DNA from: Nitrospirota bacterium | GTDB lineage: Bacteria; Nitrospirota; Thermodesulfovibrionia; Thermodesulfovibrionales; JdFR-88 | Assembly: GCA_021825295.1 (NCBI GenBank) | Contig: JAKAHV010000011.1 | Coordinates: forward strand, 17,790-81,789 | Direction: 5' to 3' | DNA length: 64,000 bases | Shown: piece by piece, positions 1 through 64,000 of the stretch | Layout: the number at the start of each line of letters is the position of its first letter | Position numbering within the stretch: position 1 is the stretch's first letter | Made by a program: the position numbers and the translations under genes | Notes under the pieces: generated by a model | Seen by the model: only the letters and a program-made list of their open reading frames with translations | The model's database searches: none | What the model was told of the DNA's origin: nothing

Positions 1-671
1 CGGAGCTGAATGTAATGTCCCATCTGACCTGCATAGGGGCCACAACCGCGTCCATAACTTCCATACTCGAAGACTACGGGGCAAACGGCATAGACAACAT
101 ACTTGCACTCCGGGGGGACCCGCCCAGGAACATGAAGGGCTTTGACCTTACAAAAGGCGAGTTCAGATATGCCAGGGACCTGGTGGAGTTCATAAGGAAG
201 CGCTACGGCGATTATTTCTCCATAGGCGTCGCGGCATATCCCGAGAAGCACCCGGAGGCGCCCTCGCTCGAAAAAGACATCGAATACCTGAAGATGAAGG
301 CCGACGCCGGTGCCGACTTCGCCATCACCCAGATGTTCTTCGACAACGCCTATTATTATGACTTCATGGAAAGGGCGCTGAAGCACGGAATCGACATACC
401 CATCCTGCCCGGCATCATGCCCATCACGGACTTCAACAAGATAAAGGAGTTCTGCTCCTTCTGCAACGCGAGCATCCCGGAGAGCCTGGAGAAGAAGATG
501 CTGCCTGTCCTGGACAGTCCGGAGGGCATAAGGAAAACCGGCACGGAGCATGTGGGCGCGCAGTGCGAGGACCTGATCAGAAACGGGGTCAGGTACCTGC
601 ACTTCTATACCCTAAACCGGGCGGATACTATAAGCGATATTCTGGACCCGCTGAAAGACCTGCTCAAATAA
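1..671 (+). CDS. metF: Methylenetetrahydrofolate reductase, 3' part (5' end outside window)
   Basis: The frame is open from the window edge to TAA 669-671. Translation carries HLTCIG, ILALRGDPP, AAYPEKHPEA, DFAITQMFFD, PGIMPI and RYLHFYTLN, the MetF/MTHFR barrel pattern as I recognise it. Confidence 0.85.
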   Translation, partial: ELNVMSHLTCIGATTASITSILEDYGANGIDNILALRGDPPRNMKGFDLTKGEFRYARDLVEFIRKRYGDYFSIGVAAYPEKHPEAPSLEKDIEYLKMKADAGADFAITQMFFDNAYYYDFMERALKHGIDIPILPGIMPITDFNKIKEFCSFCNASIPESLEKKMLPVLDSPEGIRKTGTEHVGAQCEDLIRNGVRYLHFYTLNRADTISDILDPLKDLLK

Positions 672-674
672 AGG

Positions 675-865
675 CTAGAACCTATCTCAAAATCGCTTCT
701 GGCTGCAAGAGGCTGAAATCGCGGCATATGGCGTCATACATGGAAAATCGTCCTCAATCCCGCCTTGGCGGGACTGCTGCGCCTCCGGGCGATTTCCCCT
801 TCTTCCTTGTCTGCCACGATTTCCTCTCTCTTTCGCTTCAAAATCAATTTCGAGATAGGTTCTAG
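675..865. mobile_element. 191-bp MITE-like element with a 14-nt perfect terminal inverted repeat
   Basis: CTAGAACCTATCTC (675-688) and GAGATAGGTTCTAG (852-865) are exact reverse complements. The element starts 4 nt after the metF stop. It contains the hairpin AATCCCGCCTTGGCGGGAC (756-774), also seen at 1004-1021 and 20377-20394. No credible ORF and no clear TSD. Confidence 0.5.
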
Positions 866-906
866 TGTCCTGTCCCGGAGTTCCCGTTAAAATTATCAGC
901 ATGGGA

Positions 907-1075
907 GGACATCCGCCCGGTCCTTGAGTGAGGAGAAGAGCGGACGGATCACGGCGCGCCGCATCTTGCCAACCTTTCGCCATTCGCCCTGAAAGGCGCC
1001 CTGAATCCCGCCCTGGCGGGTCCGTTTGTATACGGCCGGAACCGCGCGACGAACGAAAGGGCCGGGCGGATGTCC
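907..1075. repeat. Long-hairpin repeat module, paralog of 20277-20444
   Basis: The closing stem is GGACATCCGCCCGG (907-920) paired with CCGGGCGGATGTCC (1062-1075). The core block 938-967 is identical at 29/30 nt to 20311-20340. Confidence 0.6.
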
Positions 1076-1276
1076 CGCAGGGGGGAGGGTATTCGGGAAA
1101 TAGTAAAGCCGAAAGAGCCTAAACAAACGGCAAAAAATCTCCGCATGGGCGCAAGAAAGCCCATTGGGGAAAAATTCCCCATCCGTGGGTAATTTTTCCC
1201 GATAGCCGCATCTCCCCTCGCGGCCCCTGGGGCCAAAATTCCCTGATAATACGGGGGGCCCGCCGTTTTGGATTGA

Positions 1277-1291
1277 TGGCATGGCAATTGC
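1277..1291 (+). promoter_or_regulatory. Candidate sigma-54 (-24/-12) promoter TGGCATGGCAATTGC
   Basis: Matches TGGCAC-N5-TTGC with GG and GC spaced 10 nt. The C of the -12 GC lies 13 nt before ATG 1305. The identical 15-mer recurs at 57997-58011. Confidence 0.5.
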
Positions 1292-1304
1292 AATTACAGT
1301 GTGC

Positions 1305-1631
1305 ATGAGAAAGATCCTTTTCTGCACGCATGATCCCATCCTTGTCAAAAGCCTTTACGGCATATTGCGCGAGGAGGGTTTCACTGTGGACATGGCCGAG
1401 CATCTTTCCCAGGCTGTGCAGATGGCAATTGAAGGAAAGTACGAGGGGGTCATAATCGATTCGGGGCCGTTCGGGCTCCAGGCGGAGGATGCGGTCCGGA
1501 TAATAAAGGTGGTTTCTCCCGGGCTGCCGGTGCTGGTGACCGGGAAGTCCTGCTGCGAGGCGGATGCCCTGAACATCGAAGCCCCGGTTGACCTCGAGGA
1601 GTTCAAGCAGGCAATACACGCCATTTTATAG
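1305..1631 (+). CDS. Stand-alone CheY-like receiver domain protein, atypical (pseudo-receiver?)
   Basis: 108 aa with a receiver-like layout: KILFCTHDP, GVIIDSG, VLVTGKS, APVDLEEF. The acidic pair reads HD rather than DD, and the conserved Lys position before Pro reads Ala. ATG 1305 has no Shine-Dalgarno; ATG 1281 lies inside the promoter motif. Confidence 0.6.
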   Translation: MRKILFCTHDPILVKSLYGILREEGFTVDMAEHLSQAVQMAIEGKYEGVIIDSGPFGLQAEDAVRIIKVVSPGLPVLVTGKSCCEADALNIEAPVDLEEFKQAIHAIL

Positions 1632-1661
1632 CGTCTATAAAAAAAACAAAAAGGGGGCGTC

Positions 1662-2690
1662 ATGACACCACGGGAGACGATATTAAAGGCATTTGAAGGC
1701 GGCAAGGCCTCACGGGTCCCGGTCACGCTTTTCGGGGCCGGCATGTGGAGCATAAAAAACTACGGCTCCACTTTTAAAGAGCTATCGGAGGATGAAATCC
1801 GTATGGCCGACATGCTGGTTGCGATGTCCGGGAAACTCGGATGCGACGTCGTTTATGCGGGTTCGGGTTATAACAACTTCCACGCCGCGGCCCTGGGCGG
1901 CTCCATGAAGTTCCGGGAAATGGGAGCCCCGGACCTTGAGGCCCCGCTGGTGCACTCCGAAGAGGACCTGCAGAAGATGGACATCCGCCGCATAGATATG
2001 GACCGGGTGATCGAGACCACCAAGAAGGCCTGCAGGCTGGCGAAATCGAAGATAGGGGGCGAATACGTCGTGACGCTCACGGCATGGGGGCCGTTCACCC
2101 TGGGCGCGCGTTTGGTCGGAGAGGAGGCCATGATGAAGGCCACCTTCAAAAAGCCCGCCTTCGTCGAGAAGGTGGTCGATTTCGCCACGAGCCTGCTTAT
2201 TCATCTCTATGAGCCGCTCGTTGACGACGGTACGCTCGAAGTCATAAGCCTGGCCGACCCGACCGCCTCCGGAGACCTCATCTCCAAAAAGCAGTTCGAA
2301 CGCTTCGCGCTCCCATACCTGAAGAAGTTCACGGACTGGGCAAAGGGCAAGGGCGCACACACGCTTGTGCATATCTGCGGCAACACGACGGACCGGCTGG
2401 ACCTTTTCCCGGCTACGGGGGCGAGCTGCATAAGCCTGGACCACAAGACCGACATCGGAAAGGCCAGGGAGGTGCTCCACGGCAGGATGTGTTTCGGGGG
2501 CAACGTGGACCCGGTGAAGATAATGCTGAACGGCAGCGTGCGCGAAGTGGAGGAGACCTGCAAAGAAACCATCCGGACCGCCGGCGCCGATGGGGGGTTT
2601 GTACTCATGCCCGGCTGCGACATCCCGCCCACCGTACCGTACGAAAACATACAGAAGATGATCCAGGTGGCCCGGGAATGGAGATATTAG
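1662..2690 (+). CDS. URO-D/MtaA/CmuA-family corrinoid methyltransferase, paralog 1
   Basis: 342 aa. The N-terminus PRETILKAFEGG..RVPV is typical of MtaA-like proteins. It has H-x-C (LVHICGN) plus a distal Cys (MPGCDIPP), the family zinc-ligand pattern. RBS AAGGGGG lies upstream. Confidence 0.8.
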   Translation: MTPRETILKAFEGGKASRVPVTLFGAGMWSIKNYGSTFKELSEDEIRMADMLVAMSGKLGCDVVYAGSGYNNFHAAALGGSMKFREMGAPDLEAPLVHSEEDLQKMDIRRIDMDRVIETTKKACRLAKSKIGGEYVVTLTAWGPFTLGARLVGEEAMMKATFKKPAFVEKVVDFATSLLIHLYEPLVDDGTLEVISLADPTASGDLISKKQFERFALPYLKKFTDWAKGKGAHTLVHICGNTTDRLDLFPATGASCISLDHKTDIGKAREVLHGRMCFGGNVDPVKIMLNGSVREVEETCKETIRTAGADGGFVLMPGCDIPPTVPYENIQKMIQVAREWRY

Positions 2691-2848
2691 CAAAAGGGGG
2701 GAGGTGATAAAGCCCGTCCAGAGGGAGAATGCGGGGGGAGAAAAAAACCGGATCGAATGTTTTGATTTGAGGGGAGGTTCAAAAGCGTATGTTCAAAAAA
2801 CTGTCCGCGATGTTTTCAAAAACAAGGGGACAAGAAGGAGAAAGGAAA

Positions 2849-3298
2849 ATGGCCACAGAGTCGAAGAAGATGACGGTTGAGGAAGTAAACGCGTACATGA
2901 AGCAGAAGTGCGGCTTCGTGCCCCGGATGTTCCAGATAATAAACACCGTCACGCCGGAGCCTGGAAGGACGTTTGCCGATTTCTATGAGAGCATATTCGG
3001 CGACGGCGCGCTCTCCAGAAAGCACAAGGAGCTCATGTTCATGTCCGGGGGTGTCGCCTACTGCTCGCCCAGGTGCATAATCCACGTCGTCCCGGCCATA
3101 AACGCCGGGGCCACGACCGGTGAGATCTTTGAGGCGGCCTCCGTGGGCATGATACTGGCGGGCTTTGTCCCGGGCGGACCCGGGATACCCTATGCGTTCG
3201 AATACGCTCTGAAATGCCTTGACATCGAGGCCAAGTACAGGAAGGGCGAGAAATGGGAATACCTGCCCCAGCCCAGGTTCGACCACGGGGTGTTTTGA
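2849..3298 (+). CDS. AhpD/carboxymuconolactone-decarboxylase-family protein
   Basis: KELMFMSGGVAYCSPRCIIHV fits the AhpD-like helical core but with C-x3-C-x2-H spacing. I chose ATG 2849 as the start (AAGGAG 8 nt upstream); ATG 2789 is possible. Confidence 0.65.
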   Translation: MATESKKMTVEEVNAYMKQKCGFVPRMFQIINTVTPEPGRTFADFYESIFGDGALSRKHKELMFMSGGVAYCSPRCIIHVVPAINAGATTGEIFEAASVGMILAGFVPGGPGIPYAFEYALKCLDIEAKYRKGEKWEYLPQPRFDHGVF

Positions 3299-3331
3299 GG
3301 AAAAGGAATTTACCGGCGGGAAAAATTAAAA

Positions 3332-3366
3332 AATTCCCCCACCCCTTTCAGGCGGGTGGGGGAATT
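3332..3366. other. 13-bp perfect GC-rich hairpin inside the operon
   Basis: AATTCCCCCACCC (3332-3344) pairs with GGGTGGGGGAATT (3354-3366) around a 9-nt loop. An A-run lies upstream on the + strand, so the structure looks like an intrinsic terminator only when read on the - strand. Confidence 0.5.
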
Positions 3367-3409
3367 CCCGGAAAACACGGAGATTTTTAGAAAAGGAGAT
3401 TTCATATAA

Positions 3410-4357
3410 ATGTTCGGTTTTTCCGCCAGACAGAAGACCGCCAGGATAGGCGGCATAACGATAGGCGGGCCCGCGGGCGAAAACCCGCCCCTGCTTATCG
3501 CCTCCATGTTCCACAACAAGGACCGGATACTGGCCGACAGAAAGGGCAATTTCGACCGGCAAAGGGCAAAGGAGCTGATAAGGCAGCAGGAGGACCTCAC
3601 GAGGTCCACCGGCATCCCCGGAATGGTGGCGATGGTGGCAAACACCCCCGAAGAGGCAAAGATATATATAGATTTCCTCCTCGAAACCTCCGATATGCCC
3701 TTCGGCATAGACATGTGGGTGGCCGAACAGAGGGCGAAGGCCACGGAGTATGTCGCCAGGCTCGGTGTTCAGGACAGGTTCCTCTACAACAGCATCACCC
3801 CCTGGGACAAGGACATCCGGGGGCAGATAAACAAGCTGAAGGACCTCGGCATCAAAAACGTCGTGGTGCAGGCCTTCGACGACAAGGACCAGAGCCCCGC
3901 GGGCAGGCTGAAATCCCTTGAGTCCATACTCTCGCAGGGCGCAGACGCCTTCGATACCGTCATGGTGGACACCTCCGTCATGAATCTGCCCTCGACGTCC
4001 TTTTCGCTCGTGGCAAACAGGATGATAAAGGAGAAGCTCGGGCTGCCCTGCGGAGGGGCCTACTCCAACGGCACTCATATGTGGAAGGCGTCAAAAGACA
4101 TCTGGGGGATCGAGGGTTTCCGGACGATGGACGCCGTGGCGCAGGGCATGTCCTCCGTCCTCTGGAGCGATTTCAATTTTTACGGGCCGATCGTCACGGC
4201 CCCCAGGATATTCTCCGCGGTGGCCACGGCCCACATACTGCTTGCGACACTCGTGTTCACGGAGACAAACAGGATCCCCGAAAACGGGGACCTGCCCATA
4301 AGGAAATTCTTCCCGGATTTCGTGGAAAAGCTCCTCGCCGGAGGGGCCAGAAAGTAA
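3410..4357 (+). CDS. MtrH-family methyl-pterin:corrinoid methyltransferase
   Basis: 315 aa. The N-terminus IGGITIGGPAGENPPLLIASMFH matches the MtrH pattern (IGG..GG..GE.P..LI.S.F). AAGGAG RBS present. Confidence 0.75.
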   Translation: MFGFSARQKTARIGGITIGGPAGENPPLLIASMFHNKDRILADRKGNFDRQRAKELIRQQEDLTRSTGIPGMVAMVANTPEEAKIYIDFLLETSDMPFGIDMWVAEQRAKATEYVARLGVQDRFLYNSITPWDKDIRGQINKLKDLGIKNVVVQAFDDKDQSPAGRLKSLESILSQGADAFDTVMVDTSVMNLPSTSFSLVANRMIKEKLGLPCGGAYSNGTHMWKASKDIWGIEGFRTMDAVAQGMSSVLWSDFNFYGPIVTAPRIFSAVATAHILLATLVFTETNRIPENGDLPIRKFFPDFVEKLLAGGARK

Positions 4358-4380
4358 TAAATGCATAAAAAGGAGCGCTA

Positions 4381-5418
4381 ATGGCTGAGACTAGGACAAT
4401 GACACCGAGGGAAAGGGTCCTGAAGATGTTTTCGGGGGCCGAAGTGGACAGGCCGCCGTGCTTCAGCGGCATGGGCAATGTCACCACGGCCGGGTTAAAG
4501 AATTTCGGCTATAAATTCGCCGCCCTCCATTCAAACGCAAGGATGATGGCGGACGCGGCCGCGGCCACTTACAAGCTGACGGGTTTCGAGTGCGGGGTAG
4601 TCCCCTTCGACCTCTGCGTGGAGGCGGAGGCCCTGGGGTGCGAGATAAACGTCTATGCCCATCTGGAGGACATCCTCTACCCGACCATAAGAAAAAAGAT
4701 CATCCACAATGAGGCCGGGATGGAGACAGTCAGCATCCCGGCGGACTTTGCCGGCAGGGGGAGGATACCCCTCGTAAAGGAGGCGATAAGGCTGCTGAAG
4801 GCCGGCATCGGGGGCGAGGTCGCAATCGGCTCGTATGTGCTGGGCCCCTTCACGCTCGCGGGCCAGATAATGGAGCTCAATGACCTCCTGAAACTCTCCT
4901 TCAAGAAGCCGGAGAAAGTGGGCAGGCTCCTTGAGATGCTGGCGGAGGCGATATCGCTCTATATCCGCGAGCTTGAGGATGCCGGGGCGGATTACATCAC
5001 TGTGAGGGAGATGGGGGCCACCTCGGACGTGCTTAGTCCCAGGGTCTTCAAAAACCTCATCCTGCCCCATCTGAAGAAGATATTCAGCCGGACAAGGGCG
5101 CACACGGTCCTGCACATCTGCGGAAAGACAAACGACATAGCCGTCTCCATGACGGAGTCCGGCGCCGGCGCGATCAGCGTGGACCAGAAAAACGACGTGG
5201 CCGAGACCAGGAAAAAGATCGGCAGCGCCCTGCTCTTCGGCAATTACGACCCTTACAACGTCCTTGTGGCAGGCACTGAAGAGGCGGTGCGCCAGGCGGT
5301 CAGGAAGTGCATGGATGACGGGGTGGACGCAGTATGGCCAGGCTGCGATATATGGCCCACCGTGCCGGTGGAAAATATAAAGGCCATGATGGATGAAGTG
5401 ATAAATTACAGGAGGTAG
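4381..5418 (+). CDS. URO-D/MtaA/CmuA-family corrinoid methyltransferase, paralog 2
   Basis: 345 aa with PRERVLKMFSG..VDRPP, VLHICGK (H-x-C) and WPGCDIWP. The stop lies 2 nt before the corrinoid protein start. Confidence 0.8.
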   Translation: MAETRTMTPRERVLKMFSGAEVDRPPCFSGMGNVTTAGLKNFGYKFAALHSNARMMADAAAATYKLTGFECGVVPFDLCVEAEALGCEINVYAHLEDILYPTIRKKIIHNEAGMETVSIPADFAGRGRIPLVKEAIRLLKAGIGGEVAIGSYVLGPFTLAGQIMELNDLLKLSFKKPEKVGRLLEMLAEAISLYIRELEDAGADYITVREMGATSDVLSPRVFKNLILPHLKKIFSRTRAHTVLHICGKTNDIAVSMTESGAGAISVDQKNDVAETRKKIGSALLFGNYDPYNVLVAGTEEAVRQAVRKCMDDGVDAVWPGCDIWPTVPVENIKAMMDEVINYRR

Positions 5419-5420
5419 AC

Positions 5421-6113
5421 ATGGTTACGGAAGAAAAAAGGCAAGAACTTTTAAACAGGCTGAAAAACTCCGTCATCCAGTACGACGAGGACGGGGCCAA
5501 GGAGGCCTCGAACGAGGTCGTCGCCCTGGGGATGGACGCCAACGACGCCATCTTCAACGGCCTCGTCAGCGGGATGGAGGAGGTAGGCAGGCTCTTCGAG
5601 GCCCAGGAGTACTTCGTGCCCGAACTCCTGATGTCGGCCGACGCGCTTTACGCGGGGCTGGATATCCTGAAACCCCATGTGAAACAACTGGACCTGGGGG
5701 TGAAGGGCTCGGTCGTCATCGGCACGGTCGAGGGAGACGTCCACGACATAGGCAAGAACATCGTGAAGATGATGTTCGACGTGGCCGGCTTCACGGTATA
5801 CGATCTGGGCCGGGACGTGCCCCTGGACAAGTTCGTGGAGGAGCAGCTCCGCACGGACTCCGACCTTGTCTGCCTGTCGGCCATGATGACCACCACGATG
5901 GTGGGCATGAAAAAGGTGATAAGCGACCTGAAGGCGAAAAACCCGAACGTCAGGATCATGATAGGCGGCGCGCCGGTCTCCTCGGACATAGCCGGCAAGT
6001 GGGGTGCCGACGGCTACGCCAAGGACGCCAACAACGCCCTCAAGGACGCCATCAACATGGTCAGCTCCCTCAAGAAGATGAAGGAAGAGGCCGAGGCGAA
6101 GAAGCGGGGCTAG
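5421..6113 (+). CDS. Corrinoid (B12-binding) methyl-carrier protein
   Basis: Helical cap plus Rossmann B12 domain. DVHDIGKN (DxHxxG), SAMMTTT and IMIGGAP are present. Confidence 0.9.
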   Translation: MVTEEKRQELLNRLKNSVIQYDEDGAKEASNEVVALGMDANDAIFNGLVSGMEEVGRLFEAQEYFVPELLMSADALYAGLDILKPHVKQLDLGVKGSVVIGTVEGDVHDIGKNIVKMMFDVAGFTVYDLGRDVPLDKFVEEQLRTDSDLVCLSAMMTTTMVGMKKVISDLKAKNPNVRIMIGGAPVSSDIAGKWGADGYAKDANNALKDAINMVSSLKKMKEEAEAKKRG

Positions 6114-6123
6114 GAAACTCAGG

Positions 6124-6783
6124 ATGAATTTTCATTCCGGTTTGAGGGTGGAGCTTATCGGCGCAGGGGCGGCCGTGGTGGGGTTTGCCTGCGTGAAGGA
6201 AGTAACAAGCGGGGACATCTCTCATCTTGAGCGCGCAATCTCCATAGGCGTGGTCAAGAACCTCAATGAACGGACGGTCCGCCTGCTTGTCGCACTCGAA
6301 AAAAGGGCCGCCCGGCGGCTGAGGGAGAGAGGCTACAGGTATTTGTGCATCCCGCCTGACTCCGACAGGGCCAACGGCACATTCATATCGAAACTCTATC
6401 CGCTCATTACCCACAAGATGGCGGCAACCCTCTCCGGACTGGGCTGGATAGGCAGAAACGGGCTCCTGATAAACCCGGTGTACGGGCCGCGGCTGTCTTT
6501 TGCCACGGTGCTTACTGACGCGCCGCTTCAGACCGGCACGCCGGTCACCGGCAGCAAGTGCGGGGGATGCACGCTGTGCATGGATTTCTGCCCCTCGCAC
6601 GCGATTACGGGAAACGAGTGGTCGCAGGGCGTCCCCTATGCGGACCTTGTCCGGACAAAAAAATGCTCGTCCTGGAAGGAAGGCATCCGGGCCACAAGCG
6701 GCAAGCCCAACTGCGGCCTCTGCATCAATATCTGCCCCTACGGCAGAAACGCTGCGTCAGCTTTAAAGGATAGAATTCATTGA
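6124..6783 (+). CDS. QueG/reductive-dehalogenase-like 2x[4Fe-4S] protein (short form)
   Basis: HKMAATLSGLGWIGRNGLLINPVYGPRLSFATVLTDAPL resembles the QueG/RdhA core. Two Cys clusters are present: CGGCTLCMDFCP and CGLCINICP. Confidence 0.6.
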   Translation: MNFHSGLRVELIGAGAAVVGFACVKEVTSGDISHLERAISIGVVKNLNERTVRLLVALEKRAARRLRERGYRYLCIPPDSDRANGTFISKLYPLITHKMAATLSGLGWIGRNGLLINPVYGPRLSFATVLTDAPLQTGTPVTGSKCGGCTLCMDFCPSHAITGNEWSQGVPYADLVRTKKCSSWKEGIRATSGKPNCGLCINICPYGRNAASALKDRIH

Positions 6784-6801
6784 TGGAGGAATCTTAAGAG
6801 A

Positions 6802-8778
6802 ATGACCAGGCACAGAGTGATTTTTCAGCCCTCCGGCAGGAGGGGCGAGGTAGAAGACGGCACGAACCTTCTGGATGCCGCCCGCAACCTCGGGGTTGAC
6901 ATAGAGTCGATCTGCGGCGGCAAGGGCACCTGCGGCAAATGCAAGGTAAGGGTGGAGGAGGGTTTTTTTGAGAAGGACTCGATGGACTCCAGAATGGGCC
7001 ACCTCTCCCCGCTTACCGGCCAGGAGATGAAATTCCTGAAACCCTCGGACGGACCGGCCATGAGGCTTGCCTGCGCGGCGCAGGTGCACGGAGACGTGAA
7101 GATATTCGTCCCGGAGAAGTCCAGGGCCGGCAAGCAGATCGTGAGAAAAGCTGCAAAGGAGCTGAGCATCGCGGTGGAGCCGGCCGTGAGGAAATATTTC
7201 GTGGAACTGGCAAAGCCGTCCCTCAATGAGCCCATCACGGGGGATTTCGAAAGGCTCCGCGAGGCCCTCCGCAGGCAGGCGGGCGTCGACGCCCTTTCCA
7301 TGGATTTCCCGGTGCTCAGGGACCTCCAGGACGCAATCAGGAAAGGCAACTGGGGCGTTACCGTCACCCTCTGGAAGGGCCGTGAGATAATAAAAGTGGA
7401 GCCGGGCTTCGTGGAGGCGGCCTACGGGCTTGCCGTGGACGTGGGGACCACTACGGTCGTGGGCTATCTTACCGATCTTGCCACGGGAAAGGTCGTAAAC
7501 ACCGGGTCCATGATGAACCCGCAGGTCCCCTACGGCGAGGACGTGATGTCCCGGATCACCTACGCCATGACTAACGAAGGCGGCGTCCAGAGGATGCAGA
7601 AGGCGATAATCGACGGCCTGAACGAGATCATCGCCAATGTGACAAAGGACCTCAGGATAAACGGCGGGGCCTCCGGCGGGGAGGCGATAGTCGACCTGAC
7701 AATCGTCTTCAATACCGCCATGCACCACATATTCCTCGGCTTCAACCCGGAGCACATCGGGCGTTCCCCCTTCATCCCGGCCATTCAGCACGGCATCGGC
7801 ATAAAGGCAAGGGACCTGGGGATAAAGATAAACCCGGGCTCCTACATATACGTGCTGCCGATAGAGGCGGGATTCGTGGGCGCCGACAACGTGGGGGTGC
7901 TGATCGCGGAGGAGCCCTACAACATGGACGAAAACGTCCTTATCATAGACATAGGCACAAACGGCGAGCTGCTGCTTGGCAACAGGACGCGGGTCTGCTC
8001 CACGTCCTGCGCGACCGGGCCCGCCTTCGAGGGCGCGCAGATAAAGATGGGCATGCGCGCCGCGCCGGGCGCGATTGAGAAGGTGAGGATAGACCCGGCA
8101 ACCAAGGAGCCCCTCTACAAGGTGATCGGCAAGGAGGACTGGCACACGCGCGTGGAGAAGATAGACGCCAAGGGGATATGCGGCTCCGGCATCATAGACG
8201 CCATTGCCGAGATGTACAAGGCGGGCATAATAGACAAATCCGGGAAGTTCGACATGACGGTGAAGAACCGCCGTGTGCGAAGGGACCACGACGGGAAACC
8301 GGAATACGTGCTTGCCTGGGCCGGCGAGACATCCATCGGAACGGACATAACCATAAACCAGGGGGACGTACGGGCCCTGCAGCTTGCGAAGGCGGCGCTC
8401 TACGCCGGGGCGAAGCTCATGATGCAGAAGATGGGCATGGAGAAACTGGACAAGGTGATACTGGCCGGGGCCTTCGGCAGCTACATAGACAAGGAAGCGG
8501 CGATGACACTGGGGATGTTCCCCGACTGCGAAATCGACAAGGTCTACGCGGTCGGCAACGCGGCCGGCGACGGCGCGAGGATGGCCCTCCTGAACACCTC
8601 GAAGAGGGACGAGGCCGAGCAAAGGGCCAGGTGGGTGGAGTTCGTGGAGATAGCCGTAGAGCCGAACTTCGAGCGGGAGTTCATGCAGGCCATGCACCTG
8701 CCCCATATGAAGGACCGTTTCCCGAACTTAAAGAAGCTGCTCGAAAAGGCCGCCTCCCCGGTGGTGATAAATGGATAG
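6802..8778 (+). CDS. Reductive activase of corrinoid enzymes (RACE/COG3894 type; 2Fe-2S ferredoxin + ASKHA ATPase)
   Basis: N-terminal plant-type ferredoxin motif CGGKGTCGKCKV. ASKHA motifs are GLAVDVGTTTVVG, IDIGTNGE and GICGSGIIDA. Confidence 0.85.
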   Translation: MTRHRVIFQPSGRRGEVEDGTNLLDAARNLGVDIESICGGKGTCGKCKVRVEEGFFEKDSMDSRMGHLSPLTGQEMKFLKPSDGPAMRLACAAQVHGDVKIFVPEKSRAGKQIVRKAAKELSIAVEPAVRKYFVELAKPSLNEPITGDFERLREALRRQAGVDALSMDFPVLRDLQDAIRKGNWGVTVTLWKGREIIKVEPGFVEAAYGLAVDVGTTTVVGYLTDLATGKVVNTGSMMNPQVPYGEDVMSRITYAMTNEGGVQRMQKAIIDGLNEIIANVTKDLRINGGASGGEAIVDLTIVFNTAMHHIFLGFNPEHIGRSPFIPAIQHGIGIKARDLGIKINPGSYIYVLPIEAGFVGADNVGVLIAEEPYNMDENVLIIDIGTNGELLLGNRTRVCSTSCATGPAFEGAQIKMGMRAAPGAIEKVRIDPATKEPLYKVIGKEDWHTRVEKIDAKGICGSGIIDAIAEMYKAGIIDKSGKFDMTVKNRRVRRDHDGKPEYVLAWAGETSIGTDITINQGDVRALQLAKAALYAGAKLMMQKMGMEKLDKVILAGAFGSYIDKEAAMTLGMFPDCEIDKVYAVGNAAGDGARMALLNTSKRDEAEQRARWVEFVEIAVEPNFEREFMQAMHLPHMKDRFPNLKKLLEKAASPVVING

Positions 8779-8799
8779 CGGAACAGGACGGTTTTTGAG

Positions 8800-9114
8800 A
8801 TGACCAGGCTCAAAGTGAATTCAGGCGCATGCGGATTCATCTCCAGCGTAACGGTGGAGAAGGAAAAGGGAAAGAACGTCTCCGTGCGGATAGAGACGGA
8901 CTGTGAGATGGTGAGGAATCTGGGCCCGGAGATAGCCAGTCTCGAGATCATGAGCGTGGCCTTCACGAATTTCCTCAACAACCCGGTCTACAAGGCCGCC
9001 GCAAAACATCTCAGGCACGTGGCATGCCCCGTGCCCTGCGCGGTTATAAAAGCCGTCGAGGTTGAGTCGGGGTTTTGCCTGCCGCGCGACGTAAGCATGA
9101 CATTCGAAAAATAA
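8800..9114 (+). CDS. Small cysteine-containing hypothetical protein
   Basis: 104 aa with Cys in SGACGF, ETDCEM, VACPVPCAV and GFCLP. It lies between the RACE gene and folD on the same strand. I do not recognise the family. Confidence 0.5.
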   Translation: MTRLKVNSGACGFISSVTVEKEKGKNVSVRIETDCEMVRNLGPEIASLEIMSVAFTNFLNNPVYKAAAKHLRHVACPVPCAVIKAVEVESGFCLPRDVSMTFEK

Positions 9115-9184
9115 GTTTTTTTGGGGCGGCGGAGGGGGAAAAAGGAGATTTTTGATTGATTATGCGAAACCGGAGGCGGAAAGG

Positions 9185-10072
9185 ATGACCCGGGAAGCGG
9201 CAGCGACAATCGTGATGGACGGCAGGGGGCTTGCCGAGGAGATTAAAAAAGAGGTCGCGGCAGGCGTGCGGGAACTGGGGAATTCCGGCATCGATGCCGG
9301 TCTTGCCCTGCTTCTTGTGGGGGGCAACCCCGCCTCGAAGCAGTATTTTCTTGCCACAAAAAAGGCCGCAAAAAAGGCAGGCATAACCATCTATGAGTAC
9401 GTCCTGCCGGCCGATGCGTCAATGGGCGAGATACTTAACATAGTGAATTCGGTCAACCGCGATGAACGGATAAGCGGGCTCCTGCCGCTCATGCCGTTTC
9501 CAAGGAGGATCGACACCAGGCGGGTCGTAAACGCCATATCGCCCGGCAAGGACGTGGACGGACTGGGGGCGATCTCCATAGGCAGGCTCCAGGCGGACGA
9601 GCCCACTATCTTCGTTCCCTGCACTCCCTTTGGGGTAATAAGGCTGCTGGACCACTACGGCATAAACATCCGGGGCAAAAACGCGGTCGTGGTGGGCAAA
9701 AGCCTGGCTGTGGGAAAGCCCCTGGCCAACATGCTGCTTGCAAGGGAGGCCACTGTGACGGTCTGCCACAAGCAGACGCGGGACCTGGCCTTTTTCACCG
9801 GCGCCGCCGATATAGTCTGCTCCGCCACGGGTGTTAAAAACCTGATCAGCGGCCGGATGATAAAAGAGGGGGCCGTGGTGGTCGACATAGGCATAAACGT
9901 GCTGGCGGACGGCGGCATCGTGGGGGATGTCGATTTCGGCAGCGCCATGGGAAAGGCGGGATACCTGACCCCCGTGCCGGGCGGCGTGGGGCCGGTGACG
10001 ATAGCGATGCTCCTTGAAAACACCCTGAAATCGGCAAAGCGGAATGAAAACTCACAGGGGGCCCTGCCTTGA
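9185..10072 (+). CDS. folD: Bifunctional methylene-THF dehydrogenase / methenyl-THF cyclohydrolase
   Basis: IVMDGRGLAEEIKKEV, LLLVGGNPASKQY, GKNAVVVGKSLAVGKPLANMLL and PVPGGVGPVTIAMLLENT. ATG 9185 is preceded by GGAGG; the upstream TTG 9152 is also possible. Confidence 0.9.
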   Translation: MTREAAATIVMDGRGLAEEIKKEVAAGVRELGNSGIDAGLALLLVGGNPASKQYFLATKKAAKKAGITIYEYVLPADASMGEILNIVNSVNRDERISGLLPLMPFPRRIDTRRVVNAISPGKDVDGLGAISIGRLQADEPTIFVPCTPFGVIRLLDHYGINIRGKNAVVVGKSLAVGKPLANMLLAREATVTVCHKQTRDLAFFTGAADIVCSATGVKNLISGRMIKEGAVVVDIGINVLADGGIVGDVDFGSAMGKAGYLTPVPGGVGPVTIAMLLENTLKSAKRNENSQGALP

Positions 10073-10809
10073 CCGGAAAATTTCTCTTGCCCGGGAAATT
10101 CCTTGCCGTGGCCGCCTGGGCCGCTTACACGATTTTTTTTGTGAGGGTGGTGGCGCACGTGGCACTCTGGTTCAAAAGGCCCTGGCGCGGCGCCGCAGCG
10201 GGAATGCCCCCGGAGGATGTGAAATTAAAGCTCCCCGTCCTGCCCGTGATTGCGCCGGCTGCCCTTGAGGCGCTTTTTTTAAGGAGGCTCCTCAAGGCAA
10301 ACCCTGTCCTGTGGATTGGCGAGTGGGTCTTCCACATGAGCTTCGTCCTGGTGCTCCTGCGGCATCTGAGGTATTTTCTGACGCCCGTGCCGGAGTTCAT
10401 CTGGCGGATGCAGTTGCCCGGAAGGATCGCAGGCTATATCATGCCCTTCTCCCTTCTTTATATAATCATTGTAAAGGCAGTCGCGGGCAAAAGCAGATAC
10501 GCGTTTGGCTACAACTATTTTCTCCTTGTAACCCTTCTGCTCATCAGCGGGCTTGGCGTTCTCATGAGCACGGTCTTTCACCCGAACATCGTCGCCGTAA
10601 AGGAGTACATGATGAGCGCGCTCAGACTAAAGGCGGCGGCCTCCGTGGCGGCGGCCTGGAGCCTGCCCGGCGGCCTGCCGTTTCTCGCCCATTTCACCCT
10701 TGCGCTCGTACTGCTTGTTTACCTGCCCACTCACATATTTGCGGCCCCTTTCACGCTCTACGAGGCGAAGAAACGCGAGAAGACGCTGGGGAGGATTTTG
10801 CATGACTGA
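10069..10809 (+). CDS. NarI/HdrE/DsrM-type di-heme-b membrane subunit
   Basis: Multiple hydrophobic helices with His pairs in WVFHMSFVLVLLRHLRYF and LAHFTLALVLLVYLPTHIF. The TTG start overlaps the folD TGA (TTGA, 10069-10072). Confidence 0.65.
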   Translation: MTGKFLLPGKFLAVAAWAAYTIFFVRVVAHVALWFKRPWRGAAAGMPPEDVKLKLPVLPVIAPAALEALFLRRLLKANPVLWIGEWVFHMSFVLVLLRHLRYFLTPVPEFIWRMQLPGRIAGYIMPFSLLYIIIVKAVAGKSRYAFGYNYFLLVTLLLISGLGVLMSTVFHPNIVAVKEYMMSALRLKAAASVAAAWSLPGGLPFLAHFTLALVLLVYLPTHIFAAPFTLYEAKKREKTLGRILHD

Positions 10810-10842
10810 AGGGTTGAATAAACATTTCTCCGCCCTGAGTGA

Positions 10843-10881
10843 AACCCTCTCCCTAAAAAGGGAGAGGGTTGGGAGCGGGTG
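10843..10881. repeat. CCCTCTCCC/GGGAGAGGG hairpin repeat, copy 1 (inverted orientation)
   Basis: AACCCTCTCCC-TAAAAA-GGGAGAGGGTT followed by GGGAGCGGGTG. Same family as 15775-15813 and 49529-49577. Confidence 0.7.
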
Positions 10882-10901
10882 CAATATTGGCAGAGGGCTT
10901 T

Positions 10902-12113
10902 ATGCCTGAAAGTGAATCCTTCACCAGGTGCCTCTCGGCCGGCCAGCTCGTGGAGCTTGATGCCTGCGCCAGGTGCGGCGAATGCCTGAAATACTGCCCC
11001 GTGCAGGAGGTGACGTCGGACAAGTCCATATCGCCGCCGGAGAAAATCCGCCTCTTCAGGGAATTCATCGCGAATACGGAGGGCCTCAAATCGAAATTTT
11101 TCGGTCCGGGGAAGATAGACAGGAGGCTCCTTGAGGATTTCGCGAAGGCCGTCTATGAATGCACGACCTGCGGGGCGTGCGGGCAGGCATGCACCGTCGG
11201 CATATTCACCCAGAGGCTTTGGCCGATGCTCAGACGCGAGATGGTCAGGCGCGGGCTTGGTCCTTTTGGCAGCCAGCGCGAGACGCCGGCCGCGGTGGAA
11301 AAGACCGGCAACCCGTACGGGAAACCGGCCGGGGAGAGGTTTTCATCCTGGCTGCCGGCAGGGCTGAAGATCGCCGGGAGGGCAAAACTCGGCTATTACG
11401 CCGGATGCACAGGGGCCTATGAGGCGCAGCCGATGGTCAGGGGCGACGTGGAGGTGCTTGGAAAAATCGGCGAGCCTTTCACGATGCTGGATGCGGAGGA
11501 GGAGGCCTGCTGCGGTTTCCCGCTTTTCATAACCGGGCAATTCGAGCTGCTCGAGGGGCTGGTAAAAAGGCTGGTTGACGCCTATGCCCGAAGAGGGGTC
11601 GAGACGCTCGTCTGCTCATGTCCCTGCTGCGTCAATATGATGTCGAGGGACTGGCCCCCGTTCTACGGCGCGAAACTGCCCTTCAGGATAAGGCACATCA
11701 CCCAGTATGTGGCCGCCGCGCTCGACGGGGGAAGGCTGCGGATAAGCGGCGGCACCGGGGAAACACTGATCTATCACGACCCCTGTTATCTGTCTCGCGG
11801 GGTGGGCATCACGGAGGAGCCGCGGTCGATATTGCGCCGCATCCCGGGGGCGAATCTGCTTGAGTTCGACAGGCACGGGGCGCAGTCGCGCTGCTGCGGG
11901 GCGGGGGGCGCCGCCAGGAAGGTCTTTCACGACAACGCAATCGCCATCGCAAGGCTCTCGATCGATGAGGCCCGCCGCAAGGGGGCCCACAGGCTGGTGC
12001 TCAGTTGCCCGGCCTGTTATTCGAAGGTGGGCGAGGCGATGGCCGGCTATGGGGAAAATGAAAGGCATATCCGGATTGTCGACATAATGGAGCTTCTGTC
12101 GGGGGTAATATGA
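10902..12113 (+). CDS. HdrD/DsrK/GlpC-type Fe-S disulfide reductase subunit (2x[4Fe-4S] + 2 CCG domains)
   Basis: CARCGECLKYCP, CTTCGACGQAC, EEACCGFP...CSCPCC and SRCCGAGG...SCPAC. I chose ATG 10902 because TTG 10869 lies inside the hairpin repeat. Confidence 0.8.
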   Translation: MPESESFTRCLSAGQLVELDACARCGECLKYCPVQEVTSDKSISPPEKIRLFREFIANTEGLKSKFFGPGKIDRRLLEDFAKAVYECTTCGACGQACTVGIFTQRLWPMLRREMVRRGLGPFGSQRETPAAVEKTGNPYGKPAGERFSSWLPAGLKIAGRAKLGYYAGCTGAYEAQPMVRGDVEVLGKIGEPFTMLDAEEEACCGFPLFITGQFELLEGLVKRLVDAYARRGVETLVCSCPCCVNMMSRDWPPFYGAKLPFRIRHITQYVAAALDGGRLRISGGTGETLIYHDPCYLSRGVGITEEPRSILRRIPGANLLEFDRHGAQSRCCGAGGAARKVFHDNAIAIARLSIDEARRKGAHRLVLSCPACYSKVGEAMAGYGENERHIRIVDIMELLSGVI

Positions 12114-13366
12114 GCCACTTCACCATCGCGTGCAGGAAATGCGGCAAGGAGCTTGAGGACGCCTACTGCGCCTTTTGCGAACATTGCGCAAACGCCCTAC
12201 TCGTGACGAGATACAGGGAGAAGAAGTTCAGGGAAGAGGCGGCGGAGGGCATCTGGAGATTTTCCAACTGGCTGCCGGTCCACAAGGCCGCCTTCCCGCA
12301 GCCCTCTCCCATAGTGTTCCGATCCGAGGGGTTTGCCGGAAAGATCGGCCTTGAGGAGCTTTACGTCGTTTTTTGCGGTTACTGGCCCGAAAGGGGCGCA
12401 AATCTTCTGACCTGCACCTTCAAGGAGTTCGAGGCGGCCACCGTCATCGCAAACGCGATGGAAAACCATATAGACGGGCTTGTAGTGGCCTCGGCGGGCA
12501 ACACCGCCAGGGCCTTTACCCATCTCTCATCGGTCTCCGGCTTTCAGGCTGTTATAATAGTCCCCACGATGTGCCTTGGCGAGATGTGGAACCTGGAGGA
12601 GAAGCCCTCAGCCCCGACCATCGCGCTTTCGGACGGCGACTATTCGGACTCGATAGCCGCCGCAAGGCGGATATCGAGTCTTTCGGGCATGCCCTTCGAG
12701 GGCGGGGTAAAGAACATCGCCAAAAGAGACGGCCTCGGCATCGCCCTCCTGGAGGCCGTTGCCTGCATGAAGAAGCTCCCCCGCCATTATTTCCAGGCTG
12801 TGGGCAGCGGGGCCGGCGCAATAGCCACATGGGAGATGTCTGAAAGGTTTTTGGGCGACGGCAGGTTCGGCTCCGTGCCGCCCGCCCTGCACCTGGCCCA
12901 GAACCTGCCCTTCGCCCCGATGACGAAGGCGTACCTGAAGAAAAGCCGGGAAATCTTCGAGGAGGACCTGGACCCGGAACTCATTGGGGAGATCACCACC
13001 AGGGTGCTTTCGAACCGTTATCCGGCATACGGAGTTTCAGGGGGCGTCTTCGACGCCCTTGAGGCAACCGGCGGCTCGATGTACGGGGTCACAAACAGCG
13101 AGGTATACCGCGCGATGGAGATGTTCGAGGCCGCCGAGGGGATCGACATAGTGCCGGCCGCCGGAGTGGCCGCGGCCGCTTTAATACAGGCTGTGCGGCA
13201 GGGGAAGATACGCCCCGATGAGCCGGTGCTGCTGAATATAACCGGCGGCGGAGAGAAGCGGCTTCTTGAAGACAGGCAGGCGCACCGGGTGGACCCGGTG
13301 GTCATATCCAAAAAAATAACGGACGAGGAGATAAGGGAACTGCTGTGCTCGCTGAAGAAAAACTGA
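12110..13366 (+). CDS. Threonine-synthase-fold PLP enzyme, best fit cysteate synthase family
   Basis: N-terminal zinc ribbon (CRKCG...CAFCEHC), GYWPERGANLLTCTFKEFEA (putative PLP Lys), ASAGNTARAF, HYFQAVGSGAGA, DGRFG and QNLPFAPM. The ATG overlaps the upstream stop (ATGA, 12110-12113). Confidence 0.6.
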   Translation: MSHFTIACRKCGKELEDAYCAFCEHCANALLVTRYREKKFREEAAEGIWRFSNWLPVHKAAFPQPSPIVFRSEGFAGKIGLEELYVVFCGYWPERGANLLTCTFKEFEAATVIANAMENHIDGLVVASAGNTARAFTHLSSVSGFQAVIIVPTMCLGEMWNLEEKPSAPTIALSDGDYSDSIAAARRISSLSGMPFEGGVKNIAKRDGLGIALLEAVACMKKLPRHYFQAVGSGAGAIATWEMSERFLGDGRFGSVPPALHLAQNLPFAPMTKAYLKKSREIFEEDLDPELIGEITTRVLSNRYPAYGVSGGVFDALEATGGSMYGVTNSEVYRAMEMFEAAEGIDIVPAAGVAAAALIQAVRQGKIRPDEPVLLNITGGGEKRLLEDRQAHRVDPVVISKKITDEEIRELLCSLKKN

Positions 13367-14553
13367 TAGGAATGCTGGAGGCGGGCGGCGTGGATTTTAC
13401 GGCCAGCCTGCCCTGCGACAGGATGAAACGCCTTATCGCGATGGTGCCCCGGACATTCTTCCACATACCGCTTACGCGCGAGGAAGAGGGGGCCGGCATC
13501 TGCGCCGGGGCCGCGCTTTCTGGCAGGCGGCCGGCCATGTTCATTCAGAATTCAGGCGTCGGCAACATGATAAACGCCCTTCTGTCGCTCACCGGTTTTT
13601 ATGAGCTTCCCCTGGCCCTGTTCATAAGCCACAGGGGGCTGTACAAGGAAAAGATCGCGGCCCAGAGGCCGATGGGCGAAAAACTGCCCGGCATTCTACG
13701 GGGCGCCGGGATAGCCTTTACCAGAATCGAAAAAGCAAAAGACCTTAACCTGATACCCGGAAGGCTCGATCAGGTTTACAGGAAAAATAGAATCCACGCC
13801 TTCCTCCTGAGCCCGGCAGTCTGGGAGGAGGCAGAGGCAAAAGACAACATGCCGCAGCCGGTCCTCACTCTGTCATCTCCCGGCGGGAATCTCAGCCGCA
13901 GGCAAAGGGTTGCCCCGGCGCAGGGAAAAATTGAAAAGTTGAAACCCAGGCTTACCAGATATGAGATACTCCGCGCGGTCTGGCCCGCGCTTGAATCCAG
14001 GGCGGTCGTCTGCAATCTGGGATTTCCCGCGAGGGAGCTCTATCACATAGGGCACAGGCCCTCGCATTTCTACATGCTGGGCAGCATGGGAATGGCGACC
14101 CCGATAGGGCTGGGGATCGCGCTCGCCACGAAAAAAGAGATCGTCGTGATAGACGGTGACGGGGCCCTGCTGATGAACCCGGGCACCATGGCCACCGCCG
14201 CCTGCCTCCGCCCCGGCAACCTGACCGTCTTCGCCGTTGACAACGGGGCCTACGGTTCCACAGGGAACCAGCCCACGCTTGCCAGGCGGTGCATCGACCT
14301 GGAGGAGGCAGCCAGGGGGCTCGGATTCAGGCGCACAATCAAGGCGGCCGGCAAAAGACAGCTCATTCGATCGCTTGAAATAAAGGAGGGGGCGGATAGC
14401 CCATCCGCCCCCTCCGGACCCGGATTCATCCATGCACTCGCCCTTCCAGGCAACCGGGAAACACCGGTCATCCCGCTTGACCGCCTGGAGATAAAACGTC
14501 AGTTCATGGCTTTTTTAGATTCCCAGACTATTTATTCTCGTCCATACTGCTAA
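13345..14553 (+). CDS. Fused alpha+beta ThDP decarboxylase, sulfopyruvate decarboxylase (ComD-ComE)-like
   Basis: The alpha part has HIPLTREEEGAGICAGAALSGRRPAMFIQNSGVGNMINAL and ISHRGLYKEKIAAQRPMG. The beta part has YMLGSMGMATPIGLG and the ThDP motif IDGDGALLMNPG...VDNGAYGSTG. The GTG start overlaps the upstream gene by 22 nt; ATG 13372 is an alternative. Phosphonopyruvate decarboxylase cannot be excluded on motifs alone. Confidence 0.65.
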   Translation: MLAEEKLIGMLEAGGVDFTASLPCDRMKRLIAMVPRTFFHIPLTREEEGAGICAGAALSGRRPAMFIQNSGVGNMINALLSLTGFYELPLALFISHRGLYKEKIAAQRPMGEKLPGILRGAGIAFTRIEKAKDLNLIPGRLDQVYRKNRIHAFLLSPAVWEEAEAKDNMPQPVLTLSSPGGNLSRRQRVAPAQGKIEKLKPRLTRYEILRAVWPALESRAVVCNLGFPARELYHIGHRPSHFYMLGSMGMATPIGLGIALATKKEIVVIDGDGALLMNPGTMATAACLRPGNLTVFAVDNGAYGSTGNQPTLARRCIDLEEAARGLGFRRTIKAAGKRQLIRSLEIKEGADSPSAPSGPGFIHALALPGNRETPVIPLDRLEIKRQFMAFLDSQTIYSRPYC

Positions 14554-15052
14554 AAACCTTGATGTTCTTCAGGGAGCTCGGGTCCGCCTTCGCGGGATGG
14601 CACATCGCGCAGAAATTCTGCATCTTCGCCCCGCCGGCCGTGTCTACCCTGAGGTACTTGTAATTCGGGTTGGACGGATGGGGGTCATGGCAGCTTACGC
14701 ATTCCAGTTTCCCGTCCCTTAAATCCCATGCCGGCACCTTTGCCACCTTCGGGTTCGGCACTACGTCAAAAGGATGGCTGTGCTCGGGGGAAATGGGATC
14801 TATGCCCATCCCGCCGTTGTTCGGCGTCTGATGGCAGCCGAGGCACAGGGCGGTCACGCCCGAGTAGGGGCGCTTCGTCCTGGGATTGATGAGCTTGCTG
14901 TTGGGCTTCACCGCGAAGATCAACTGGCCCTTCGCCTTGTGGATCGAATGGCAGCCGGTGCACGAGAGGTCGTCATGAGGGCCGAAGGCAAAGGCGTAAG
15001 CGGGCAAGACAAGCAGAAGAAACGAGACAATAAGAACTCTGAACCAGGACAT
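14528..15052 (-). CDS. Tetraheme c-type cytochrome, secreted
   Basis: Four CXXCH motifs (CTGCH, CLGCH, CVSCH, CAMCH). Signal peptide MSWFRVLIVSFLLLVLPAYAFA. AGGAGG sits 6 nt upstream of ATG 15052. The 3' end overlaps the comDE-like gene by 26 nt in convergent orientation. Confidence 0.85.
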   Translation of the reverse strand: MSWFRVLIVSFLLLVLPAYAFAFGPHDDLSCTGCHSIHKAKGQLIFAVKPNSKLINPRTKRPYSGVTALCLGCHQTPNNGGMGIDPISPEHSHPFDVVPNPKVAKVPAWDLRDGKLECVSCHDPHPSNPNYKYLRVDTAGGAKMQNFCAMCHPAKADPSSLKNIKVFSSMDENK

Positions 15053-15086
15053 GATTTTCCCTCCTTGAAAGATTTTGATTTTAAAA

Positions 15087-15115
15087 AGAATACGTATTTC
15101 AAGGGGTTTTGTCAA
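15087..15115 (-). promoter_or_regulatory. Candidate sigma-70 promoter for the tetraheme cytochrome gene
   Basis: On the minus strand: TTGACA (15115-15110), a 17-nt spacer, then TATTCT (15092-15087). Confidence 0.35.
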
Positions 15116-15184
15116 TCATTGCAATCGGTTGGAAATGGGGCAATTTGGCTAACGCCGTGCGGGCGGGCGCTAAGCTGTCAAATG

Positions 15185-15766
15185 CTACAGTTGTCCTGTC
15201 TCGTGGTATTTCCTGATGTAGAGCCTCAGCGCCCTCTGTATGATCCAGTCCATCTGCAGCCCGTTGTCCACGGCTATCTCGTACAGGCTGTCCATTATCT
15301 CTTTTTCCATCAGGGACTGCTTGCCCTCGGCTTCCTCCGGCAGGGCCGTTTCTTTTGAAACCCCGGAGGACTTTTCCCGCTCGCGCGCAAGCAGACTTGA
15401 GAGCATCCGCACATCTCCTTCTCTTGCCGCGCGAAGGATATCCTCCGGCATTTTCACCTGGGCCGCTTCCGGGCCCGGCGGTTCCGCTTGAGGCGGCGCC
15501 TCGGACACGCCCTTTTTCCTCTTTCGGGAAGGCCCTTTTTTTTCTGCCGGTATCTGGATGCCCGACATCCCCATGGCCATCCCGGTCAGCCGTCTTGCGT
15601 ATTCGCCCTCCGGGATGTTCTTCTTCATGAACTCCTCCAGGGTCTTTTCCCCTCCGGCCATCGCCTCCTGAAGCCCGTCAAAAATGAGCCCTTCCCCCCC
15701 CTGGCCTTCCGGGACCGCCCCTTTTCGTCCGGGCGGCTGCGGCAAAGTCCTTCCTTTTTTCGGCAT
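15185..15766 (-). CDS. Hypothetical protein: K/P/E/G-rich, with a C-terminal ribbon-helix-helix-like segment
   Basis: The C-terminus EKEIMDSLYEIAVDNGLQMDWIIQRALRLYIRKY has a strand-helix-helix RHH pattern. I set the start at ATG 15766 because the longer ORF runs into the hairpin repeat. Confidence 0.45.
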   Translation of the reverse strand: MPKKGRTLPQPPGRKGAVPEGQGGEGLIFDGLQEAMAGGEKTLEEFMKKNIPEGEYARRLTGMAMGMSGIQIPAEKKGPSRKRKKGVSEAPPQAEPPGPEAAQVKMPEDILRAAREGDVRMLSSLLAREREKSSGVSKETALPEEAEGKQSLMEKEIMDSLYEIAVDNGLQMDWIIQRALRLYIRKYHETGQL

Positions 15767-15774
15767 GATCTGAA

Positions 15775-15813
15775 CACCCTCTCCCAACCCTCTCCCCCCA
15801 GGGGAAAGGGTTT
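15775..15813. repeat. CCCTCTCCC/GGGAGAGGG hairpin repeat, copy 2
   Basis: CACCCTCTCCCAACCCTCTCCCC-CCA-GGGGAAAGGGTT, lying between two minus-strand genes. Confidence 0.7.
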
Positions 15814-15857
15814 AACAAGATTCATGAAGATATCTAAATAATAGCACGCGCAGACGA

Positions 15858-16793
15858 TTATTGATTGCCAACCGGGCCGTAGTGGTCTCCCGGGGGATGG
15901 ATTTTGCGTATGAAGGAGGTATCGAATATCTCGTCCTCCGAAAGCTCGCGCCCGATATAGCCCATCCGCTTCATCGCCTTCACAAAGTCCATAGTCCCCT
16001 CGATGAATTCACGTGTAAGCTGGGCGCAATACCTGGGGGAAATGCCTATCGCCTCCAGGACAAAATCCTCATCGGCCACGCCCGTGTACGATGCGATCCT
16101 CCCGGCGCACAGGGCGGGCTGCCTCCGCATCATCTCCGTGGCCTCCTCGTGTTTTTTCAAAAAGTTTTCTATGACTTCAGGGTGGGCGTTCAAAAATCCG
16201 GATTCCGCCGCGATCCCGTAGCTCGGGTTTCCGGGCCAGATCATATGCGGTGGGACCAGCACCTTGCCGCCCGCGTAGCGCCTGATTGCTACGGCAAGCG
16301 CCGGGGTGCCAATCGCCGCCCGGACCTGCCCTTTTATCAGTGCCTCCGTGATGGCGTCCGCCCACTTGAAATTGACCACTTCGACCTCTCCGCGAAGGCC
16401 GGAGCGCTCCAGGCAATCCGCGAGGATAATGTCATGAATAGACCCTTTGCCCGGCACGCCTATCCTGGACCCCTTCAACTGGCCCAGCGCCTCCCCAAGG
16501 CCGGCTGCCTGCGGATAGCCTCTGAGGTCCGCCCCGCCGGAGAGGACGGTGCCTTCCATATGCCCGCCGGCGACACACCTTATCGCCACTGCCCGCTCCA
16601 TGCCGATTACGGCCGGGGGAAGCCCGATGTACGCAAGATCGATCGCGCCTTCTCTAAAGGCCTCCACAATCGCCGGCCCCGTGCCAAACAGCTTCCACTC
16701 GATCTCAACGCCGGGAAGGCAGCCTTCAGGTCCGGACATGAGCAGGACCGCAGTGTGATAGAATGTGGATAAGTGGCCGATCCTTAAATCCAT
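15858..16793 (-). CDS. Periplasmic-binding-protein-fold protein (NMT1/SsuA/TauA-like), no signal peptide
   Basis: 311 aa with IGHLSTFYHTAVLL, GAIDLAYIGLPPAVIG and VAGGHMEGTVL. The N-terminus is not hydrophobic, so the protein is probably cytoplasmic. Confidence 0.5.
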   Translation of the reverse strand: MDLRIGHLSTFYHTAVLLMSGPEGCLPGVEIEWKLFGTGPAIVEAFREGAIDLAYIGLPPAVIGMERAVAIRCVAGGHMEGTVLSGGADLRGYPQAAGLGEALGQLKGSRIGVPGKGSIHDIILADCLERSGLRGEVEVVNFKWADAITEALIKGQVRAAIGTPALAVAIRRYAGGKVLVPPHMIWPGNPSYGIAAESGFLNAHPEVIENFLKKHEEATEMMRRQPALCAGRIASYTGVADEDFVLEAIGISPRYCAQLTREFIEGTMDFVKAMKRMGYIGRELSEDEIFDTSFIRKIHPPGDHYGPVGNQ

Positions 16794-16893
16794 AGAAGCT
16801 CACGCATCTCCATGATTTTTAGTTTAACAGGATGCCGGACTGAATCGAAAGACAAAGACCCGAAAACGCAATGTCAATACAAGGAGGCACCGG

Positions 16894-18267
16894 ATGATCA
16901 CTCAAAAAACAGGTGAAAAAGCGGTGAAAAAGGCAGGCGCCGGAAAAAAACCGGAAGGGCATCTTGAGCTTATCGAAAAGATACGCTCCAGGGAGGCGCG
17001 GGTGGGCGTAATCGGGCTTGGATACGTGGGCCTGCCCCTTGTCTTTGAGTTCTCGCGCGCCGGCTTCGACGTGACGGGATTCGATATAGACTCCGAAAAG
17101 GTGAATCTCCTCAAACAGGGCAAAAGCTATATCAGCCATATCAATGAGAAAAAGATAAAGGCGCTTAAATCCTTCACTCCGACGTCCGATTTTTCCCGCA
17201 TTTTTGAGATGGACTGCGTCATCGTCTGCGTTCCCACCCCCTTGAACGCCAACCGGGAACCCGATATGACGTACGTCTTTGGCACGGCGGAATCCATAGC
17301 CGCCCATCTGAGGGCGGGACAGCTCATAGTGCTTGAGTCCACCACATACCCCGGCACTACCGGCCAGGACATGCGGGCGATACTTGAGCGTAACAAGGGC
17401 GGACTGAAGGCCGGCGTGGATTTCTATCTGGCCTATTCGCCGGAGCGCGAAGACCCGAACAACAGGGACTTTTCGACCCATACAATCCCCAAGGTAGTCG
17501 GCGGTTACACGCAAAAATGCCTGCAGGCGGCAAAGACCCTCTACGACACGATTGTGGTCCGGACCGTTCCGGTCTCCTCCACGCGGGTGGCGGAGACGAC
17601 AAAGCTGCTGGAGAATATTTACAGGGCAGTCAACATAGCCCTGGTCAACGAATTGAAGGGCCTCTTTGAGCGGATGGATATCGACATCTGGGAAGTCATC
17701 GAGGCATCCAAAACGAAACCCTTCGGGTTTCAGGCGTTCTACCCCGGCCCCGGCCTCGGCGGCCACTGCATCCCCATAGACCCGTTTTATCTCACCTGGA
17801 AGGCCAGGGAGTTCGACTGCCCGACCAAGTTCATCGAGCTGGCCGGCGAGATCAATACCGCGATGCCATACAGGGTGGTGGAGCGGACCGGGGAGGCGCT
17901 GAACGGACAGGGCAAGTGCCTGAAGGGGGCCAAAATCCTCGTCCTCGGACTGGCCTACAAAAAGGATGTGGACGACCCCAGGGAATCCCCGTCGTTCAAG
18001 CTGATAGAGCTGCTGGAGGGCAAAGGCGCCCTCGTAGACTACAACGACCCCTTCATACCCGCGGCCCCGAAGATGAGGCGCTTCCTGGTGGAGAAGACAT
18101 CGGTGCCACTGACCACGGAAAATCTCGCATCCTACGACTGCGTGCTCATCGCGACCGGCCATTCGGATTACGACCCGGGGTTCATCCTGGAGCATTCGAA
18201 ACTCATAGTGGACACGCGCAACCTCATCAAAGGCGGCAGGGGCTCGGGAAAGGTGGTAAAGGCATAG
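16894..18267 (+). CDS. UDP-N-acetyl-hexosamine 6-dehydrogenase family (WbpA/WecC/TviB-like nucleotide-sugar dehydrogenase)
   Basis: RVGVIGLGYVGLPLVFEF (NAD fold) and the catalytic Cys region GLGGHCIPIDP. Confidence 0.8.
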   Translation: MITQKTGEKAVKKAGAGKKPEGHLELIEKIRSREARVGVIGLGYVGLPLVFEFSRAGFDVTGFDIDSEKVNLLKQGKSYISHINEKKIKALKSFTPTSDFSRIFEMDCVIVCVPTPLNANREPDMTYVFGTAESIAAHLRAGQLIVLESTTYPGTTGQDMRAILERNKGGLKAGVDFYLAYSPEREDPNNRDFSTHTIPKVVGGYTQKCLQAAKTLYDTIVVRTVPVSSTRVAETTKLLENIYRAVNIALVNELKGLFERMDIDIWEVIEASKTKPFGFQAFYPGPGLGGHCIPIDPFYLTWKAREFDCPTKFIELAGEINTAMPYRVVERTGEALNGQGKCLKGAKILVLGLAYKKDVDDPRESPSFKLIELLEGKGALVDYNDPFIPAAPKMRRFLVEKTSVPLTTENLASYDCVLIATGHSDYDPGFILEHSKLIVDTRNLIKGGRGSGKVVKA

Positions 18268-18348
18268 ACCTGCGGGAATTTTTTTCTTTATACTAGAAGG
18301 GAAAATCTTTCCGCGGAGGTCTTTTACATTAACAGGGCCGCCATACTC

Positions 18349-19062
18349 ATGTATCACGGCATCGGCGTTCCCCCGGAGGGCGTGCGGATGCGGGGGCTTT
18401 ATGTGACGCCGCGCATGTTCCGCTTCCAGATGTGGTATCTGAAAGCCGCGGGGTTTAAGGTTGTCTCCCTGAATGAGATACTCGATTTCGTCCGTGGGGG
18501 ACAGCCGGCGGGAAGACTGATCGCGCTTACCTTCGACGACGGATATATGGATTTCCATGAAAACGCATGGCCCGTCCTGAAAAGATACGGCTATCCTTCC
18601 ACCGTCTTCCTGGTGCCCGGACTTGCCGGCGGGTCGAATGACTGGGACTCCGGAAAGCTTGGGGCAAGAAAAAAGCTGATGGATTGGGGAAAGGTGAGGG
18701 AGCTTTCGGCGGGCGGGGTGATCTTCGGCGCCCACACGATGACCCACCCGCACCTGACTGAAATCCCTCCGGCCCAAATGAAAGAGGAAATCCGGGGATC
18801 AAAAAATGCAATCGAGGAGCAGACCGGCCGTCCTGTGGAGTTTTTCTGCTATCCCTACGGCGACTACGACAGCACGGTGTCGCGCGAGGCCAGGGAGGCC
18901 GGCTTCCTCGGCGCAACCACGGTGGGAAGGGGATTCACCCTTAACGGCGACGATCCGTTTGAGTTAAAGCGGATTCCCATACGGCTAAACACCTGGCCGC
19001 TTTCCTTCATCTATAAACTCCACTCGGCCTACGAGGTGCGGAAATCGTCCGCGGGACGCTAG
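18349..19062 (+). CDS. Polysaccharide deacetylase (NodB domain)
   Basis: LTFDDGYMDF and GAHTMTHPHL motifs. There is no ATG/GTG/TTG in frame between stop 18265 and ATG 18349. Confidence 0.8.
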   Translation: MYHGIGVPPEGVRMRGLYVTPRMFRFQMWYLKAAGFKVVSLNEILDFVRGGQPAGRLIALTFDDGYMDFHENAWPVLKRYGYPSTVFLVPGLAGGSNDWDSGKLGARKKLMDWGKVRELSAGGVIFGAHTMTHPHLTEIPPAQMKEEIRGSKNAIEEQTGRPVEFFCYPYGDYDSTVSREAREAGFLGATTVGRGFTLNGDDPFELKRIPIRLNTWPLSFIYKLHSAYEVRKSSAGR

Positions 19063-20129
19063 TCGAAATATTCCCCCAGGATCTTCATGTGCTCGCGCGC
19101 TGAAATGTCCCATCCGAACTGCCCCGACCTCGAAAGCCCCCTTTTGATCAGGTCCTTTCTTTTTTCCTCGTCTGTGAGGACTTCGTACATGCCCTCCGCG
19201 ATGCTTTCGATATCAAGGGGGTCCACATACAGGCTCGCGTCCCCATAGATCTCGCGCATGCCGCCCGCGCCGGAAACCACGGTCGGGCAGCCGCAGGCCA
19301 TCGCCTCCAGCGGCGGCAGGCCGAACCCCTCATACAGGGACGGCTGGACCAGCAGGGCCGCCTTTCTGTACAGGTCTGTCAATTGCCCGTCCGAGACATT
19401 TTCAAGAAATACAATCCTGTTGAAGATATTTTCGCCTATCGGTATCTTCCTGAAATATTGCCTTTTGCCCGTGATCCTGAGCCCCGCATCAACCCCGTAT
19501 TTTTTTATGAGAAGCTCGTAGGCCTTAAGCAGCCGCTCGGGATTTTTGGTCGGAGACAGCCTGCCCACAAAAAGTATGTAGCCCTCGGTCTTGCAGCCCG
19601 GCACATACGAGAATTTTTCATCTATGCCGTTATATATGACCGCTATCCTCGATTCCGGGACCCTGAAATTCTCCATTATGAGCCGCTTGGAATCGTTCGA
19701 GACCGTTATGACCTTCAGGGATTTCCGCAGGGCCGCGGGCAGCAGATATTTGAAATAAGGGACCTGTTTTTTATGGAACTCCGGGAACAATACCGGTATC
19801 AGGTCATGCACGGCCAATATCTGCCTGCCGAGCGCCGAGGCCTCGAGCTGGGACATGTTGAAAACAACCTCATTCGATTTCCGCAGTAGTATATTGGTCC
19901 ACATGAGCCTCAGGAGATGGCCCCTGAAGCCGAAGTCCGGCGAGAGCGCTCCGCTTGCCAGCCGGAGCCTGCCGTCTGTTTTCACATCTTCAAAATGGAT
20001 TTTAGCCTTTTCGTTTATGTAGAGCCTGAACGGACGGTCCCAGCCGGAGAGGAAACGCCTGGAAAGGGAAAAAGAATATCTGCCAAGCCCAGTCAGCCGG
20101 CTTCCGATGCAGGTCGCGTTTATTATCAT
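19059..20129 (-). CDS. Glycosyltransferase family 4 (GT-B)
   Basis: C-terminal EGFGLPPLEAMACGCPTVVS motif. Convergent 4-nt overlap with the deacetylase gene. Confidence 0.85.
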   Translation of the reverse strand: MIINATCIGSRLTGLGRYSFSLSRRFLSGWDRPFRLYINEKAKIHFEDVKTDGRLRLASGALSPDFGFRGHLLRLMWTNILLRKSNEVVFNMSQLEASALGRQILAVHDLIPVLFPEFHKKQVPYFKYLLPAALRKSLKVITVSNDSKRLIMENFRVPESRIAVIYNGIDEKFSYVPGCKTEGYILFVGRLSPTKNPERLLKAYELLIKKYGVDAGLRITGKRQYFRKIPIGENIFNRIVFLENVSDGQLTDLYRKAALLVQPSLYEGFGLPPLEAMACGCPTVVSGAGGMREIYGDASLYVDPLDIESIAEGMYEVLTDEEKRKDLIKRGLSRSGQFGWDISAREHMKILGEYFD

Positions 20130-20187
20130 ACCGTTTCATTATACCGGTATTTTATCTTCCGGTTTTCTAGCGGGTTATTAAAATTTT

Positions 20188-20467
20188 TGTAGTGAGTCAG
20201 TTTGATTTGCCGGACGATGACGATTTCGCTTTTTGGGGCTTTTTTTCTGCCGCTGCGGGGATTTGGGGGCAGGAGCGGCTGGTATCTGCCTGTTCCTGAA
20301 GAGAAGCGAAGAGCGGACGGATCACGGCGTGCCGCATCTTAACAAGGGCCTGATATTCGCCATTGGCGGCAACTTAAATCCCACCTTGGCGGGACTTACG
20401 CCCGGAACCGCGCGCTGAACGGAAGGAACGGGCAGATACCAGCCTTGCCACCTGCATAAGGTTCTGG
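20188..20467. mobile_element. ~280-bp MITE-like element flanked by the direct repeat AAATTTT(TG)
   Basis: Flanks AAATTTTTG at 20181-20189 and 20468-20476. The left end TGTAGTGAGTCAGTTTGATTTGCC is homologous to both ends of the element at 23119-23378. It carries the hairpin module 20277-20444. It lies between two minus-strand operon genes. Confidence 0.6.
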
Positions 20468-20483
20468 AAATTTTTGGCGGGAT

Positions 20484-22238
20484 TTACCTGCCCTTCAGGA
20501 ACAGGTGGTAGACGCCCTTGGCGAATCCGCCTACGAGGGGTATTTTTTTGATTTTTTCCTTTTTCCGCAGGCCCAGACCGACCAGTGAGTTTTTAAGCCC
20601 GCCCCCCGCATTCGCCCGAGTGTATTTCTGACCGTAATTTCCATTGCCCGGCCGGGCGTTTTTCGCCTCGGGGGCAGCGGACAAGCCGGCCGCTGGCAGG
20701 TCCTGGAAAATCGGGGCCAGCCGTTTCTGGCTGAGGGGCAGCCTTTCGGACAAGGTCGAAAGCTCGAGCCTCGAATGCGATGCGACGAAGATAGAACGCG
20801 CGTTTTGAACGCCCGGTGAGAGCGTGACAGGCCATTCAAGCGGAAAATCCATATAATCCGGCTGGCTGACTGAAACGTACACATAGGGGAAGTACTTCTT
20901 CAATTCCGCCACAATCCAGTCCCTGGCGGGCCTGCATCCCAGCCCCTCGAAACTCTGGTTGGGGTTGTCCCGGTTCTCGCCGACAAGGTTTATGCTTCCA
21001 TTGTCGGAGAGATTCACGCAGGTCTCAAGCAACATGAGCCCCGTGCAGACATTCGAGAGGTCTTTTAAGCAAAGAGCAGGGTCCTTCAGGTGATACAGCG
21101 TCCCGTAGCAGTAAACGACATCGAATTTGCCGAACCTGTCGTGGCTGCCGGAGACCGAGAGGTCCGCGACTTCCGCCCTCCTGCCCGGATAGCGCCGGAG
21201 GATTTCCTGCACGTTGCCGGGCCTTGCGTCAGTCGACAGGGCGCTGCAGCCAAGCTTCTCGAAAAACCCCGCATGCCAGCCGACACCCGCGCCCACCTCG
21301 AGGACCGATTTGCCGGCCAGGTCCAGCCCCAGCGAGGCAAGGTGGTCCTGCCTGGCCCTGTTTATGGCCATGGCGTCCGGGTAATCGAATGTGGCAAACT
21401 CGCTCGCAGTCTGGTCCAGGGGCAGGATTTCCACACGCGGCCTGATGTCTTCTTTTTTCCTTATAAGCCCGAAGGGTCTGATCCCCTTGTAGCCGCCGGG
21501 CGGTACGCTGGGATGGCCCCAGACATGGGAATCGGCTATCTCCGTCCGCTTCAGCTCCAGGAACGCGTTAAAGGAGTCCACCGTGTCGCCGGCCCATGGA
21601 AAGACGCCGGCATAGACGTTCCTGTCGTGCAGGTCGTCGCAGAGGGCAAGGCCGCCCTGCCTCAGAAACGGCCAGAAGCTTTTGAGGTCGTTGAACAGGC
21701 CCCGGCCAGTGTGTTTGCCGTCCACGAATATGAGGTCGAACTCGTTGTCCTCGAGAATCCTCACAAGCTCCGGTATAAGGTTCCACCTCGCCTCGCCGGA
21801 GCCGTTGTCCTCGTTGTCCCCGCTGCCTTCAGGCTGGGTATTGGCCTTGTAAAACCTCACGCGCTCCGTGGGGAAGCCTTTTTCGCGGCACCACGCGTGA
21901 ATATGCTGCCGCACGAAATCTATGTTGTTCACCGGGAAGCTGTAAGCGGAGCTGTAAATCCCCAGGTCCACCGATACGAACAGCTCTATCTGCGGCGAGG
22001 CGGCAAGCGCGGTGGCCGCGCTCATGCCGAAAGCAGTCCCTATCTCAAGGACCTTGCGGGGAGATTCGTTCCGGACTATGCCGTAGAAGGCGGGATAATA
22101 GGTCTCGTCCTCCGAGGCGGCGGTTTCCTCCCAGGGATGGCCCGAAAGGAGCCCGAACTTCCCGAAGATGTCCCTGCCCCGGATGACCGGGTTCGATTCC
22201 AAATCCCCGCAGACATCAACAAAAGGCCTCTTCCCCAT
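20484..22238 (-). CDS. Protein with two class I SAM-methyltransferase domains
   Basis: Domain 1 has VLEIGTAFGMSAATALA ... IFVDGKH (O-MT family 3-like). Domain 2 has VLEVGAGVGWHAGFFEKLG ... FDVVYCYGTLYHL. I chose ATG 22238 (GAGAGGA upstream); the longer ORF overlaps the upstream gene. Confidence 0.75.
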   Translation of the reverse strand: MGKRPFVDVCGDLESNPVIRGRDIFGKFGLLSGHPWEETAASEDETYYPAFYGIVRNESPRKVLEIGTAFGMSAATALAASPQIELFVSVDLGIYSSAYSFPVNNIDFVRQHIHAWCREKGFPTERVRFYKANTQPEGSGDNEDNGSGEARWNLIPELVRILEDNEFDLIFVDGKHTGRGLFNDLKSFWPFLRQGGLALCDDLHDRNVYAGVFPWAGDTVDSFNAFLELKRTEIADSHVWGHPSVPPGGYKGIRPFGLIRKKEDIRPRVEILPLDQTASEFATFDYPDAMAINRARQDHLASLGLDLAGKSVLEVGAGVGWHAGFFEKLGCSALSTDARPGNVQEILRRYPGRRAEVADLSVSGSHDRFGKFDVVYCYGTLYHLKDPALCLKDLSNVCTGLMLLETCVNLSDNGSINLVGENRDNPNQSFEGLGCRPARDWIVAELKKYFPYVYVSVSQPDYMDFPLEWPVTLSPGVQNARSIFVASHSRLELSTLSERLPLSQKRLAPIFQDLPAAGLSAAPEAKNARPGNGNYGQKYTRANAGGGLKNSLVGLGLRKKEKIKKIPLVGGFAKGVYHLFLKGR

Positions 22239-22252
22239 CTCTGAATCCTCTC

Positions 22253-23023
22253 TCAGATCAGCCCGGCCACTATCAATGTATGCCATCCCAGCTTCTTCTC
22301 CAGCATGCGGAACATCTCCTTTGGCATGGCATCGAACCAGGGCTGCCTCACATACTCGTACTGCTTGTACTTTTCGACAACGTAGGGGAAGATATGCTCC
22401 TGCTCTATGCTTATTATCCGGTAGCCCTTGAGGAACTCCCTGATTTCATCGTGGGAATACGTGTAGGCCACGGGGCAGCCGCTTTGCGCCTCCGGCTGAT
22501 CGAAGCCCGCCTCGATCATGAAGGACTTCCATGAGTTCTTCGCATAAAGCATCAGCCTGAATTCGGAGCCGGCCCCCATATAGTTTTTGACGGCCGCGAT
22601 AACCCTTTCAGGATTGGGCGTATGATGAATGACGCCGAAGGAGTATACGAGGTCGAATTTCTGCGCCGGGACAATACTGCCAAGCTCCTCCGCGTTGCCC
22701 TGGTAGAAACTGCCCTTCAGGCCATAGACTTCGAAGCGCTGCCGGGCGAGTTTAAGGCTTTCCCCGGACAGCTCGAGCGCCGTGTAATCCGCGCCCGCCC
22801 TTGCGAAGTTGACCGCGTCGGTGCCTATCCCGCAGCCGATCTCAAGGACCTTTTTCCCCTTCCACCTGTTAAAATCCGCGAAGACCGGTATATGGGGTTC
22901 CACAAAATACTTTCTGGCCTCCACCTGGTCGAAGTACTCAAGGGTGCCCACTGGCTGGCTTGAGTGCCCGATGTTGCAGGGACGCCGGTTCCAGTAGTCA
23001 CGGACCTCCGTTATCTTATCCAC
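22253..23023 (-). CDS. Class I SAM-dependent methyltransferase
   Basis: [19 protein letters not shown] motif I; 256 aa. Confidence 0.85.
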
Positions 23024-23118
23024 GCTCGTGTCTCTCCCCTCACGCGATTTCCCCTGCCATCTCTGAAGGCATAATAATAGCAGAAAAAATGAAAAACTTT
23101 CACCCGCCTTCCCCTCGG

Positions 23119-23378
23119 TGTAGTGGGTCAGTTTTGACTATGCAGGCCGGGCAGATGGCGTATTGAGCGACATGGCTTATTTTCGTTTTTTCGCGCCGAT
23201 GCCGGCGAAGCGAAGCGGCCGCATCTCCGGCTGTCTGAGCCGAAGGGGATCAGTCCCAACGGGCAAGTCCCCGAAGGCGAGTTTCGGAGATGCAGCCGAG
23301 CGAGGCCATGCAGCGGCAGAAAATAAGCCCCAAAAAGCGAAATCGCCATCGCCTGGCAAATCAGACTGATTCATTACC
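23119..23378. mobile_element. 260-bp MITE-like element with ~40-nt imperfect TIRs and an 8-bp target-site duplication CCCCTCGG
   Basis: Left end GTAGTGGGTCAGTTTTGACTATGCAGGC; reverse complement of the right end GTAATGAATCAGTCTGATTTGCCAGGC. CCCCTCGG occurs at 23111-23118 and 23379-23386. The interior is a long hairpin (..GCCGCATCTCCGG...CGGAGATGCAGC..). Confidence 0.65.
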
Positions 23379-23412
23379 CCCCTCGGGAGTGCCTTGAAAA
23401 ATGCCGGCCGGC

Positions 23413-24138
23413 TCATTTCGTCCCGCTCTTTCTTGCGACCGCTATTACCGACAGGCCAAATGGCATGTCAAACCTTTCAGCCAGGAAATTTTCCGCCCTC
23501 ATCAGCGTCTTCAGGACATTGTTCACAAGCGGGTTCACCTCTTTCAAATCCGACCCCCTGCCCCTGGCAAGGACCCTTCCGGCGGCGGCCAGCGGAAAGA
23601 GAAAAGTCATCCGGTAGGCGAGTTTTGTCCTTTCGAGGCCGCATGAATCCAGGAGCTTTCCAAGGGCCGCCGCCGTGTATCTTCTCTGCCCGTGGGCGAC
23701 CCGGTCATGTCCGGATTTCAGCCATTGATATGCCGGCAGTTGGATGAAAAGAAAGCCGCCTGGTTCAAGGACGCGGACCATCTCCCTGAGCGCGGCAAGG
23801 TCGCTCTTTACCTCGCGGTGATAAAGGACGTCCAGGGATACGACCCCCGAAAACGTCCCGGATTCGAACGGCAGGGCTTCCACCGTTCCCCTGCATATGT
23901 TTTCAATCCCTCTCTGCCGGCAGTAACCGAGTGCAGTCTCCGACACATCCACACCGGCGACCGCGTAGTCTTTTTTCAGGGCCGAAAGCAGCCCCCCGGC
24001 GCCGCAGCCGGCGTCAAGAATCCTTGCTCCGGATTTTACATGCCTTTTTATGAGGCGGGCAAAAAAACTGTTGGTGCCGTAATACCACCAGTGGGTGCCG
24101 GAAAGCCGGGCGTGAATGCCGTACTGAACTTCATCCAT
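23413..24138 (-). CDS. Class I SAM-dependent methyltransferase
   Basis: RILDAGCGAGGLLSAL motif I; 241 aa. One nucleotide separates it from the upstream gene. Confidence 0.85.
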   Translation of the reverse strand: MDEVQYGIHARLSGTHWWYYGTNSFFARLIKRHVKSGARILDAGCGAGGLLSALKKDYAVAGVDVSETALGYCRQRGIENICRGTVEALPFESGTFSGVVSLDVLYHREVKSDLAALREMVRVLEPGGFLFIQLPAYQWLKSGHDRVAHGQRRYTAAALGKLLDSCGLERTKLAYRMTFLFPLAAAGRVLARGRGSDLKEVNPLVNNVLKTLMRAENFLAERFDMPFGLSVIAVARKSGTK

Positions 24139-24139
24139 C

Positions 24140-25273
24140 TCAGGTCTTTGCGTCCGTGCTTTTGTTTTTCAGTATTTTTTCGGAGCCGGAAAAAATGTAT
24201 TTCCCGACATTCGAGATATGATCCAGAAATTTTTCATATATGCCGAGCATGGTCTTGTTGCCCGAAAACCGCGATTCGCAATGGGTCAGAATTACAACGA
24301 CGCCTCCGGAGAGGGATATCCTGCGGGCGGCATCGATCCAGATGTCGAGTATCTCTCCGGGAGAATAACCCAGAAACAGAAGGCTCCCGTCCCGCGGAAG
24401 GCTCAGCGGTATCTCCCGGATATCTTCGATTTTAAAGGGCCTCGCGCTTGAACACCCGTTATTTGGCACCGGGAAAGGCCCTCCCGAGGTGGGTATGCTG
24501 CTGTCGTACTCATAGAAGCCGGCAAGGGCCCTTAAAAGGCCTTTTGTCCTCAAAAGGGAAGGCGAACGGTACCCGGTCACATTGTAAGGCGCCATGACCC
24601 CGTATGCCTCCTGCACCCTCCTGCGCAGGGAAGCCCCTTCAAGAAAAGGTGTGACGCAACTGTGGTCATATCCGTGCACGCCTATCTCGTGGCCGCGCGC
24701 TATTACGGAATCGAGGCGCGCGCGGTCATGCCTCCATGCGCACGGGACCACATAATTTATGGAGCGCGCTCCGGCAGACTCTTCCAGTTCAAGGAAAAGG
24801 GGGAGGTTTTTGAGGCCTTCAGGCGAATCTATATCATGCGTGAGGAGGACATGGGTCTTCTCCTTATCGAAGGGCGAGGGGCCGATGGAGAGGTCTTCCA
24901 TCAGGTCCGCGCTTAAATCGACCGGCCAACCCGGAAATGACGCCCATTCGTTCACCCTTTTTCTCTTCCTTCTGCCGATAGCGGAAGCGATAAGGCTTCT
25001 TATTTTGGGTGGCACCTTCTGATAGGAAACCGGGAATCTGGACTGGGGAGGTTTTTTCGCTGTAAAAGCCGCTCTGCTGCGCAGTGAATCGCTCCGGGGC
25101 TGGAGGCGCGGGACGTGGCCCGCCAGCGAAAGTCCGCCGCTGCCGTTCAGGCTGTCATGGAGGCCGCTTTCCACGAGAAACCCCATGGGCAGGCTGAAAT
25201 CCATGCCGCAGGCCCACTCAAGGCCCTCCGGGGCCTCCGTTATATGAACCTTAACAAGGTCATCGGGACGCAT
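24140..25273 (-). CDS. Polysaccharide deacetylase-family protein (NodB-like; ArnD-like position)
   Basis: VLLTHDIDSPEG and EIGVHGYDHS motifs. Overlaps the upstream GT2 gene by 14 nt. Confidence 0.7.
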   Translation of the reverse strand: MRPDDLVKVHITEAPEGLEWACGMDFSLPMGFLVESGLHDSLNGSGGLSLAGHVPRLQPRSDSLRSRAAFTAKKPPQSRFPVSYQKVPPKIRSLIASAIGRRKRKRVNEWASFPGWPVDLSADLMEDLSIGPSPFDKEKTHVLLTHDIDSPEGLKNLPLFLELEESAGARSINYVVPCAWRHDRARLDSVIARGHEIGVHGYDHSCVTPFLEGASLRRRVQEAYGVMAPYNVTGYRSPSLLRTKGLLRALAGFYEYDSSIPTSGGPFPVPNNGCSSARPFKIEDIREIPLSLPRDGSLLFLGYSPGEILDIWIDAARRISLSGGVVVILTHCESRFSGNKTMLGIYEKFLDHISNVGKYIFSGSEKILKNKSTDAKT

Positions 25274-26234
25274 CTGGTGAATCCGTCGTCTCGCTTACAA
25301 AATAAAGGGGCCTCCGGACCACCTCGGCATAGATCCTGTAGAGGTATTCACCGCTTATTCCCATGAGCAGGAACTGAATGCCGAAAAAGACCGAAAGGGT
25401 AAGCATGATGCCGGTCCAGCCGGGCACGGGACGCTCGGCTATTTTGGCCGTTATCACGTACGCGCTCAGCAGCAGCGTCAACAGGAAGCTCAGAGCGCCG
25501 ATGGCCGTCATGAGCCGCACCGGAAGCAGCGAGAATCCGATAAAGGCGTCGTACATCGCCTTGATCATCTTGAAAAACGTCCAGCCGGACCTGCCCGCCA
25601 CCCGTCCCGCCCGGCTGTAATCCACGACGGCCTGCTCGAACCCCGTCCATGCCACGAGCGCGAAGGTGATGCGGTTTTGCTCCCCGAACTGCCTGAAGCA
25701 TTCGGCCACTTTGCCGTCGGCGAGAAAGAAACTGCCCGTCTGGAACTTTGAACCCCTCGGCATTGCAAAACGCTTCAGGAGCCTGTGGAAAAGGGCGCTC
25801 GCCAGGACCCTCCATTTCTCGTCCCTGCGCTCGCGGCGCCTCCCCCATACTATGTGCGCCCCGGAGCGCCATCGCCCAAGGAATTCAATTATCACTTCGG
25901 GGGGGTCCTGCAGGTCGCAGGCGAGCACGGCCACCGCATCGCCGCCGGCATGGGCGAACCCGGCGCTGAGCGCTATGTGCGAGCCGTAATTCCTCGAAAG
26001 ACGCACCCCCCTGAAAGCAGGGTCCCTCCTGCAGATGCCTTCTATCTCCTTCCAGCTTTCATCAGAGCTTCCGTCGTCTATGAAAAGCACCCTGAACTTA
26101 TAGTCGGTCCGCGAAAGAAGCACCTCCCTCACCGCCTTCTCGTAGAGGGGCAGGCTCTCCTGCTCGTTATAAACGGGTGTAATTATCGTTACCACGGGAA
26201 TGCCCCCGCTCATTCCCCCCGCGTTTATTCCCAT
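25260..26234 (-). CDS. GT2 polyprenyl-phosphate glycosyltransferase (GtrB/ArnC/DPM1-like) with C-terminal TM helices
   Basis: VTIITPVYNEQESL, LFIDDGSSDES and LACDLQDPPE. Two hydrophobic helices lie near the C-terminus (LLPVRLMTAIGALSFLLTLLL; GIMLTLSVFFGIQFLLMGI). The start could be M8 (26213). Confidence 0.85.
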   Translation of the reverse strand: MGINAGGMSGGIPVVTIITPVYNEQESLPLYEKAVREVLLSRTDYKFRVLFIDDGSSDESWKEIEGICRRDPAFRGVRLSRNYGSHIALSAGFAHAGGDAVAVLACDLQDPPEVIIEFLGRWRSGAHIVWGRRRERRDEKWRVLASALFHRLLKRFAMPRGSKFQTGSFFLADGKVAECFRQFGEQNRITFALVAWTGFEQAVVDYSRAGRVAGRSGWTFFKMIKAMYDAFIGFSLLPVRLMTAIGALSFLLTLLLSAYVITAKIAERPVPGWTGIMLTLSVFFGIQFLLMGISGEYLYRIYAEVVRRPLYFVSETTDSPDASR

Positions 26235-26980
26235 GGTTCGAAGTCTCCCCCGATGAGCCTGTAGAACCTCTCGTTGTGCGCCCTGTAACGCTTCCTGAGG
26301 GCGCTCATGAGATGTTCCGGGGCCGGTTCATCCTCACCCGTGGCCGCGTTTACGACGCCAAGGGAGCCGGCGTCGCCTGGCCTGGGTTCCACGCCCAGGA
26401 ACCGGTGCAGCCTTGCCGCAAGCTCCCCCGGGCGCTGCGCTATGTCCTCGCAACGAAGGCAGAGTATCCGTTCGCGGCCCAGCTCCAGATAGGGCCCGAT
26501 GAGGCCGGCATAGAGTCCCCGGGAAAAATACGAATAAGGCCTGGCGTATTTGAGCCTCTCGGGGAGGGTCCTTTCACGCTGCTCCTCGAGTTCGAGCGCC
26601 CGCCCGAAAGATTCGGTTTCGAGCCCGTTCATCTTGGTCCACAGGTAATTGGAATACGCCCTCACTGCGGGCTCGCGGAAGATAAATACCATCTTTACGT
26701 CCGGCAGGTCCTTAAGTATCCTCCTTGCGGCCTCAGGGCTCTCGAGATAATTGGTGCTTTTCTCCCCGGCTATCTTTCCCGCCGGGCAGTCCCGGAACCA
26801 TTTAGACGAATAATACCCGAGGCCCTCCCTGTATTGCTCGTCTATGAGGAAGAACTTGGGTTCGGGTTTCACCGGCCTGGCCATGAATATGCCGGGATGC
26901 AGCGACAGGAGATGATAGAGCCAGGTGGTGCCGGACCTGGGTGCGCCTCCTATTATGAAATCCGGCAGACGCATGCTCAT
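26225..26980 (-). CDS. PAPS-dependent sulfotransferase-domain protein
   Basis: 5'-PSB loop IIGGAPRSGTTWLYHLL and a 3'-PB-like FREPAVRAYS. 251 aa, with no TM or signal sequence. Confidence 0.8.
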   Translation of the reverse strand: MSMRLPDFIIGGAPRSGTTWLYHLLSLHPGIFMARPVKPEPKFFLIDEQYREGLGYYSSKWFRDCPAGKIAGEKSTNYLESPEAARRILKDLPDVKMVFIFREPAVRAYSNYLWTKMNGLETESFGRALELEEQRERTLPERLKYARPYSYFSRGLYAGLIGPYLELGRERILCLRCEDIAQRPGELAARLHRFLGVEPRPGDAGSLGVVNAATGEDEPAPEHLMSALRKRYRAHNERFYRLIGGDFEPWE

Positions 26981-28218
26981 GACTTCCCCGCCGTGCCGAC
27001 CTTCACCAGCATTTTCGCGATGAACTTTATATCGGCCTCGGCCAGACCGTGATACACGGGCAGCAGCATGACCTCCTTCCTTGCCCGCTCACTTTCTTCG
27101 AGGTCAAACACCCGCGCGGGGTATGGTCTTTCAGCGTGCGCGTTCATTATGCCGGGCTTCGTGGCTATGCCGCCCTCGAAAAGCGACTGCATGAGGCGGT
27201 CCCTTGAACCGGGCGAGCCTTTGAGGACCCTCACCGGATAGCTCTGCCAGTTCGCCCTCGCGTAATCCGGCCGGTAAGGCAGGCCGAGCCAGCTTATCCC
27301 GGAAAGGTGTTTCCTGTAAAGTCCGTCTATCCTTTCCCGGTCCTCGATCATCCTGTCCATCTTTTTGAGCTGCTCGATCCCCACGGCAGCCTGTATGTCC
27401 GTCATCCTGTAATTGTAACCGGTTACCTGATACCTTTCGAAGATCACCTTTTTGGCGGCGTGCCTCTCGAGGTCGGTTACGCTCATTCCGTGCTGCCTGA
27501 GCAGCCGGAACTTCCGGTCGTATCCCGCTTTATTCGTGGTCAGCATTCCTCCGTCCCCCGTGGTGAGCACCTTCCGGGGATGAAATGAAAAGCAGGCCAC
27601 CGCCCCGTGAGGGGCGCCGATCTTCTTCCATGTCCTTCCGCCGTCAAGGCTGAGCTCGCTGCCGGCCGCGCAGGCGGCGTCTTCGACCACGGGCAGACCG
27701 AACCTTTTCGCAATGGCCAGTATGGACTTCATGTCGCAGGGCATGCCCATCTGGTGCACGGCAAGTATCGCCGAGACGCGGCCTTGCCCCGCACCCGGAC
27801 ATCCGCTCTCAGGCTTTGCCGGTTTTTCGAAATACAGCCGCCCGCCCCTGGCCCTGCAGCGCGTCCGGAGGAATTTTTCAAGCCCGTCCGGACGCATATT
27901 GTATGTAAGCGGGTCGATGTCCACAAATGCCGGCTCCGCGCCGGCATGGCGCACGGAGTTCGCCGTGGCGATGAAGGAGTGGCTTACGGTCACCACGATG
28001 TCCCCCGGCCCGACCCCCACCACTTTCAGCGCCAGATGCAGGGCCGTCGTGCAGCTCGAAACCGCGCATGCGTGCCGGGAGCCCACATAGGAGGCGAATG
28101 CCTCCTCGAACTCCCGCACCTTCGGGCCCTGCGTCACCCAGCCCGACATAATGACGCCGGCTGCCGCCCTCGCCTCCTCTTCGCCCAAAAAAGGCCTCGC
28201 AATAGGGATCTTGATCAC
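26977..28218 (-). CDS. DegT/DnrJ/EryC1/StrS-family PLP sugar aminotransferase
   Basis: SFHPRKVLTTGDGGML (PLP Lys region). 4-nt overlaps on both sides. Confidence 0.85.
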   Translation of the reverse strand: MIKIPIARPFLGEEEARAAAGVIMSGWVTQGPKVREFEEAFASYVGSRHACAVSSCTTALHLALKVVGVGPGDIVVTVSHSFIATANSVRHAGAEPAFVDIDPLTYNMRPDGLEKFLRTRCRARGGRLYFEKPAKPESGCPGAGQGRVSAILAVHQMGMPCDMKSILAIAKRFGLPVVEDAACAAGSELSLDGGRTWKKIGAPHGAVACFSFHPRKVLTTGDGGMLTTNKAGYDRKFRLLRQHGMSVTDLERHAAKKVIFERYQVTGYNYRMTDIQAAVGIEQLKKMDRMIEDRERIDGLYRKHLSGISWLGLPYRPDYARANWQSYPVRVLKGSPGSRDRLMQSLFEGGIATKPGIMNAHAERPYPARVFDLEESERARKEVMLLPVYHGLAEADIKFIAKMLVKVGTAGKS

Positions 28219-29210
28219 CAGTTGGCGCCTTTTTCCTCGTTCATGAGGACCCGGATTTCCCCCCGGGACTTAAACCACCTTATTGTCTTTTTGAGCCCCT
28301 CCGCAAATGAGACCGAAGGCTTCCATCCGGTCTTCTTTCTGAACGCCTCCGAGCCGGCATAAAGCCTCAGCACATCCCCCGGCCTTCCCTTCAGAAATTT
28401 TATCCTGGAGCGCCCGTCTCCGGCCAGTCGAATTACCGTGCGCGCGACATCGAGTATGGTGCGCTCGGAACCGTTGCCCATATTGAAAGTGCCCCCTTCG
28501 AGACCGTCGCACCGGGCCGCTTCCACGAGTCCCGCCGCCGTGTCCTCCACGAAGGTGAAATCCCTGGTCTGCAGGCCGTCGCCGAAGATGAGCACCGGCT
28601 CGCCGGCCAGCGACCTTACAATGGATTTGGGTATCATCTCGCCCGAGTCGCCCTCATGATGGGAACGGGGGCCGAAGGTGTTAAAAGGCCTTATTATGAC
28701 GGTCTTGAGCCCGTAGGTCAGCCAGTATGCCCTTGCATAGGCCTCGCCGGCAAGCTTTCCGGCGCCGTAAACAGTGCATGGGTTCGTTGGGTGCTCCTCA
28801 TTCATCGGGACGTATCTGGCCGTCCCGTATACCTCCGAAGATGAGCAGTAGATGAACTTCTTCACCGCGGCGCGGCGGGCTTCCTCAAGGACAAGAAGGG
28901 TCCCCTCGGCGTTTACCCTGTGGTTCAGGAAGGGATGGCCTATGGAATGGCGCACGCCCAGGGTCGCAAGATGGAATACCGCATCGACGCCTTCCATCGC
29001 CCTGGCCACGTCCGCGGGGTCGCACACGTTGCCCTTCATGAACTTGAACCGCCTATCGCCGAAATGGAGCCCGAGGTTTTCCTCCCTGCCGTTGCTGAGG
29101 TCGTCCAGCACGCGGACGCGGCATTTCAAGCCGGCCAGCGCGTCAACCAGGTGGGAACCTATGAAACCCGCCCCCCCCGTGACAAGGACATTGCTGCCCG
29201 CAAGCCTCAT
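28215..29210 (-). CDS. NAD-dependent nucleotide-sugar epimerase/dehydratase (extended SDR)
   Basis: VLVTGGAGFIGSHLV and the catalytic YGAGKLAGE (YxxxK). Confidence 0.85.
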   Translation of the reverse strand: MRLAGSNVLVTGGAGFIGSHLVDALAGLKCRVRVLDDLSNGREENLGLHFGDRRFKFMKGNVCDPADVARAMEGVDAVFHLATLGVRHSIGHPFLNHRVNAEGTLLVLEEARRAAVKKFIYCSSSEVYGTARYVPMNEEHPTNPCTVYGAGKLAGEAYARAYWLTYGLKTVIIRPFNTFGPRSHHEGDSGEMIPKSIVRSLAGEPVLIFGDGLQTRDFTFVEDTAAGLVEAARCDGLEGGTFNMGNGSERTILDVARTVIRLAGDGRSRIKFLKGRPGDVLRLYAGSEAFRKKTGWKPSVSFAEGLKKTIRWFKSRGEIRVLMNEEKGANW

Positions 29211-30313
29211 TTCCCGTAGTACCCCCTTATTTCTTCGCAGATGTATTCGATCTGGCCGCGCTCAAGCTCCGCGTACATGGGAAGGGAGAGTATCTCGCCG
29301 GCCAGTCTTTCGGAGACAGGCAGGCTCCCCTTCCTGTAACCGAGAAACCGATACGCCTCCTGCAGGTGGCAGGGGATCGGGTAATGTATGCCCGTGGCTA
29401 TGCCTTTTTCATGGAGGCGCGTCTTCAATCCTTCCCTGTCTTCGGCCCTCACCACGAACAGATGATACACATGGTACCCGTCCGGGTCTTCGGCGGGGAG
29501 GACCACCTCTCCGACGTCATGCAGGCATTCCCTGTAGATCCGGGCGCATTCCCGCCTCCGGGCCGTCCAGTCCTCAAGGTGCCTGAGCTTTACATCGAGC
29601 ACCGCGCCCTGGATACCGTCCATCCTGTAATTGTGCCCGATGCGTTCGTGGTGATATTTTCTCAGGGAACCGTGGTCCCGCAGCGAAAGCATCCTTCTGT
29701 AAAGGGCCTCGTCAGCGGTTATCACAGACCCTCCTTCTCCGTAGGCGCCGAGGTTTTTCCCTGGATAGAAACTGAAGCAGCCGCACACCCCGCATGTGCC
29801 AACCTTTTTCCCCTTGTAGCTTGCGAGATGGGCCTGTGCGCAATCCTCGATGAGATGGATGTTCCGGGCCCGGCATATCCGCCGTACCTCATCGAGCTTC
29901 GCCGGCTGGCCATACAGGTGGACGGCTATTGCCGCCCTTGTTTTCGGGGTGACGGCCTCCTCCAGGCTGGCGGGGTCGATGTTATGAAAGTTCTGCTCGC
30001 AGTCGGCGAACACCGGAACGGCCCCGGTGAGGCTTACGGCCTGGGGTGTGGCGAAAAAGGTGTTTGCGGGCACGATCACCTCGTCGCCAGGGCCTATCCC
30101 CAGCGCCCAAAGCGATATGTGAAGGGCCGAGGTCCCGGAATTGACGCAAACACAAAAAGGGGCATCCTGCGCCCTGGCGAAATTCCTTTCGAATGTCTCT
30201 ACAAACGGCCCGGAAGAGAAACAGGCGCTCTCTATAACCTGGCGGATGGCCGAGTCGATCTCTTCCTTTATCGCCCCATACTGGGCCTTCAGCTCGACAA
30301 GACTAATCCGCAT
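29207..30313 (-). CDS. DegT-family aminotransferase (WbpE-like)
   Basis: FSFYPGKNLGAYGEGGSV. It is adjacent to the hexapeptide acetyltransferase and Gfo/Idh/MocA oxidoreductase genes, as in the WbpB/E/D set. Confidence 0.8.
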   Translation of the reverse strand: MRISLVELKAQYGAIKEEIDSAIRQVIESACFSSGPFVETFERNFARAQDAPFCVCVNSGTSALHISLWALGIGPGDEVIVPANTFFATPQAVSLTGAVPVFADCEQNFHNIDPASLEEAVTPKTRAAIAVHLYGQPAKLDEVRRICRARNIHLIEDCAQAHLASYKGKKVGTCGVCGCFSFYPGKNLGAYGEGGSVITADEALYRRMLSLRDHGSLRKYHHERIGHNYRMDGIQGAVLDVKLRHLEDWTARRRECARIYRECLHDVGEVVLPAEDPDGYHVYHLFVVRAEDREGLKTRLHEKGIATGIHYPIPCHLQEAYRFLGYRKGSLPVSERLAGEILSLPMYAELERGQIEYICEEIRGYYGK

Positions 30314-30791
30314 CCCTCATCCTCAGAAACCGGGCCGGGTTTCCAGCCCATATCTGGCCTTCGGGGACATCGCAGGTGACAACGCTTCCGGCGCCGATAA
30401 GGGCCCCCGCCCCTATCTTTATTCCCCCGATTATGGTCGCATTGCTGCCGATTGAGACGTTTTCGCCCACAAAAGTCCTTACGAACCTGTGTTCCCAGTC
30501 GGCCTCGGTCTCCATACCTCCCTCTTTGTTGGTGGCCCTCGGATAATTGTCGTTTATGAACATCACGCCGTGTCCTATAAAGCAGTTGTCGCCTATTGTC
30601 ACACCCTCGCATATGAAGGTATGGGAAGATATCTTGCAGTTGCAGCCGACCCGGGAGTTCTTCTGGACCTCCACAAACGCGCCAACCTTCGTGTTGCCGC
30701 CGATCTCGCAGCCGTACAGATTTATGAATTTGGAGAGTTTCACGTTTTCTCCAAGCTTTACATCGCCCGATATGCAAAGGTATTCGCTCAT
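30303..30791 (-). CDS. Left-handed beta-helix (hexapeptide) N-acetyltransferase (WbpD-like)
   Basis: Starts MSEYLCISGDVKLGENV. Hexapeptide repeats run through IGGNTKVGAFVEV...IGSNATIIGGIKIGAGALIGAGS. ATG 30791 overlaps the upstream stop (ATGA). The longer ORF to 31301 is out of frame with, and overlaps, a clearly real gene. Confidence 0.8.
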   Translation of the reverse strand: MSEYLCISGDVKLGENVKLSKFINLYGCEIGGNTKVGAFVEVQKNSRVGCNCKISSHTFICEGVTIGDNCFIGHGVMFINDNYPRATNKEGGMETEADWEHRFVRTFVGENVSIGSNATIIGGIKIGAGALIGAGSVVTCDVPEGQIWAGNPARFLRMRDAD

Positions 30792-31792
30792 AGTTCCACA
30801 ATCCTGCCCCTCGCCCTTATGGAGCTGTCCGAGGCCTCCAGCATCCGCACCACCCTGAGGCCCGCATGGCCGTCGTTTATCGGCTGGACGCCGTTCATTA
30901 TGCAATTCACAAAATACTCCGATTCGGTCTTCAGGGCCTCCGCCCTTTCCAGCTTCGGGGCCCACATGTCGCCGGACCGGTAGTTCACCAGGAGGTTGTA
31001 GATGCCCTCCCTGCTGCCGATATCTATACCCTTGTCGTATATTTTCACCTTTTCGTCGGCCTCCAGGTCGTTCCAGACCGCCATGCGTTTGCTGCCGCCT
31101 ATGAGGGTCGTCCTTATCTTGACCGGGGACAGCCAGTTCACATTGAAGTGGGCGACGGCGTTGTCCTCCAGGTAAACGGTTATGTAGGCTATGTTTTCCG
31201 TCTTTCTGCCGAAGTGGTCCATCCCGGTTGCGGAGATGGCAAGGGGCTTGGACTTGATGACGTAATCCATGACGGACAGGTCGTGCGGTGCAAGGTCCCA
31301 TACGACGTTCACATCGTGCTGGAAGAGCCCGAGGTTCACCCGCATCGAGTCGTAATAAAAGAGGTCTCCGAGGACGCCCTGGTCCACCAGCTCCTTTATT
31401 TTTTTTACGGCCCCGGTAAAAAGGAACGTATGGTCCACCATTATCTTGAGGCCCTTTTTATGGGCCATTTCCAAAAGCTCCTCGGCCTGGGCGGAAGTGG
31501 ATGTGAACGGTTTTTCCACGAAGACATGTTTCCCGTTTTCAAGGGCCCGCCTGGCAAGCTCGTAATGGCTGAAAACGGGGGTCACTATGACCACGGCGTC
31601 GATTTCCGGCGAAGACGTGATATCGCGGTAATCGGTGCAGGTGCCGACCCCGGGATAGATCCGCCTTACCTTTTCAAGGGACTCCGGGGCCTTGTCGCAA
31701 ACGGCAAGTATCTTTGCGGCATCAAGGGAGTTGAAATTCCTGACGAGGTTCGGTCCCCAGTAGCCGTATCCGATAATGCCGATTTTCAGCAT
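30788..31792 (-). CDS. Gfo/Idh/MocA-family NAD oxidoreductase (WbpB-like)
   Basis: LKIGIIGYGYWGPNLVRNF and HVFVEKPF. Confidence 0.85.
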   Translation of the reverse strand: MLKIGIIGYGYWGPNLVRNFNSLDAAKILAVCDKAPESLEKVRRIYPGVGTCTDYRDITSSPEIDAVVIVTPVFSHYELARRALENGKHVFVEKPFTSTSAQAEELLEMAHKKGLKIMVDHTFLFTGAVKKIKELVDQGVLGDLFYYDSMRVNLGLFQHDVNVVWDLAPHDLSVMDYVIKSKPLAISATGMDHFGRKTENIAYITVYLEDNAVAHFNVNWLSPVKIRTTLIGGSKRMAVWNDLEADEKVKIYDKGIDIGSREGIYNLLVNYRSGDMWAPKLERAEALKTESEYFVNCIMNGVQPINDGHAGLRVVRMLEASDSSIRARGRIVEL

Positions 31793-31894
31793 ATGCAGCT
31801 TTTCCCTCCATCAGCCACAACATCCGGATCATCAGCGCCGCCAAAAAAGTTCAAGGCGCAAAACCCCGTGAAGAGAAGCAGAAGCCGATACGGG

Positions 31895-34102
31895 CTATTT
31901 TACCTTTGGCCTTAAATTTTTTCCAGAAACATCATGGGGACCGGATGCGGCAAAATCCCGGCCGGACTGCTCTATCCTGACCGATACGGGAAGATATGTC
32001 CCTTCGCCCCCCCTGGTAAATACCAGCCGGAATTTTCCGGCTCCTTGCGGCAGTTTTGAGTAAAAAACCGTTTTTTTGCCCTCCATGCGCGAAGGGTCGT
32101 AGCATGCAAAGGTATCAAGGGAGGCAAATTTTCCGTCCTGCAGCATGGCCCTGCAGTTCGGGCCGGGCAATCCGGAAGGATATGAGAAAATCACCTTCAC
32201 ATATCTTCCACCGCCCGTTTCCCGGGGCACCCTGGGCAGGAAAGGCGTGCATATGTGGTCCCGCCTGTCGGAGGCATGAAAGAAGGGCCCATCCTTTTTC
32301 ATCTCTAATACGGGCGGGGCCGGTCTTTCAAGCAGCCTGCGCCACAGGTTTTCCCCGCCATAGAAATTCTTTTGCATATGGCTGTACAGGCCGGCGCCCG
32401 AATAGTCGAACAGGGTATAGGGAAACTTTTCCCCGGCAGGCGCCGCCCCATGAATTATCCTTACCACGGTCATGTCGTAGCGCACCTGTCCGCTTTTTAT
32501 CTGCGTGCTCGAAATGCACCTTGCTTCAAGCCCAAGCCCCGCGAGGACCCGCGAGGCCTGCCCGCATGAGTTCCCGTCCGGGGTGAGCACCGCTATCTCG
32601 TTAAGGGACGATATCGGCATCCGATTCATGCACCTGCCGTCCCCGGTGCCAGGGAAGTTCTCGTTGACCATGCGGTACTCCCAAAGATAAGTGGCGCACA
32701 GAGACCTGGCCGGCGGAAGGGCATGCCAGTTATACCAGAAGGAAAGCCGCCCCTGGGTCCTCATGTCCATTTCCCCCACCTTCCGCACTCCTTTAACGAG
32801 GGCGGTAAAATAGTCCACCCTCGACTCGAAAGGCTCCCCTTTAACAAGCCTGGAGTCGGCAAAAGTGTAATTGGCAAGACTGAAGAGAACTACGAAAACA
32901 GGAAGGGCGGGCCTCCATTTAAATACAAGCGCCATCCCTGAAAGCAGCATCAGCAACAAAATCGGATACGACTTGCCAAACCCGGTCCTCAACGGGATGC
33001 CAGAAATGGAAAAGGGGATGATAATCGCGGCCACCAGGAAGAGGCCGAGAAATAAGAATTGTTTATGGCTTAACCGGTCGAGGGACTGCTTTAGAAAGGC
33101 GCCCGCCGCCAGGAAAGCCGAAGGGATGAGGAAAGAGGCATGGTAAAAGTATTCAAAGGGGCATGTGCCCTTCCATAGCTGGAAAGCGAGCATTATGGCC
33201 GCCGAGAAAAGAAAATGCAGTTCAAGATAAAGCGCATTCCGGTCTTTGTCCCGTCCGAGCACGATGGACAAAAGACTTGTAAGCAGGAGGACCGACGGGA
33301 TGAACAGCCACACGGCACTGTACAGCCATAAATGATAGTCGGTTTTCCAGGGGTTTAGTTTTGCGATGTTGCCGGTGGCGAAATTTATCGATGGCATGAA
33401 GAATAAAAAACCCTGGCCCATCAGCATTTTTACCAGGCCGAAGGCGGCCGTAATGGCCGCCGCCCCCGCCGCAAAAAGAAGGGCCTGCCGCCATATAGGG
33501 TTTTTTGCCCCCTTGCGGTCCATGAGGATGTAATAGAGAAAAAGCGCGGGTGCAAGCTGCACTATGAACAGCTCCGTATGGACCATGCAGGCAAATGATA
33601 CGCCGGCCAGGAAAATGGGGAGTTTCCCCCTGGACCCGGATGCATGGGTGAGGGCCAGCATCGACATGAGATACCATGCTATTGCCGCTCCGTCCACGTA
33701 ATCCCAGCTATTGGCAAACAAAAAATATGAATACCCGCCCATCAGGACGGCGGCGAAAAGGCCGGCCCGCTCGCCGAGAGTCCGCCTGGCGATAAACCAG
33801 GCCGACAGCAGCCCCGCGTATGCGAATGCCAGATGGAGGGTTATCTCCGCCGCAACCGGCGGCAGGAGACTGAAGAGGACAACCCCTGGAAGGAGAAAGC
33901 CGAGCCTGGTGCCGTAGTATGTGCCAGCGAATATGCGAGAGTGGTTCCTGAAATCGAGGAGATAACCCGTATACACATAAGGGTCTACCAGTGTGGTGGA
34001 TGGATCAATCAGTATCCACCTGGGGTTTGCGGCCAACAGCAGCAAGGGCAGTGCGAGGACCATTGCCAGGTTGAGGTTTCCGGAGGATTCCGCCCGTTTC
34101 AT
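31895..34102 (-). CDS. Large polytopic membrane protein with a ~250-aa C-terminal soluble domain (possible GT-C-type transferase)
   Basis: About a dozen hydrophobic segments fill the first ~480 aa, followed by a non-hydrophobic tail. ATG 34102 overlaps the upstream stop (ATGA, 34099-34102). I do not recognise the family with confidence. Confidence 0.6.
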   Translation of the reverse strand: MKRAESSGNLNLAMVLALPLLLLAANPRWILIDPSTTLVDPYVYTGYLLDFRNHSRIFAGTYYGTRLGFLLPGVVLFSLLPPVAAEITLHLAFAYAGLLSAWFIARRTLGERAGLFAAVLMGGYSYFLFANSWDYVDGAAIAWYLMSMLALTHASGSRGKLPIFLAGVSFACMVHTELFIVQLAPALFLYYILMDRKGAKNPIWRQALLFAAGAAAITAAFGLVKMLMGQGFLFFMPSINFATGNIAKLNPWKTDYHLWLYSAVWLFIPSVLLLTSLLSIVLGRDKDRNALYLELHFLFSAAIMLAFQLWKGTCPFEYFYHASFLIPSAFLAAGAFLKQSLDRLSHKQFLFLGLFLVAAIIIPFSISGIPLRTGFGKSYPILLLMLLSGMALVFKWRPALPVFVVLFSLANYTFADSRLVKGEPFESRVDYFTALVKGVRKVGEMDMRTQGRLSFWYNWHALPPARSLCATYLWEYRMVNENFPGTGDGRCMNRMPISSLNEIAVLTPDGNSCGQASRVLAGLGLEARCISSTQIKSGQVRYDMTVVRIIHGAAPAGEKFPYTLFDYSGAGLYSHMQKNFYGGENLWRRLLERPAPPVLEMKKDGPFFHASDRRDHICTPFLPRVPRETGGGRYVKVIFSYPSGLPGPNCRAMLQDGKFASLDTFACYDPSRMEGKKTVFYSKLPQGAGKFRLVFTRGGEGTYLPVSVRIEQSGRDFAASGPHDVSGKNLRPKVK

Positions 34103-34953
34103 TTCTTCTTCATCACCGCAAATATTGTGGGAGCCAGAGGCAGAAAGGCCTGACGGTTTACAAAAGGGAAATCCAGGTATTTGACCGGGAAAAGCAGGAA
34201 ACAAAACAGCAGGTAAACGAGGTTCTTCGTCCGGCCATTGCCAAACGAAAAAATTATCGAGAAAAACTCTATGAGGACCAGAAGCATCAGGCTCACGGGG
34301 CCCGCGGTGTTCCGCAGGTCCAGGATTTCAAAACCCTCGAACAGCGCCTCTATGCCTTTATGCGTGAACCTCTGGTAATCGTGGGGAGAGGCATGAAACG
34401 GGAAAAGAAACGGCACCATGTGGAATCCGAGGCCTCCCGGCTTCGTCCGGACAGATATCTCCGCGGCCACCCTCTCCGGTCTCGGCACATGCTCCAGCAC
34501 TCCCCGTGATACGAAGACATCCACGCTGCCCTCCCTGAATGGGAGCGCATCGATGTCGCAGACTATGTCCACGGCATCGTAATCAAAAAGGTCCACGCAG
34601 ATCACGCTCTCGCCCATCCTGACGTTGCCGCTTCCAAGGTCCACGACGGTCTGCTCCGACATGCCTGCCGTCCCGAACAGTTGTTTTTTGAAATCAAACG
34701 GGAATACAGGCGCGAATACCTTTTTCCCTATCGAATAGTAATACTTGCCAAGGGCTCCCCGGAGGCGCTCCTTGAGCAGATCCAGGCTGTCGGTATGGCT
34801 GGGCACGCTGGCAAAATAGATCTTGCCGTTGCGGATATCATACTCTCTGGCGCACTGCCGGCACGAAGCCTTCCCGGTTTCAAATACCAGCCCCCCGCGG
34901 CAGGCCGGGCATTCCAACTTATCCTTTACAGACTCAAGCCGCGCAGGGAGCAT
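34099..34953 (-). CDS. Class I SAM methyltransferase with an N-terminal Trm112-like zinc ribbon
   Basis: CPACRGGL...CRQCAREY followed by VVDLGSGNVRMG. Confidence 0.75.
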   Translation of the reverse strand: MLPARLESVKDKLECPACRGGLVFETGKASCRQCAREYDIRNGKIYFASVPSHTDSLDLLKERLRGALGKYYYSIGKKVFAPVFPFDFKKQLFGTAGMSEQTVVDLGSGNVRMGESVICVDLFDYDAVDIVCDIDALPFREGSVDVFVSRGVLEHVPRPERVAAEISVRTKPGGLGFHMVPFLFPFHASPHDYQRFTHKGIEALFEGFEILDLRNTAGPVSLMLLVLIEFFSIIFSFGNGRTKNLVYLLFCFLLFPVKYLDFPFVNRQAFLPLAPTIFAVMKKK

Positions 34954-35027
34954 CCGTATGGGGACCCCGCTTGGCGAATTGTTTTGGGATGTGCATTGCA
35001 GGGAGCGGCCCTACCCTTTTTGGCCCC

Positions 35028-36365
35028 CTATTTCCCGTTATTGTACCGCCCCAGGGCCAGATAGTTTATCCCTTCCCCGAACTTGGCGCCGTCCAGCAGC
35101 CTCCAGCAGTCTACAATGGTCGTGGGATTATGGGCGATGTAGCTGCCGTCTATCGCCTTGAACTCCTCGCAAGGGGTAGTCAGCACGCAGACTGTGGCGC
35201 TCTGGAAACAATCCCTTGCGGAGGATGCGTAGAGTATCCTGTCGCCGAAATGCGCCCTGGCTGTGTCCGTTGCGATGGGGTCGTACGCAATCACCTCAAG
35301 GTTTTTTTCCAGTAGCCCCTCGATCAGCCTTATTGCGGCGGACTCCTCTATGACCGGGGTGTTTGGTTTATAGGCAAGTCCCAGCACCCCCACGACGCTG
35401 CCGTCCGCCTCCGGGACGTGCCCCATAATCATGTCTACCAGCAGGTCCGTCTGCGTCCTGTTGATTTCGTCCGTGGCCATGGCCAGCCTTGCCTCCACGC
35501 CGTGCTCCCTCGCAAAGGCCGCAAACGCCCTGTTGTCCCTCGGGAAGCATGGCCCCCCGAAGCTGAGCCCCCCCTTCAGATAGTGGGGCGATATCCTTTT
35601 GTCCGCCCCGAGGGCCGCGGTTATATGGTCGATATCCGCCCCGGGCATGCGCCTGCAGATATTGGCCAGCGTATTGGCGAAGCTTATCTTCATCGTCACG
35701 AACGAATTCAGGCTTATCTTTGTGACCTCCGCGCTTATGATGGACATCTTGGCCATGCGCGGCCTGTTTTCGCATACCACACTGTAAATCCCCTCAAGCG
35801 TTTCGCATACGGACGGGTCGCTGCCGCCGATAAGGACCATGTCCGGGTTCAGGAAATCGGTAATCACGCTGCCAAGGGCTATGAACTCCGGGTTGTATGA
35901 AACGCCGAAATCCCTGTTCAGCTTCCTGCCGGAGACTGACTCTATAAGCGGTATGAGGGTCTTCTCCGTTGTGCCCGGAGAAACAGTGGACGTTATCACG
36001 AAGATGTGATATTCCTTGTCCAGTTTTCCCAGCGCCCCCGCGAGATGGGTGAGGGCGTCCTTGAGATATTTGTCCGAGAAATGGCCGTCTGTCCTGCTTG
36101 GGGTGGGAACGATCAGGAAGGTGATATCGGAGACCCTCATGGCCTCCTCGTAATCCCTGGTCGCCCTGAGCCGGCCCTGGGAAAGGTTGATCATCTCCTG
36201 GAGCCTGGGCTCGCGGACGGGCGCCTCGCCCCTGTTTATCGCATCCACGAAATCGCGGTTGATGTCCACCCCGGTAACCTGAAACCCCTTTGCCGCAAAA
36301 CACGCGGCAGAGCACGCGCCGAGCTTGCCTAACCCCACAACGGAAAGCGCGGGTCCTGACCCCAT
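35028..36365 (-). CDS. UDP-glucose/GDP-mannose dehydrogenase-family nucleotide-sugar dehydrogenase
   Basis: LSVVGLGKLGACSAACFA and the catalytic Cys region GGPCFPRDN. The SD GGAGGG lies within the end of nadE, 3 nt from its stop. Confidence 0.85.
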   Translation of the reverse strand: MGSGPALSVVGLGKLGACSAACFAAKGFQVTGVDINRDFVDAINRGEAPVREPRLQEMINLSQGRLRATRDYEEAMRVSDITFLIVPTPSRTDGHFSDKYLKDALTHLAGALGKLDKEYHIFVITSTVSPGTTEKTLIPLIESVSGRKLNRDFGVSYNPEFIALGSVITDFLNPDMVLIGGSDPSVCETLEGIYSVVCENRPRMAKMSIISAEVTKISLNSFVTMKISFANTLANICRRMPGADIDHITAALGADKRISPHYLKGGLSFGGPCFPRDNRAFAAFAREHGVEARLAMATDEINRTQTDLLVDMIMGHVPEADGSVVGVLGLAYKPNTPVIEESAAIRLIEGLLEKNLEVIAYDPIATDTARAHFGDRILYASSARDCFQSATVCVLTTPCEEFKAIDGSYIAHNPTTIVDCWRLLDGAKFGEGINYLALGRYNNGK

Positions 36366-36368
36366 GGT

Positions 36369-38051
36369 TCACCCTCCATATCTGAATTTTCCATTATTTG
36401 TCATCTTCAGGACGCTTAAATCGCAGGCGATGGGCATTCTCCAGCCGGTGCCAAACGCCCTGTCGGTTATCTTTATGCCGGGGGCCGCCTGCTTTCTCTT
36501 GAATTCGGACTTCCTTACAAGGTCCAGAACCCGCCCGACCGTCTTTTTATCAAACCCGGCCGCCATGATCTCCGGGGCCGACAGGTGCCTCTCTATATGC
36601 AAATGGAGCACCTGGTCCAGTATGTCATAGGGAGGCAGACTGTCCTGGTCGGTCTGGTCCGGCCTCAGCTCCGCCGAAGGCGCCTTGTCTATTACGGCCT
36701 GCGGGATTATCCCGCCTCTATTGGCGTTAAGCCACCTGGATATCCTGTATACCATCGTCTTTGGCAGGTCCGATATCACCGCAAGCCCGCCGGACATGTC
36801 GCCGTATATGGTGCAGTAACCCACTGCAAGCTCTGATTTGTTCCCGGTGGTAAGCAGTAGTGCGCCGCGCTTGTTCGAAAGGGCCATGAGGAGGTTTCCC
36901 CTTATGCGGGACTGAATATTTTCCTCGGTTATGTCCCTGGGGGCGTCCGCGAAGGGGGCCTTCAGCGCGGCATTGAAGGCGTCCATCAGGCCGCTGATGG
37001 GCACCGTTATCGTCCCGATTCCGATGTTGCGCGCAAGCTGCAGGGAATCATCCACGCTGCCCGCGCTGGAATACGGAGAGGGCATGAGCACGCCAAGCAC
37101 GTTGCCGGGCCCGACCGCCTCGGCTGCGACCACGGCGGTAAGGGCGGAATCTATCCCGCCGGAGAGGCCAAGGATCGCCCCGCGGGAAAAACCGCATTTC
37201 CGGATATAGTCCCTGGTGCCCATGACGAGGGCGCCGAAGGCCTCTTCCTCGGGCTCCGTCTCATATTCAGGCAGTGGTGCGGGAAGGTTTTCGGGATCGA
37301 CCAGTATGATGTCCTCTGAAAACGCCCTGCCCCTGGCGACGATTTCGCCCGGCCCGGAGCACACAATGCTCCTTCCGTCGAAGACCAGGTCGTCGTTGCC
37401 GCCTACCTGGTTTACGTAGAGCACCGGCGCGTGGAACCTCCTGGCAACGCCCCTGATCAGGGCCTCGCGCACGGCCTGCTTCCCTATGGTGAAGGGGGAC
37501 CCGGAGAGGTTCAGTATGCAGTCCGTCTTTTCTTCCGCGAATATCCTGAGCGGGTCCCTGTTGTAGAGACGATGGGATTCATCGGTCCCGTTCCATATGT
37601 CTTCGCATATCGTGACTCCCAGGCGAAGCCCGTCCAGAGAGAAGCTGGACGCTCCGCGCGCCGGCTCGAAATACCGGTCCTCGTCAAAAACATCATAGGT
37701 GGGCAGCAGGCATTTATAGAAGCTGGCTGTGATCTTTCCGCCCCTGGCCAGCACCGCGGCGTTGTAAAGCGGCTTTCCAACCCCGGATTTATTCGGAACG
37801 GCCATGCCAAAAAGCACGGGTGGGCAGTCGGCAAGGTCCTCGGCCAGCCTGTCCGCCACGGCCAGGCCCCTTTCGATGAAGGTCTTGTTCAAAAGCAGGT
37901 CCTTTGGCGGATAACCGGGCAGATAGAGCTCGGGGGCCACGCAGAGCCCGGCGCCCATGGACTTCGCCTTTTTGACGTACTCAATCAGCCTGCCGGCGTT
38001 GCCGGCAATATCTCCCACCGTGGGATTGAGCTGCAAGAGGGCTATCTTCAA
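36369..38051 (-). CDS. nadE: Glutamine-dependent NAD+ synthetase (CN-hydrolase + NAD synthase domains)
   Basis: CN-hydrolase LCVAPELYLPGYP and ICEDIW. PP-loop GLSGGIDSAL. TTG start with GGAGGAGG upstream. Confidence 0.85.
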   Translation of the reverse strand: MKIALLQLNPTVGDIAGNAGRLIEYVKKAKSMGAGLCVAPELYLPGYPPKDLLLNKTFIERGLAVADRLAEDLADCPPVLFGMAVPNKSGVGKPLYNAAVLARGGKITASFYKCLLPTYDVFDEDRYFEPARGASSFSLDGLRLGVTICEDIWNGTDESHRLYNRDPLRIFAEEKTDCILNLSGSPFTIGKQAVREALIRGVARRFHAPVLYVNQVGGNDDLVFDGRSIVCSGPGEIVARGRAFSEDIILVDPENLPAPLPEYETEPEEEAFGALVMGTRDYIRKCGFSRGAILGLSGGIDSALTAVVAAEAVGPGNVLGVLMPSPYSSAGSVDDSLQLARNIGIGTITVPISGLMDAFNAALKAPFADAPRDITEENIQSRIRGNLLMALSNKRGALLLTTGNKSELAVGYCTIYGDMSGGLAVISDLPKTMVYRISRWLNANRGGIIPQAVIDKAPSAELRPDQTDQDSLPPYDILDQVLHLHIERHLSAPEIMAAGFDKKTVGRVLDLVRKSEFKRKQAAPGIKITDRAFGTGWRMPIACDLSVLKMTNNGKFRYGG

Positions 38052-38206
38052 ATCAAATGGCCTCCTCCCATGCCAAAAGAAAACGCGGCCAAAGCTTTTT
38101 TTATTTCGCCGCCCGATGACCCCGTATGGGCGACGCTCCGGGATTAAAGTGTAAACTATCGCCTTTTATCCTGTCAAAGACAGGGCCCTCCAACCCCCGT
38201 GCAACA

Positions 38207-38236
38207 TTGACAATCTTGCCCGCTGACGTGTATAGT
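38207..38236 (+). promoter_or_regulatory. Candidate sigma-70 promoter
   Basis: TTGACA (38207-38212), an 18-nt spacer, TATAGT (38231-38236). It lies ~110 nt upstream of the epimerase gene. Confidence 0.45.
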
Positions 38237-38347
38237 GCATCGTTTAACCAATAAACCGGGGTAGCAGGCAATAGTAAATATTGCCCGCAGGTAGACGCTT
38301 GCCGCGGGTCTTCAATCCCAAAAATTGTTTAAGGAGGGTTTAAAACC

Positions 38348-39325
38348 TTGCAAGGTCAGAAAAGGGCATTGGTTTGCGGCGCGGGGGGATTCATAGGCAG
38401 CCACCTGGTAAACAGGCTGAAAGGGGAAGGTTTTTGGGTAAGAGGGGTTGATCTGAAGTACCCGGAGTTTTCCGGCACCACCGCGGATGATTTCGTCATC
38501 GGGGACCTCAGGGACCCCCATGTATGCAGGGACGTCGTCGACAGGCGTTTTGACGAGGTGTACCAACTGGCCGCCGACATGGGAGGGGCCGGGTTTGTCT
38601 TCACCGGTGAAAACGACTCGGCCATAATGCACAACTCGGCCTCGATCAACTTAAACGTGCTTGAGGCCTGCCGCGGCAGGAACACCAGGAGGATATTCTA
38701 CTCCTCATCGGCATGCATATATCCGTTGTACAACCAGTTGGATCCGGACAATCCGAAATGCTCCGAGGACTCCGCGTATCCCGCCGCCCCGGACAGCGAT
38801 TACGGATGGGAAAAACTCTTCAGCGAGAGGCTCTATCTGGCGTATCAGAGGAACAACGGGATGGAGGTCCACATCGCCCGCTACCATAATATCTTTGGCC
38901 CGGAGGGGACATGGACCGGCGGACGCGAAAAATCTCCCGCGGCCATGTGCCGCAAAGTGGCCCAGACCCCGGACGGCGGGGAGATAGAGGTCTGGGGCGA
39001 CGGCAAGCAGACACGCTCCTTTCTTTATATCGACGAGTGCCTGGAAGGCTCGACAAGGCTGATGCGGTCCGGCTTTTCGGGGCCGGTCAATATCGGCTCT
39101 GAAGAGATGGTCACCATCGATCAACTGGCCGGCCTGGCAATGTCCATTGCCGGCAAGAAACTCTCCATAAGGCACGTCCCGGGCCCCCTTGGCGTCAGGG
39201 GCAGGAATTCCGACAACAAAATGATATGGGAAAAACTGGGCTGGAGGCCTTCGCAGCCGCTAAGGAAAGGGCTGGAAATAACTTACCGCTGGATCGAGGA
39301 GCAACTGGCGCAGGCAAAAAAATAA
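38348..39325 (+). CDS. GDP-mannose 3,5-epimerase-like extended SDR
   Basis: ALVCGAGGFIGSHLV, QLAADMGGAGFV and SSSACIYP resemble the plant/bacterial GME pattern (NLAADMGGMGFI, SSACIYP). TTG start with AGGAGG upstream. Confidence 0.65.
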   Translation: MQGQKRALVCGAGGFIGSHLVNRLKGEGFWVRGVDLKYPEFSGTTADDFVIGDLRDPHVCRDVVDRRFDEVYQLAADMGGAGFVFTGENDSAIMHNSASINLNVLEACRGRNTRRIFYSSSACIYPLYNQLDPDNPKCSEDSAYPAAPDSDYGWEKLFSERLYLAYQRNNGMEVHIARYHNIFGPEGTWTGGREKSPAAMCRKVAQTPDGGEIEVWGDGKQTRSFLYIDECLEGSTRLMRSGFSGPVNIGSEEMVTIDQLAGLAMSIAGKKLSIRHVPGPLGVRGRNSDNKMIWEKLGWRPSQPLRKGLEITYRWIEEQLAQAKK

Positions 39326-39341
39326 AACGGTAAGGCGCCCA

Positions 39342-41195
39342 TCAGGCGCCGGCCGCCGGTAGACTTGCAGCGGGCAGGCCGTCCAGCGAGGAATATACCG
39401 TCAGGGACCCGCTGGAAAATACAGGCTTCATCTCTCCGATTATTCCGGCCGGCAAGGGGGGTGCGCCGTCACCTTCCGGGTCGGCCTCGATTATGGCCCA
39501 CATGATGTCCTCGTCATGAGGAATGGTTTCGGCATGGGGATAGACCAATCCCGGGAACATGATGCCCATCCAGGCCGGGGCCAGTATCTTGTTGCCCTTT
39601 TTAATATTTTGGGTAATAAATTCAACTATTTCATTCGACGCCTGGTTCGGGGACTCGGGCATCGAGGACGGCTCCGCGGCATCCAGCAGGTAGCCGTGCC
39701 TTATATGGGAGCTGAAGGGGGTGAGCACAACCCCGATGTGATGGGAAATCTCCCCCTCAAACCATGTATGCTGGGAGCTTATGAAGATGAACTTCCTGGG
39801 CTGATTAAAACCCTCGGAGAGCCGGTTTTCCTCATTATGAACGCACAGCAGAAAAGTCTCCTTGAGCAACGCCCTGAATTCCTCGGCCTCGGGCGAGGGT
39901 TTAACCATGGAGATGCCCCCGGGGATTTTAACGGTGGGGAAGTGCATCATTGCGGCATCGAAGATGTAATAGTCCGACTCCTGGATCACCCGGAGCCTGT
40001 CGGCCTTCCGGCCGTACTCCGGTTCCTGGTCCGAAAATGAGCCGTCGACCAGCAGGGAGCCCTTGTGGGATTTCATCCGGAGGAAGCGGCCCATCAGGGC
40101 GAGCAGCTCATGGTTTGCCCCGAAATACCCTATGTTTGCCCCCGGAGGGAAATTGCCCAGGTGGTTGCCCAGAAACGGAAAGACATGCGAGGTATCGTAT
40201 ATCTCGCCGTGGTTGAAGGAATCGGAGTTGAAGATATCGAAACTCACGTCTTCCTGCATTCCGGGCAGGAGCGCTTCAAGCGCCCTGTCGAACCGGGCCT
40301 CATCCTGCCAGAATTTTATCTCCTCTATCTCTTCCCCGGCGCAGCCCCAGTCGCTCTGCTCCGGTAGGAAAGGCGTTTCGACGCCCCAGACAAATCTTAC
40401 CGCGTCGTTTTCGGTCCTCGTGCGGGCCGTGTGCAGAAAAGTGGCCTGCCTCGTATGGTCGAGGTGATAGGAGAAGACCTCATCCAGAAGGGATGAGGTC
40501 TGGCCGTTCAGCAGGTATAGGCGCTTGCAGATATTCGAATCCACATGCCAGCCGAGGACCATGTCCTCGTTGAATCCGCCGATTGAAAAGAGCTGCTCCC
40601 TCAGCATGAGCTGGAAGTCTCCGGGGCCGTCGTATAGTATCTCCTTGCTGGCCTCCACGGCATCGTTCAGGTGCAGCCTTCGGCCCCAGAGCCTGAAGGC
40701 GGCCATGACCGGCTGGGGATCGGTCCTGCTCATGGACTCCCACAGCGTCTCCGGGACCTCGAACCGCGGGAGTTCGTAAAAGCCGTCGGGCAGGCCGGCG
40801 GCCACATCGGAGAGCGAGCGTGTTCCGTCCCTCACCAGGAAGATCATGTCCGTATTGGTCGAAAGCACCCAGCGGTTGGCGGGGTTGGAGCGCCTGAGGG
40901 CGATGTTCCTGGAAAGCGGCTCAAGCGCCTTAAGCGGCGATTTTTTTTTGTATTTGCGGTACATGGCCGGACGCAGCCGGAGGGTCCTCAGCAGCCTTTT
41001 GGTCTTTGCCGTCAGCAGGTCCTGCACGGCCTCCGGGAAGGTGGGGGCATCATCCGGGGTATTGCAGTCCACGAAGATGATCTCGTCGCCTGGGTGGGTG
41101 AGCGCCTCCGCAATGCAGTTTAGGCTCATGACCCCCCTTTTATGGAGGTTGTACCCGTAGGAGTCGTTTCGGCCGTATAAAATTATCGATATCAT
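39342..41195 (-). CDS. GT-A-fold glycosyltransferase-like N-terminal domain fused to an uncharacterised ~330-aa C-terminal region
   Basis: MISIILYGRNDSYGYN, IIFVDCNTPDD, STNTDMIFL and GDFQLMLREQLFSIGGFNEDM are GT2-like. I do not recognise the remainder. Confidence 0.55.
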   Translation of the reverse strand: MISIILYGRNDSYGYNLHKRGVMSLNCIAEALTHPGDEIIFVDCNTPDDAPTFPEAVQDLLTAKTKRLLRTLRLRPAMYRKYKKKSPLKALEPLSRNIALRRSNPANRWVLSTNTDMIFLVRDGTRSLSDVAAGLPDGFYELPRFEVPETLWESMSRTDPQPVMAAFRLWGRRLHLNDAVEASKEILYDGPGDFQLMLREQLFSIGGFNEDMVLGWHVDSNICKRLYLLNGQTSSLLDEVFSYHLDHTRQATFLHTARTRTENDAVRFVWGVETPFLPEQSDWGCAGEEIEEIKFWQDEARFDRALEALLPGMQEDVSFDIFNSDSFNHGEIYDTSHVFPFLGNHLGNFPPGANIGYFGANHELLALMGRFLRMKSHKGSLLVDGSFSDQEPEYGRKADRLRVIQESDYYIFDAAMMHFPTVKIPGGISMVKPSPEAEEFRALLKETFLLCVHNEENRLSEGFNQPRKFIFISSQHTWFEGEISHHIGVVLTPFSSHIRHGYLLDAAEPSSMPESPNQASNEIVEFITQNIKKGNKILAPAWMGIMFPGLVYPHAETIPHDEDIMWAIIEADPEGDGAPPLPAGIIGEMKPVFSSGSLTVYSSLDGLPAASLPAAGA

Positions 41196-41333
41196 GCCGT
41201 TTGTTTATTTCCCGGCAGTATGCCGAAAAACTTTAGGGTTTGCCATTTTAAATACAAGTCTATTGAGAAAATTGGATCCCCTCCTCCCAGGCGATGACGG
41301 CTTAAACAAGCGCATGACTTTTCCGGCAGACTG

Positions 41334-42752
41334 CTAGAGAACTTTTTCATAAGCATTATATAGTCTTTTGATGTAGTTTTCCATGTCAAAAAAACGGGCC
41401 CTCTTCAGTCCGGCCTCTGAGAATTTTTCCCGCGCCTCCGGGTTTGAAATGAGTTCCTCAACGGCGTTCTTCAGGGCGCGCACGTCGTAAGGGTCCGCGT
41501 AGAGAGCGGCGCTTCCGCATACCTCCGGCAGGGAGGCGACATTGGCTGTTATCACAGGGCAGCCATAAGACATGGCCTCAACCGGTGGCAGACCAAAGCC
41601 TTCGTAAAGGGATGGGTGGATGAGGCAGTATGCCCCGGCATAAAAATATGCAAGCTCCTTGCGTGAGATGTTGTCCAGCATCATGACATTTTTCATATTC
41701 TTGCTTCCGATCCCGTAGGTCCACAGCCGGCCTTTCCGCCCCACTATGACAAGCGGCATATATGTGCCCAGAAGGGCATATGCCTCCAGGAGGCGGCCGA
41801 TGTTCCTACTGGGCTCTATAGTGCCCACGCAAAGAAGATACCTGTCTTTTTTAAGCCAGTATTTGCTTAAAAAACCGGTCAACTCCGCCTCATTGGGGCG
41901 CGGCGCCGGATCGACCGGCTGATAGGTTACAAAGACCTTCTCCGGGTCGGCGTCGAAGATGGAAAGGATGTCCTTTTTGGTATGCTCGGAGACGGCGATT
42001 ACCAGCGCGGAATCCCTTATCGATCTCTTTACAAGCTTGTAATATGTCCTTTTGTCATCCGGGGTCGCATAGGGCAGCTTCAAGGGGATGACGTCGTGTA
42101 TCGTGGTGATCATCTTTGCCCCCCTTATCCTTACCGGCATCGGGCATGTGGCATGCCATACGGCTATCTTCTCCGGGACGGCTATTTTTGTTGCCCCGAG
42201 GCCCATCCTGAAGCGGGTATTGGCGATGGAATAACATTTGTGCAGCGCATACAGGCTTGTCGAATCTAGAAATTCATTCTCGAGCCCCCTGGTGACGACT
42301 GTGTGCGCCCTGCGGATTTCGCTTGCCCTGGGGAAGGTCCTCGTCAGCGCCACCGGGGCTTCCCTGACCAGACGAAGCGCGCGCTCCACGCGCTCCACCA
42401 CCGAAGTGAATGAAGACTCTATCTTCCCCAGTTCCAGCGCGATCTCCGTGAACCCGGCCGCCATCCCCGCCGCCATCCCCGCCAATCCGGACCTGTGCGT
42501 ATAGCCCGCAATCTTCCCGAGGGCGTCGGGCATCAATTTTATCCTGCCGCCGGCCTTGGAGGTTTCAAAGAAAAGCGCCTCCTCCAGGGCGGGAGTGGAC
42601 CGGACATTCTTTTTGCTGGAGAGCAAGCCGACGCCGGCCCCCATGGATTTCAGAGCGGCAAGCAGGCCCAGGCCGTACGCCTTTGCCCCGGAGCCCGCCG
42701 GCAGTTCCAGATTATAGCCGTCTACCAGTACCTTAATGCCCTTCAATTCCAT
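41334..42752 (-). CDS. Glycosyltransferase family 4 with an extended N-terminal domain
   Basis: EGFGLPPVEAMSYGCPVIT near the C-terminus. Confidence 0.8.
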   Translation of the reverse strand: MELKGIKVLVDGYNLELPAGSGAKAYGLGLLAALKSMGAGVGLLSSKKNVRSTPALEEALFFETSKAGGRIKLMPDALGKIAGYTHRSGLAGMAAGMAAGFTEIALELGKIESSFTSVVERVERALRLVREAPVALTRTFPRASEIRRAHTVVTRGLENEFLDSTSLYALHKCYSIANTRFRMGLGATKIAVPEKIAVWHATCPMPVRIRGAKMITTIHDVIPLKLPYATPDDKRTYYKLVKRSIRDSALVIAVSEHTKKDILSIFDADPEKVFVTYQPVDPAPRPNEAELTGFLSKYWLKKDRYLLCVGTIEPSRNIGRLLEAYALLGTYMPLVIVGRKGRLWTYGIGSKNMKNVMMLDNISRKELAYFYAGAYCLIHPSLYEGFGLPPVEAMSYGCPVITANVASLPEVCGSAALYADPYDVRALKNAVEELISNPEAREKFSEAGLKRARFFDMENYIKRLYNAYEKVL

Positions 42753-42763
42753 TTGTCCGCCCT

Positions 42764-43516
42764 CTATCTGTCTTTCCAGTAGGAAGAATATTCCCCGGTT
42801 ATGGTTCCGGGGTCCCCGATTGCCCTGACAACATGGTTTTCAAGCCACATCGCCCTGTCGCAAATCTGCTCCACCTGCTTCATCGAATGCGAAACAAATA
42901 CTATGGTAACGCCGCTTTTTTTAAAGGACATCATCTTTTCCAGGCATTTTTGCTGGAAGTTAAGGTCGCCCACGGCAAGTATCTCGTCAATCAGCAGTAT
43001 CTCCGGGTCGAGGCTGGTCACAACGGAAAATGCAAGCTTCGAGAGCATGCCGCTTGAATAGGTCCGGATCGGCTGGTCCACGAACTCGCCAAGCCCGGAG
43101 AATTCGATGATCTCATCCATCCTGTCGAGGACTTTTTTCCTGGTAAGCCCGAGAATTATGCCGTTTAACAGGATGTTTTCCCTGCCCGTCAGCTCGAAGC
43201 TGAAGCCCGCGCCCAGCTCCAGCAGGGGCGATATCCGCCCGCCTACCGCCACCTTTCCCCTTGTGGGCTTCAGCACCCCGGCGATGATGCCCAGTATCGT
43301 GCTCTTGCCGGCGCCGTTTTTCCCGATTATGCCGAATGTCTCCCCGCGCCTTATCTCGAAGGAGACGTCCTTGAGGGCGCAGTAACTGGAACTCCTCGCC
43401 TTCCTGATGTAGGAGGGCAGATGGAAGAGAAAATTCTTGATCCCCCCGGTGAAATGATAATGCAGCGTATAGCTCTTGCTTACGCCCTCGAATACGATCA
43501 GCGGGTTTCTACTCAC
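42764..43516 (-). CDS. wzt: Polysaccharide ABC exporter ATP-binding protein, short form (NBD only)
   Basis: Walker A GIIGKNGAGKSTIL, signature YSSGMLSKLAF, Walker B ILLIDEILAVGD. GTG 43516 overlaps the wzm stop (GTGA). There is no C-terminal carbohydrate-binding extension. Confidence 0.85.
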   Translation of the reverse strand: MSRNPLIVFEGVSKSYTLHYHFTGGIKNFLFHLPSYIRKARSSSYCALKDVSFEIRRGETFGIIGKNGAGKSTILGIIAGVLKPTRGKVAVGGRISPLLELGAGFSFELTGRENILLNGIILGLTRKKVLDRMDEIIEFSGLGEFVDQPIRTYSSGMLSKLAFSVVTSLDPEILLIDEILAVGDLNFQQKCLEKMMSFKKSGVTIVFVSHSMKQVEQICDRAMWLENHVVRAIGDPGTITGEYSSYWKDR

Positions 43517-44301
43517 AGCACCTCGGCAAACTTCCATGCGAGTTTGCTGTAGAAAAAATAACCCAGGCAGAAGAAAAGGATCCCATACCCCAGGGCCGCG
43601 CCCGCGTAGACCGGGTTTATAGAGCCGTTGAGAAACAGGTTGCGCCAGCTTATCATCAGCATGGCAAACGGATTCAGTTTCAACAGGACCCGGTATTTGT
43701 CAGGCACCATGGTCTCGGAATAGATCACGGGCGTGAAGTAAAAAAGCGCGGTGGTCAGGATGGTGGTCAGCCTCTCCAGGTCCCTGAAAAAAAGGTTCAG
43801 CGAGGCCAGGAAAAGCGCGATCCCGTAGGTCATCAGTATCTGTACGGACAGAAGGGCGGGCACGCCCCAGACCAGGGAAAGGCTTGGGACCCTGTGATAT
43901 ACGAACATGAAAAAAAGGATCACGGGAATGGAGAGCACAAAATGGACCGAATCGTGCAGCACCAGCGTCAGCGCCAGTATATGACGGGGGAAGTTCACTT
44001 TTTTGATCAGCGTGGAATTCATGAGAAATACCATCGGGGAGGCATTGATGGAGTTGGTAAAGTTCTGCCATGGGAAAAGCCCGGCTATGAGGAAAAGCAC
44101 ATAATCCTTCATGTGGATTTTCATGACTACTTGAAAAGCCACAAAAAAAACGAATGCGAACGCCAGCGGATTCAAAACGGACCACAGATAGCCCAGGAAG
44201 CTGTTTTTATAGCGGACTTTCATCTCCTTCTGGGTAAGGATTATCGCGAGGTCCTTGAAATAACCGAGGTTTCGAGATTTTACTTTTTTTTTATTTGTCA
44301 T
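43513..44301 (-). CDS. wzm: ABC-2-type polysaccharide exporter permease
   Basis: 262 aa with six hydrophobic segments. N-terminal KEMKVRYKNSFLGYLWSVLNPL is typical of ABC-2 permeases. Confidence 0.85.
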   Translation of the reverse strand: MTNKKKVKSRNLGYFKDLAIILTQKEMKVRYKNSFLGYLWSVLNPLAFAFVFFVAFQVVMKIHMKDYVLFLIAGLFPWQNFTNSINASPMVFLMNSTLIKKVNFPRHILALTLVLHDSVHFVLSIPVILFFMFVYHRVPSLSLVWGVPALLSVQILMTYGIALFLASLNLFFRDLERLTTILTTALFYFTPVIYSETMVPDKYRVLLKLNPFAMLMISWRNLFLNGSINPVYAGAALGYGILFFCLGYFFYSKLAWKFAEVL

Positions 44302-44433
44302 ATCCTGCCGAAAAGAAAAACCGCTACCCGGCCTTTTTTTGAATTTTCAAGCCGCGGGCGGGTTTCCTGCGTCCCACAGGCCGGCAAATCCATTATCAAA
44401 CCTGCCTAGTTAATCAAAAGTGAAGCCAGTTTG

Positions 44434-45537
44434 TCAACGTCCCTCCAGAAATTCATCGGCAACTTTCCTGAATTCCCTTCTGAACCGCCCGGCGCCGAAT
44501 CGCTCCGCGTTTGCCCTTATGTCCCTGTAGCTGAACCTGTCCCCGGTTTTCTCAAACTCCCGGACCGCCTGCTTCAGCGATTCCACCGACTGCTCGTTAA
44601 AAAAAATCCCCGTCCTGCCCTCCAGCACGGACTCCCTGACCCCGCCCCTGCCGAATGCGATTACGGGCGTGCCGCACGCCTGCGCCTCCACCGGCAGGAT
44701 ACCAAAATCCTCCTCCGCCGCGATCACAAACGCGCGGGCCCTTTGGAGGTAATCCCTGAGGGCGCCCGTCTCCTGGTATCCCAGAAGCTCCACGTTTTTT
44801 CCCGCCCTGTCTCTGACCTTCCCGAAATCCGGACCGTCTCCTATGACAACGAGCCTCCTGCCCAGCTCCGAGAACGCCTGCGCTATAAGGTCCATCTTCT
44901 TGTAAGGGACCATCCTCGATGCGGCCAGGAAAAAATCCTCTTTCTTTTCGCGTAATGTGAATTCCTCGACATCCACCGGCGGATAGACGACGATGCTTTC
45001 CCTTCCGTAGGCCCTCTTTATCCTGCCGGCGATGTAGCGTGAATTTGCCACGAACAGGCCGACCCGGCAGGCGGTCTTCCTGTCCCAGTTTTTTATGTAA
45101 TCCAGGACCAGATTCGCGGCCAATTTCCTGAATCCCCTGTCCAGGCCGCTTTCCTCCAGGTACTGCCCCCGCAGGTCCCACGCGTAGCGGACGGGGGAGT
45201 GGCAGTAGCATATGTGCGCCTGTCCCTTGCGGGTCAATGCCCCCTTGGCCACCGCATGGGAGCTGGAGATAACGAGGTCATAGCCGGACAAATCGAGACT
45301 CTCCACGGCCCGCGGCATCAGCGGAAGCATCATCCTGTATTTCGTCCGCGCAAAGGGGAATTTTTGCAGGAAAGAGGTCTTTGCCCTTTTGCCAAGCAGG
45401 TGGCGGCGGTGCCTCTCCGGGAAAAAATCGATCAGGCTGAAAAGATCGGCCTCCGGGTAAAGAAGCAGGATTTGTCCCAGCACCCTCTCGGAGCCCGCGT
45501 ATGTGACCAGCCAGTCGTGTACAACGGCCACCTTCAA
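44434..45537 (-). CDS. Glycosyltransferase family 4
   Basis: MKVAVVHDWLVTYAGSERV and EDFGILPVEAQACGTPVIA. Confidence 0.85.
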   Translation of the reverse strand: MKVAVVHDWLVTYAGSERVLGQILLLYPEADLFSLIDFFPERHRRHLLGKRAKTSFLQKFPFARTKYRMMLPLMPRAVESLDLSGYDLVISSSHAVAKGALTRKGQAHICYCHSPVRYAWDLRGQYLEESGLDRGFRKLAANLVLDYIKNWDRKTACRVGLFVANSRYIAGRIKRAYGRESIVVYPPVDVEEFTLREKKEDFFLAASRMVPYKKMDLIAQAFSELGRRLVVIGDGPDFGKVRDRAGKNVELLGYQETGALRDYLQRARAFVIAAEEDFGILPVEAQACGTPVIAFGRGGVRESVLEGRTGIFFNEQSVESLKQAVREFEKTGDRFSYRDIRANAERFGAGRFRREFRKVADEFLEGR

Positions 45538-45555
45538 TTTACAAAACCCTTCCCA

Positions 45556-47004
45556 TCAGCCCGCGCCCTGCCCCGACAAGACCACCCTCACCGTCTTGAA
45601 GAGGATCACCATATCCAGCCATATGTTCCAGTTTCTCACGTACCATATGTCCAGCAGGATGCGGCTTTCATAGCTGGTGTCATTCCTGCCGCTTACCTGC
45701 CACAGGCCGGTAATCCCCGGCAGAACGCTGAAGCACAGCTCCGAATTTTTTTTGTAATAGACGTCTATCTCTTCCTGCGTAACCGGACGCGGCCCCACGA
45801 AACTCATCTCCCCCTTAAGGACATTAAAAATCTGGGGCAGCTCATCGAGCGACGTCTCGCGGAGGAATTTGCCAAGTCTGGTGGTCCTGGGGTCTTTCCT
45901 GAGCTTCCTGTATTTCTCCCACTCCTGCCTTATCGCGGCGTCGCCGGCAAGCAGGCGGTCAAGTCTTTTCCCGGCGTCCGCGTACATGGTCCTGAATTTG
46001 TAGCACATGAACGGCTTGCAGTTTTTGCCGGCCCGCACCTGCCTGAAAACAGCAGGGCCCCGCGAGGTCAGCTTTATCAGGACCGCTATGACCAGGAAAG
46101 GCGCCAGAAGGACGGCCAGGAGGATTATCCCGATGACAAAATCAAAAAACCTTTTCGTGATGTAGTTGACCGGCCTGGCGAGGTTGTTTTTTATCTCGAT
46201 GACAAGGGCCTGCTGGTTGAAGAAATGCCTGATCTCTGTGCCCAGCACCGCCACGCCCGAAATGTCCGGCATGTAGAGCGTATTTTCCGCCCTGTGCTGG
46301 ACCCTGTTTATGATGCCGGAGAGCCTTTCTTTTTCGAGGCCCGGCTCGGCTATCATCACGTCATGGATCCCGCATCTTTCGATGTACCGGTCGGCCTTGT
46401 CCATGAAGCCGTGAACCTTCATCCCGTCTATGGCCGCCCGGCCGCATGCGCCGTCGCCAATGAACCCGGCGACGTCGTAGCCCAGGTTTTTTTCCATCCG
46501 CACCGTGCCGGCGGCCTTCAAGGCCGCCTCGCCGGAACCCAGTATCAGCAGCTTCCTTCTCAAAAACCCCATCCGGTATATGGCCCGTTTCATGGCCGGC
46601 CTCATCAGGGGGAAAAATAACAGCGACAGCAGGCAGATGGACAGCAGAAAAGCCCTCGAAAATTCCACCCCCTCCTTGCCGATGAAGAGAAATGTGAATA
46701 CGGCCACAAACACGATGAAATCGGCCTTCCAGAGGGCCCTTACCTCGTCCCAGAAGGTGAACCTCTTCGTGTATGCGCCGTTGTAGGCGAGCACCGCGAG
46801 CCACACGGGGAAGAGCCAGAAATACCTGTCCGGCTCGAATTTATAAAACGGCATTGAATGAAAAATGGCCGGCAAGAGGTAAATCCTGGCGGCCACGGAA
46901 GAGTATACAACGGCCAGAAGTATGAGCAGGTCCGCGCAGACAAGCAGGAAAATGCCGGCTGCGGTCCTCATCCTGGATTCAAATTTTCTCACCCCGTTTG
47001 CCAC
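45556..47004 (-). CDS. Polyprenyl-phosphate phosphoglycosyl transferase (WbaP/bacterial sugar transferase family), initiating enzyme
   Basis: N-terminal TM bundle. C-terminal LDELPQIFNVLKGEMSFVGPRP and PGITGLWQVSGRND. Confidence 0.85.
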   Translation of the reverse strand: MANGVRKFESRMRTAAGIFLLVCADLLILLAVVYSSVAARIYLLPAIFHSMPFYKFEPDRYFWLFPVWLAVLAYNGAYTKRFTFWDEVRALWKADFIVFVAVFTFLFIGKEGVEFSRAFLLSICLLSLLFFPLMRPAMKRAIYRMGFLRRKLLILGSGEAALKAAGTVRMEKNLGYDVAGFIGDGACGRAAIDGMKVHGFMDKADRYIERCGIHDVMIAEPGLEKERLSGIINRVQHRAENTLYMPDISGVAVLGTEIRHFFNQQALVIEIKNNLARPVNYITKRFFDFVIGIILLAVLLAPFLVIAVLIKLTSRGPAVFRQVRAGKNCKPFMCYKFRTMYADAGKRLDRLLAGDAAIRQEWEKYRKLRKDPRTTRLGKFLRETSLDELPQIFNVLKGEMSFVGPRPVTQEEIDVYYKKNSELCFSVLPGITGLWQVSGRNDTSYESRILLDIWYVRNWNIWLDMVILFKTVRVVLSGQGAG

Positions 47005-47081
47005 GCAAGACGACCTCCAGACAAACTTTTCCTTTCAAAGGCACCCCCCCCGGAGGTCACTTGCCTTGAAAAACTGTCCGT

Positions 47082-47096
47082 TGGGCATGCTTTTGC
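47082..47096 (+). promoter_or_regulatory. Weak sigma-54-like element TGGGCATGCTTTTGC
   Basis: GG (47083-84) and GC (47095-96) are spaced 10 nt apart with TTGC at -12. The -24 half is imperfect. It lies ~170 nt upstream of the ligase-like gene. Confidence 0.2.
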
Positions 47097-47265
47097 CACT
47101 CCCGGTTAAAAGGGAAACTACTTGAAATTATAAGATAAACCAACTTTCAAATTCAATCGGAAGCTCGCCCTCTCCCTGCAATGATCCGCTGCCCGTTTAC
47201 AATTCTTTACGAACCTTTACAAACACGGGGTTATTTTTCCGATAATATAGAACGGAGGTAGCCCA

Positions 47266-48489
47266 TTGCCGCCAATTCAGACACAGCAAACGCTGCCGCA
47301 TCCACCGCCTGGAAAAGACGGGACAGCGGGAGCCGGGAAACTGATTTTTTATGGCGTCTGCGCGGTCTTTTTTTTCCTGCCGGTTTCAATAAGCCCGGCG
47401 TCCATTGCCGAAGGGCTTGTCCTGGCCGTATGGGTGATCTCCGGCAGGTTTGCCAGCGACCTGGCGTTGATCCGGCAAAAAAGGAGCTGGCCCGTCCTCG
47501 TGATGATGGCGCTGCCATGGGCCGGCCTCCTGTATTCCGGCGATACTGCCACCGGGCTGAAATTCGCCGAGAAGACGCACTACTGGTTATTTTCGTTCCT
47601 TGTGGCCGGCCTCGTCCTGTCCGGCTTCGATACCGCTTGGTTTCTGAAATTATTCATAGCCGGGGTCTCGCTCACTTCCGTCTGGTTCCTGGGCCAGCTT
47701 GCGGGGATAATCTACCGTCCGAACAAATATGCGGCCGGCATATTCGGCACCTGGGCCCATATAGAGCTCTCATTGCTTACCACCTTCAGCATCGTCCTTC
47801 TGTCTTACTTTTTTGCGAAGACCGGAAAAAGGAAACAGAAGGTGCTTTGCCTCGGTCTAATCCTGATACAGTTCACATCGCTGGCGCTTCTTCAGACTGA
47901 CAGCGGGCATCTTGCCTTTATTCTGCTTTCGCCCGTCATCGCCTATAACCTCCTTGGGAGGAAAAGGAAAAAACTGAAATGGGCATTTGCGGCCGCCGCC
48001 CTGATGGTCTGCGTAATGTTTCTGTCGCCCGTCGTGCAAAGCAGGCTGAGGGAGGTGATAAACGAGACCAATGGTTACAGAAACGGGCGGATACTGACCC
48101 CGCTTGGATTTCATTATTACCTCTGGGATGGGGCCGCGAAGATATTCTTCAGCCACCCCGTCATCGGCGCCGGCACCGGCGGTTATGCCTATATCATGAA
48201 CGGCATAAAAAAGGCCGGCATGCCGGACGTCTGCCAGCCTCAAAATACGCTGCTGTACATGGCGGCCAGTTACGGAATCGCCGGAGTCATCATGCTCGCC
48301 TTTCTGTGGGCCGTGCCCATCGGCGCCGCCTGGAAAAAGCGGGGCTCCCTGGAGGGTTTTGCGATACTGGTCTTCATGGCCGTCCTCACCGTGGGGTCAA
48401 TCACCGACACCCAGATAATGAGCCATCAATCGGGGATGCTGTTTGCTATGTTCTACGGGGCCGCCCTGGCATCCGGCGCAAACCGCTAG
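47266..48489 (+). CDS. O-antigen ligase/polymerase-family (Wzy_C) membrane protein
   Basis: Polytopic, with GAGTGGYAY and PQNTLLYMAASYGIAGVIML resembling the Wzy_C loop/helix. The TTG start is uncertain. Confidence 0.7.
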   Translation: MPPIQTQQTLPHPPPGKDGTAGAGKLIFYGVCAVFFFLPVSISPASIAEGLVLAVWVISGRFASDLALIRQKRSWPVLVMMALPWAGLLYSGDTATGLKFAEKTHYWLFSFLVAGLVLSGFDTAWFLKLFIAGVSLTSVWFLGQLAGIIYRPNKYAAGIFGTWAHIELSLLTTFSIVLLSYFFAKTGKRKQKVLCLGLILIQFTSLALLQTDSGHLAFILLSPVIAYNLLGRKRKKLKWAFAAAALMVCVMFLSPVVQSRLREVINETNGYRNGRILTPLGFHYYLWDGAAKIFFSHPVIGAGTGGYAYIMNGIKKAGMPDVCQPQNTLLYMAASYGIAGVIMLAFLWAVPIGAAWKKRGSLEGFAILVFMAVLTVGSITDTQIMSHQSGMLFAMFYGAALASGANR

Positions 48490-49508
48490 GAGGAACGGTC
48501 GGGCAGGATTACGACTTTCAGCGATTCCGCCGCCCCGGCCACAAGCGAAAACCCCTTCCGGATATCCGAAAGCGGGAGCCTGTGCGTGATCATCTCCCTG
48601 GCATTGACCTTGCCTTTTTCAATGAGCGCCATGGCCTCACGCAGGTCGTCAGGCGCCGCCCCGTAGGAGAAGGCGGACGTTATCTCGTCCCTCCAGAACC
48701 TGGCCGAGGGCAGGCAGATATCGCCCGCCGGAACCGCGAAAAAGAGGATTTTCCCTTTCCTGTCAACCGATTGGACGGCGTGGCCGATCGCCTGTCCGGC
48801 CCCGGCGCAGACTATGACCCGGGAGGCCAGCCTGCCGTTATTCACCTTCCTTAGCGCGTCCACGGAATACCCGTCCGCGTGAAACACATGTTCCGCCCCG
48901 AATTCGAGGGCTTTCCCCAGGCGGTAGGGGCTGATGTCCGTTGCGGCCACAAGAGCGCCTTTCAATCCGGCCATCTGGATATGCAGCAGACCGGAGACCC
49001 CCGAGCCTGTTACAAGGACTGCGTCTCCCGGGCCGATTTCAAGCTGACGCTGGCCGGCAATGACGCACGCAAGCGGCTCTATCAGCGCCGCCTCTTCATA
49101 GCTCATCCCTTCAGGCAGTAAAAACGTACCGTATTTCACGTTCATCCCCGGCACGCGGATGTACTCCGAAAATCCCCCGGGTTCGTAATTGCCCGTATGG
49201 AGCGCCTCGCATGCCGTGAAATCCCCCTTCAGGCAGTGATGGCACTCGTAGCAGGGGACATGGTGGGAGACGAAGACCCGGTCGCCTTTTTTGAAATCCG
49301 TCACGCGGCTGCCGGCTTCGACCACCTCGCCGGCCATCTCGTGCCCCAGCACCCGCGGGGCCTTCTTCTGCCTGTACCACTGCATGACGTCGGTGCCGCA
49401 GATGCCGGAGGCCATCATCTTCACCAGTATCTCGTCTTCGGATATGCGGGGGACCGGCCGCTCCTCTATCCTCAGATCGGTGTTGCTGTAATATACCGCT
49501 ACCTTCAT
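48486..49508 (-). CDS. Zinc-dependent medium-chain alcohol/polyol dehydrogenase
   Basis: ASGICGTDV, GHEMAGEVVEAG, the structural-zinc CYECHHCLKGDFTAC and VLVTGSGVSG. I chose ATG 49508; the longer ORF reads through the hairpin repeat. Confidence 0.85.
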   Translation of the reverse strand: MKVAVYYSNTDLRIEERPVPRISEDEILVKMMASGICGTDVMQWYRQKKAPRVLGHEMAGEVVEAGSRVTDFKKGDRVFVSHHVPCYECHHCLKGDFTACEALHTGNYEPGGFSEYIRVPGMNVKYGTFLLPEGMSYEEAALIEPLACVIAGQRQLEIGPGDAVLVTGSGVSGLLHIQMAGLKGALVAATDISPYRLGKALEFGAEHVFHADGYSVDALRKVNNGRLASRVIVCAGAGQAIGHAVQSVDRKGKILFFAVPAGDICLPSARFWRDEITSAFSYGAAPDDLREAMALIEKGKVNAREMITHRLPLSDIRKGFSLVAGAAESLKVVILPDRSS

Positions 49509-49528
49509 AGCCCGCTTATTGTGAAAAT

Positions 49529-49577
49529 CCCCTCTCCCAACCCTCTCCCAACCCTCTCCCTGCAAGGGAGAGGGTTT
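49529..49577. repeat. CCCTCTCCC/GGGAGAGGG hairpin repeat, copy 3 (three tandem CCCTCTCCCAA units)
   Basis: CCCCTCTCCCAACCCTCTCCCAACCCTCTCCC-TGCAA-GGGAGAGGGTT, lying between the aldolase stop and the ADH start. Confidence 0.75.
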
Positions 49578-49580
49578 CAC

Positions 49581-50396
49581 TTATACCTTTTCCATGCGGG
49601 CGTCGGCGGCTTCCGCAGCCTGCTTCCTGCCCTTTTGGTACATATCGAACGCCTCCGCTGCCGTGGCGCCTTTATGGACGATGGCCCTCACCGCCTTTAT
49701 CATGCCTGCCGGGCTGTCGCTCTGGAATATGTTTCTTCCCATATCAACCCCCCTGGCCCCGGCCCTTATGGCGTTTTCGGTCATCTGAAGGGCCTCCATC
49801 TCCGGCAGTTTCTTGCCGCCTGCGATGACTATGGGCACCGGGCAGCCCTCCACCACCTTGTGGAAATCGTCACAGTAATAGGTCTTGACGAATTGCGCCC
49901 CGATCTCGGCGGCGATCCTGCAGGCAAGCCCGATATATCGTGTGTCCCTTCCCATTTCCCTGCCGACCGCCGTAATGGCCAGAACGGGCATGCCGTATCT
50001 CTGGGCCTCGTTGACCAGCCTGCCCAGGTTGGAGATGGTCCTGTCCTCATTCTTCGCCCCGACGAATATCGACATCCCCACGCCCGATGCGTTGAGCCTT
50101 ATGGCCTCCTCCATGGACGTGATGATGTCCTCGTTGGAGAGCTCGCCCAGGATGCTCGGCCCGCCGGAGACCCTGAGGCAGAAGGCCGTATTGGTCCGGG
50201 GGTCGATGGAGTTCCTCATCGTCCCCCTTGTAACAAACAGGCAATCTGCCTGGGGGATAAGCGGGATTATGTTTTTCATGTCCCTAAGCCCCGTCGTCGG
50301 GCCCTGGAAGTAACCGTGGTCCACGGCGAGCATCACGGTGCGCCCGGACCTCGGGTTGAATATCCTCGACAGCCTGTTTTCCAGTCCGAAATCCAT
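49581..50396 (-). CDS. Class I aldolase of the DhnA/FbaB/LsrF (DeoC-LacD superfamily) type
   Basis: RTVMLAVDHGYFQGP and GAQFVKTYY. ATG 50396 is preceded by AAGGAG; the annotated longer ORF is unlikely. Confidence 0.7.
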   Translation of the reverse strand: MDFGLENRLSRIFNPRSGRTVMLAVDHGYFQGPTTGLRDMKNIIPLIPQADCLFVTRGTMRNSIDPRTNTAFCLRVSGGPSILGELSNEDIITSMEEAIRLNASGVGMSIFVGAKNEDRTISNLGRLVNEAQRYGMPVLAITAVGREMGRDTRYIGLACRIAAEIGAQFVKTYYCDDFHKVVEGCPVPIVIAGGKKLPEMEALQMTENAIRAGARGVDMGRNIFQSDSPAGMIKAVRAIVHKGATAAEAFDMYQKGRKQAAEAADARMEKV

Positions 50397-50671
50397 AGCG
50401 GAATTTTTTCTCCTTTGCAGTTTAGACCAAGTATATGAAAAGTGGCAAAATCTGTCAATTTTTCCGGGACTGGGACTGGCGAATGCCTGAGACGCCCTCT
50501 GGAACCTTAACCTCCGGTCCTTGAGCTTGAATGCCAATTCTGAATGACAAGAATCATAAAAAGATGGTTAGTAATTATTTTGAAATTGCAAATATTATCT
50601 TGACAAGCAGATCATTTTGAAGGATTTTAATAACTAAAGCAGTTTTTTTTTAAATATTAAAGAGGTGAAAA

Positions 50672-53347
50672 ATGAAAGCCTGTCGAGTCCTAAAAATCAA
50701 TGAATGGATATGGGCCTCAAATTCCGCCAAGTCCGGCTTTTTTATTGTGAAAAAAAGAGGCTTGCTGTCACTAATCCTGGTTTTGTTATTCGCCCTCTCG
50801 GCGTGCGGTGGCGGCGGGGGATCGGCTGGCGGAGGTGCGACTGCCATAAGCGGCAAGGTCATAGACGGGCCGGTATCGAACGCATCGATAGCTGTTTACC
50901 AGGTTACCTCTGCCGGTCTCGTCAAGGTAGGCACGGGGTCAACCGCCACGGACGGGGGCTTTTCCTTAAGCATCCCGAATTACAATTCTTCCGACTACTA
51001 CATACTCTTTGTTTCCGGCGGGACGTTCACCAATAACGGCGCCGGCACTAACGCACCGGATATGATAGGATTTCTTGTCCCCGGGGGAGGACCCCAGGTA
51101 TTCATAACCCCTGTCAGCACTTTAATAGGAGATGCGCTGTTTTCAAACGGTGCCTTGAATCAGAACCTGACCGCAGCGCAGGTACAAGCCGATATTCAGC
51201 AGATGTTGGCCGCCCTTGAACAGATTTTTAAATCCATGTCCAACGATAGCGCGGGCACGATATCTTCCACCGATCCCACCGGGCAGGCCAGTCTTGATAA
51301 ACTCGTGGCAGAGCTTAACGCCATTTTACAGACGTTTGCAAATGACATTGCAGGCCAGACCGGGGAAAATTACACGCAGGCAATGGCGGACCTTTTAAAT
51401 TTTATTGCCAGGCACGCCTCAAGCTTCAGCCAGGCAATGCAGGGCGCGGCATCCGGTTCGGGGAGTTTTTCTTTATCGGGAATTACCATCTCGGGAGGCA
51501 GCGGGGGCACGACGGATATCTCGGGCACACTGAGCGGCAATTACCAGACCAACCTGCAACAACTCATGAACCTGCAGTCTGGTGGAAACGGTGGAAACGG
51601 CGGAGGATCAAGTGCGATCAGCGGACATGTTTATAGCGGTCCTGCCACGCCTGTAGCCGGTTCCACGGTGACCCTTTACTCTGTGGGCTCCTCGGGGAGC
51701 CCGTCTGTCCTGGGCAGCGCATCTTCGAATTCAAGCGGCTCATTTAACATCCCCTATACCAAACCGGGGGGCTCCAATATCCTCTTTCTGACAGCCGCAG
51801 GCGGAAACGCCGGGTCCGGAGTGAATTCCGGGATCATGCTTGCGGCCATTGCCGGACAGGCGGCGTCCGCGCCGTCTTCGGTCACGGTAAACGAGCTTAC
51901 GACGGTGATGGCTGTAGCGGTCGTCGGCGCGCCCACAGGTTCCATTTCCCCGGCGGCAAACTACTTGCCGGGGAACATATCCAAAACAGTCCTGGACCGG
52001 ACCGCTGAGCTGCTTTTCCTTGAAAACGCGGGAACGGGACAATTTGCGTCCCTTCCTTCCGGGTTCGTCCTGGGCACGGACAACATAAACGCACTCGCGG
52101 ACGTACTGGCCTCCTGTGTCGAGTCCGCATCAGGCTCGCAGGCCTGCTCAAACCTTTATGCGGATTCCGTTCCCTCGGGCGGGACCGCCCCATCAAACAC
52201 GCTTGCCGCAGCTTCGGACATCTATAAAAACATGTTCTCCCTGAACATGGGGTCCCTGTCCGGCCTGATCCCGTCAACGCCTCCGTATTCGACGGCATAC
52301 TCGGCCTCGAAGGCCATCCCAAACGGGGCTGTTGTTCTGAATATAAGCGGCAACGGCTTGAATTACGCCACGTGGCTGGCGCCGGACCCGAGCGGCAATA
52401 TCTGGGTGGACGATTGGGGCTATGACATAAACAACATCAACAACCTGACCGAAATCCCTGTCACAAACGGGGTCCCGGGGACGCCGTCCATAAAAATGAC
52501 CGGCAACTATCTGACCTTCAATCCGACACGCATAATAGCGGACCACGCCGGCAACATCTGGGGTGGAAATGAGACCACAGTCCCCCAGGTGATCGAGATA
52601 CCGATGACCAACGGCTTGCCGGGCACTCCGGTAAATATAACCGGCAACAGCATAACCTTCCCGGGGAGCTTAACGGTTGACCCCGCCGGCAACATCTGGA
52701 TGTTAAACCAGAACAGCGGAACCGTAACGGAAATCCCGGTCAACGGCGGGAAAGCCGGCACGCCGGTGGCCGCCGCAACCGTGCCGGGTCCGGCCGGCTA
52801 TGGCCCCACCGCGATCGCATCCGATCCCGCCGGCAACATCTGGGTATCCGATTATCAGGGCTCAGGCCAATCCGGCACCGTTACCGAGATACCGGCAGCA
52901 GGCGGCGCGGCTGTTAATATAAGCGTCCCTGTATATCCCGGTGTGATAGCGTCCGATCCGGGCGGCAACATCTGGGTGTCAGGTCTCACCTATCCAAATT
53001 ATGCCAGTGAATTGACCGAGATATCGGCCTCGGGCGGCGCTCAGGTAAACGTTACCGGAGGCGGCCTGGACGGGCCGAATGCCATAGTGTCCGCTCCGAA
53101 CGGCAATATCTGGGTGGTGGATGGGGGAAGCGCTGCGGCGGCTGGCAACAGCCTGACAAAGATCCCCGTTTCCAAGGGCACACCCGGCGCGCCGGTAAGC
53201 ATGCTCATACCGGGCATGTATAATCCAAGGGGGCTGGCATTGGACACCGACGGCAACTTCTGGGTGTTAAGCGATACCCAGGCGCAAAACATAGGGGGCA
53301 TTAAAAACAACAGCGTATTCGTGGTCATGGGCGGCGTTGCGCCCTGA
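50672..53347 (+). CDS. Large lipoprotein: two CarboxypepD_reg-like Ig domains, Gly/Ser linkers, and a C-terminal 7-bladed NHL/Vgb-like beta-propeller
   Basis: Lipobox LLFALSACGGGG. ISGKVIDGPVSNASIAVYQV and ISGHVYSGPATPVAGSTVTLYSV. There are seven D(P)xGNIW repeats: DPSGNIWV, DHAGNIWG, DPAGNIWM, DPAGNIWV, DPGGNIWV, APNGNIWV, DTDGNFWV. The start could be GTG 50747. Confidence 0.8.
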   Translation: MKACRVLKINEWIWASNSAKSGFFIVKKRGLLSLILVLLFALSACGGGGGSAGGGATAISGKVIDGPVSNASIAVYQVTSAGLVKVGTGSTATDGGFSLSIPNYNSSDYYILFVSGGTFTNNGAGTNAPDMIGFLVPGGGPQVFITPVSTLIGDALFSNGALNQNLTAAQVQADIQQMLAALEQIFKSMSNDSAGTISSTDPTGQASLDKLVAELNAILQTFANDIAGQTGENYTQAMADLLNFIARHASSFSQAMQGAASGSGSFSLSGITISGGSGGTTDISGTLSGNYQTNLQQLMNLQSGGNGGNGGGSSAISGHVYSGPATPVAGSTVTLYSVGSSGSPSVLGSASSNSSGSFNIPYTKPGGSNILFLTAAGGNAGSGVNSGIMLAAIAGQAASAPSSVTVNELTTVMAVAVVGAPTGSISPAANYLPGNISKTVLDRTAELLFLENAGTGQFASLPSGFVLGTDNINALADVLASCVESASGSQACSNLYADSVPSGGTAPSNTLAAASDIYKNMFSLNMGSLSGLIPSTPPYSTAYSASKAIPNGAVVLNISGNGLNYATWLAPDPSGNIWVDDWGYDINNINNLTEIPVTNGVPGTPSIKMTGNYLTFNPTRIIADHAGNIWGGNETTVPQVIEIPMTNGLPGTPVNITGNSITFPGSLTVDPAGNIWMLNQNSGTVTEIPVNGGKAGTPVAAATVPGPAGYGPTAIASDPAGNIWVSDYQGSGQSGTVTEIPAAGGAAVNISVPVYPGVIASDPGGNIWVSGLTYPNYASELTEISASGGAQVNVTGGGLDGPNAIVSAPNGNIWVVDGGSAAAAGNSLTKIPVSKGTPGAPVSMLIPGMYNPRGLALDTDGNFWVLSDTQAQNIGGIKNNSVFVVMGGVAP

Positions 53348-53610
53348 GTTCCGGGCTGCTGACTGGCAATAGTTGCCGGGCTCGTCAAATTCGATTTGAT
53401 GATAACTGCTCAGGCAGGAATTGCAATCGGCCCAGTACTGGCCGTTTACGTCATTGCAGGCCCCGCAGGACGGCCATGGCAATCCGCTTGTTTGCGGCCA
53501 TATCTATTACTACTACAACTGTCCGGTAATCGTTACTGCCGCCGGGGCGGCCGGGGTGAATGAGTCCCCGGTTATTAGGTCTTACATGCCGCGGGTGGAC
53601 GAAAGGGGGC

Positions 53611-54612
53611 TTAAAACCTGTGGCAGCCCGTGCAGAAGCTGCGGTAATCGTTGTAGTCCGCAAAGAGCATGTAATGAAAGTTTGAGGCATGCGGGCTGTG
53701 GCACGAGGCGCAGGACAGCTCCTGCCCGGGGTGCCTCGGGTCCGGCCTGCCGCGTATGGGATGGGGCTGTCCGTTAAAAAACGTGATTATGTGGTCGCCT
53801 GTCATGCCGACATGGCATGATTGGCACAGATCGGTGGGGAACTTCCTCAGCCAGTACTGCCAGTCGGACCCGTGGGGGTCATGGCACGCGGTGCACATCC
53901 CCATCGCCGTGGGGCCGTGCATGTACTTCATCTTCTTCCAGGCGTCTATCGTGTCCTGATGGCACATGGCGCAGGTCTGGCTCACGGGAGAGGCCACCGC
54001 GTACATCGGCTTGGCGTTTTTATTGTGGCAGGTAAGGCAGCCCCATGTCGCGGCCGGGCCGTGGACGTATTTATGCGCCGTTATGCCCTTGTGGCAGACA
54101 TAGCAACTGGAGTCCGACGGTTTCGCGGGATAGTCGTCCGACTTCGCGGGCTCCATCTTGTGGCACAAAAAACAGTCGCTGCGGCTGTCGTGAAAGAGGT
54201 ACTGCTTATAGCCGTCGGGCTCCACATTGTACTGGACGGACAAGGCGGTGCGGACAAAAACGCTTACCTCCGCGGCGGCCACCGCGCCGCCTCCCTTCAG
54301 CGCCGAGACGGCTATCCGGTTCATTCCCGGCTGGACGGCGTCCCTGTCGCAGACAACGACCTTGTCCCCCAGCGGGGTGATCGTCTTGGCCACCTTGCCG
54401 TTTATCGATATCTGCACGGCGTCAAACGCGCCCTTGGGCACCCTGCAGACCACCGCCAGGCTCTGCGCCTCTTCCACGAATGTGCCGTCCGCGGGCGAAA
54501 GTATCTTGATATTGTCCGCGGCGAGGGCGGGGCGCTCAATGAAACCGCTGGCAAACGGGAATCCCGTCAGGAGGGCGACAAAAACCAGTGCACAAAAGGC
54601 AATCCGCTTCAT
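53611..54612 (-). CDS. Octaheme c-type cytochrome with an N-terminal Ig-like domain
   Basis: Signal peptide MKRIAFCALVFVALLTGFPFASG. Eight CXXCH motifs (CFLCH, CYVCH, CLTCH, CAMCH, CTACH, CQSCH, CASCH, CTGCH). The ATG overlaps the upstream stop by 1 nt (TAATG). Confidence 0.9.
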   Translation of the reverse strand: MKRIAFCALVFVALLTGFPFASGFIERPALAADNIKILSPADGTFVEEAQSLAVVCRVPKGAFDAVQISINGKVAKTITPLGDKVVVCDRDAVQPGMNRIAVSALKGGGAVAAAEVSVFVRTALSVQYNVEPDGYKQYLFHDSRSDCFLCHKMEPAKSDDYPAKPSDSSCYVCHKGITAHKYVHGPAATWGCLTCHNKNAKPMYAVASPVSQTCAMCHQDTIDAWKKMKYMHGPTAMGMCTACHDPHGSDWQYWLRKFPTDLCQSCHVGMTGDHIITFFNGQPHPIRGRPDPRHPGQELSCASCHSPHASNFHYMLFADYNDYRSFCTGCHRF

Positions 54613-55754
54613 TACTGCTTCAGGATGATCTTCAGGGCATTGCCGTAAGCGGAGGCCGCTTCGCGTGTTTTGCCCTGCTTTTCATATACTTTCCCCTCAT
54701 AGATATAGATTTTCGCGTCCATCGGGTTAATCTTCACCGCTTCGTCAAACATCTTTTTCGCCTTTGGAAGATTGCCTTCGCTGCCATAGACATAACCCAG
54801 ATAATAATAACAGGGGGGATACGAATCTTCAAGTTTCAGCGCCTTTTCCAGGAGGGCCTTGCCCTCGGCCGTCTTTCCCCCGTCAAGGAGTATTTTGCCC
54901 AGCTTGCACATGGCGATGACGTTGTCGGGCTGCTTGTCCAGGGCGTCCTTGTACTGCTGGCCGGCAAGCTCAGGGTTTTTCTGGGCGGCATAAATGTCTC
55001 CCATGGATATGTAAGGCAGAGCGAATTTGGGGTCTGCCTCTATCGACTTCTTGAACCAGACCGGGGCCATCATGGCGGAACGGGGCGATTTGAGCATCCT
55101 CATGCCGAGATTGTAGCACCTTACCGCCTCGTCATTGGGCTCGTACCCCTTTTTCACCTTCACTGTCTGGGCGGCCCCGGGCTCGAAGATGCCGGTTATA
55201 TAGCCCGCCATCTCGTCGGAGCCAATTACGGGGAAACCCGAGAGCTCGTATTTTATCACCCTGTCCTTATCCAGGATGACAGTCGTGGGCACTGCTATGA
55301 CGCCATAGTCATGGAATGTGGCGAGCCCGTAATCCACCAGGACCGGGTATTCGATCTTCAGGCTTTTTATCTCCGCCTTTATCTTGGACAGGGTATCCCT
55401 TGTGATGTCCTGGCCGTCCACGTCTATTGCCACCACCGACAGCCCCTTGTCCTTGAACTTGCCGTAAAGGACCTCCATCCGCTTAAGGGCATCCCCCGAG
55501 TTCACGCTCCAGGTGGACCAGAAGAGCAGGACCGTGAGCTTTTTACCCCGCACATCGGCGAACACCTTAGCCTGGCCGTCCAACCCCCTCACCGAGAAAT
55601 CCGGCCCCTTCATCCCCGTCTGCAGGTTCTGAAGGGTGGCGGCGGAAGGCGCCGTCATCATGATGGCGGCGGCAAGAGAGGAGATGAAAAGCAGGACCAG
55701 ATAAATCAGGTTTGCGCCCCTGAGCGCCCGGTGTCCCTTCCGGTGAAGATGCAT
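54612..55754 (-). CDS. Membrane-anchored thioredoxin-fold (TlpA/ResA-like) + TPR protein lacking the CXXC motif
   Basis: N-terminal TM helix. LTVLLFWSTWSVNSGDAL occupies the position where redox-active homologs carry W-C-x-x-C. C-terminal TPR repeats. 1-nt overlaps with both neighbours. Confidence 0.75.
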   Translation of the reverse strand: MHLHRKGHRALRGANLIYLVLLFISSLAAAIMMTAPSAATLQNLQTGMKGPDFSVRGLDGQAKVFADVRGKKLTVLLFWSTWSVNSGDALKRMEVLYGKFKDKGLSVVAIDVDGQDITRDTLSKIKAEIKSLKIEYPVLVDYGLATFHDYGVIAVPTTVILDKDRVIKYELSGFPVIGSDEMAGYITGIFEPGAAQTVKVKKGYEPNDEAVRCYNLGMRMLKSPRSAMMAPVWFKKSIEADPKFALPYISMGDIYAAQKNPELAGQQYKDALDKQPDNVIAMCKLGKILLDGGKTAEGKALLEKALKLEDSYPPCYYYLGYVYGSEGNLPKAKKMFDEAVKINPMDAKIYIYEGKVYEKQGKTREAASAYGNALKIILKQ

Positions 55755-56371
55755 CAGTCCCTTCCTTCTTTGTATTTTTCCAGGCCCTTTTTATACGCCG
55801 CGAGGGCCTCCTTGTCCTTGCCCAGTTTTTCGTAAACCCGGCCCAGCTCGTAGTAGGTCTGCAGCGGGTCCGGGTTCAGCACGAGGGCCGACTTCAGGAC
55901 CGCGGCGGCCGCCTGGAAGTCGCCTTTCTTCGCGAGGATTATGCCCTTGCCGGTCTTGGCCGTATGGAGGAACGGATTGATGCGCAGCGCGTCGTCGAAG
56001 GCCTTCATGGCCTCATCGAGCGAGCCTTTCTTGACCAGCAGGTATCCAAGCTGCACATAAGCCGTGGTGCAGGTAGGGTCCGCGGCAACGGCCTGCCTGG
56101 CCTTCGCCAGGGCCTTATCCGTGTCGTTTTCGCGCGCAAGCACGGCGGAATCGCGCACGAGGGCCTCCGCCTTTTGCCGGGGCGTTAGCTTGACTGGCGC
56201 GGCCGGCCGGGCGGCTGCGGCAGGATGGGCGGCCGGAAGGGGCATGGAGCCCGATGCGGCGGCCGGCTTCACAGCAGACGCATTCTCCGCAAACGCGGCC
56301 GCCGGCCCCAGGGCCGCAAACAGCAGGCAGCCCGCGATCACCGCGGCGTATCTCATCCCGCAGCCCCGCAT
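55754..56371 (-). CDS. Secreted TPR-repeat protein
   Basis: Signal peptide RYAAVIAGCLLFAALGPAAAFA, then TPR-like helices (AYVQLGYLLVKKGSLDEAMKAFDDALRINP...). The start is 56371 or 56356. Confidence 0.7.
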   Translation of the reverse strand: MRGCGMRYAAVIAGCLLFAALGPAAAFAENASAVKPAAASGSMPLPAAHPAAAARPAAPVKLTPRQKAEALVRDSAVLARENDTDKALAKARQAVAADPTCTTAYVQLGYLLVKKGSLDEAMKAFDDALRINPFLHTAKTGKGIILAKKGDFQAAAAVLKSALVLNPDPLQTYYELGRVYEKLGKDKEALAAYKKGLEKYKEGRD

Positions 56372-56390
56372 ACCGGTACAGCGCCCGCCG

Positions 56391-57722
56391 TCATCTGTTT
56401 TTCACCGGGTTTACCCGGTCGTACCTGAACGTCTGGTGGCAGCCGGGCGAGCACTGGCCTCCGGTGGCCGTCTTCTTGAAGTTTATCGGGGCCTTCCACG
56501 CGCCGAAGAGGAAGAAATCCCGGATGTGCTTGGGATTGTTGCTCGCATGGGGGCTATGGCATATCGTGCAGGTGCGGCCCTTGAGCTGGTTAACGTGCTT
56601 GTAGTGCAGGTTCACGTTGCCGTTCCTGAAATTGGTGAGAGTCGTCGTATACTTCTCGCTTGGAATCGTCTTTTCATGGCACATGAAGCAAAGGGCGTAG
56701 TTCTTGGGGTCGTAAGGTGAATAGAAGGTCGGCGGGAAGTAGGCCCTGAGCATCCTGAAGTTGCTGCTGCCGTGAGGGTTATGGCACGCGGTGCAGTCCT
56801 TCTCCCTTATGGGCCCGTGCCAGTCCTTGTTTGCCGCGAGATAGGCCTTCATGTTTTTGATCTTCCCGGTCGGGGTATTGTAAGTCTTGTCATGACAGGA
56901 AAGACAAAGGTCCATGGGCTGCATCCTCAGCATCTTAGCGTAATTGGTGGCATGCGGGTCGTGGCAGTTGAGACACTTTTTCCCCGTCTGCAGGGCGCCG
57001 TGCTTCGTGGTCGCAGCGGCGATCTGGTCCTTTTTCCCTGTGTGGCACGTCAGGCAGAGGTCCTCCGTGCCGTCCGCTATTAGGTTGTACTTGTAATTGG
57101 CGCTGTGCGGGCTATGGCAGTTTATGCAGCCCATCTCGACTGCGGGATGCACGTGCTTGCTGTTTTTGATCTGGTCGGCCTTGTCCGTGTGGCAGGAAAA
57201 ACAGACGTTGTTGCCAACGGCGAAAAGCATCCTCGGGTTGTCAGACTGGTGGGGGTTATGGCAGACGGTGCACTGCCCTGTCGCGGCCGGCCCGTGCTGG
57301 AATTTGCCCCCCATCAGGGATTTCTTGTGGCACATGAAACAGAGGTCCGAACCGGCGGCCCGTAACTGGTATTTGTATGGAGACTGGTGGGGACTGTGGC
57401 ACGCGGTGCACTCGCCGGCCTTGACGGGAGGGTGAACGGTCTTCATCGTGTCCATCCTGTCGTGGCACTGGTAGCACAGGTCCGATACATTCTTGGGGGT
57501 CGGCTTGAACTTGTGCTTGCCCACCGGCTTATGACAGAAAACGCAATCGCCAGCGGCCATCGGGCCGTGGATGAATTTGTCCTTGCCCATCCCGCTGTGG
57601 CACTTGTCGGTCACGCAGCTGTTTTTTTTCACGGCGGCCAATGCCTTTCCCCCGCCGGCCGCAAAAAGGAAAATGGAAACAACCGCCACGTACATAAACC
57701 AGGACTTCCGCACTTTACTCAT
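56391..57722 (-). CDS. Multiheme c-type cytochrome (13 CXXCH + CX4CH + CX3CH)
   Basis: Signal peptide SWFMYVAVVSIFLFAAGGGKALA. Thirteen canonical CXXCH motifs, many as CxxCH(S/N/D)PH. CVTDKCH lies near the N-terminus and CSPGCH near the C-terminus. I chose ATG 57722 (AAGGGGGA upstream). Confidence 0.9.
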   Translation of the reverse strand: MSKVRKSWFMYVAVVSIFLFAAGGGKALAAVKKNSCVTDKCHSGMGKDKFIHGPMAAGDCVFCHKPVGKHKFKPTPKNVSDLCYQCHDRMDTMKTVHPPVKAGECTACHSPHQSPYKYQLRAAGSDLCFMCHKKSLMGGKFQHGPAATGQCTVCHNPHQSDNPRMLFAVGNNVCFSCHTDKADQIKNSKHVHPAVEMGCINCHSPHSANYKYNLIADGTEDLCLTCHTGKKDQIAAATTKHGALQTGKKCLNCHDPHATNYAKMLRMQPMDLCLSCHDKTYNTPTGKIKNMKAYLAANKDWHGPIREKDCTACHNPHGSSNFRMLRAYFPPTFYSPYDPKNYALCFMCHEKTIPSEKYTTTLTNFRNGNVNLHYKHVNQLKGRTCTICHSPHASNNPKHIRDFFLFGAWKAPINFKKTATGGQCSPGCHQTFRYDRVNPVKNR

Positions 57723-57868
57723 CTCTGCCCTATTCCCCCTTATTTCAGGCTTCCAGGCCCCCAAAGATTTTCAGTTTTGCAAAAATCAACATATTTTATT
57801 TTAGAGCGGGTAATAATGTCCACTATTAATTTACTAGGATGCTGAAAAACTATTTACAAGCCTCTGAT

Positions 57869-57952
57869 CCGTCATTCCCGCGCAGACGGGAATCCAATTT
57901 TTTCAATTACTTATGTGTAAAATGGATTCCCCGGTCAAGCCGGGGAATGACG
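57869..57952. repeat. REP-like palindromic unit pair (CGTCATTCCC ... GGGAATGACG)
   Basis: Hairpin ATTCCCG-CGCAGA-CGGGAAT (57874-57893) and hairpin ATTCCCCGG-TCAAG-CCGGGGAAT (57926-57948). The outer 10-nt arms are also complementary. Confidence 0.65.
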
Positions 57953-57996
57953 AAGTTGGGACCCGGAAAATCTATTCAATTCCGCTGCTTACTTTT

Positions 57997-58011
57997 TGGC
58001 ATGGCAATTGC
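57997..58011 (+). promoter_or_regulatory. Candidate sigma-54 promoter TGGCATGGCAATTGC (second exact copy)
   Basis: Identical to 1277-1291. The -12 GC lies 137 nt upstream of ATG 58148. Confidence 0.55.
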
Positions 58012-58147
58012 TTTTCCCTGGTTTCGTTACTTATTTTGACGCGGAGCTAAAATCTCCATGAAAAATTGACGATAATTCTGGTAGGATTATGCGGTTTATA
58101 AATAAACTTAAAAGTTGATAAATTAATACGAAAATGGGGACGGGTAG

Positions 58148-61100
58148 ATGAGGGGCAGATGTGGGCCGTACACAAAGATATTCCGGATCATCTCCGCGAT
58201 CGTCCTCACGGCATCCCTCCTGCCGCCGTTTGCCGCGCACGCGGCCCACACAAGAAGCAGGGTCGTAAAGATAGGGGTCCTCGCCTACAGGGGGGCCGCT
58301 TCGGCCTACAGGAAATGGCGGCCTACCGCCGATTACCTTTCACGAAAGGTCACGGGTTACCGCTTCAGGATAGTCCCGCTTGAATTCAGACAGATAAACC
58401 CCGCGGTGACGAGAGGGGATGTGGACTTCCTGATTGCAAACCCCTCCATTTATGTGGAGCTGGAAAGCCTCTGCGGGATAAGCAGGATCGCAACCCTGAA
58501 GAATCTGGGGCCGGACGGACAGGTCACAGTATTTGGCGGGGTGATCTTTACGAAGGCCGGACGGACCGACATAAAGACCCTCGGGGACCTCAGGCACAAA
58601 TCCTTTGTGGCGGTGGACAGGACCTCGCTGGGGGGCTGGAGGATGGCGCTTCTGGAACTGGAAAAAAACGGAATAGCCCCCACTCGCGATTTTTCCAGGC
58701 TGACTTTCGCCGGGACGCATGACGCTGCGGTCTACGCGGTATTGGATGGAAAGGCGGACGCGGGGACCGTCCGTACGGACATACTGGAGCGGATGGCTGC
58801 CAGGGGAAAGATCGATCTGAAGGAGTTCCGCGTGCTGGGCCGGAAGCATTACAGGGATTTCCCCTACCTGGCTAGCACGGCCCTCTATCCCGAATGGCCG
58901 TTTGCCAAGCTGAAGGCCACCCCGGATGAATTATCGCGCAAGGTAGCCCTGGCGCTCTTCGAGATGCCCGCCGGATCGCCGGCGGCAAGGAGGGCGGGCA
59001 TCGCCGGTTGGACGGTCCCGCTGGATTACAATCCTGTCCTGAAACTCCAGAAAGACCTCCGCCTGGGCCTTTACAAGGACTTCGGAAAGATCACCCTTCG
59101 CGATGCCCTCGCGCAATACGGGCCGTGGCTGCTGCTGATAATGGCGGTCCTGGGCCTCGTAATCGCCGCCGCCCTCTACGTGATGGGACTGAACCGTAAG
59201 TTGCGGCAGTCCAGACTGGGGCTGGAGGCTGCGAAAAGGGACCTGGAACTGAAGGTGAAGGAAAGGACGGAGGAGCTTGAGGCGCTGAACCGGAACCTTC
59301 TCCAGGAGATCTCGGAGCGCAAGCAGGCGGAGGCGAAGCTCTCCGAGGCCAAGCAGGACTGGGAAAACACGTTCGACTCCATAACCGACATGATCACCAT
59401 ACACGACGCGGAGTTCAACATCATACGCTGCAACAGGGTGGCCAGGGAGATGCTTAATCTGCCAGCCCTCGAGGAAAGCGCCGTTAAATGCTTCGCGAGC
59501 TACCACGGCGAGAATTGCCCCCCGAAGGGGTGCCTGAGCTGCAAGAGCATGGTCACCTGCCAGCCCTCCAGTTTCATCAATTTCGAGCCGCACCTGAAGA
59601 AGTTTCTTGAATTCCGGGCGATCCCCCGTTTCGGGAAAGACGGCAGGTGCACGGGTCTGATCCACGTGGTCAGGGACATGACGGAATGGAAACGGATGGA
59701 AGACGCCCGCCAGGACCAGCTCAAATTCCTCCAGACCTTAATCGATGCCATCCCCGCCCCCGTCTTCTATAAAAACGCGCAGGGCGTATACCTGGGCTGC
59801 AACAGCGCCTTTGAGGCCATGGCCGGGTTAAGCAGGGACGAGATCATAGGCAAAAGCGTCCGGGAGGTCGCGCCGGAGGGCCTGGCCGGGCTCCACGGCG
59901 AAACCGATGGCGGCCCGCAGGCGCACTCCGAAGTGCAGGTCTCCGAGGGCAGTGTCGTCCATGCCGATGGGAGCCGGCATGAGGTGATCTTCTACAAGGC
60001 CGCCTTCCACACCGCCAATGGCGGAGTTGACGGCATGGTCGGCACCATCCTGGACATCACCGAGCGCAAGCACCTGGAGGAGGCGCTCAGGGAAAGCGAA
60101 AGCCGGTTCAGGACGATAATCGAATCCGAGCCCCAGTGCGTGAAACTGCTCGACAGCAACGGCCTGCTGCTTTTGATGAACCCCGCGGGGCTCAAAATGA
60201 TAGAGGCGGACTCCCTGGAGCAGGTCAGGGGGGCGAACGTCTCCGGACTGCTCGTGCCCGAATACCGCCCGGATTTCAGGAGGCTCATGACGAAGGTATT
60301 CAGGGGCGAACCGGCGACCGTTGAATTCGAGATCACCGGCCTGCGCGGAACGAGCCGGAGGATGACGACGCATGCGGTCCCCTTCAGGAACGCGAAGGGC
60401 GAGATCACCGCGCTTCTTGCCATCTCAACCGACGTAACGGAGCACAGGATGCTCGAGGAGCAGTTCAGGCACGCCCAGAAGATGGAGGCCGTCGGCAAGC
60501 TTGCGGGCGGCATCGCGCACGACTTCAACAACATACTGTCCGCCATAATCGGCTACGCCGACCTGATGAAGGTGAAACTGAAAGACGGCGGCACGCTCGC
60601 CCATTATGCGGAGCAGATACTTCTGGCGTCCCAGAAGGCGTCAAATCTGGTCAAAAGCCTCCTCGCCTTCAGCCGTAAACAGGAGATAAGCCTTAAGCCG
60701 GTGGACCTGAACGAGCTTATAAGGGGGTTCGAAAAATTCCTCCTGAGGCTGATCAGGGAGGACATCGAGCTCTCGATCAGGAGCAGCGGGGCCGGGCTCA
60801 CCGTAATGGCGGACAGCGGCCAGATGGAGCAGGTGCTGATGAACCTGGCGGCCAATGCCAGGGACGCAATGCCGGACGGGGGACGCCTGGTCATAGAGAC
60901 GGAGAGCGTCTTTTTGAACGAGGAGGCGGCAAGGATCAATAACTTCGCCAGGCCCGGCAGGTACGCCGTTGTCTCGGTGACGGACACGGGGACCGGCATG
61001 GACCAGCAGGTCAGAAAGAGGATATTCGACCCGTTCTTCACCACCAAGGAGACAGGCAAGGGGACGGGCCTCGGGCTGTCCATAACCTACGGGATAATCG

Positions 61101-61612
61101 AACAGCACGGCGGCCGCATAGATGTCCTTAGCGAGCCTGGAAGGGGCACGACATTCAGGATATACCTGCCCCTGGCCGAGACCCGGCTCAGGGAGGAGCG
61201 GGAAGCGCCCGGGGATGAACCCACGTCAGGGGGCACGGAGTCCGTGCTCGTCGCCGAGGACGACCCGGTCCTGAGAAACCTCACAAGCAGGATACTCACC
61301 GAACACGGATACAAGGTCATCGAGGCCGAAAACGGCGAAGACGCTGTCAGCAAATTCCTGGAAAACAGGGGCGAAATCCAGCTCCTCATCCTCGACGTCA
61401 TAATGCCCCGGAAAAACGGGAAAGAGGCGTACCAGGAGATAAAAAGGGCCGCGCCCGGGACAAGGGCCATCTTCATGAGCGGCTATGCCGCAAATATAAT
61501 AAACGGTAACGGCGGGGCGCAGACGGATTTCATATCCAAGCCCATAGCGCCCGGTGTCCTTCTGAAAAAGGTAAGGGATACCCTGGATCTGGGCCCCATG
61601 GCCCAGGCCTGA
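58148..61612 (+). CDS. Hybrid sensor histidine kinase: periplasmic PhnD/PBP-like domain, TM, coiled coil, multiple PAS domains, HisKA, HATPase_c, C-terminal receiver
   Basis: N-terminal signal/TM, then KIGVLAYRG...FLIANPSIYVELE (PBP-like). Second TM PWLLLIMAVLGLVIAAALYV. H-box AGGIAHDFNNILSAI, G2 box GTGLGLSITYGII, receiver VLVAEDD...LLILDVIMP. Confidence 0.9.
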   Translation: MRGRCGPYTKIFRIISAIVLTASLLPPFAAHAAHTRSRVVKIGVLAYRGAASAYRKWRPTADYLSRKVTGYRFRIVPLEFRQINPAVTRGDVDFLIANPSIYVELESLCGISRIATLKNLGPDGQVTVFGGVIFTKAGRTDIKTLGDLRHKSFVAVDRTSLGGWRMALLELEKNGIAPTRDFSRLTFAGTHDAAVYAVLDGKADAGTVRTDILERMAARGKIDLKEFRVLGRKHYRDFPYLASTALYPEWPFAKLKATPDELSRKVALALFEMPAGSPAARRAGIAGWTVPLDYNPVLKLQKDLRLGLYKDFGKITLRDALAQYGPWLLLIMAVLGLVIAAALYVMGLNRKLRQSRLGLEAAKRDLELKVKERTEELEALNRNLLQEISERKQAEAKLSEAKQDWENTFDSITDMITIHDAEFNIIRCNRVAREMLNLPALEESAVKCFASYHGENCPPKGCLSCKSMVTCQPSSFINFEPHLKKFLEFRAIPRFGKDGRCTGLIHVVRDMTEWKRMEDARQDQLKFLQTLIDAIPAPVFYKNAQGVYLGCNSAFEAMAGLSRDEIIGKSVREVAPEGLAGLHGETDGGPQAHSEVQVSEGSVVHADGSRHEVIFYKAAFHTANGGVDGMVGTILDITERKHLEEALRESESRFRTIIESEPQCVKLLDSNGLLLLMNPAGLKMIEADSLEQVRGANVSGLLVPEYRPDFRRLMTKVFRGEPATVEFEITGLRGTSRRMTTHAVPFRNAKGEITALLAISTDVTEHRMLEEQFRHAQKMEAVGKLAGGIAHDFNNILSAIIGYADLMKVKLKDGGTLAHYAEQILLASQKASNLVKSLLAFSRKQEISLKPVDLNELIRGFEKFLLRLIREDIELSIRSSGAGLTVMADSGQMEQVLMNLAANARDAMPDGGRLVIETESVFLNEEAARINNFARPGRYAVVSVTDTGTGMDQQVRKRIFDPFFTTKETGKGTGLGLSITYGIIEQHGGRIDVLSEPGRGTTFRIYLPLAETRLREEREAPGDEPTSGGTESVLVAEDDPVLRNLTSRILTEHGYKVIEAENGEDAVSKFLENRGEIQLLILDVIMPRKNGKEAYQEIKRAAPGTRAIFMSGYAANIINGNGGAQTDFISKPIAPGVLLKKVRDTLDLGPMAQA

Positions 61613-61634
61613 GAAGTTTTATCAAAAAAAAATC

Positions 61635-61663
61635 TTGACATCAATTTTGCCGTGTGATAAAAC
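61635..61663 (+). promoter_or_regulatory. Candidate sigma-70 promoter with extended -10 for cydAB
   Basis: TTGACA (61635-61640), a 17-nt spacer ending TGa, then TAAAAC (61658-61663). Confidence 0.4.
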
Positions 61664-61685
61664 AAGACCAAATTGGTCTTGTTTT
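61659..61685. promoter_or_regulatory. 27-nt near-perfect palindrome AAAACAAGACCA-AAT-TGGTCTTGTTTT (operator or terminator)
   Basis: 12-bp arms at 61659-61670 and 61674-61685 around a 3-nt centre. It overlaps the putative -10 and the start-site region of cydA, and lies 47 nt after the kinase stop. Confidence 0.5.
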
Positions 61686-61773
61686 TACTCCGGCCCTCGC
61701 GGAGCCGGTTGAAAGGCCTTTTCAATGCGGTATTCTGTAATTGGGGCACATCTTCCCGGAAGGAGGGACCTAA

Positions 61774-63129
61774 ATGGACACGCTGGCCTTGAGCAGGCTC
61801 CAGTTCGCAGTCACAAGCATGTTTCATTTCATATTTGTCCCCCTCACCCTGGGGCTCTCCATCATGGTCGCATGGATGGAGACGCGCCATTTGAGGACGG
61901 GTGACGGGATTTACCTGAGGATGGCCAGGTTCTGGGGGAAGCTATTCCTGATCAATTTCGCCCTCGGGGTGGTAACCGGGATAACCATGGAGTTCCAGTT
62001 CGGCATGAACTGGGCGGAATATTCGAAATACGTGGGCGACATCTTCGGCGCCCCGCTCGCAATCGAGGCCACGGTCGCCTTCTTCCTCGAATCGACCTTC
62101 ATAGGCGTCTGGGTATTCGGGTGGGACAAGGTCTCGCCCAGGATGCACGCCGTCTCCATCTGGCTTGTGGCGGTTGCGACGAACCTGTCGGCCCTCTGGA
62201 TACTGCTGGCAAACGGATGGATGCAGCACCCCGTGGGCTATGTGATCAGAAAAGGCAGGGCCGAGATGGTGGACTTCCTGGCGGTCGTGACAAACAGTTA
62301 CGGGTGGCTTAAATTCCTTCATACGGTGTTGTCTGGCTACACGATAGCGGCGTTTTTCGTCATGGGCATTTCGGCCTGGCACATCCTGAAGAAGGGCAAG
62401 ACGGATTTCTTCATGCGCTCGTTCCGCGCGGGGGCGGCCTTCGGGCTCATCGCCTCCATCCTTGTGGTCCTTGCGGGGGATTTTCACGCCTCCGAAGTCG
62501 CGGAGTCGCAGCCGGCAAAATTCGCGGCCATCGAATCGCTGTGGACGACGAAAAGCGATTGCTCCTACAACCTCATCTGTTTCCCCAGTGTCAGGAACGA
62601 GCGCAACTCGGTGGAAGCCCTCAAGATTCCCGGCCTCCTCAGTTTTCTGGCCTTCGGAAGGACAAGCGCCCGGATAACGGGGCTGAAGGACATCCCGAAG
62701 GATCTCAGGCCCCCGGTCATGGGCACGTTTCTGAGCTTCAGGGTGATGATAATGCTGGGGTTCCTGTTCATAATCCTCTCGGTTATCGCCTTCGTCCTTT
62801 CCGGCCGGGCCGGCCTCGAAAAAAGGCGGCTGTTTCTAAGGATAATGCTCTATGCCCTGCCCCTGCCCTATATAGCCGCGCAGCTTGGCTGGATAGTGGC
62901 GGAGGTGGGCAGGCAGCCGTGGATTGTCTACGGGGTGCTCAAAACCTCGGATGCCGTCTCGAAGGCGGTAAGCGCCGCGCAGGTCTGGACGTCGCTGGCC
63001 GGGTTTACGCTCCTTTACGGCGCCCTGGCAGCGGCCGATATCTATCTGCTGGCGAAGACGGCGCGAAAGGGCCCCGAACCGGAGCTGCCGGCGGCCGCTG
63101 GCCATAACAAGTCAGGGAAGGAGGCCTGA
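61774..63129 (+). CDS. cydA: Cytochrome bd-type quinol oxidase subunit I
   Basis: LSRLQFAVTSMFHFIFVPLTLG N-terminus; 451 aa; polytopic. GGAGGG RBS. Confidence 0.9.
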   Translation: MDTLALSRLQFAVTSMFHFIFVPLTLGLSIMVAWMETRHLRTGDGIYLRMARFWGKLFLINFALGVVTGITMEFQFGMNWAEYSKYVGDIFGAPLAIEATVAFFLESTFIGVWVFGWDKVSPRMHAVSIWLVAVATNLSALWILLANGWMQHPVGYVIRKGRAEMVDFLAVVTNSYGWLKFLHTVLSGYTIAAFFVMGISAWHILKKGKTDFFMRSFRAGAAFGLIASILVVLAGDFHASEVAESQPAKFAAIESLWTTKSDCSYNLICFPSVRNERNSVEALKIPGLLSFLAFGRTSARITGLKDIPKDLRPPVMGTFLSFRVMIMLGFLFIILSVIAFVLSGRAGLEKRRLFLRIMLYALPLPYIAAQLGWIVAEVGRQPWIVYGVLKTSDAVSKAVSAAQVWTSLAGFTLLYGALAAADIYLLAKTARKGPEPELPAAAGHNKSGKEA

Positions 63130-63130
63130 G

Positions 63131-64000
63131 ATGCTTTTCCAGGTAATATGGTTCATTTTATGGGGCGTGCTGTGGGCCGTATTTTTCATGCTGGACGGCT
63201 TCGATTTCGGCGCCGGGATGCTCCTTGGCCGGCTGGCGAAAAACGAGGCGGAAAAAAGGGCCGTGCTTAACGCCATAGGCCCCTTCTGGGACGGCAACGA
63301 GGTCTGGCTGCTTACGGCGGGCGGCGCCACCTTCGCCGCGTTCCCGGCCACCTACGCCCTTATGTTCAGCTATCTCTACACGGCCCTCCTTCTGCTGCTG
63401 TTCTCGCTCATACTGCGGGGGGTGTCAATCGAGTTCCGGGGCAAGGCCGAAGGGGCAGGCTGGCGCCGGGGATGGGATTTCGGCCTGTTCCTGGGGAGCC
63501 TCCTTCCGGCTCTTTTGACCGGCGTGGCCTTCGGAAACATATTCATGGGACTGCCGATGGACGCGGAAGGATACCATGGCAGCCTCCTTACGCTCCTGAA
63601 TCCTTACGGGCTTTTGACCGGTGTCCTTTTCGTGCTCCTCTTCCTTGTGCACGGGGCGCTCTGGATCGCGGTCAAGACAGGCGGAGAAGTGGAAAGGCGC
63701 GCGGCAAGGGCGGCAAACGCGATATGGTACGCGCTGCTTGCGGCCGCGGCCGCCTTCCTGGTCTCTACGGGCTTCGCCACAAGACTATATGCCAACTACA
63801 TGAAGGCGCCTGTCCTGCTGGTGCTGCCGGCCGCCGCCGTACTGGCGCTTCTGGCCACGAAATTCTACTCGGCCGGGGGAAAATATCTGAGGGCGTTTGC
63901 CGCCTCCTGCGTGACCATCGTCATGGTCACCTTCACCGGGGTGGCGGGGCTGTTCCCGAACCTTATCCCCTCCAGCATCGCTCCCGCATCGAGCCTGACC
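63131..64000 (+). CDS. cydB: Cytochrome bd-type quinol oxidase subunit II, 5' part (runs off the window)
   Basis: ATG 63131 lies 1 nt after the cydA stop. It translates to MLFQVIWFILWGVLWAVFFMLDGFDFGAGMLLG. The frame stays open to the window end, so it is absent from the ORF track. Confidence 0.85.
   Translation, partial: MLFQVIWFILWGVLWAVFFMLDGFDFGAGMLLGRLAKNEAEKRAVLNAIGPFWDGNEVWLLTAGGATFAAFPATYALMFSYLYTALLLLLFSLILRGVSIEFRGKAEGAGWRRGWDFGLFLGSLLPALLTGVAFGNIFMGLPMDAEGYHGSLLTLLNPYGLLTGVLFVLLFLVHGALWIAVKTGGEVERRAARAANAIWYALLAAAAAFLVSTGFATRLYANYMKAPVLLVLPAAAVLALLATKFYSAGGKYLRAFAASCVTIVMVTFTGVAGLFPNLIPSSIAPASSLT

What the first reader, a model, noticed from the sequence alone, without database searches (positions are those of the whole stretch)
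1305..10072. Complete corrinoid methyl-transfer set wired to the THF oxidation branch, without a recognisable dedicated substrate methyltransferase
Seen: consecutive same-strand genes with short gaps encode two URO-D/MtaA-like methyltransferases, an MtrH-like methyl-pterin methyltransferase and a DxHxxG corrinoid protein. They are followed by a RACE-type reductive activase (2Fe-2S + ASKHA) and FolD, with MetF immediately upstream. Established: three-component corrinoid systems need a substrate:corrinoid MT-I, a corrinoid carrier, a methylcorrinoid:acceptor MT-II and an ATP-dependent activase. MtrH-family enzymes handle the pterin side, and MetF and FolD interconvert methyl-, methylene- and methenyl-THF. 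No MtaB, MtmB, MtbB or MttB-type gene is present, so the substrate-side role must fall to a URO-D paralog, as in O-demethylases or MtsA-type methylthiol enzymes. Inference: this is a methyl-group harvesting or oxidising module in a respiratory anaerobe (multiheme cytochromes, bd oxidase) rather than in an acetogen. No CODH/ACS is in the window.
Basis: partly seen in the sequence, partly recalled or inferred. Interest (0 to 1): 0.6.

Follow-up and report, generated by a model that had tools for sequence, protein, structure and literature searches.

The report
Bacterial coenzyme M methyl-transfer operon
A sulfate-reducer-type bacterium (Nitrospirota) carries one long operon joining vitamin-B12 methyl-transfer enzymes of the methanogen type to genes for making coenzyme M and to a membrane disulfide reductase, which suggests that a cofactor chemistry thought typical of methane-producing archaea also runs in bacteria that cannot make methane.

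Summary
The list was incomplete and stopped too early. One sigma54-driven operon runs from 1277 to 14553. In order it encodes a CheY-like protein, a divergent MtaA-like zinc methyltransferase (UroD1), an AhpD/CMD-like protein and an MtrH-family methyltransferase. Next come an MtaA-like methyltransferase (UroD2), a DxHxxG corrinoid protein, a mini QueG/RDH-like Fe-S protein, RACo, DUF6951 and FolD. It ends with a di-heme cytochrome b plus an HdrD-like CCG protein, cysteate synthase and a fused sulfopyruvate decarboxylase.

The operon recurs in 182 matches of a one-genome-per-species scan, nearly all Nitrospirota/Thermodesulfovibrionia. The conserved downstream partners are HdrED-like and CysS-ComDE (29 of 32 loci). 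FolD (9/32) and MetF (13/63) are not conserved partners.

Homologous clusters in two MAGs labelled Chloroflexota sit next to a complete bacterial CoM pathway (xcbBCDE) or contain a sulfonate ABC importer.

Both URO-D paralogs keep the His-Cys-Cys zinc site. They are neither HemE nor O-demethylase-like.

Best reading: a bacterial, CoM-dependent corrinoid methyl-transfer system linking methyl-THF, methyl-CoM and a further S/Se-type methyl substrate, with a quinone-linked disulfide reductase. Its physiological role is unknown. I found no description of it in the searchable literature.

The parts
15..671 (+). MetF (methylene-THF reductase), 5'-truncated by the window edge; upstream neighbour, outside the sigma54 transcription unit
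   Evidence: PF02219 2e-78 and TIGR00676 265 bits. The full 292-aa gene is on contig L001, preceded by a GAF/PAS histidine kinase and a sigma54 activator. It lies upstream of UroD1 in only 13 of 63 related loci.
1277..1292 (+). sigma54-type promoter, TGGCAT-N5-TTGCA (-24/-12 boxes)
   Evidence: The box TGGCAY-N5-TTGC occurs within 800 bp upstream of UroD1 in 86 of 137 related loci. Most hits cluster at -373 to -418; the window's is at -385. The background rate is 0.05 per kb. A sigma54 activator ortholog lies upstream in 30 of 75 loci.
1305..1631 (+). Single-domain CheY-like receiver protein. The longest ORF starts at 1281, but that start lies inside the promoter; Met at 1305 is the likelier start.
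   Evidence: The Response_reg match is weak (18 bits). The gene keeps its position in most related loci at 33-59% identity.
1662..2690 (+). UroD1: divergent MtaA/Mlp-like zinc corrinoid methyltransferase; candidate substrate-side enzyme
   Evidence: PF01208 5e-59. TIGR01463 scores 187 bits, below its cutoff of 235. The best PDB relative is MtaA 4ay7 at 3e-25. HICG at residues 237-240 and GCD at 318-320 are invariant in 21 orthologs. Identity is 77-92% across more than 120 90%-identity protein clusters, labelled Nitrospirota where named. The nearest outside relatives (38-48%) are in MAGs labelled Chloroflexota; relatives at 39-42% sit in Mlp/Mar-type clusters.
2849..3298 (+). CMD/AhpD-like small protein with invariant SPRCxxH and a second invariant Cys; always paired with UroD1
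   Evidence: PF02627 3e-6, with weak NCBIfam hits to AhpD-domain proteins fused to As/Se methyltransferases. It is the most conserved protein of the operon, up to 99% identity. Its 90% cluster has 637 members. C76, H79 and C123 are invariant in 107 distinct sequences. It is 70% identical in the Chloroflexota locus L088.
3410..4357 (+). MtrH-family methylcorrinoid:pterin (THF) methyltransferase
   Evidence: PF02007 1e-50 and NF002142 331 bits against a cutoff of 287. PDB relatives are 8z9u_B (2e-51) and the methylcorrinoid:THF methyltransferase MtgA 6sj8 (5e-36). It is fused to the UroD2 ortholog in L088.
4381..5418 (+). UroD2: MtaA-like methylcorrinoid:thiol methyltransferase; proposed CoM methyltransferase
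   Evidence: PRK06252 275 bits (cutoff 244) and TIGR01463 247 bits (cutoff 235). The MtaA equivalog scores 251 bits, below its cutoff of 400. The MtaA structure 4ay7 matches at 2e-50 over the full length. H245, C247 and C322 are invariant in 96 distinct sequences.
5421..6113 (+). Corrinoid carrier protein (B12-binding_2 + B12-binding, DVHDIG)
   Evidence: PF02310 and PF02607. TIGR02370 scores 200.6 bits, below its cutoff of 215. The motif is at residues 106-111. Identity is 77-96% across loci.
6124..6783 (+). Mini QueG/reductive-dehalogenase-like protein with two [4Fe-4S] motifs; accessory, role unknown
   Evidence: Hits to the RDH (1e-16) and QueG (8e-15) models cover only their C-terminal halves. 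PDB QueG 5d6s and 5d08 and the RDHs align to residues 92-213. It is 32% identical to a protein in an Mlp/Mar cluster, L091. It is absent from the Chloroflexota versions. The AF2 model is unreliable, pLDDT 53.
6802..8778 (+). RACo/RACE-type ATP-dependent reductive activase of corrinoid proteins
   Evidence: Fer2, RACo_linker, RACo_middle and RACo_C_ter domains; the last scores 4e-99. AcsV-like match at 2e-149.
8800..9114 (+). DUF6951: small Cys3His protein that travels with RACo; predicted IscU/SufE-like fold
   Evidence: PF22263 6e-33. It lies next to RACo also in Lucifera butyrica and in Chloroflexota loci. C11, C35, H73 and C76 are invariant. The AF2 model has pLDDT 80. Its top Foldseek hits are almost all IscU, SufU, SufE or CsdE, but they are weak (E >= 0.036, TM about 0.5).
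9185..10072 (+). FolD (methylene-THF dehydrogenase/cyclohydrolase); lineage-specific insert in the operon
   Evidence: PF02882 and PF00763. It is present after DUF6951 in only 9 of 32 related loci.
10069..10809 (+). HdrE/DsrM/NarI-like membrane di-heme cytochrome b
   Evidence: The DsrM match is weak, 1e-11. Four His are invariant: H89, H99, H208 and H222. The Chloroflexota counterpart hits Pfam Nitrate_red_gam. Its start overlaps the FolD stop by 4 nt.
10902..12113 (+). HdrD-like iron-sulfur protein: two [4Fe-4S] motifs plus two CCG domains
   Evidence: PF02754 CCG, two stretches, 2e-24. The best curated hit is the HdrD-like part of thiol:fumarate reductase TfrB (1e-44); DsrK is far weaker (3e-20); both are below cutoff. 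Nearly all Cys, and every Cys of the ferredoxin and CCG motifs, are invariant in 61 distinct sequences.
12110..13366 (+). Cysteate synthase (phosphoserine + sulfite -> cysteate), first step of the Methanosarcinales-type CoM pathway
   Evidence: TIGR03844 equivalog scores 468 bits against a cutoff of 325; threonine synthase models reach at most 73 bits. Its start overlaps the hdrD-like stop by 4 nt.
13345..14553 (+). Fused sulfopyruvate decarboxylase ComDE (sulfopyruvate -> sulfoacetaldehyde); last gene of the operon
   Evidence: The alpha model TIGR03845 scores 181.5 bits (cutoff 148). The beta model TIGR03846 scores 200.7 (cutoff 221.5). Phosphonopyruvate decarboxylase scores 194 (cutoff 312). 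NCBI names it sulfopyruvate decarboxylase subunit alpha. A convergent cytochrome gene follows.

Best explanation
This is a sigma54-controlled operon for a bacterial, coenzyme M-dependent corrinoid methyl-transfer system.

Shown:
- The gene content, order and tight junctions of the operon.
- Its conservation across many Nitrospirota species.
- The zinc, B12, Fe-S and heme ligand motifs of its proteins.

Inferred:
1. Cysteate synthase and ComDE make sulfoacetaldehyde, the immediate precursor of 2-mercaptoethanesulfonate (CoM). The final thiolation is done elsewhere in the genome or non-enzymatically with sulfide.
2. The MtrH-family enzyme, the corrinoid protein and the MtaA-like UroD2 together form a soluble methyl-THF:CoM methyltransferase. 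It would be the cytoplasmic counterpart of the methanogen Mtr complex. Methyl passes between N5-methyl-THF, Co(III)-CH3 and the zinc-activated thiolate of CoM.
3. UroD1, with its obligate AhpD-like partner, loads or unloads the same corrinoid protein with a methyl group from a second soft-nucleophile substrate (a methylated sulfur or selenium compound).
4. RACo, helped by DUF6951 and perhaps the mini QueG-like Fe-S protein, returns inactive Co(II) to Co(I) at the expense of ATP.
5. The cytochrome b/HdrD-like pair connects a CoM-containing disulfide to the menaquinone pool.

In the window's lineage, MetF and FolD couple the methyl-THF pool to the C1 oxidation/reduction branch. The net direction and the physiological purpose are not established.
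For: No convincing + strand terminator lies between 1662 and 14553. A conserved sigma54 promoter precedes the operon and its activator lies upstream.

Cysteate synthase passes its equivalog cutoff, and the ComDE alpha domain passes its own.

Synteny holds in two independent collections. The one-genome-per-species scan gave 182 matches. In it, HdrE/HdrD and/or CysS(-ComDE) follow DUF6951 in 29 of 32 loci with enough sequence. The same order appears in metagenome loci.

The strongest evidence is a convergent neighbourhood. The homologous modules are UroD1-like + CMD + DUF6951 + RACo and MtrH + UroD2-like + corrinoid protein. They are 38-70% identical to the window proteins where a match was found; the L090 CMD gave no BLASTP match. 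In other lineages they are linked to two further, unrelated ways of obtaining CoM:
- L090/L168 (L090 is from a MAG labelled Chloroflexota) has a full bacterial pathway directly upstream on the same strand. ComA/XcbB scores 302 bits (cutoff 280), XcbC 572 (cutoff 575), XcbD 659 (cutoff 600) and XcbE 406 (cutoff 450).
- L088 and L094 have an SsuA/NMT1-type ABC importer (SsuA family by NCBIfam in L088, Pfam NMT1 only in L094) embedded between RACo and MtrH.

In L088, MtrH and the UroD2 ortholog are fused into one 664-aa protein. This argues that they work as a pair on one corrinoid protein.

UroD2 passes the 'methylcobalamin:CoM methyltransferase' subfamily cutoff, and its best solved relative is MtaA. 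The HdrD-like protein keeps all cluster-binding cysteines. It scores far better against the CoM/CoB-oxidising TfrB than against DsrK.

In M. acetivorans the last CoM step is dispensable at 0.4 mM sulfide or more (PMC12068725).
Against: - No CoM synthase (MMP16/ComF, COG1900) and no cysteate aminotransferase is in the operon or in the window ORFs scanned. Sulfoacetaldehyde could also feed taurine, isethionate or sulfoacetate.
- UroD2 fails the MtaA and MtbA equivalog cutoffs (251 against 400; 184 against 600).
- HdrD-like CCG proteins with a cytochrome b are common in bacteria and act on non-CoM substrates such as DsrC. No curated HdrD model was matched.
- Bacteria have no known coenzyme B or methyl-CoM reductase. 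A fate for methyl-CoM, and a source of any heterodisulfide, are both missing.
- XcbC and XcbE in L168/L090 fall just under their cutoffs.
- The Chloroflexota evidence rests on three contigs. L088 and L090 carry a Chloroflexota label through their protein clusters; L094 is unlabelled, and L168 is the same contig as L090.
- All evidence is comparative. There is no expression or biochemical data.
Confidence: 0.5

Rival explanations
1. The cluster demethylates an environmental methyl-sulfur or methyl-selenium compound (methanethiol, DMS, MMPA, dimethylselenide) through a URO-D paralog. MtrH passes the methyl group to THF, and it is oxidised through MetF and FolD. The downstream HdrDE-like and CysS/ComDE genes serve another purpose, for example electron transfer from methyl-THF oxidation to menaquinone, or sulfonate osmolyte synthesis.
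For: - There are His-Cys-Cys zinc sites, a corrinoid protein, RACo and MtrH, with MetF and FolD adjacent in this window.
- Relatives of UroD1 at 39-42% identity sit in Mlp-type clusters with Mar-like nitrogenase homologs, Cys/Met-metabolism PLP enzymes and a DMSP-lyase-like cupin.
- Kountz and Balskus tie Mlp clusters to methyl-S/Se metabolism (PMC10418091).
- A quinone-linked acceptor would suit methyl-THF oxidation (E0' about -200 mV; established knowledge).
Against: - MetF and FolD are present in only a minority of related loci, whereas HdrED-like and CysS-ComDE are nearly constant and translationally coupled.
- The model does not explain why two other lineages place a different CoM pathway or a sulfonate importer beside the same methyltransferases.
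- Transfer from a thioether to a pterin is uphill by about 30 kJ/mol (from the Mtr reaction; established knowledge). A soluble system would need a pull.
- The model does not explain two thiol-type methyltransferases sharing one corrinoid protein.
Confidence: 0.2
2. CoM is a low-molecular-weight protective thiol. In this reading the operon is a stress or detoxification module. CoM is made or imported as a redox buffer. The HdrDE-like complex is its disulfide reductase, and the AhpD-like protein (with OsmC in some loci) is a CoM-dependent peroxidase partner. The corrinoid methyltransferases methylate toxic soft nucleophiles such as sulfide, selenide and arsenite, or quench methylating agents.
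For: - The AhpD/CMD-like protein is the most conserved component. Its weak NCBIfam hits are to AhpD domains fused to arsenite or selenium methyltransferases.
- OsmC genes flank the cluster in L086 and L135.
- The paper titled 'Overexpression of 2-mercaptoethanesulfonate biosynthesis genes comDE protects methane-producing archaea from oxidative stress' (PMC12713407) was listed.
- The operon is inducible through sigma54 and a sensor kinase.
Against: - A redox buffer would be expected to be constitutive. It would not need MtrH, a corrinoid protein and an ATP-dependent activase in the same operon.
- The fusion of MtrH to UroD2 points to a dedicated pterin-thiol methyl transfer.
- No peroxiredoxin partner is encoded in the window operon.
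Confidence: 0.12
3. This is a halomethane (cmu/mec-like) dehalogenating methyltransferase system. A URO-D paralog takes the methyl or chloromethyl group from chloromethane or dichloromethane, MtrH passes it to THF, and MetF and FolD process it.
For: The part list resembles the mec cassette: sensor kinase plus regulator, an MtaA/CmuA-family enzyme, an MtrH-family enzyme, a corrinoid protein, a RACE activase and a DUF protein (10.1101/2021.08.30.458270). A reductive-dehalogenase-like Fe-S protein is present.
Against: - This model gives no role to the CoM supply genes or to the HdrDE-like pair, which are the conserved partners.
- The RDH-like protein lacks the N-terminal half of RDH and QueG enzymes, and it is absent from the Chloroflexota versions.
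- No mec-type antiporter is present.
- No homology test against Mec or Cmu sequences could be run.
Confidence: 0.04

Closest known systems
Soluble methylcobamide:CoM methyltransferase systems of methylotrophic methanogens (MtaABC, MtbA, MtsAB), and the cytoplasmic Mtr bypass/CmtA idea in Methanosarcina
   Same: - An MtaA-family zinc enzyme with a His-Cys-Cys site.
- A DxHxxG corrinoid protein and an ATP-dependent activase.
- An MtrH-type pterin methyltransferase.
- HdrDE-type cytochrome b and CCG proteins, and the Methanosarcinales-type CoM genes (cysteate synthase, ComDE).
   Different: - The host is a bacterium, with no known MCR, coenzyme B or methanophenazine.
- The pterin is presumably THF, since MetF and FolD are adjacent.
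- The activase is the bacterial RACo type, not RamA.
- There is no MtaB/MttB-type substrate enzyme.
- UroD2 fails the MtaA and MtbA equivalog cutoffs.
- An AhpD-like protein, DUF6951 and a mini QueG-like protein are added.
Type 1 mlp gene clusters (Kountz and Balskus 2023, PMC10418091)
   Same: - Several MtaA-like 'Mlp' enzymes with His-Cys-Cys zinc sites, a corrinoid protein and a bacterial RACE activase, all in anaerobes.
- Relatives of UroD1 at 39-42% identity sit in clusters of that architecture.
   Different: - Type 1 clusters lack any THF methyltransferase.
- They were found mostly in Firmicutes and are tied to methyl-selenide or methyl-sulfur use.
- The paper does not mention Nitrospirota, Chloroflexota, CoM biosynthesis, sulfonates or an HdrDE-type link.
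- Assignment of UroD1 and UroD2 to Mlp1, Mlp2 or Mlp3 could not be tested because no reference sequences were available.
Bacterial THF-linked three-component corrinoid systems (MtgABC glycine betaine, O-demethylases, cmu and mec cassettes)
   Same: - MtrH/MtgA-type methylcorrinoid:THF methyltransferase (PDB 6sj8, 5e-36), a corrinoid protein and RACo.
- In cmu clusters metF and folD lie nearby (recalled knowledge).
   Different: - The substrate enzymes there are MttB-superfamily, carboxylate-zinc URO-D or CmuA types.
- None of those systems is linked to CoM synthesis or to a membrane HdrDE-like complex.
DsrMK / HdrDE family of membrane thiol-disulfide oxidoreductases
   Same: - A di-heme NarI-like cytochrome b with four invariant His.
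- A cytoplasmic protein with two [4Fe-4S] motifs and two CCG domains.
   Different: - It is not DsrK (72 bits against a cutoff of 400) and not DsrM (44 against 300).
- Its substrate is unknown.
- It is encoded between FolD or DUF6951 and the CoM genes, not with dsr genes.
Bacterial use of CoM in alkene/epoxide metabolism (Xanthobacter, xcb pathway; PMC9457059)
   Same: A bacterium that makes CoM. The Chloroflexota-labelled relative even uses xcbBCDE.
   Different: - No epoxyalkane:CoM transferase, 2-KPCC or monooxygenase context is present.
- The host is an anaerobe.
- CoM is paired with corrinoid methyltransferases instead.
- Archaeal-type CoM genes of unknown purpose have been noted in other bacterial MAGs without this link (10.1101/2021.03.22.436540).

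Membership tests
Three-component corrinoid methyltransferase system (MT-I / corrinoid protein / MT-II / activase) | Corrinoid carrier with B12-binding domains and a DxHxxG loop | tested here: met
   PF02310 and PF02607 match. DVHDIG lies at residues 106-111.
Three-component corrinoid methyltransferase system (MT-I / corrinoid protein / MT-II / activase) | ATP-dependent reductive activase (2Fe-2S + ASKHA) | tested here: met
   All four RACo Pfam domains match; the C-terminal domain scores 4e-99.
Three-component corrinoid methyltransferase system (MT-I / corrinoid protein / MT-II / activase) | Dedicated substrate methyltransferase of the MtaB, MtmB, MtbB or MttB type | tested here: not met
   No such Pfam or NCBIfam hit was found in any of the window ORFs scanned. 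The role must fall to a URO-D paralog.
Three-component corrinoid methyltransferase system (MT-I / corrinoid protein / MT-II / activase) | Methyl transfer activity with a defined donor and acceptor | not testable with these tools
   This needs reconstitution with purified proteins.
Uroporphyrinogen decarboxylase HemE | Match to the hemE equivalog model above its cutoff | tested here: not met
   TIGR01464 scores 63 bits (UroD1) and 74 bits (UroD2) against a cutoff of 303. MtaA is the best PDB relative of both.
MtaA/CmuA family; methylcobamide:CoM methyltransferases | Family or subfamily HMM above cutoff | tested here: inconclusive
   UroD2 passes TIGR01463 (247 against 235) and PRK06252 (275 against 244). 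It fails the MtaA (251 against 400) and MtbA (184 against 600) equivalogs. UroD1 fails all of them (187 against 235).
MtaA/CmuA family; methylcobamide:CoM methyltransferases | Zinc site His-x-Cys ... Cys | tested here: met
   UroD1 H237, C239 and C319 are invariant in 21 sequences. UroD2 H245, C247 and C322 are invariant in 96 distinct sequences.
MtaA/CmuA family; methylcobamide:CoM methyltransferases | CoM as the methyl acceptor | not testable with these tools
   Support is indirect only: linkage to three different CoM supply routes.
O-demethylase MT-I (URO-D type, e.g. OdmB/VdmB/CdmB) | Carboxylate or absent residue in place of a Cys zinc ligand; sequence affinity to the O-demethylase clade | tested here: not met
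   Both Cys ligands are kept. CdmB 9rui scores 24.6 bits with UroD1 and is absent from the UroD2 hits. The ligand criterion is taken from PMC10418091.
Type 1 mlp gene cluster | Presence of an Mlp2 and an Mlp3 ortholog with a corrinoid protein and RACE | not tested
   No Mlp reference sequences were available. The architecture is similar, but MtrH is present here and absent there.
Methanosarcinales-type CoM biosynthesis | Cysteate synthase | tested here: met
   TIGR03844 scores 468 bits against a cutoff of 325.
Methanosarcinales-type CoM biosynthesis | Sulfopyruvate decarboxylase ComDE | tested here: inconclusive
   The alpha domain scores 181.5 against a cutoff of 148 (passes). The beta domain scores 200.7 against 221.5 (just fails). 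Phosphonopyruvate decarboxylase scores 194 against 312.
Methanosarcinales-type CoM biosynthesis | CoM synthase (MMP16/ComF, COG1900) and cysteate aminotransferase | tested here: not met
   None was found in the operon or in the window ORFs scanned. The gene after ComDE in L086 is not conserved. The rest of the genome could not be searched. The step can be bypassed at high sulfide in M. acetivorans (PMC12068725).
HdrDE heterodisulfide reductase | HdrD: two [4Fe-4S] motifs and two CCG domains; HdrE: b-type cytochrome with conserved His ligands | tested here: met
   Two CCG stretches match. All cluster-binding Cys, and four His of the cytochrome, are invariant.
HdrDE heterodisulfide reductase | Curated-model membership and a CoM-S-S-CoB substrate | tested here: inconclusive
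   No HdrD model was matched. The best hit is TfrB at 153 bits against a cutoff of 385; DsrK scores 72 against 400. The substrate cannot be tested here.

The most novel reading that the evidence does not exclude
Thermodesulfovibrionia, and some bacteria from MAGs labelled Chloroflexota, run a methanogen-like methyl-CoM/heterodisulfide cycle without methyl-CoM reductase. Exergonic methyl transfer from methyl-THF to CoM would be coupled to a quinone-linked reduction or oxidation of a CoM mixed disulfide. That disulfide might be formed with the invariant cysteine of the ultra-conserved AhpD-like protein, acting as a protein stand-in for coenzyme B. Together these would form a previously unknown respiratory or energy-conserving module. 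UroD1 would release or capture the methyl group as a volatile methyl-sulfur or methyl-selenium compound.
Probability: 0.1. Interest if true: 0.92.

Novelty: new variant of a known kind. Interest (0 to 1): 0.72.

Why it matters
In archaea coenzyme M is treated as a signature of methane and alkane metabolism. In bacteria its only established job is aerobic alkene/epoxide metabolism, and archaeal-type CoM genes seen in bacterial MAGs have had no assigned purpose.

This operon is widespread in subsurface, groundwater and soil Nitrospirota. It ties CoM supply to MtaA-type methyltransferases and an HdrDE-like complex, which gives that open question a concrete and testable answer.

- It would extend methyl-CoM chemistry to the bacterial domain.
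- It bears on how the methyl branch of methanogenesis and its cofactors spread between domains.
- It bears on anaerobic cycling of methylated sulfur and selenium compounds.
- It has a practical consequence: bromoethanesulfonate and other CoM analogues, used as 'methanogen-specific' inhibitors, might also hit these bacteria.
- Gene-based surveys that count mtaA, mtrH, hdrD or comDE as methanogen markers would miscount.

Tried and rejected
- **HemE identity:** rejected on HMM scores.
- **O-demethylase-type MT-I:** rejected on the zinc ligands and the weak CdmB match.
- **Selenoprotein reading of the CMD gene:** the frame upstream holds several stop codons and no plausible extension.
- **DUF6951 or the gene after ComDE as a CoM synthase.** DUF6951 also sits beside RACo in a Lucifera cluster without CoM genes. 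The 356-aa gene after ComDE in L086 has no counterpart elsewhere.
- **The QueG/RDH-like protein as the missing thiolation enzyme:** not supported. It is missing from some loci that have CysS-ComDE, such as L016. It is also present in an Mlp/Mar cluster without them.
- **AF2 model of that protein:** too poor to use, pLDDT 53.
- **PDB search with the cytochrome b:** nothing found. The HdrD-like protein gave only an unnamed 1042-aa reductase and HdrB.
- **Protein searches with UroD1 and RdhL:** saturated by Nitrospirota orthologs.
- **One distant UroD1 relative (L089, protein cluster with Tara Oceans members):** it stands alone with no cluster.
- **Nine literature searches and nine papers read:** none links Nitrospirota, Chloroflexota, cysteate synthase or xcb genes to MtaA-type clusters (62, 86, 88).
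- **A full MtaA/MtbA/MtsA/CmuA phylogeny:** HMM scores were used instead.

Full report
**1. Observation**

- UroD1 lies at 1662-2690 and UroD2 at 4381-5418; both match PF01208.
- An MtrH-family protein lies at 3410-4357 (NF002142, 331 bits, cutoff 287).
- A corrinoid protein lies at 5421-6113, with DVHDIG at residues 106-111.
- A four-domain RACo lies at 6802-8778, FolD at 9185-10072, and a 5'-cut MetF at 15-671.

In the ORFs scanned, the window holds no MtaB/MttB-type gene and no CODH/ACS. Multiheme cytochromes lie at 14528-15115, 53611-54612 and 56391-57764. A bd oxidase subunit lies at 61774-63129.

- a CheY-like protein at 1305-1631;
- a CMD/AhpD-like protein at 2849-3298;
- a 219-aa protein at 6124-6783 that matches only the C-terminal, Fe-S-bearing half of QueG and reductive dehalogenases;
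- DUF6951 at 8800-9114.

**2. The unit is longer than reported**

After FolD come four more genes:
- a membrane protein at 10069-10809 with a weak DsrM match;
- an HdrD-like protein at 10902-12113, with two ferredoxin motifs and two CCG domains;
- cysteate synthase at 12110-13366 (TIGR03844, 468 bits, cutoff 325);
- a fused sulfopyruvate decarboxylase at 13345-14553 (alpha model 181.5 against 148; beta model 200.7 against 221.5).

The junctions are -4, 92, -4 and -22 nt. No convincing + strand terminator interrupts 1662-14553, and a convergent cytochrome gene closes the unit.

At the front, 609 nt separate MetF from the operon. That gap holds TGGCATGGCAATTGCA at 1277-1292, a sigma54 -24/-12 box. 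The source contig is from NCBI MAG GCA_027348725.1. It has a GAF/PAS histidine kinase and a sigma54 activator just upstream of MetF.

**3. Who has it, and what is conserved**

UroD1 homologs at 77-92% identity are labelled Nitrospirota or Thermodesulfovibrionales wherever a source names them. A scan of one genome per species found 182 matches. Nearly all are Nitrospirota, and they include two complete chromosome records.

tblastn synteny shows a constant order: CheY-like, UroD1, CMD, MtrH, UroD2, corrinoid protein, QueG-like, RACo, DUF6951.

Thirty-two loci have at least 3.3 kb after DUF6951.
- 29 continue with HdrE/HdrD-like and/or CysS(-ComDE).
- Only 9 contain FolD.
- MetF lies upstream in 13 of 63 loci.

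An independent metagenome scan repeats the pattern. The sigma54 box lies upstream in 86 of 137 loci, mostly at -373 to -418 from UroD1, against a background of 0.05 per kb. The activator ortholog is upstream in 30 of 75 loci. The conserved wiring is therefore to the HdrDE-like pair and the CoM-type genes, not to the THF oxidation branch.

**4. The two URO-D paralogs**

Neither is HemE: the hemE equivalog scores 63 and 74 bits against a cutoff of 303.
- UroD2 passes the MtaA/CmuA family cutoff and the 'methylcobalamin:CoM methyltransferase' subfamily cutoff. It aligns end to end with the MtaA structure 4ay7 at 2e-50.
- UroD1 is more divergent. It scores 187 bits against a cutoff of 235, and matches MtaA at 3e-25.
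- Both keep an invariant His-x-Cys...Cys zinc triad. Kountz and Balskus describe this triad as typical of S- or Se-methyltransferases, whereas O-demethylases replace a Cys with a carboxylate (PMC10418091).

An exhaustive representative search shows one tight UroD1 family. Its nearest outside relatives, at 38-48% identity, carry Chloroflexota labels where named. Relatives at 39-42% lie in Mlp-type clusters with Mar-like nitrogenase homologs or sulfur-metabolism genes.

**5. Convergent evidence for coenzyme M**

Three non-Nitrospirota contigs carry the same modules, at 38-70% identity to the window proteins where a match was found; the L090 CMD gave no BLASTP match. L088 and L090 are tied to MAGs labelled Chloroflexota through their protein clusters. 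L094 is an unlabelled metagenome contig whose UroD1-like gene is 72% identical to that of L088.
- **L088:** CMD, UroD1-like, DUF6951, RACo, then an SsuA-family sulfonate ABC transporter. Next come a single 664-aa MtrH::UroD2 fusion, a corrinoid protein, a NarI-like cytochrome b and an HdrD-like protein.
- **L094:** repeats that layout, with an NMT1-type ABC importer (Pfam only) in the same position.
- **L090/L168:** the cluster is preceded on the same strand by a complete bacterial CoM pathway. ComA/XcbB scores 302 bits (cutoff 280), XcbC 572 (575), XcbD 659 (600) and XcbE 406 (450). The pathway is the one defined in PMC9457059.

Homologous methyltransferase sets are thus linked to three unrelated ways of obtaining a C2 thiol-sulfonate. 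Nitrospirota use the archaeal-type CysS + ComDE route. One Chloroflexota-labelled lineage uses xcbBCDE, and another uses import. This is the main reason to propose CoM as the thiol partner.

The missing last biosynthetic step is a real gap. However, M. acetivorans lacking MMP16 still grows at 0.4 mM sulfide or more (PMC12068725), and sulfidogenic bacteria live in sulfide.

**6. Accessory parts**

- **HdrD-like protein.** Nearly all its Cys, and every Cys of the ferredoxin and CCG motifs, are invariant in 61 distinct sequences. The cytochrome keeps four invariant His. The HdrD-like protein scores far better against the HdrD-like part of the CoM/CoB-oxidising TfrB (1e-44) than against DsrK (3e-20). 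Both are below cutoff.
- **CMD/AhpD-like protein.** It is the most conserved product of the operon, up to 99% identical where UroD1 is 83%. Its 90% cluster has 637 members. SPRCxxH and a second Cys are invariant. It always accompanies UroD1, also in reduced loci with DsrE and a divergent HdrDE-like pair.
- **DUF6951.** It travels with RACo even in Lucifera. It keeps a Cys3His set and is modelled with pLDDT 80 as an IscU/SufE-like fold, though the fold matches are weak.

**7. Mechanism, with shown and inferred steps**

Shown are the gene content, order, motifs, promoter and conservation. The following steps are inferred:
1. CysS and ComDE supply the CoM backbone.
2. MtrH, the corrinoid protein and UroD2 act as a soluble methyl-THF:CoM methyltransferase. 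The fusion in L088 supports the pairing.
3. UroD1 with the AhpD-like protein serves a second S/Se-type methyl donor or acceptor.
4. RACo and its helpers re-reduce cobalt.
5. The HdrDE-like pair links a CoM-containing disulfide to menaquinone.
6. In this lineage MetF and FolD connect to the C1 pool.

Transfer from methyl-pterin to CoM is exergonic by about 30 kJ/mol in methanogens (established knowledge). The thermodynamically easy direction is therefore towards methyl-CoM. What then consumes methyl-CoM in a bacterium without MCR is unexplained.

**8. Rivals**

- A thioether- or selenoether-harvesting system that feeds THF oxidation, with the downstream genes unrelated (0.2).
- A CoM-based protective thiol and detoxification module (0.12).
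- A halomethane system of the mec/cmu type (0.04).

None of these explains the triple CoM-supply linkage as well as the CoM-dependent model does.

**9. Novelty**

The parts are individually annotated by NCBI. Related Mlp clusters, the mec cassette and orphan CoM genes in bacterial MAGs have been described. Nine full-text searches and nine papers read found no account that joins MtaA-type and MtrH methyltransferases, an HdrDE-like complex and CoM supply in bacteria. The held library is incomplete, so prior description cannot be excluded.

I rate it a new variant of a known kind: the methanogen-type CoM corrinoid methyltransferase system, in a bacterial, MCR-less setting.

Noticed in passing
window 16894-48489: A large polysaccharide/O-antigen-type biosynthesis island. 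It holds UDP-sugar dehydrogenases, GT1/GT2/GT4 glycosyltransferases, several SAM methyltransferases, a sulfotransferase (26225-26980) and two DegT aminotransferases. It also holds an ABC-2 exporter, a Bac_transf initiating transferase and a Wzy-like ligase. It is unrelated to the finding.
   Followed up: partly
window 57997-58011 (and 1277-1291): The identical 15-mer TGGCATGGCAATTGC, a sigma54-type box, occurs a second time. This copy lies about 140 nt upstream of a 1154-aa hybrid histidine kinase (58148-61612) that carries an N-terminal phosphonate-type periplasmic binding domain.
   Followed up: no
window 14385-14415 (- strand): A 14-bp-stem, GC-rich hairpin followed by a T-rich tail lies inside the 3' end of the ComDE reading frame. 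It is probably the terminator of the convergent cytochrome gene at 14528-15115, overlapping the end of the operon.
   Followed up: no
window 15858-16793 (- strand): An orphan SsuA/NMT1-family periplasmic binding protein sits about 1.3 kb from the operon end, with no adjacent permease or ATPase. This is of interest because the Chloroflexota-type versions embed a full SsuA/NMT1-type importer.
   Followed up: partly
window 2849-3298; loci L004-L173: The CMD/AhpD-like protein is more conserved than any enzyme of the operon: up to 99% identity, with 637 members in its 90% cluster. The first Cys of CSPRC is variable and is Asn in L088. The second Cys, the following His and Cys123 are invariant. This degree of constraint is unexplained.
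   Followed up: partly
L086 11695-13071: In another Nitrospirota MAG a HicB-type antitoxin gene and small flanking ORFs are inserted between the hdrE-like and hdrD-like genes. The rest of the operon is intact.
   Followed up: no
L014 4137-7374: In one contig UroD1 is followed directly by an N-terminally shortened cysteate synthase and ComDE. Everything from CMD to hdrD is missing, which indicates either a deletion variant or a misassembly.
   Followed up: no
L135 5325-12157 (also L131, L134, L143, L146, L157, L161, L165): A second locus type has UroD1 (70-73% identity) and CMD. In L135, the only one of these examined, they sit with a DsrE-like gene, an OsmC gene and a divergently oriented cytochrome b/HdrD-like pair. 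No corrinoid protein, MtrH or UroD2 lies nearby.
   Followed up: partly
L091 11061-14791: A UroD1 relative (39% identity) sits in a cluster with two nitrogenase-like Oxidored_nitro genes, a NifH-like gene, three URO-D genes, a corrinoid protein and RACo. The cluster also has a 237-aa homolog of the mini QueG-like protein (32% identity, 1e-35) and NMT1-type transporters.
   Followed up: partly
window 31895-34204, 39342-41195, 24140-25273, 15185-15787 (- strand): Four sizeable ORFs (769, 617, 377 and 200 aa) have no Pfam match; the 200-aa one also has no NCBIfam match.
   Followed up: no

What the first reader, a model, noticed from the sequence alone, without database searches (positions are those of the whole stretch)
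10069..14553. Methanogen-style thiol/sulfonate module chained into a bacterial C1 operon: HdrED-like pair + cysteate-synthase-like + fused ComDE-like
Seen: the folD stop overlaps the TTG start of a NarI/HdrE-type b-heme membrane protein (TTGA, 10069-10072). The next gene has two 4Fe-4S motifs and two CCG domains (HdrD/DsrK type). Its stop overlaps (ATGA, 12110-12113) a threonine-synthase-fold enzyme with GYWPERGA, TCTFKEFEA, ASAGNTARAF, HYFQAVGSGAGA, DGRFG and QNLPFAPM, which I recognise as the cysteate synthase pattern. That gene overlaps by 22 nt a fused alpha+beta ThDP enzyme matching sulfopyruvate decarboxylase ComD/ComE. Upstream in the same operon, both URO-D paralogs keep the H-x-C...C pattern (LVHICGN/PGCD; VLHICGK/PGCD), and an MtrH homolog is present. 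Established: cysteate synthase, then transamination, then ComDE gives sulfoacetaldehyde; this is the phosphoserine-dependent route toward coenzyme M in Methanosarcinales. HdrDE is the membrane CoM-S-S-CoB reductase. MtaA/MtbA-type enzymes methylate the CoM thiol on a zinc held by HxC...C. MtrH is the methyl-pterin half of the Mtr methyltransferase. Inference: the operon may make a CoM-like sulfonate thiol or another sulfoacetaldehyde-derived cofactor. It could use this as methyl acceptor or donor in a soluble MtrH + corrinoid + MtaA relay linking methyl-THF and a methyl-thioether, with the HdrED-like pair recycling the disulfide against the quinone pool. All flanking context is bacterial: SD sites, sigma-54 motif, Wzm/Wzt and TPR proteins. 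The late CoM steps and any Mcr-like enzyme are not in the window.
Basis: partly seen in the sequence, partly recalled or inferred. Interest (0 to 1): 0.85.

Follow-up and report, generated by a model that had tools for sequence, protein, structure and literature searches.

The report
Coenzyme-M-like sulfonate operon in Nitrospirota
A bacterial operon, kept almost unchanged in at least 80 Nitrospirota species, joins the first two enzymes of the methanogen coenzyme M pathway to a vitamin-B12 sulfur-methyltransferase system and a membrane disulfide-reductase-like pair, which suggests, but does not prove, that these bacteria make and methylate a coenzyme-M-like thiol.

Summary

**What is shown**
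- The PLP enzyme passes the curated cysteate synthase model (468 bits, cutoff 325). It is 42% identical over its full length to a solved cysteate synthase.
- The fused ThDP enzyme fits sulfopyruvate decarboxylase ComD+ComE far better than phosphonopyruvate decarboxylase.
- Both URO-D paralogs keep the His-Cys-Cys zinc site typical of S/Se-methyltransferases.
- The cytochrome b keeps four invariant histidines. Its partner has two CCG domains.
- The order UroD1-AhpD-like-MtrH-UroD2-corrinoid protein-QueG-like ferredoxin-RACo-DUF6951-(FolD)-HdrE-HdrD-CS-ComDE recurs in essentially all of 80 Nitrospirota species genomes.
- I found no paper describing it.

**New finding**
- A cytoplasmic protein with the TauA/SsuA sulfonate-binding fold (window 15858-16793, minus strand) travels with CS-ComDE in a second lineage and in an archaeon, at 45-46% identity.
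- In that second lineage the AhpD-like and DUF6951 (IscU/SufE-like) proteins travel with it too.
- No COG1900/MMP16 coenzyme M synthase is nearby.

**Verdict**
- Sulfoacetaldehyde synthesis is well supported.
- A coenzyme-M-like thiol used as a methyl carrier is plausible (about 0.4) but unproven.
- The Hdr-like pair may act in biosynthesis of the thiol rather than in recycling a disulfide.

The parts
15..671 (+). 3' part of a MetF-like (methylene-THF reductase) gene, cut by the window edge; a separate transcription unit upstream
   Evidence: Recognised by eye from the translation; no HMM was run on it.
1159..1243 (.). Palindromic and direct repeats (GGGAAAAATTCCC type) 35-120 nt upstream of the sigma-54 element; possible enhancer-binding-protein sites
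   Evidence: I3, D2; the function is inferred.
1277..1292 (+). Sigma-54-type -24/-12 element TGGCATGGCAATTGCA
   Evidence: 2 matches in the window against 0.11 expected by chance.
1305..1631 (+). Small receiver-domain-like ORF (weak Response_reg hit), conserved upstream of UroD1 in at least 8 loci
   Evidence: family f14.
1662..2690 (+). UroD1: URO-D/MtaA-like corrinoid methyltransferase paralog with a His-Cys-Cys zinc site
   Evidence: TIGR01463 187 bits, below the cutoff of 235; H..C..C kept in 20/20 orthologs.
2789..3298 (+). AhpD/CMD-like small redox protein (C92-x3-C96-x2-H99 and C143); the most conserved protein of the cluster. The NCBI gene call starts at 2849.
3410..4357 (+). Soluble MtrH-family methyl-pterin:corrinoid methyltransferase
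   Evidence: NF002142 331 bits, cutoff 287; MtgA model 148 bits.
4381..5418 (+). UroD2: MtaA/CmuA-family methylcorrinoid:thiol-type methyltransferase
   Evidence: TIGR01463 247 bits, cutoff 235; PRK06252 275 bits, cutoff 244; 32% identity to M. mazei MtaA over its full length; zinc ligands kept in 48/48 orthologs.
5421..6113 (+). Corrinoid (B12-binding) carrier protein
6124..6783 (+). 219-aa 2x[4Fe-4S] protein related to the core of epoxyqueuosine reductase and reductive dehalogenases
   Evidence: (8 invariant Cys).
6802..8778 (+). RACo-type reductive activator of corrinoid proteins, with an N-terminal 2Fe-2S domain
8800..9114 (+). DUF6951: small Cys-Cys-His-Cys protein with a predicted IscU/SufE-like fold
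   Evidence: The fold match is weak (best E 0.036).
9152..10072 (+). FolD (methylene-THF dehydrogenase/cyclohydrolase); an optional member, found in about 11 of 80 loci
10069..10809 (+). HdrE/DsrM/NarI-like membrane di-haem cytochrome b
   Evidence: (H89, H99, H208, H222 invariant).
10869..12113 (+). HdrD-like iron-sulfur protein: 2x[4Fe-4S] plus two CCG domains. The NCBI gene call starts at 10902.
12110..13366 (+). Cysteate synthase
   Evidence: (TIGR03844 468 bits, cutoff 325).
13345..14553 (+). Fused ComD+ComE sulfopyruvate-decarboxylase-like ThDP enzyme with a variable inter-domain linker
15185..15787 (-). 200-aa protein with no family match; convergent just after ComDE in about half of the loci and co-oriented with the TauA/SsuA-like gene
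15858..16793 (-). Cytoplasmic TauA/SsuA-fold (NMT1_2) protein without a signal peptide; candidate third component of the CS-ComDE pathway

Best explanation
The region is the 3' half of a sigma-54-driven operon of about 13 genes, typical of Thermodesulfovibrionia-type Nitrospirota.

**Step 1, well supported by homology.** Cysteate synthase joins O-phosphoserine and sulfite to give cysteate. A housekeeping aminotransferase, not encoded here, gives sulfopyruvate. The fused ComDE decarboxylates it to sulfoacetaldehyde.

**Step 2, inferred.** Sulfoacetaldehyde is converted to a sulfonated thiol, either coenzyme M or a close analogue, by a route that does not use the archaeal COG1900/MMP16 enzyme. 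Four components are proposed for this route:
- The cytoplasmic TauA/SsuA-fold protein holds the C2 sulfonate.
- The IscU/SufE-like DUF6951 relays sulfur.
- The AhpD-like CxxxC protein and the HdrD-like CCG protein supply reducing equivalents or resolve the disulfide intermediate.
- The di-haem cytochrome b draws the electrons from menaquinol.

**Step 3, inferred.** The thiol is the methyl acceptor or donor of the zinc (His-Cys-Cys) MtaA-like enzyme UroD2, and possibly UroD1, working on the corrinoid protein. The soluble MtrH homolog connects that corrinoid protein to methyl-THF. RACo and the QueG-like ferredoxin keep the cobalt reduced.

**Net effect.** This would be a soluble methyl-THF / methyl-thioether exchange without a methyl-CoM reductase. 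Its physiological direction is unknown. It could run as catabolism of methyl-sulfur compounds towards THF, MetF and FolD, or as thiol methylation.
For: **CS and ComDE family scores**
- CS scores TIGR03844 468 bits against a cutoff of 325. The ComD half scores 181.5 against 148. The two halves together score 382 bits, against 194 for the phosphonopyruvate decarboxylase model.
- CS matches solved cysteate synthase 9k3c at 309 bits over its full length.
- Elsewhere, CS is fused to PAPS reductase and to a 2-hydroxyacid dehydrogenase. That fits sulfite and phosphoserine chemistry.

**Comparison with methanogens**
- CS and ComDE are adjacent here as in methanogen CoM clusters: cs-comDE-MMP16 in M. 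acetivorans (PMC12068725) and CS...ComD-ComE-COG1900 in Methanomassiliicoccus.

**Conservation**
- The whole operon order is conserved in 80 of 80 Nitrospirota species loci wherever the contig reaches far enough.
- CS and ComDE overlap by 25-28 nt in 62 of 66 loci.

**Methyltransferases**
- UroD2 passes the MtaA/CmuA cutoffs. It aligns end to end with M. mazei MtaA.
- The zinc ligands His-Cys-Cys are invariant in both paralogs. According to PMC10418091 this marks S/Se-methyltransferases rather than O-demethylases.

**Accessory proteins travelling with CS-ComDE**
- The TauA/SsuA-fold protein sits directly after CS-ComDE in a second lineage (46% identity) and in an archaeon (45% identity).
- Its model (pLDDT 90) best matches taurine- and alkanesulfonate-binding proteins.
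- The CMD protein (53% identity) and DUF6951 (39% identity) travel with CS-ComDE in that second lineage.
- The DUF6951 model matches only IscU, SufU, SufE and CsdE.
- A third lineage has a UroD1-like gene and RACo 4.5 kb from CS-ComDE.

**Transporters**
- Some Nitrospirota variants carry an SsuABC-type transporter inside the operon. The known CoM importer of M. acetivorans is of the same type (PMC12068725).
Against: - No thiol-forming enzyme of a known kind (COG1900/MMP16, or Xcb enzymes) is in the window or recurs within 10 kb in the 80 loci.
- The rest of the genome could not be searched.
- The roles given to the TauA/SsuA-fold protein, CMD, DUF6951 and HdrD rest on fold, conserved residues and co-location only.
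- DUF6951 also occurs next to RACo, URO-D and a corrinoid protein in Lucifera butyrica, with no CS or ComDE within 10 kb. It may therefore belong to the methyltransferase machinery.
- The DUF6951 fold match is weak (best E 0.036, TM about 0.5).
- A carrier thiol is not logically needed. UroD, the corrinoid protein and MtrH already form a complete substrate-to-THF demethylase, as in Mto and Mtg systems.
- The TauA/SsuA-fold gene lies within 10 kb in only about a quarter of Nitrospirota loci.
- The ComE half is below its curated cutoff.
- No Mcr or other methyl-CoM consumer is evident.
Confidence: 0.4

Rival explanations
1. There are two separate functions in one operon. The URO-D paralogs, corrinoid protein, MtrH and RACo form an ordinary catabolic demethylase for external methyl-sulfur or methyl-selenium compounds (methanethiol, dimethylsulfide, methylmercaptopropionate and the like). 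It feeds methyl-THF to MetF and FolD. HdrED-CS-ComDE, with the TauA/SsuA-fold protein, makes a sulfonate or sulfonated thiol for another purpose, such as a redox buffer, a protectant or sulfite detoxification. That product is not the methyl carrier.
For: - The architecture equals that of Mto and Mtg systems, which need no carrier thiol.
- MetF lies upstream and FolD inside the operon.
- A chemoreceptor gene is inserted in about 8 loci and an ABC importer in 3-4. Both suggest an external substrate.
- The modules can separate. L039 has HdrE'-HdrD-CS-ComDE without methyltransferase genes, and L080 has methyltransferase genes plus CS-ComDE without HdrED.
- L087 and L089 have CS-ComDE and the TauA-like gene without visible methyltransferase genes.
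- Overexpression of comDE protects methanogens from oxidative stress (title of PMC12713407).
Against: - The two modules stay in one operon across 80 species at 50-70% identity, although FolD comes and goes.
- The AhpD-like and DUF6951 genes, which travel with CS-ComDE elsewhere, are interleaved with the methyltransferase genes here.
- A UroD1-like gene and RACo lie near CS-ComDE in a third lineage.
- The S-type zinc sites fit a thiol substrate that the same operon could supply.
Confidence: 0.3
2. The sulfonate branch ends in a non-thiol product made from sulfoacetaldehyde or cysteate: taurine, isethionate, sulfoacetate, or a sulfonolipid or polysaccharide head group. The HdrED-like pair is simply a quinone-linked electron module.
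For: - Cysteate synthase homologs occur in other contexts without ComDE, for example in a polysaccharide cluster (L093) and next to AbpE and PLD-type genes (L091).
- Bacteroidota use cysteate synthase for sulfonolipids (PMC11211663).
- The window carries a large polysaccharide locus with a sulfotransferase.
- CCG proteins also serve in non-thiol dehydrogenases: GlpC, LdhH and GlcF appear among the hits.
Against: - No aminotransferase, reductase, dehydrogenase or lipid/glycosyl transferase is conserved next to CS-ComDE in the 80 loci.
- The conserved companions are all thiol, persulfide or disulfide-type proteins: AhpD-like CxxxC, an IscU/SufE-like fold, CCG domains and S-type zinc methyltransferases.
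Confidence: 0.15
3. The module degrades sulfonates. Imported cysteate or sulfolactate is converted via sulfopyruvate and ComDE to sulfoacetaldehyde. Sulfite is then released for dissimilatory reduction, as in organosulfonate-respiring bacteria.
For: - Bacterial ComDE is known from sulfolactate degradation (own knowledge: Roseovarius nubinhibens).
- The hosts belong to a clade annotated as sulfate reducers (Thermodesulfovibrionales, Ca. Sulfobium) in the record names.
- SsuABC-type importers are present in some variants.
Against: - A cysteate synthase has no role in degradation.
- No Xsc, IslA, CuyA or SuyAB homolog is in the window or recurs nearby.
- The only CuyA-model hit is a 23-bit local match of the CS itself.
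Confidence: 0.07
4. The enzymes are mis-assigned. The ThDP enzyme is a phosphonopyruvate decarboxylase, and/or the PLP enzyme is the organism's threonine synthase.
For: - The phosphonopyruvate decarboxylase model gives 194 bits, and the best solved relatives are annotated as putative phosphonopyruvate decarboxylase subunits.
- Threonine synthase models give weak hits.
Against: - The phosphonopyruvate decarboxylase score is far below its cutoff (194 against 312). The ComD and ComE models together give 382 bits.
- No PEP mutase is in the 64-kb window.
- The best threonine synthase model gives 73 bits, against 468 for cysteate synthase.
- The solved threonine synthases score 53 bits or less, against 309 for the solved cysteate synthase.
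Confidence: 0.03

Closest known systems
Type 2 (phosphoserine) coenzyme M pathway cluster of Methanosarcinales and Methanomassiliicoccales: cs, comDE (or comD+comE), and MMP16/COG1900
   Same: - Cysteate synthase is of the same HMM family, 41-45% identical.
- It lies directly next to a ComD+ComE sulfopyruvate decarboxylase (PMC12068725).
   Different: - The host is bacterial.
- No COG1900/MMP16 gene lies beside it.
- In its place, a TauA/SsuA-fold cytoplasmic protein, an AhpD-like protein and DUF6951 travel with the pair.
- An HdrED-like pair precedes it in the same operon.
Soluble coenzyme M methyltransferase systems (MtaABC, MtbA, MtsAB) and the bacterial 'type 1 mlp gene clusters' of Kountz and Balskus (PMC10418091)
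   Same: - Several MtaA-like URO-D proteins with a His-Cys-Cys zinc site, one corrinoid protein and a RACE/RACo activase sit in one cluster.
- The proposed chemistry is S- (or Se-) methyl transfer.
   Different: - An MtrH-type pterin methyltransferase is present here. Type 1 clusters lack any THF methylase.
- The cluster is linked to CS-ComDE and HdrED.
- The host phylum is Nitrospirota, which that paper does not mention.
- Orthology to Mlp1-3 was not tested.
Mto (methoxydotrophy) and Mtg (glycine betaine) systems with an MtrH-family methylcorrinoid:pterin methyltransferase
   Same: - The parts list matches: two URO-D-family methyltransferases, a corrinoid protein, a soluble MtrH homolog and an activase with an N-terminal 2Fe-2S domain (the MtgA model hit).
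   Different: - According to PMC10418091, O-demethylases replace the zinc cysteines. Here both cysteines are invariant.
- No MttB- or MtgB-type enzyme is present.
HdrDE of Methanosarcina and DsrMK/HmeCD of sulfate reducers
   Same: - The gene order is cytochrome b then CCG protein.
- There are four haem-ligand histidines, two [4Fe-4S] motifs and two CCG domains.
   Different: - No equivalog model is reached: TfrB 153 bits against 385, DsrK 72 against 400, DsrM 44 against 300.
- The substrate is unknown.
- The pair is coupled to a biosynthetic gene pair.
Bacterial CoM pathway of Xanthobacter autotrophicus (xcbB1-E1; PMC9457059)
   Same: It is a bacterial route to a C2 sulfonated thiol that starts with sulfite addition.
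   Different: - The enzymes are entirely different: a ComA-type PEP sulfonation and an aspartase-fold phosphate elimination.
- It serves alkene metabolism, not methyl transfer.

Membership tests
Cysteate synthase (TIGR03844) | Score above the curated equivalog cutoff | tested here: met
   468.4 bits against a cutoff of 324.9, covering profile positions 1-396 of 398.
Cysteate synthase (TIGR03844) | Full-length similarity to a solved cysteate synthase, clearly above threonine synthases, with the PLP-lysine motif aligned | tested here: met
   9k3c gives 309 bits and 42% identity over 402 columns. The best threonine synthase gives 53 bits. TCTFKEFEA aligns with TCSFKETEA.
Cysteate synthase (TIGR03844) | Catalyses O-phosphoserine + sulfite -> cysteate | not testable with these tools
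   Needs an enzyme assay.
Sulfopyruvate decarboxylase ComDE (TIGR03845 + TIGR03846) | Alpha (ComD) domain above the curated cutoff | tested here: met
   181.5 bits against a cutoff of 147.95, residues 4-160.
Sulfopyruvate decarboxylase ComDE (TIGR03845 + TIGR03846) | Beta (ComE) domain above the curated cutoff | tested here: not met
   200.7 bits against a cutoff of 221.5, with full-length profile coverage of 1-180 of 182. This is a near miss.
Sulfopyruvate decarboxylase ComDE (TIGR03845 + TIGR03846) | Distinct from phosphonopyruvate decarboxylase; no PEP mutase partner | tested here: inconclusive
   The phosphonopyruvate decarboxylase model gives 194 bits against a cutoff of 312. No PEP mutase is in the 64-kb window. 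The rest of the genome was not searched and no phylogeny was made.
MtaA/CmuA soluble corrinoid methyltransferases (TIGR01463) | Score above the subfamily cutoff | tested here: met
   UroD2 scores 247.3 against 235.4, and PRK06252 scores 275.1 against 244. UroD1 does not pass, at 186.9.
MtaA/CmuA soluble corrinoid methyltransferases (TIGR01463) | Zinc site His-x-Cys ... Cys (the S/Se-methyltransferase type) | tested here: met
   The site aligns to the HxC and C of M. mazei MtaA. It is invariant in 20/20 UroD1 and 48/48 UroD2 orthologs.
MtaA/CmuA soluble corrinoid methyltransferases (TIGR01463) | Uses coenzyme M as the methyl acceptor | not testable with these tools
   The CoM-contact residues of MtaA were not available to me. 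Needs an assay.
MtrH family | Score above the curated cutoff | tested here: met
   NF002142 scores 330.6 against 287.
Membrane Mtr complex (MtrA-H) | Encoded together with mtrA-G | tested here: not met
   No other mtr subunit is in the operon. It is the soluble kind, like MtgA and MtoA.
HdrDE heterodisulfide reductase | HdrD: two [4Fe-4S] motifs plus two CCG domains. HdrE: NarI-like cytochrome b with four haem-ligand histidines. | tested here: met
HdrDE heterodisulfide reductase | Orthology to methanogen HdrD/HdrE, and reduction of CoM-S-S-CoB | tested here: inconclusive
   No equivalog model is reached; the best is TfrB at 153 bits against 385. No solved HdrDE appeared among the PDB hits. The substrate is unknown.
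Complete coenzyme M biosynthesis | A sulfoacetaldehyde-to-CoM enzyme (MMP16 or COG1900a/L-ASST) | tested here: not met
   It is absent from the window and from the recurrent neighbourhood families. It is present beside CS and ComD/E in Methanomassiliicoccus. Its presence elsewhere in the genome was not testable.
Type 1 mlp gene cluster (PMC10418091) | Several SCMT-like Mlps, a corrinoid protein and RACE, and no THF methylase | tested here: not met
   The first three features are present. However, an MtrH-family methylase lies inside the cluster.

The most novel reading that the evidence does not exclude
Thermodesulfovibrionia-type Nitrospirota synthesise coenzyme M, or a close sulfonated-thiol analogue, by a previously unknown late pathway that does not use COG1900. 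This pathway is built from a cytoplasmic TauA/SsuA-fold protein, an IscU/SufE-like sulfur relay, an AhpD-like dithiol protein and a menaquinol-linked HdrED-like reductase. They use the thiol as a methyl carrier in a soluble exchange between methyl-THF and the thiol that runs without methyl-CoM reductase. The same TauA/SsuA-fold step also operates in some archaea.
Probability: 0.25. Interest if true: 0.9.

Novelty: new variant of a known kind. Interest (0 to 1): 0.75.

Why it matters
- **Distribution of coenzyme M.** Coenzyme M is regarded as a cofactor of methane- and alkane-metabolising archaea and of a few alkene-oxidising bacteria. If a widespread, environmentally abundant bacterial clade makes and methylates such a thiol, three things change: the known distribution of the cofactor, the reading of 'methanogen marker' genes (mtaA, mtrH, hdrDE, cs, comDE) in metagenomes, and models of methyl-sulfur cycling in anoxic aquifers and sediments. 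The clade is represented by more than 570 species genomes with a relative of this cysteate synthase and by thousands of protein clusters.
- **The open last step.** The conversion of sulfoacetaldehyde to the thiol is still unsettled even in methanogens (PMC12068725). The TauA/SsuA-fold protein is conserved across both domains and gives a concrete, testable candidate for that step.
- **If the thiol idea fails.** The operon is still a well-defined, uncharacterised S-methyltransferase system. It has clear experimental handles.

Tried and rejected
**Searches that found nothing**
- An Rfam search of window 1-20000 gave no riboswitch or other RNA.
- A PDB sequence search with the cytochrome b gave nothing useful.
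- Literature searches combined cysteate synthase, sulfopyruvate decarboxylase, coenzyme M, MtrH and DUF6951 with Nitrospirota names. None gave a description of this cluster.

**Searches that did not work as intended**
- A metagenome scan with the archaeal TauA-like protein as a single query found only the query's own contig.
- The DUF6951 homolog search returned only 12 proteins.

**Ideas tested and dropped**
- The 200-aa protein next to the TauA-like gene might be the same as the 169-aa protein in the second lineage. hhalign shows no relation.
- My first impression that the 4-nt HdrD/CS overlap is universal was wrong. It is present in 20 of 66 loci, the gap is 20 nt or less in about half, and it reaches 294 nt.

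**Explanations considered and set aside**
- Phosphonate biosynthesis, because the model scores do not fit and there is no PEP mutase.
- Threonine synthase, because of the scores.
- Sulfonate degradation, because a synthase is present and no desulfonating enzyme is.
- Dichloromethane (mec) or chloromethane dehalogenation. Those clusters have similar parts, but nothing links them to CS-ComDE.

**Tests I could not run**
- Whether cultured Thermodesulfovibrio species carry the cluster.
- Whether the genome holds COG1900, thrC, pepM or mcr.

Full report
**Source and setting.** The window is identical to part of contig DAIEOX010000025.1 of assembly GCA_027348725.1. Its closest relatives are MAGs labelled Nitrospirae, Nitrospirota, Thermodesulfovibrionales and Ca. 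Sulfobium. The rest of the window holds polysaccharide-synthesis genes (including Wzm/Wzt-type ABC genes and a sulfotransferase), multihaem cytochromes, a TPR/thioredoxin-like protein, a hybrid sensor kinase and cytochrome bd.

**Checking the observation.** The reading frames and junctions are as described.
- TTGA at 10069-10072 joins folD to the membrane protein.
- ATGA at 12110-12113 joins the CCG protein to the PLP enzyme.
- GTG 13345 lies 22 nt before the PLP gene's stop.
- All quoted peptide motifs are present.
- Pfam finds two CCG stretches and dicluster domains in 10869-12113, PALP in 12110-13366 and both ThDP domains in 13345-14553.
- Upstream, Pfam finds two URO-D proteins, a CMD-family protein, MtrH, a B12-binding protein, a ferredoxin-like protein, RACo, DUF6951 and FolD.
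- The operon starts after a sigma-54-type element at 1277-1292. The pattern has 2 matches in the window against 0.11 expected. Palindromic repeats precede the element.
- The fragment at 15-671 looks like MetF (translation, recognised by eye).

**Family tests for the two 'CoM' enzymes.**
- The PLP enzyme scores 468 bits on the cysteate synthase equivalog (cutoff 325). The best threonine synthase model gives 73 bits.
- It matches a solved protein named cysteate synthase (9k3c) over its whole length (309 bits, 42% identity). Solved threonine synthases reach 53 bits.
- A scan of 1.8 billion cluster representatives shows the Nitrospirota enzymes as one tight clade. The next relatives are at 40-49% identity. 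They include Methanomassiliicoccus and Phycisphaerae proteins named cysteate synthase.
- The scan also found fusions of this domain to PAPS reductase and to a 2-hydroxyacid dehydrogenase. These fit a sulfite- and phosphoserine-consuming enzyme.
- The ThDP protein is a fusion with a variable linker. Its N-half passes the ComD model (181.5 against 148). Its C-half narrowly misses the ComE model (200.7 against 221.5). The phosphonopyruvate decarboxylase model reaches only 194 against 312.
- No PEP mutase is in the window.
- I regard sulfoacetaldehyde formation as well supported by homology and by the CS-ComDE adjacency, which mirrors methanogen clusters (PMC12068725). It remains untested biochemically.

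**The methyltransferase half.**
- UroD2 passes the MtaA/CmuA and 'methylcobalamin:CoM methyltransferase' models. It aligns end to end with M. mazei MtaA at 32% identity. According to Kountz and Balskus (PMC10418091), that is the level at which genuine CoM methyltransferases resemble each other.
- UroD1 is more distant.
- That paper gives a usable rule. S- or Se-methyltransferases of this superfamily hold zinc with His-Cys-Cys, while O-demethylases replace the cysteines. In my alignment the His and both Cys are invariant in 20/20 UroD1 and 48/48 UroD2 orthologs.
- The MtrH homolog passes the MtrH-family model and also hits MtgA, the bacterial methylcorrinoid:THF methyltransferase.
- The set of parts is the same as the archaeal Mto operon: two URO-D enzymes, one corrinoid protein, MtrH, and RACo with a 2Fe-2S domain. 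It resembles the 'type 1 mlp clusters' but differs in having a pterin methyltransferase.

**The Hdr-like pair.**
- The membrane protein has no Pfam hit. It does keep four invariant histidines in 55 orthologs, and a variant ortholog hits the NarI gamma family.
- The CCG protein's best models are TfrB, LdhH, GlpC and DsrK, all far below their cutoffs.
- It is therefore an HdrDE/DsrMK-type module of unknown substrate. It is not a demonstrated heterodisulfide reductase.

**Conservation.**
- A scan of one genome per species found more than 570 genomes with a relative of the cysteate synthase. The best 80 were all Nitrospirota.
- tblastn with the window's proteins shows the order UroD1-CMD-MtrH-UroD2-corrinoid protein-ferredoxin-RACo-DUF6951-(FolD)-HdrE-HdrD-CS-ComDE in essentially every locus that extends far enough.
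- FolD is optional, present in about 11 loci.
- CS and ComDE overlap by 25-28 nt in 62 of 66 loci. HdrE and HdrD overlap in 47 of 53. HdrD and CS overlap by 4 nt in 20 of 66 and are within 20 nt in about half.
- Variants are informative:
  - L039 has HdrE'-HdrD-CS-ComDE with no methyltransferase genes in the 7.8 kb upstream.
  - L080 has the methyltransferase genes and CS-ComDE but no Hdr pair.
  - Three or four loci carry an SsuA-type binding protein, a permease and an ATPase inside the operon.
  - About eight loci carry a chemoreceptor gene there.

- Just downstream, on the opposite strand, lies a 311-aa NMT1_2/SsuA-like protein without a signal peptide (15858-16793).
- I looked at the neighbourhoods of distant cysteate synthases.
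  - In a second lineage (CS 49% identical) the order is CS-ComDE-NMT1_2, followed by a 169-aa protein, a CMD protein and DUF6951.
  - In an archaeal 788-kb contig (CS 45% identical) the order is CS-ComDE-NMT1_2, with ThiS alongside.
- The window's protein is 46% and 45% identical to these two over its full length. That is the same divergence as CS and ComDE themselves. The window's CMD and DUF6951 are 53% and 39% identical to those of the second lineage.
- In Nitrospirota the protein has over 1800 relatives, the best 120 at 55% identity or more. It lies within 10 kb of ComDE in about a quarter of loci.
- An AlphaFold model (pLDDT 90) matches the taurine-binding protein TauA and the alkanesulfonate-binding protein SsuA best.
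- The family keeps many invariant His, Cys, Asp and Glu residues. That looks more like an enzyme or a dedicated carrier than a transport protein.
- The DUF6951 model (pLDDT 80) gives only weak matches (best E 0.036). Every match above noise is IscU, SufU, SufE or CsdE. Its invariant Cys11, Cys35, His73 and Cys76 echo the IscU ligand set.
- A caveat applies. In Lucifera butyrica, DUF6951 sits beside RACo, DUF1638, a URO-D protein and a corrinoid protein, with no CS or ComDE in view. It may therefore serve the corrinoid machinery.
- In Methanomassiliicoccus the place next to CS and ComD/E is taken by a COG1900 (HcyBio) gene and there is no NMT1_2 gene.
- In a third lineage, a UroD1-like gene (35% identical, zinc ligands kept) and a RACo gene lie 4.5 kb from CS-ComDE.

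**How it most likely works.**
- *Supported by homology:* an enzyme set for sulfoacetaldehyde; a corrinoid system whose URO-D enzymes have sulfur-type zinc sites and whose MtrH links it to THF; and a quinone-linked CCG module.
- *Inferred:* sulfoacetaldehyde is turned into a sulfonated thiol. The proposed helpers are the sulfonate-binding-fold protein, a persulfide relay, and dithiol or disulfide reductants (CMD and HdrD, fed by the cytochrome b). That thiol then exchanges methyl groups with the corrinoid protein through UroD2.
- The chemistry is reasonable. Replacing an aldehyde by a thiol needs a sulfur donor and two electrons. In M. acetivorans the step can be bypassed when sulfide is plentiful (PMC12068725), a condition plausible in sulfide-forming anaerobes.
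- I cannot tell the physiological direction.
- The main rival is that the methyltransferases form a self-sufficient demethylase for external methyl-sulfur compounds and that the sulfonate product has another use. The separable variants, the chemoreceptor and the transporter insertions speak for that rival. The unbroken co-operonic conservation, and the interleaving of CMD and DUF6951 with the methyltransferase genes, speak against it.

**Novelty.** None of my full-text searches found this cluster, or any link between cysteate synthase or ComDE and Nitrospirota. The parts are known families. The combination is new to the searchable literature, and so are its bacterial host range and the cross-domain CS-ComDE-TauA/SsuA-fold triad.

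**Limits.**
- I could see only 10 kb either side of each homolog.
- I could not search whole genomes for COG1900, thrC, pepM or mcr.
- No phylogenies were built against characterised ComDE, phosphonopyruvate decarboxylase or O-demethylase sequences.
- The taxonomic identity of the second and third lineages is unknown.

Noticed in passing
window 15858-16793 (-); L087 12360-13265; L089 12374-13324: A cytoplasmic TauA/SsuA-fold protein is conserved directly next to CS-ComDE in a second lineage and in an archaeon, at 45-46% identity. It occupies the position that COG1900 holds in Methanomassiliicoccus. It is annotated everywhere as an ABC transporter binding protein.
   Followed up: yes
window 6124-6783 (+): The 219-aa 'ferredoxin' between the corrinoid protein and RACo is a miniature relative of epoxyqueuosine reductase and reductive dehalogenases (PDB 5d6s, 4ras, 4uqu; residues about 92-213). 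It has eight invariant cysteines. Whether it binds a corrinoid itself is unknown.
   Followed up: partly
window 675-865 and 907-1075: Two MITE-like units lie between the MetF-like gene and the sigma-54 promoter. Each is about 170-190 nt, with 19-27-nt terminal inverted repeats and a shared 30-nt internal repeat.
   Followed up: no
window 57997-58012 (+): A second sigma-54-type element (TGGCATGGCAATTGCT) differs from the operon's (TGGCATGGCAATTGCA) only at its last base. It lies upstream of a 1154-aa hybrid sensor kinase with a phosphonate/sulfonate-type binding domain and PAS domains (58148-61612). This gene could share regulation with the operon or act as its sensor.
   Followed up: no
window 14385-14415 (inside the 3' end of ComDE): A hairpin with a 14-bp GC-rich stem and a T-tail on the minus strand looks like the terminator of the convergent cytochrome c gene. 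It lies inside the ComDE coding region. It coincides with an 8-residue insertion (EGADSPSA) that other ComDE orthologs lack. The window's ComDE also has a C-terminal extension that overlaps the cytochrome gene's end.
   Followed up: partly
L012 6477-8027, L060 3279-4826 and about 6 other loci: A methyl-accepting chemotaxis protein is inserted between DUF6951 and the Hdr pair in about eight species. Its roughly 190-residue C-terminal region has no family match.
   Followed up: partly
L060 641-3162; L051; L070: An SsuA-type periplasmic binding protein, a permease and an ATPase (NitT/TauT family) are inserted inside the operon in three or four species.
   Followed up: partly
P0174, P0173 (representative proteins): There are natural fusions of the cysteate synthase domain to a PAPS reductase domain and to a D-2-hydroxyacid dehydrogenase domain.
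   Followed up: partly
L095 11268-13358; L090 6640-8745: In Methanomassiliicoccus and in another lineage, an ABC ATPase, a CobW-family GTPase and a PF04060 'FeS' protein sit inside or beside the CS/ComDE cluster. Their role in CoM synthesis is not described in the papers I read.
   Followed up: no
L091 1465-12349: Aspartate-semialdehyde dehydrogenase, a UroD1-like methyltransferase and RACo lie a few kb from HAD-CS-ComDE-AbpE_bact-PLD-like genes. This may be a different use of sulfoacetaldehyde or cysteate, for example in a lipid head group.
   Followed up: partly
window 26225-26980 (-): A sulfotransferase gene lies inside the large polysaccharide-synthesis locus downstream, so the organism probably makes a sulfated glycan.
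   Followed up: no
window 2789-3298 (+): The AhpD-like protein is the most conserved protein of the cluster. It is 75-96% identical in most of the species, where the enzymes are 50-70% identical. That pattern is expected for a carrier or a hub that contacts many partners.
   Followed up: partly
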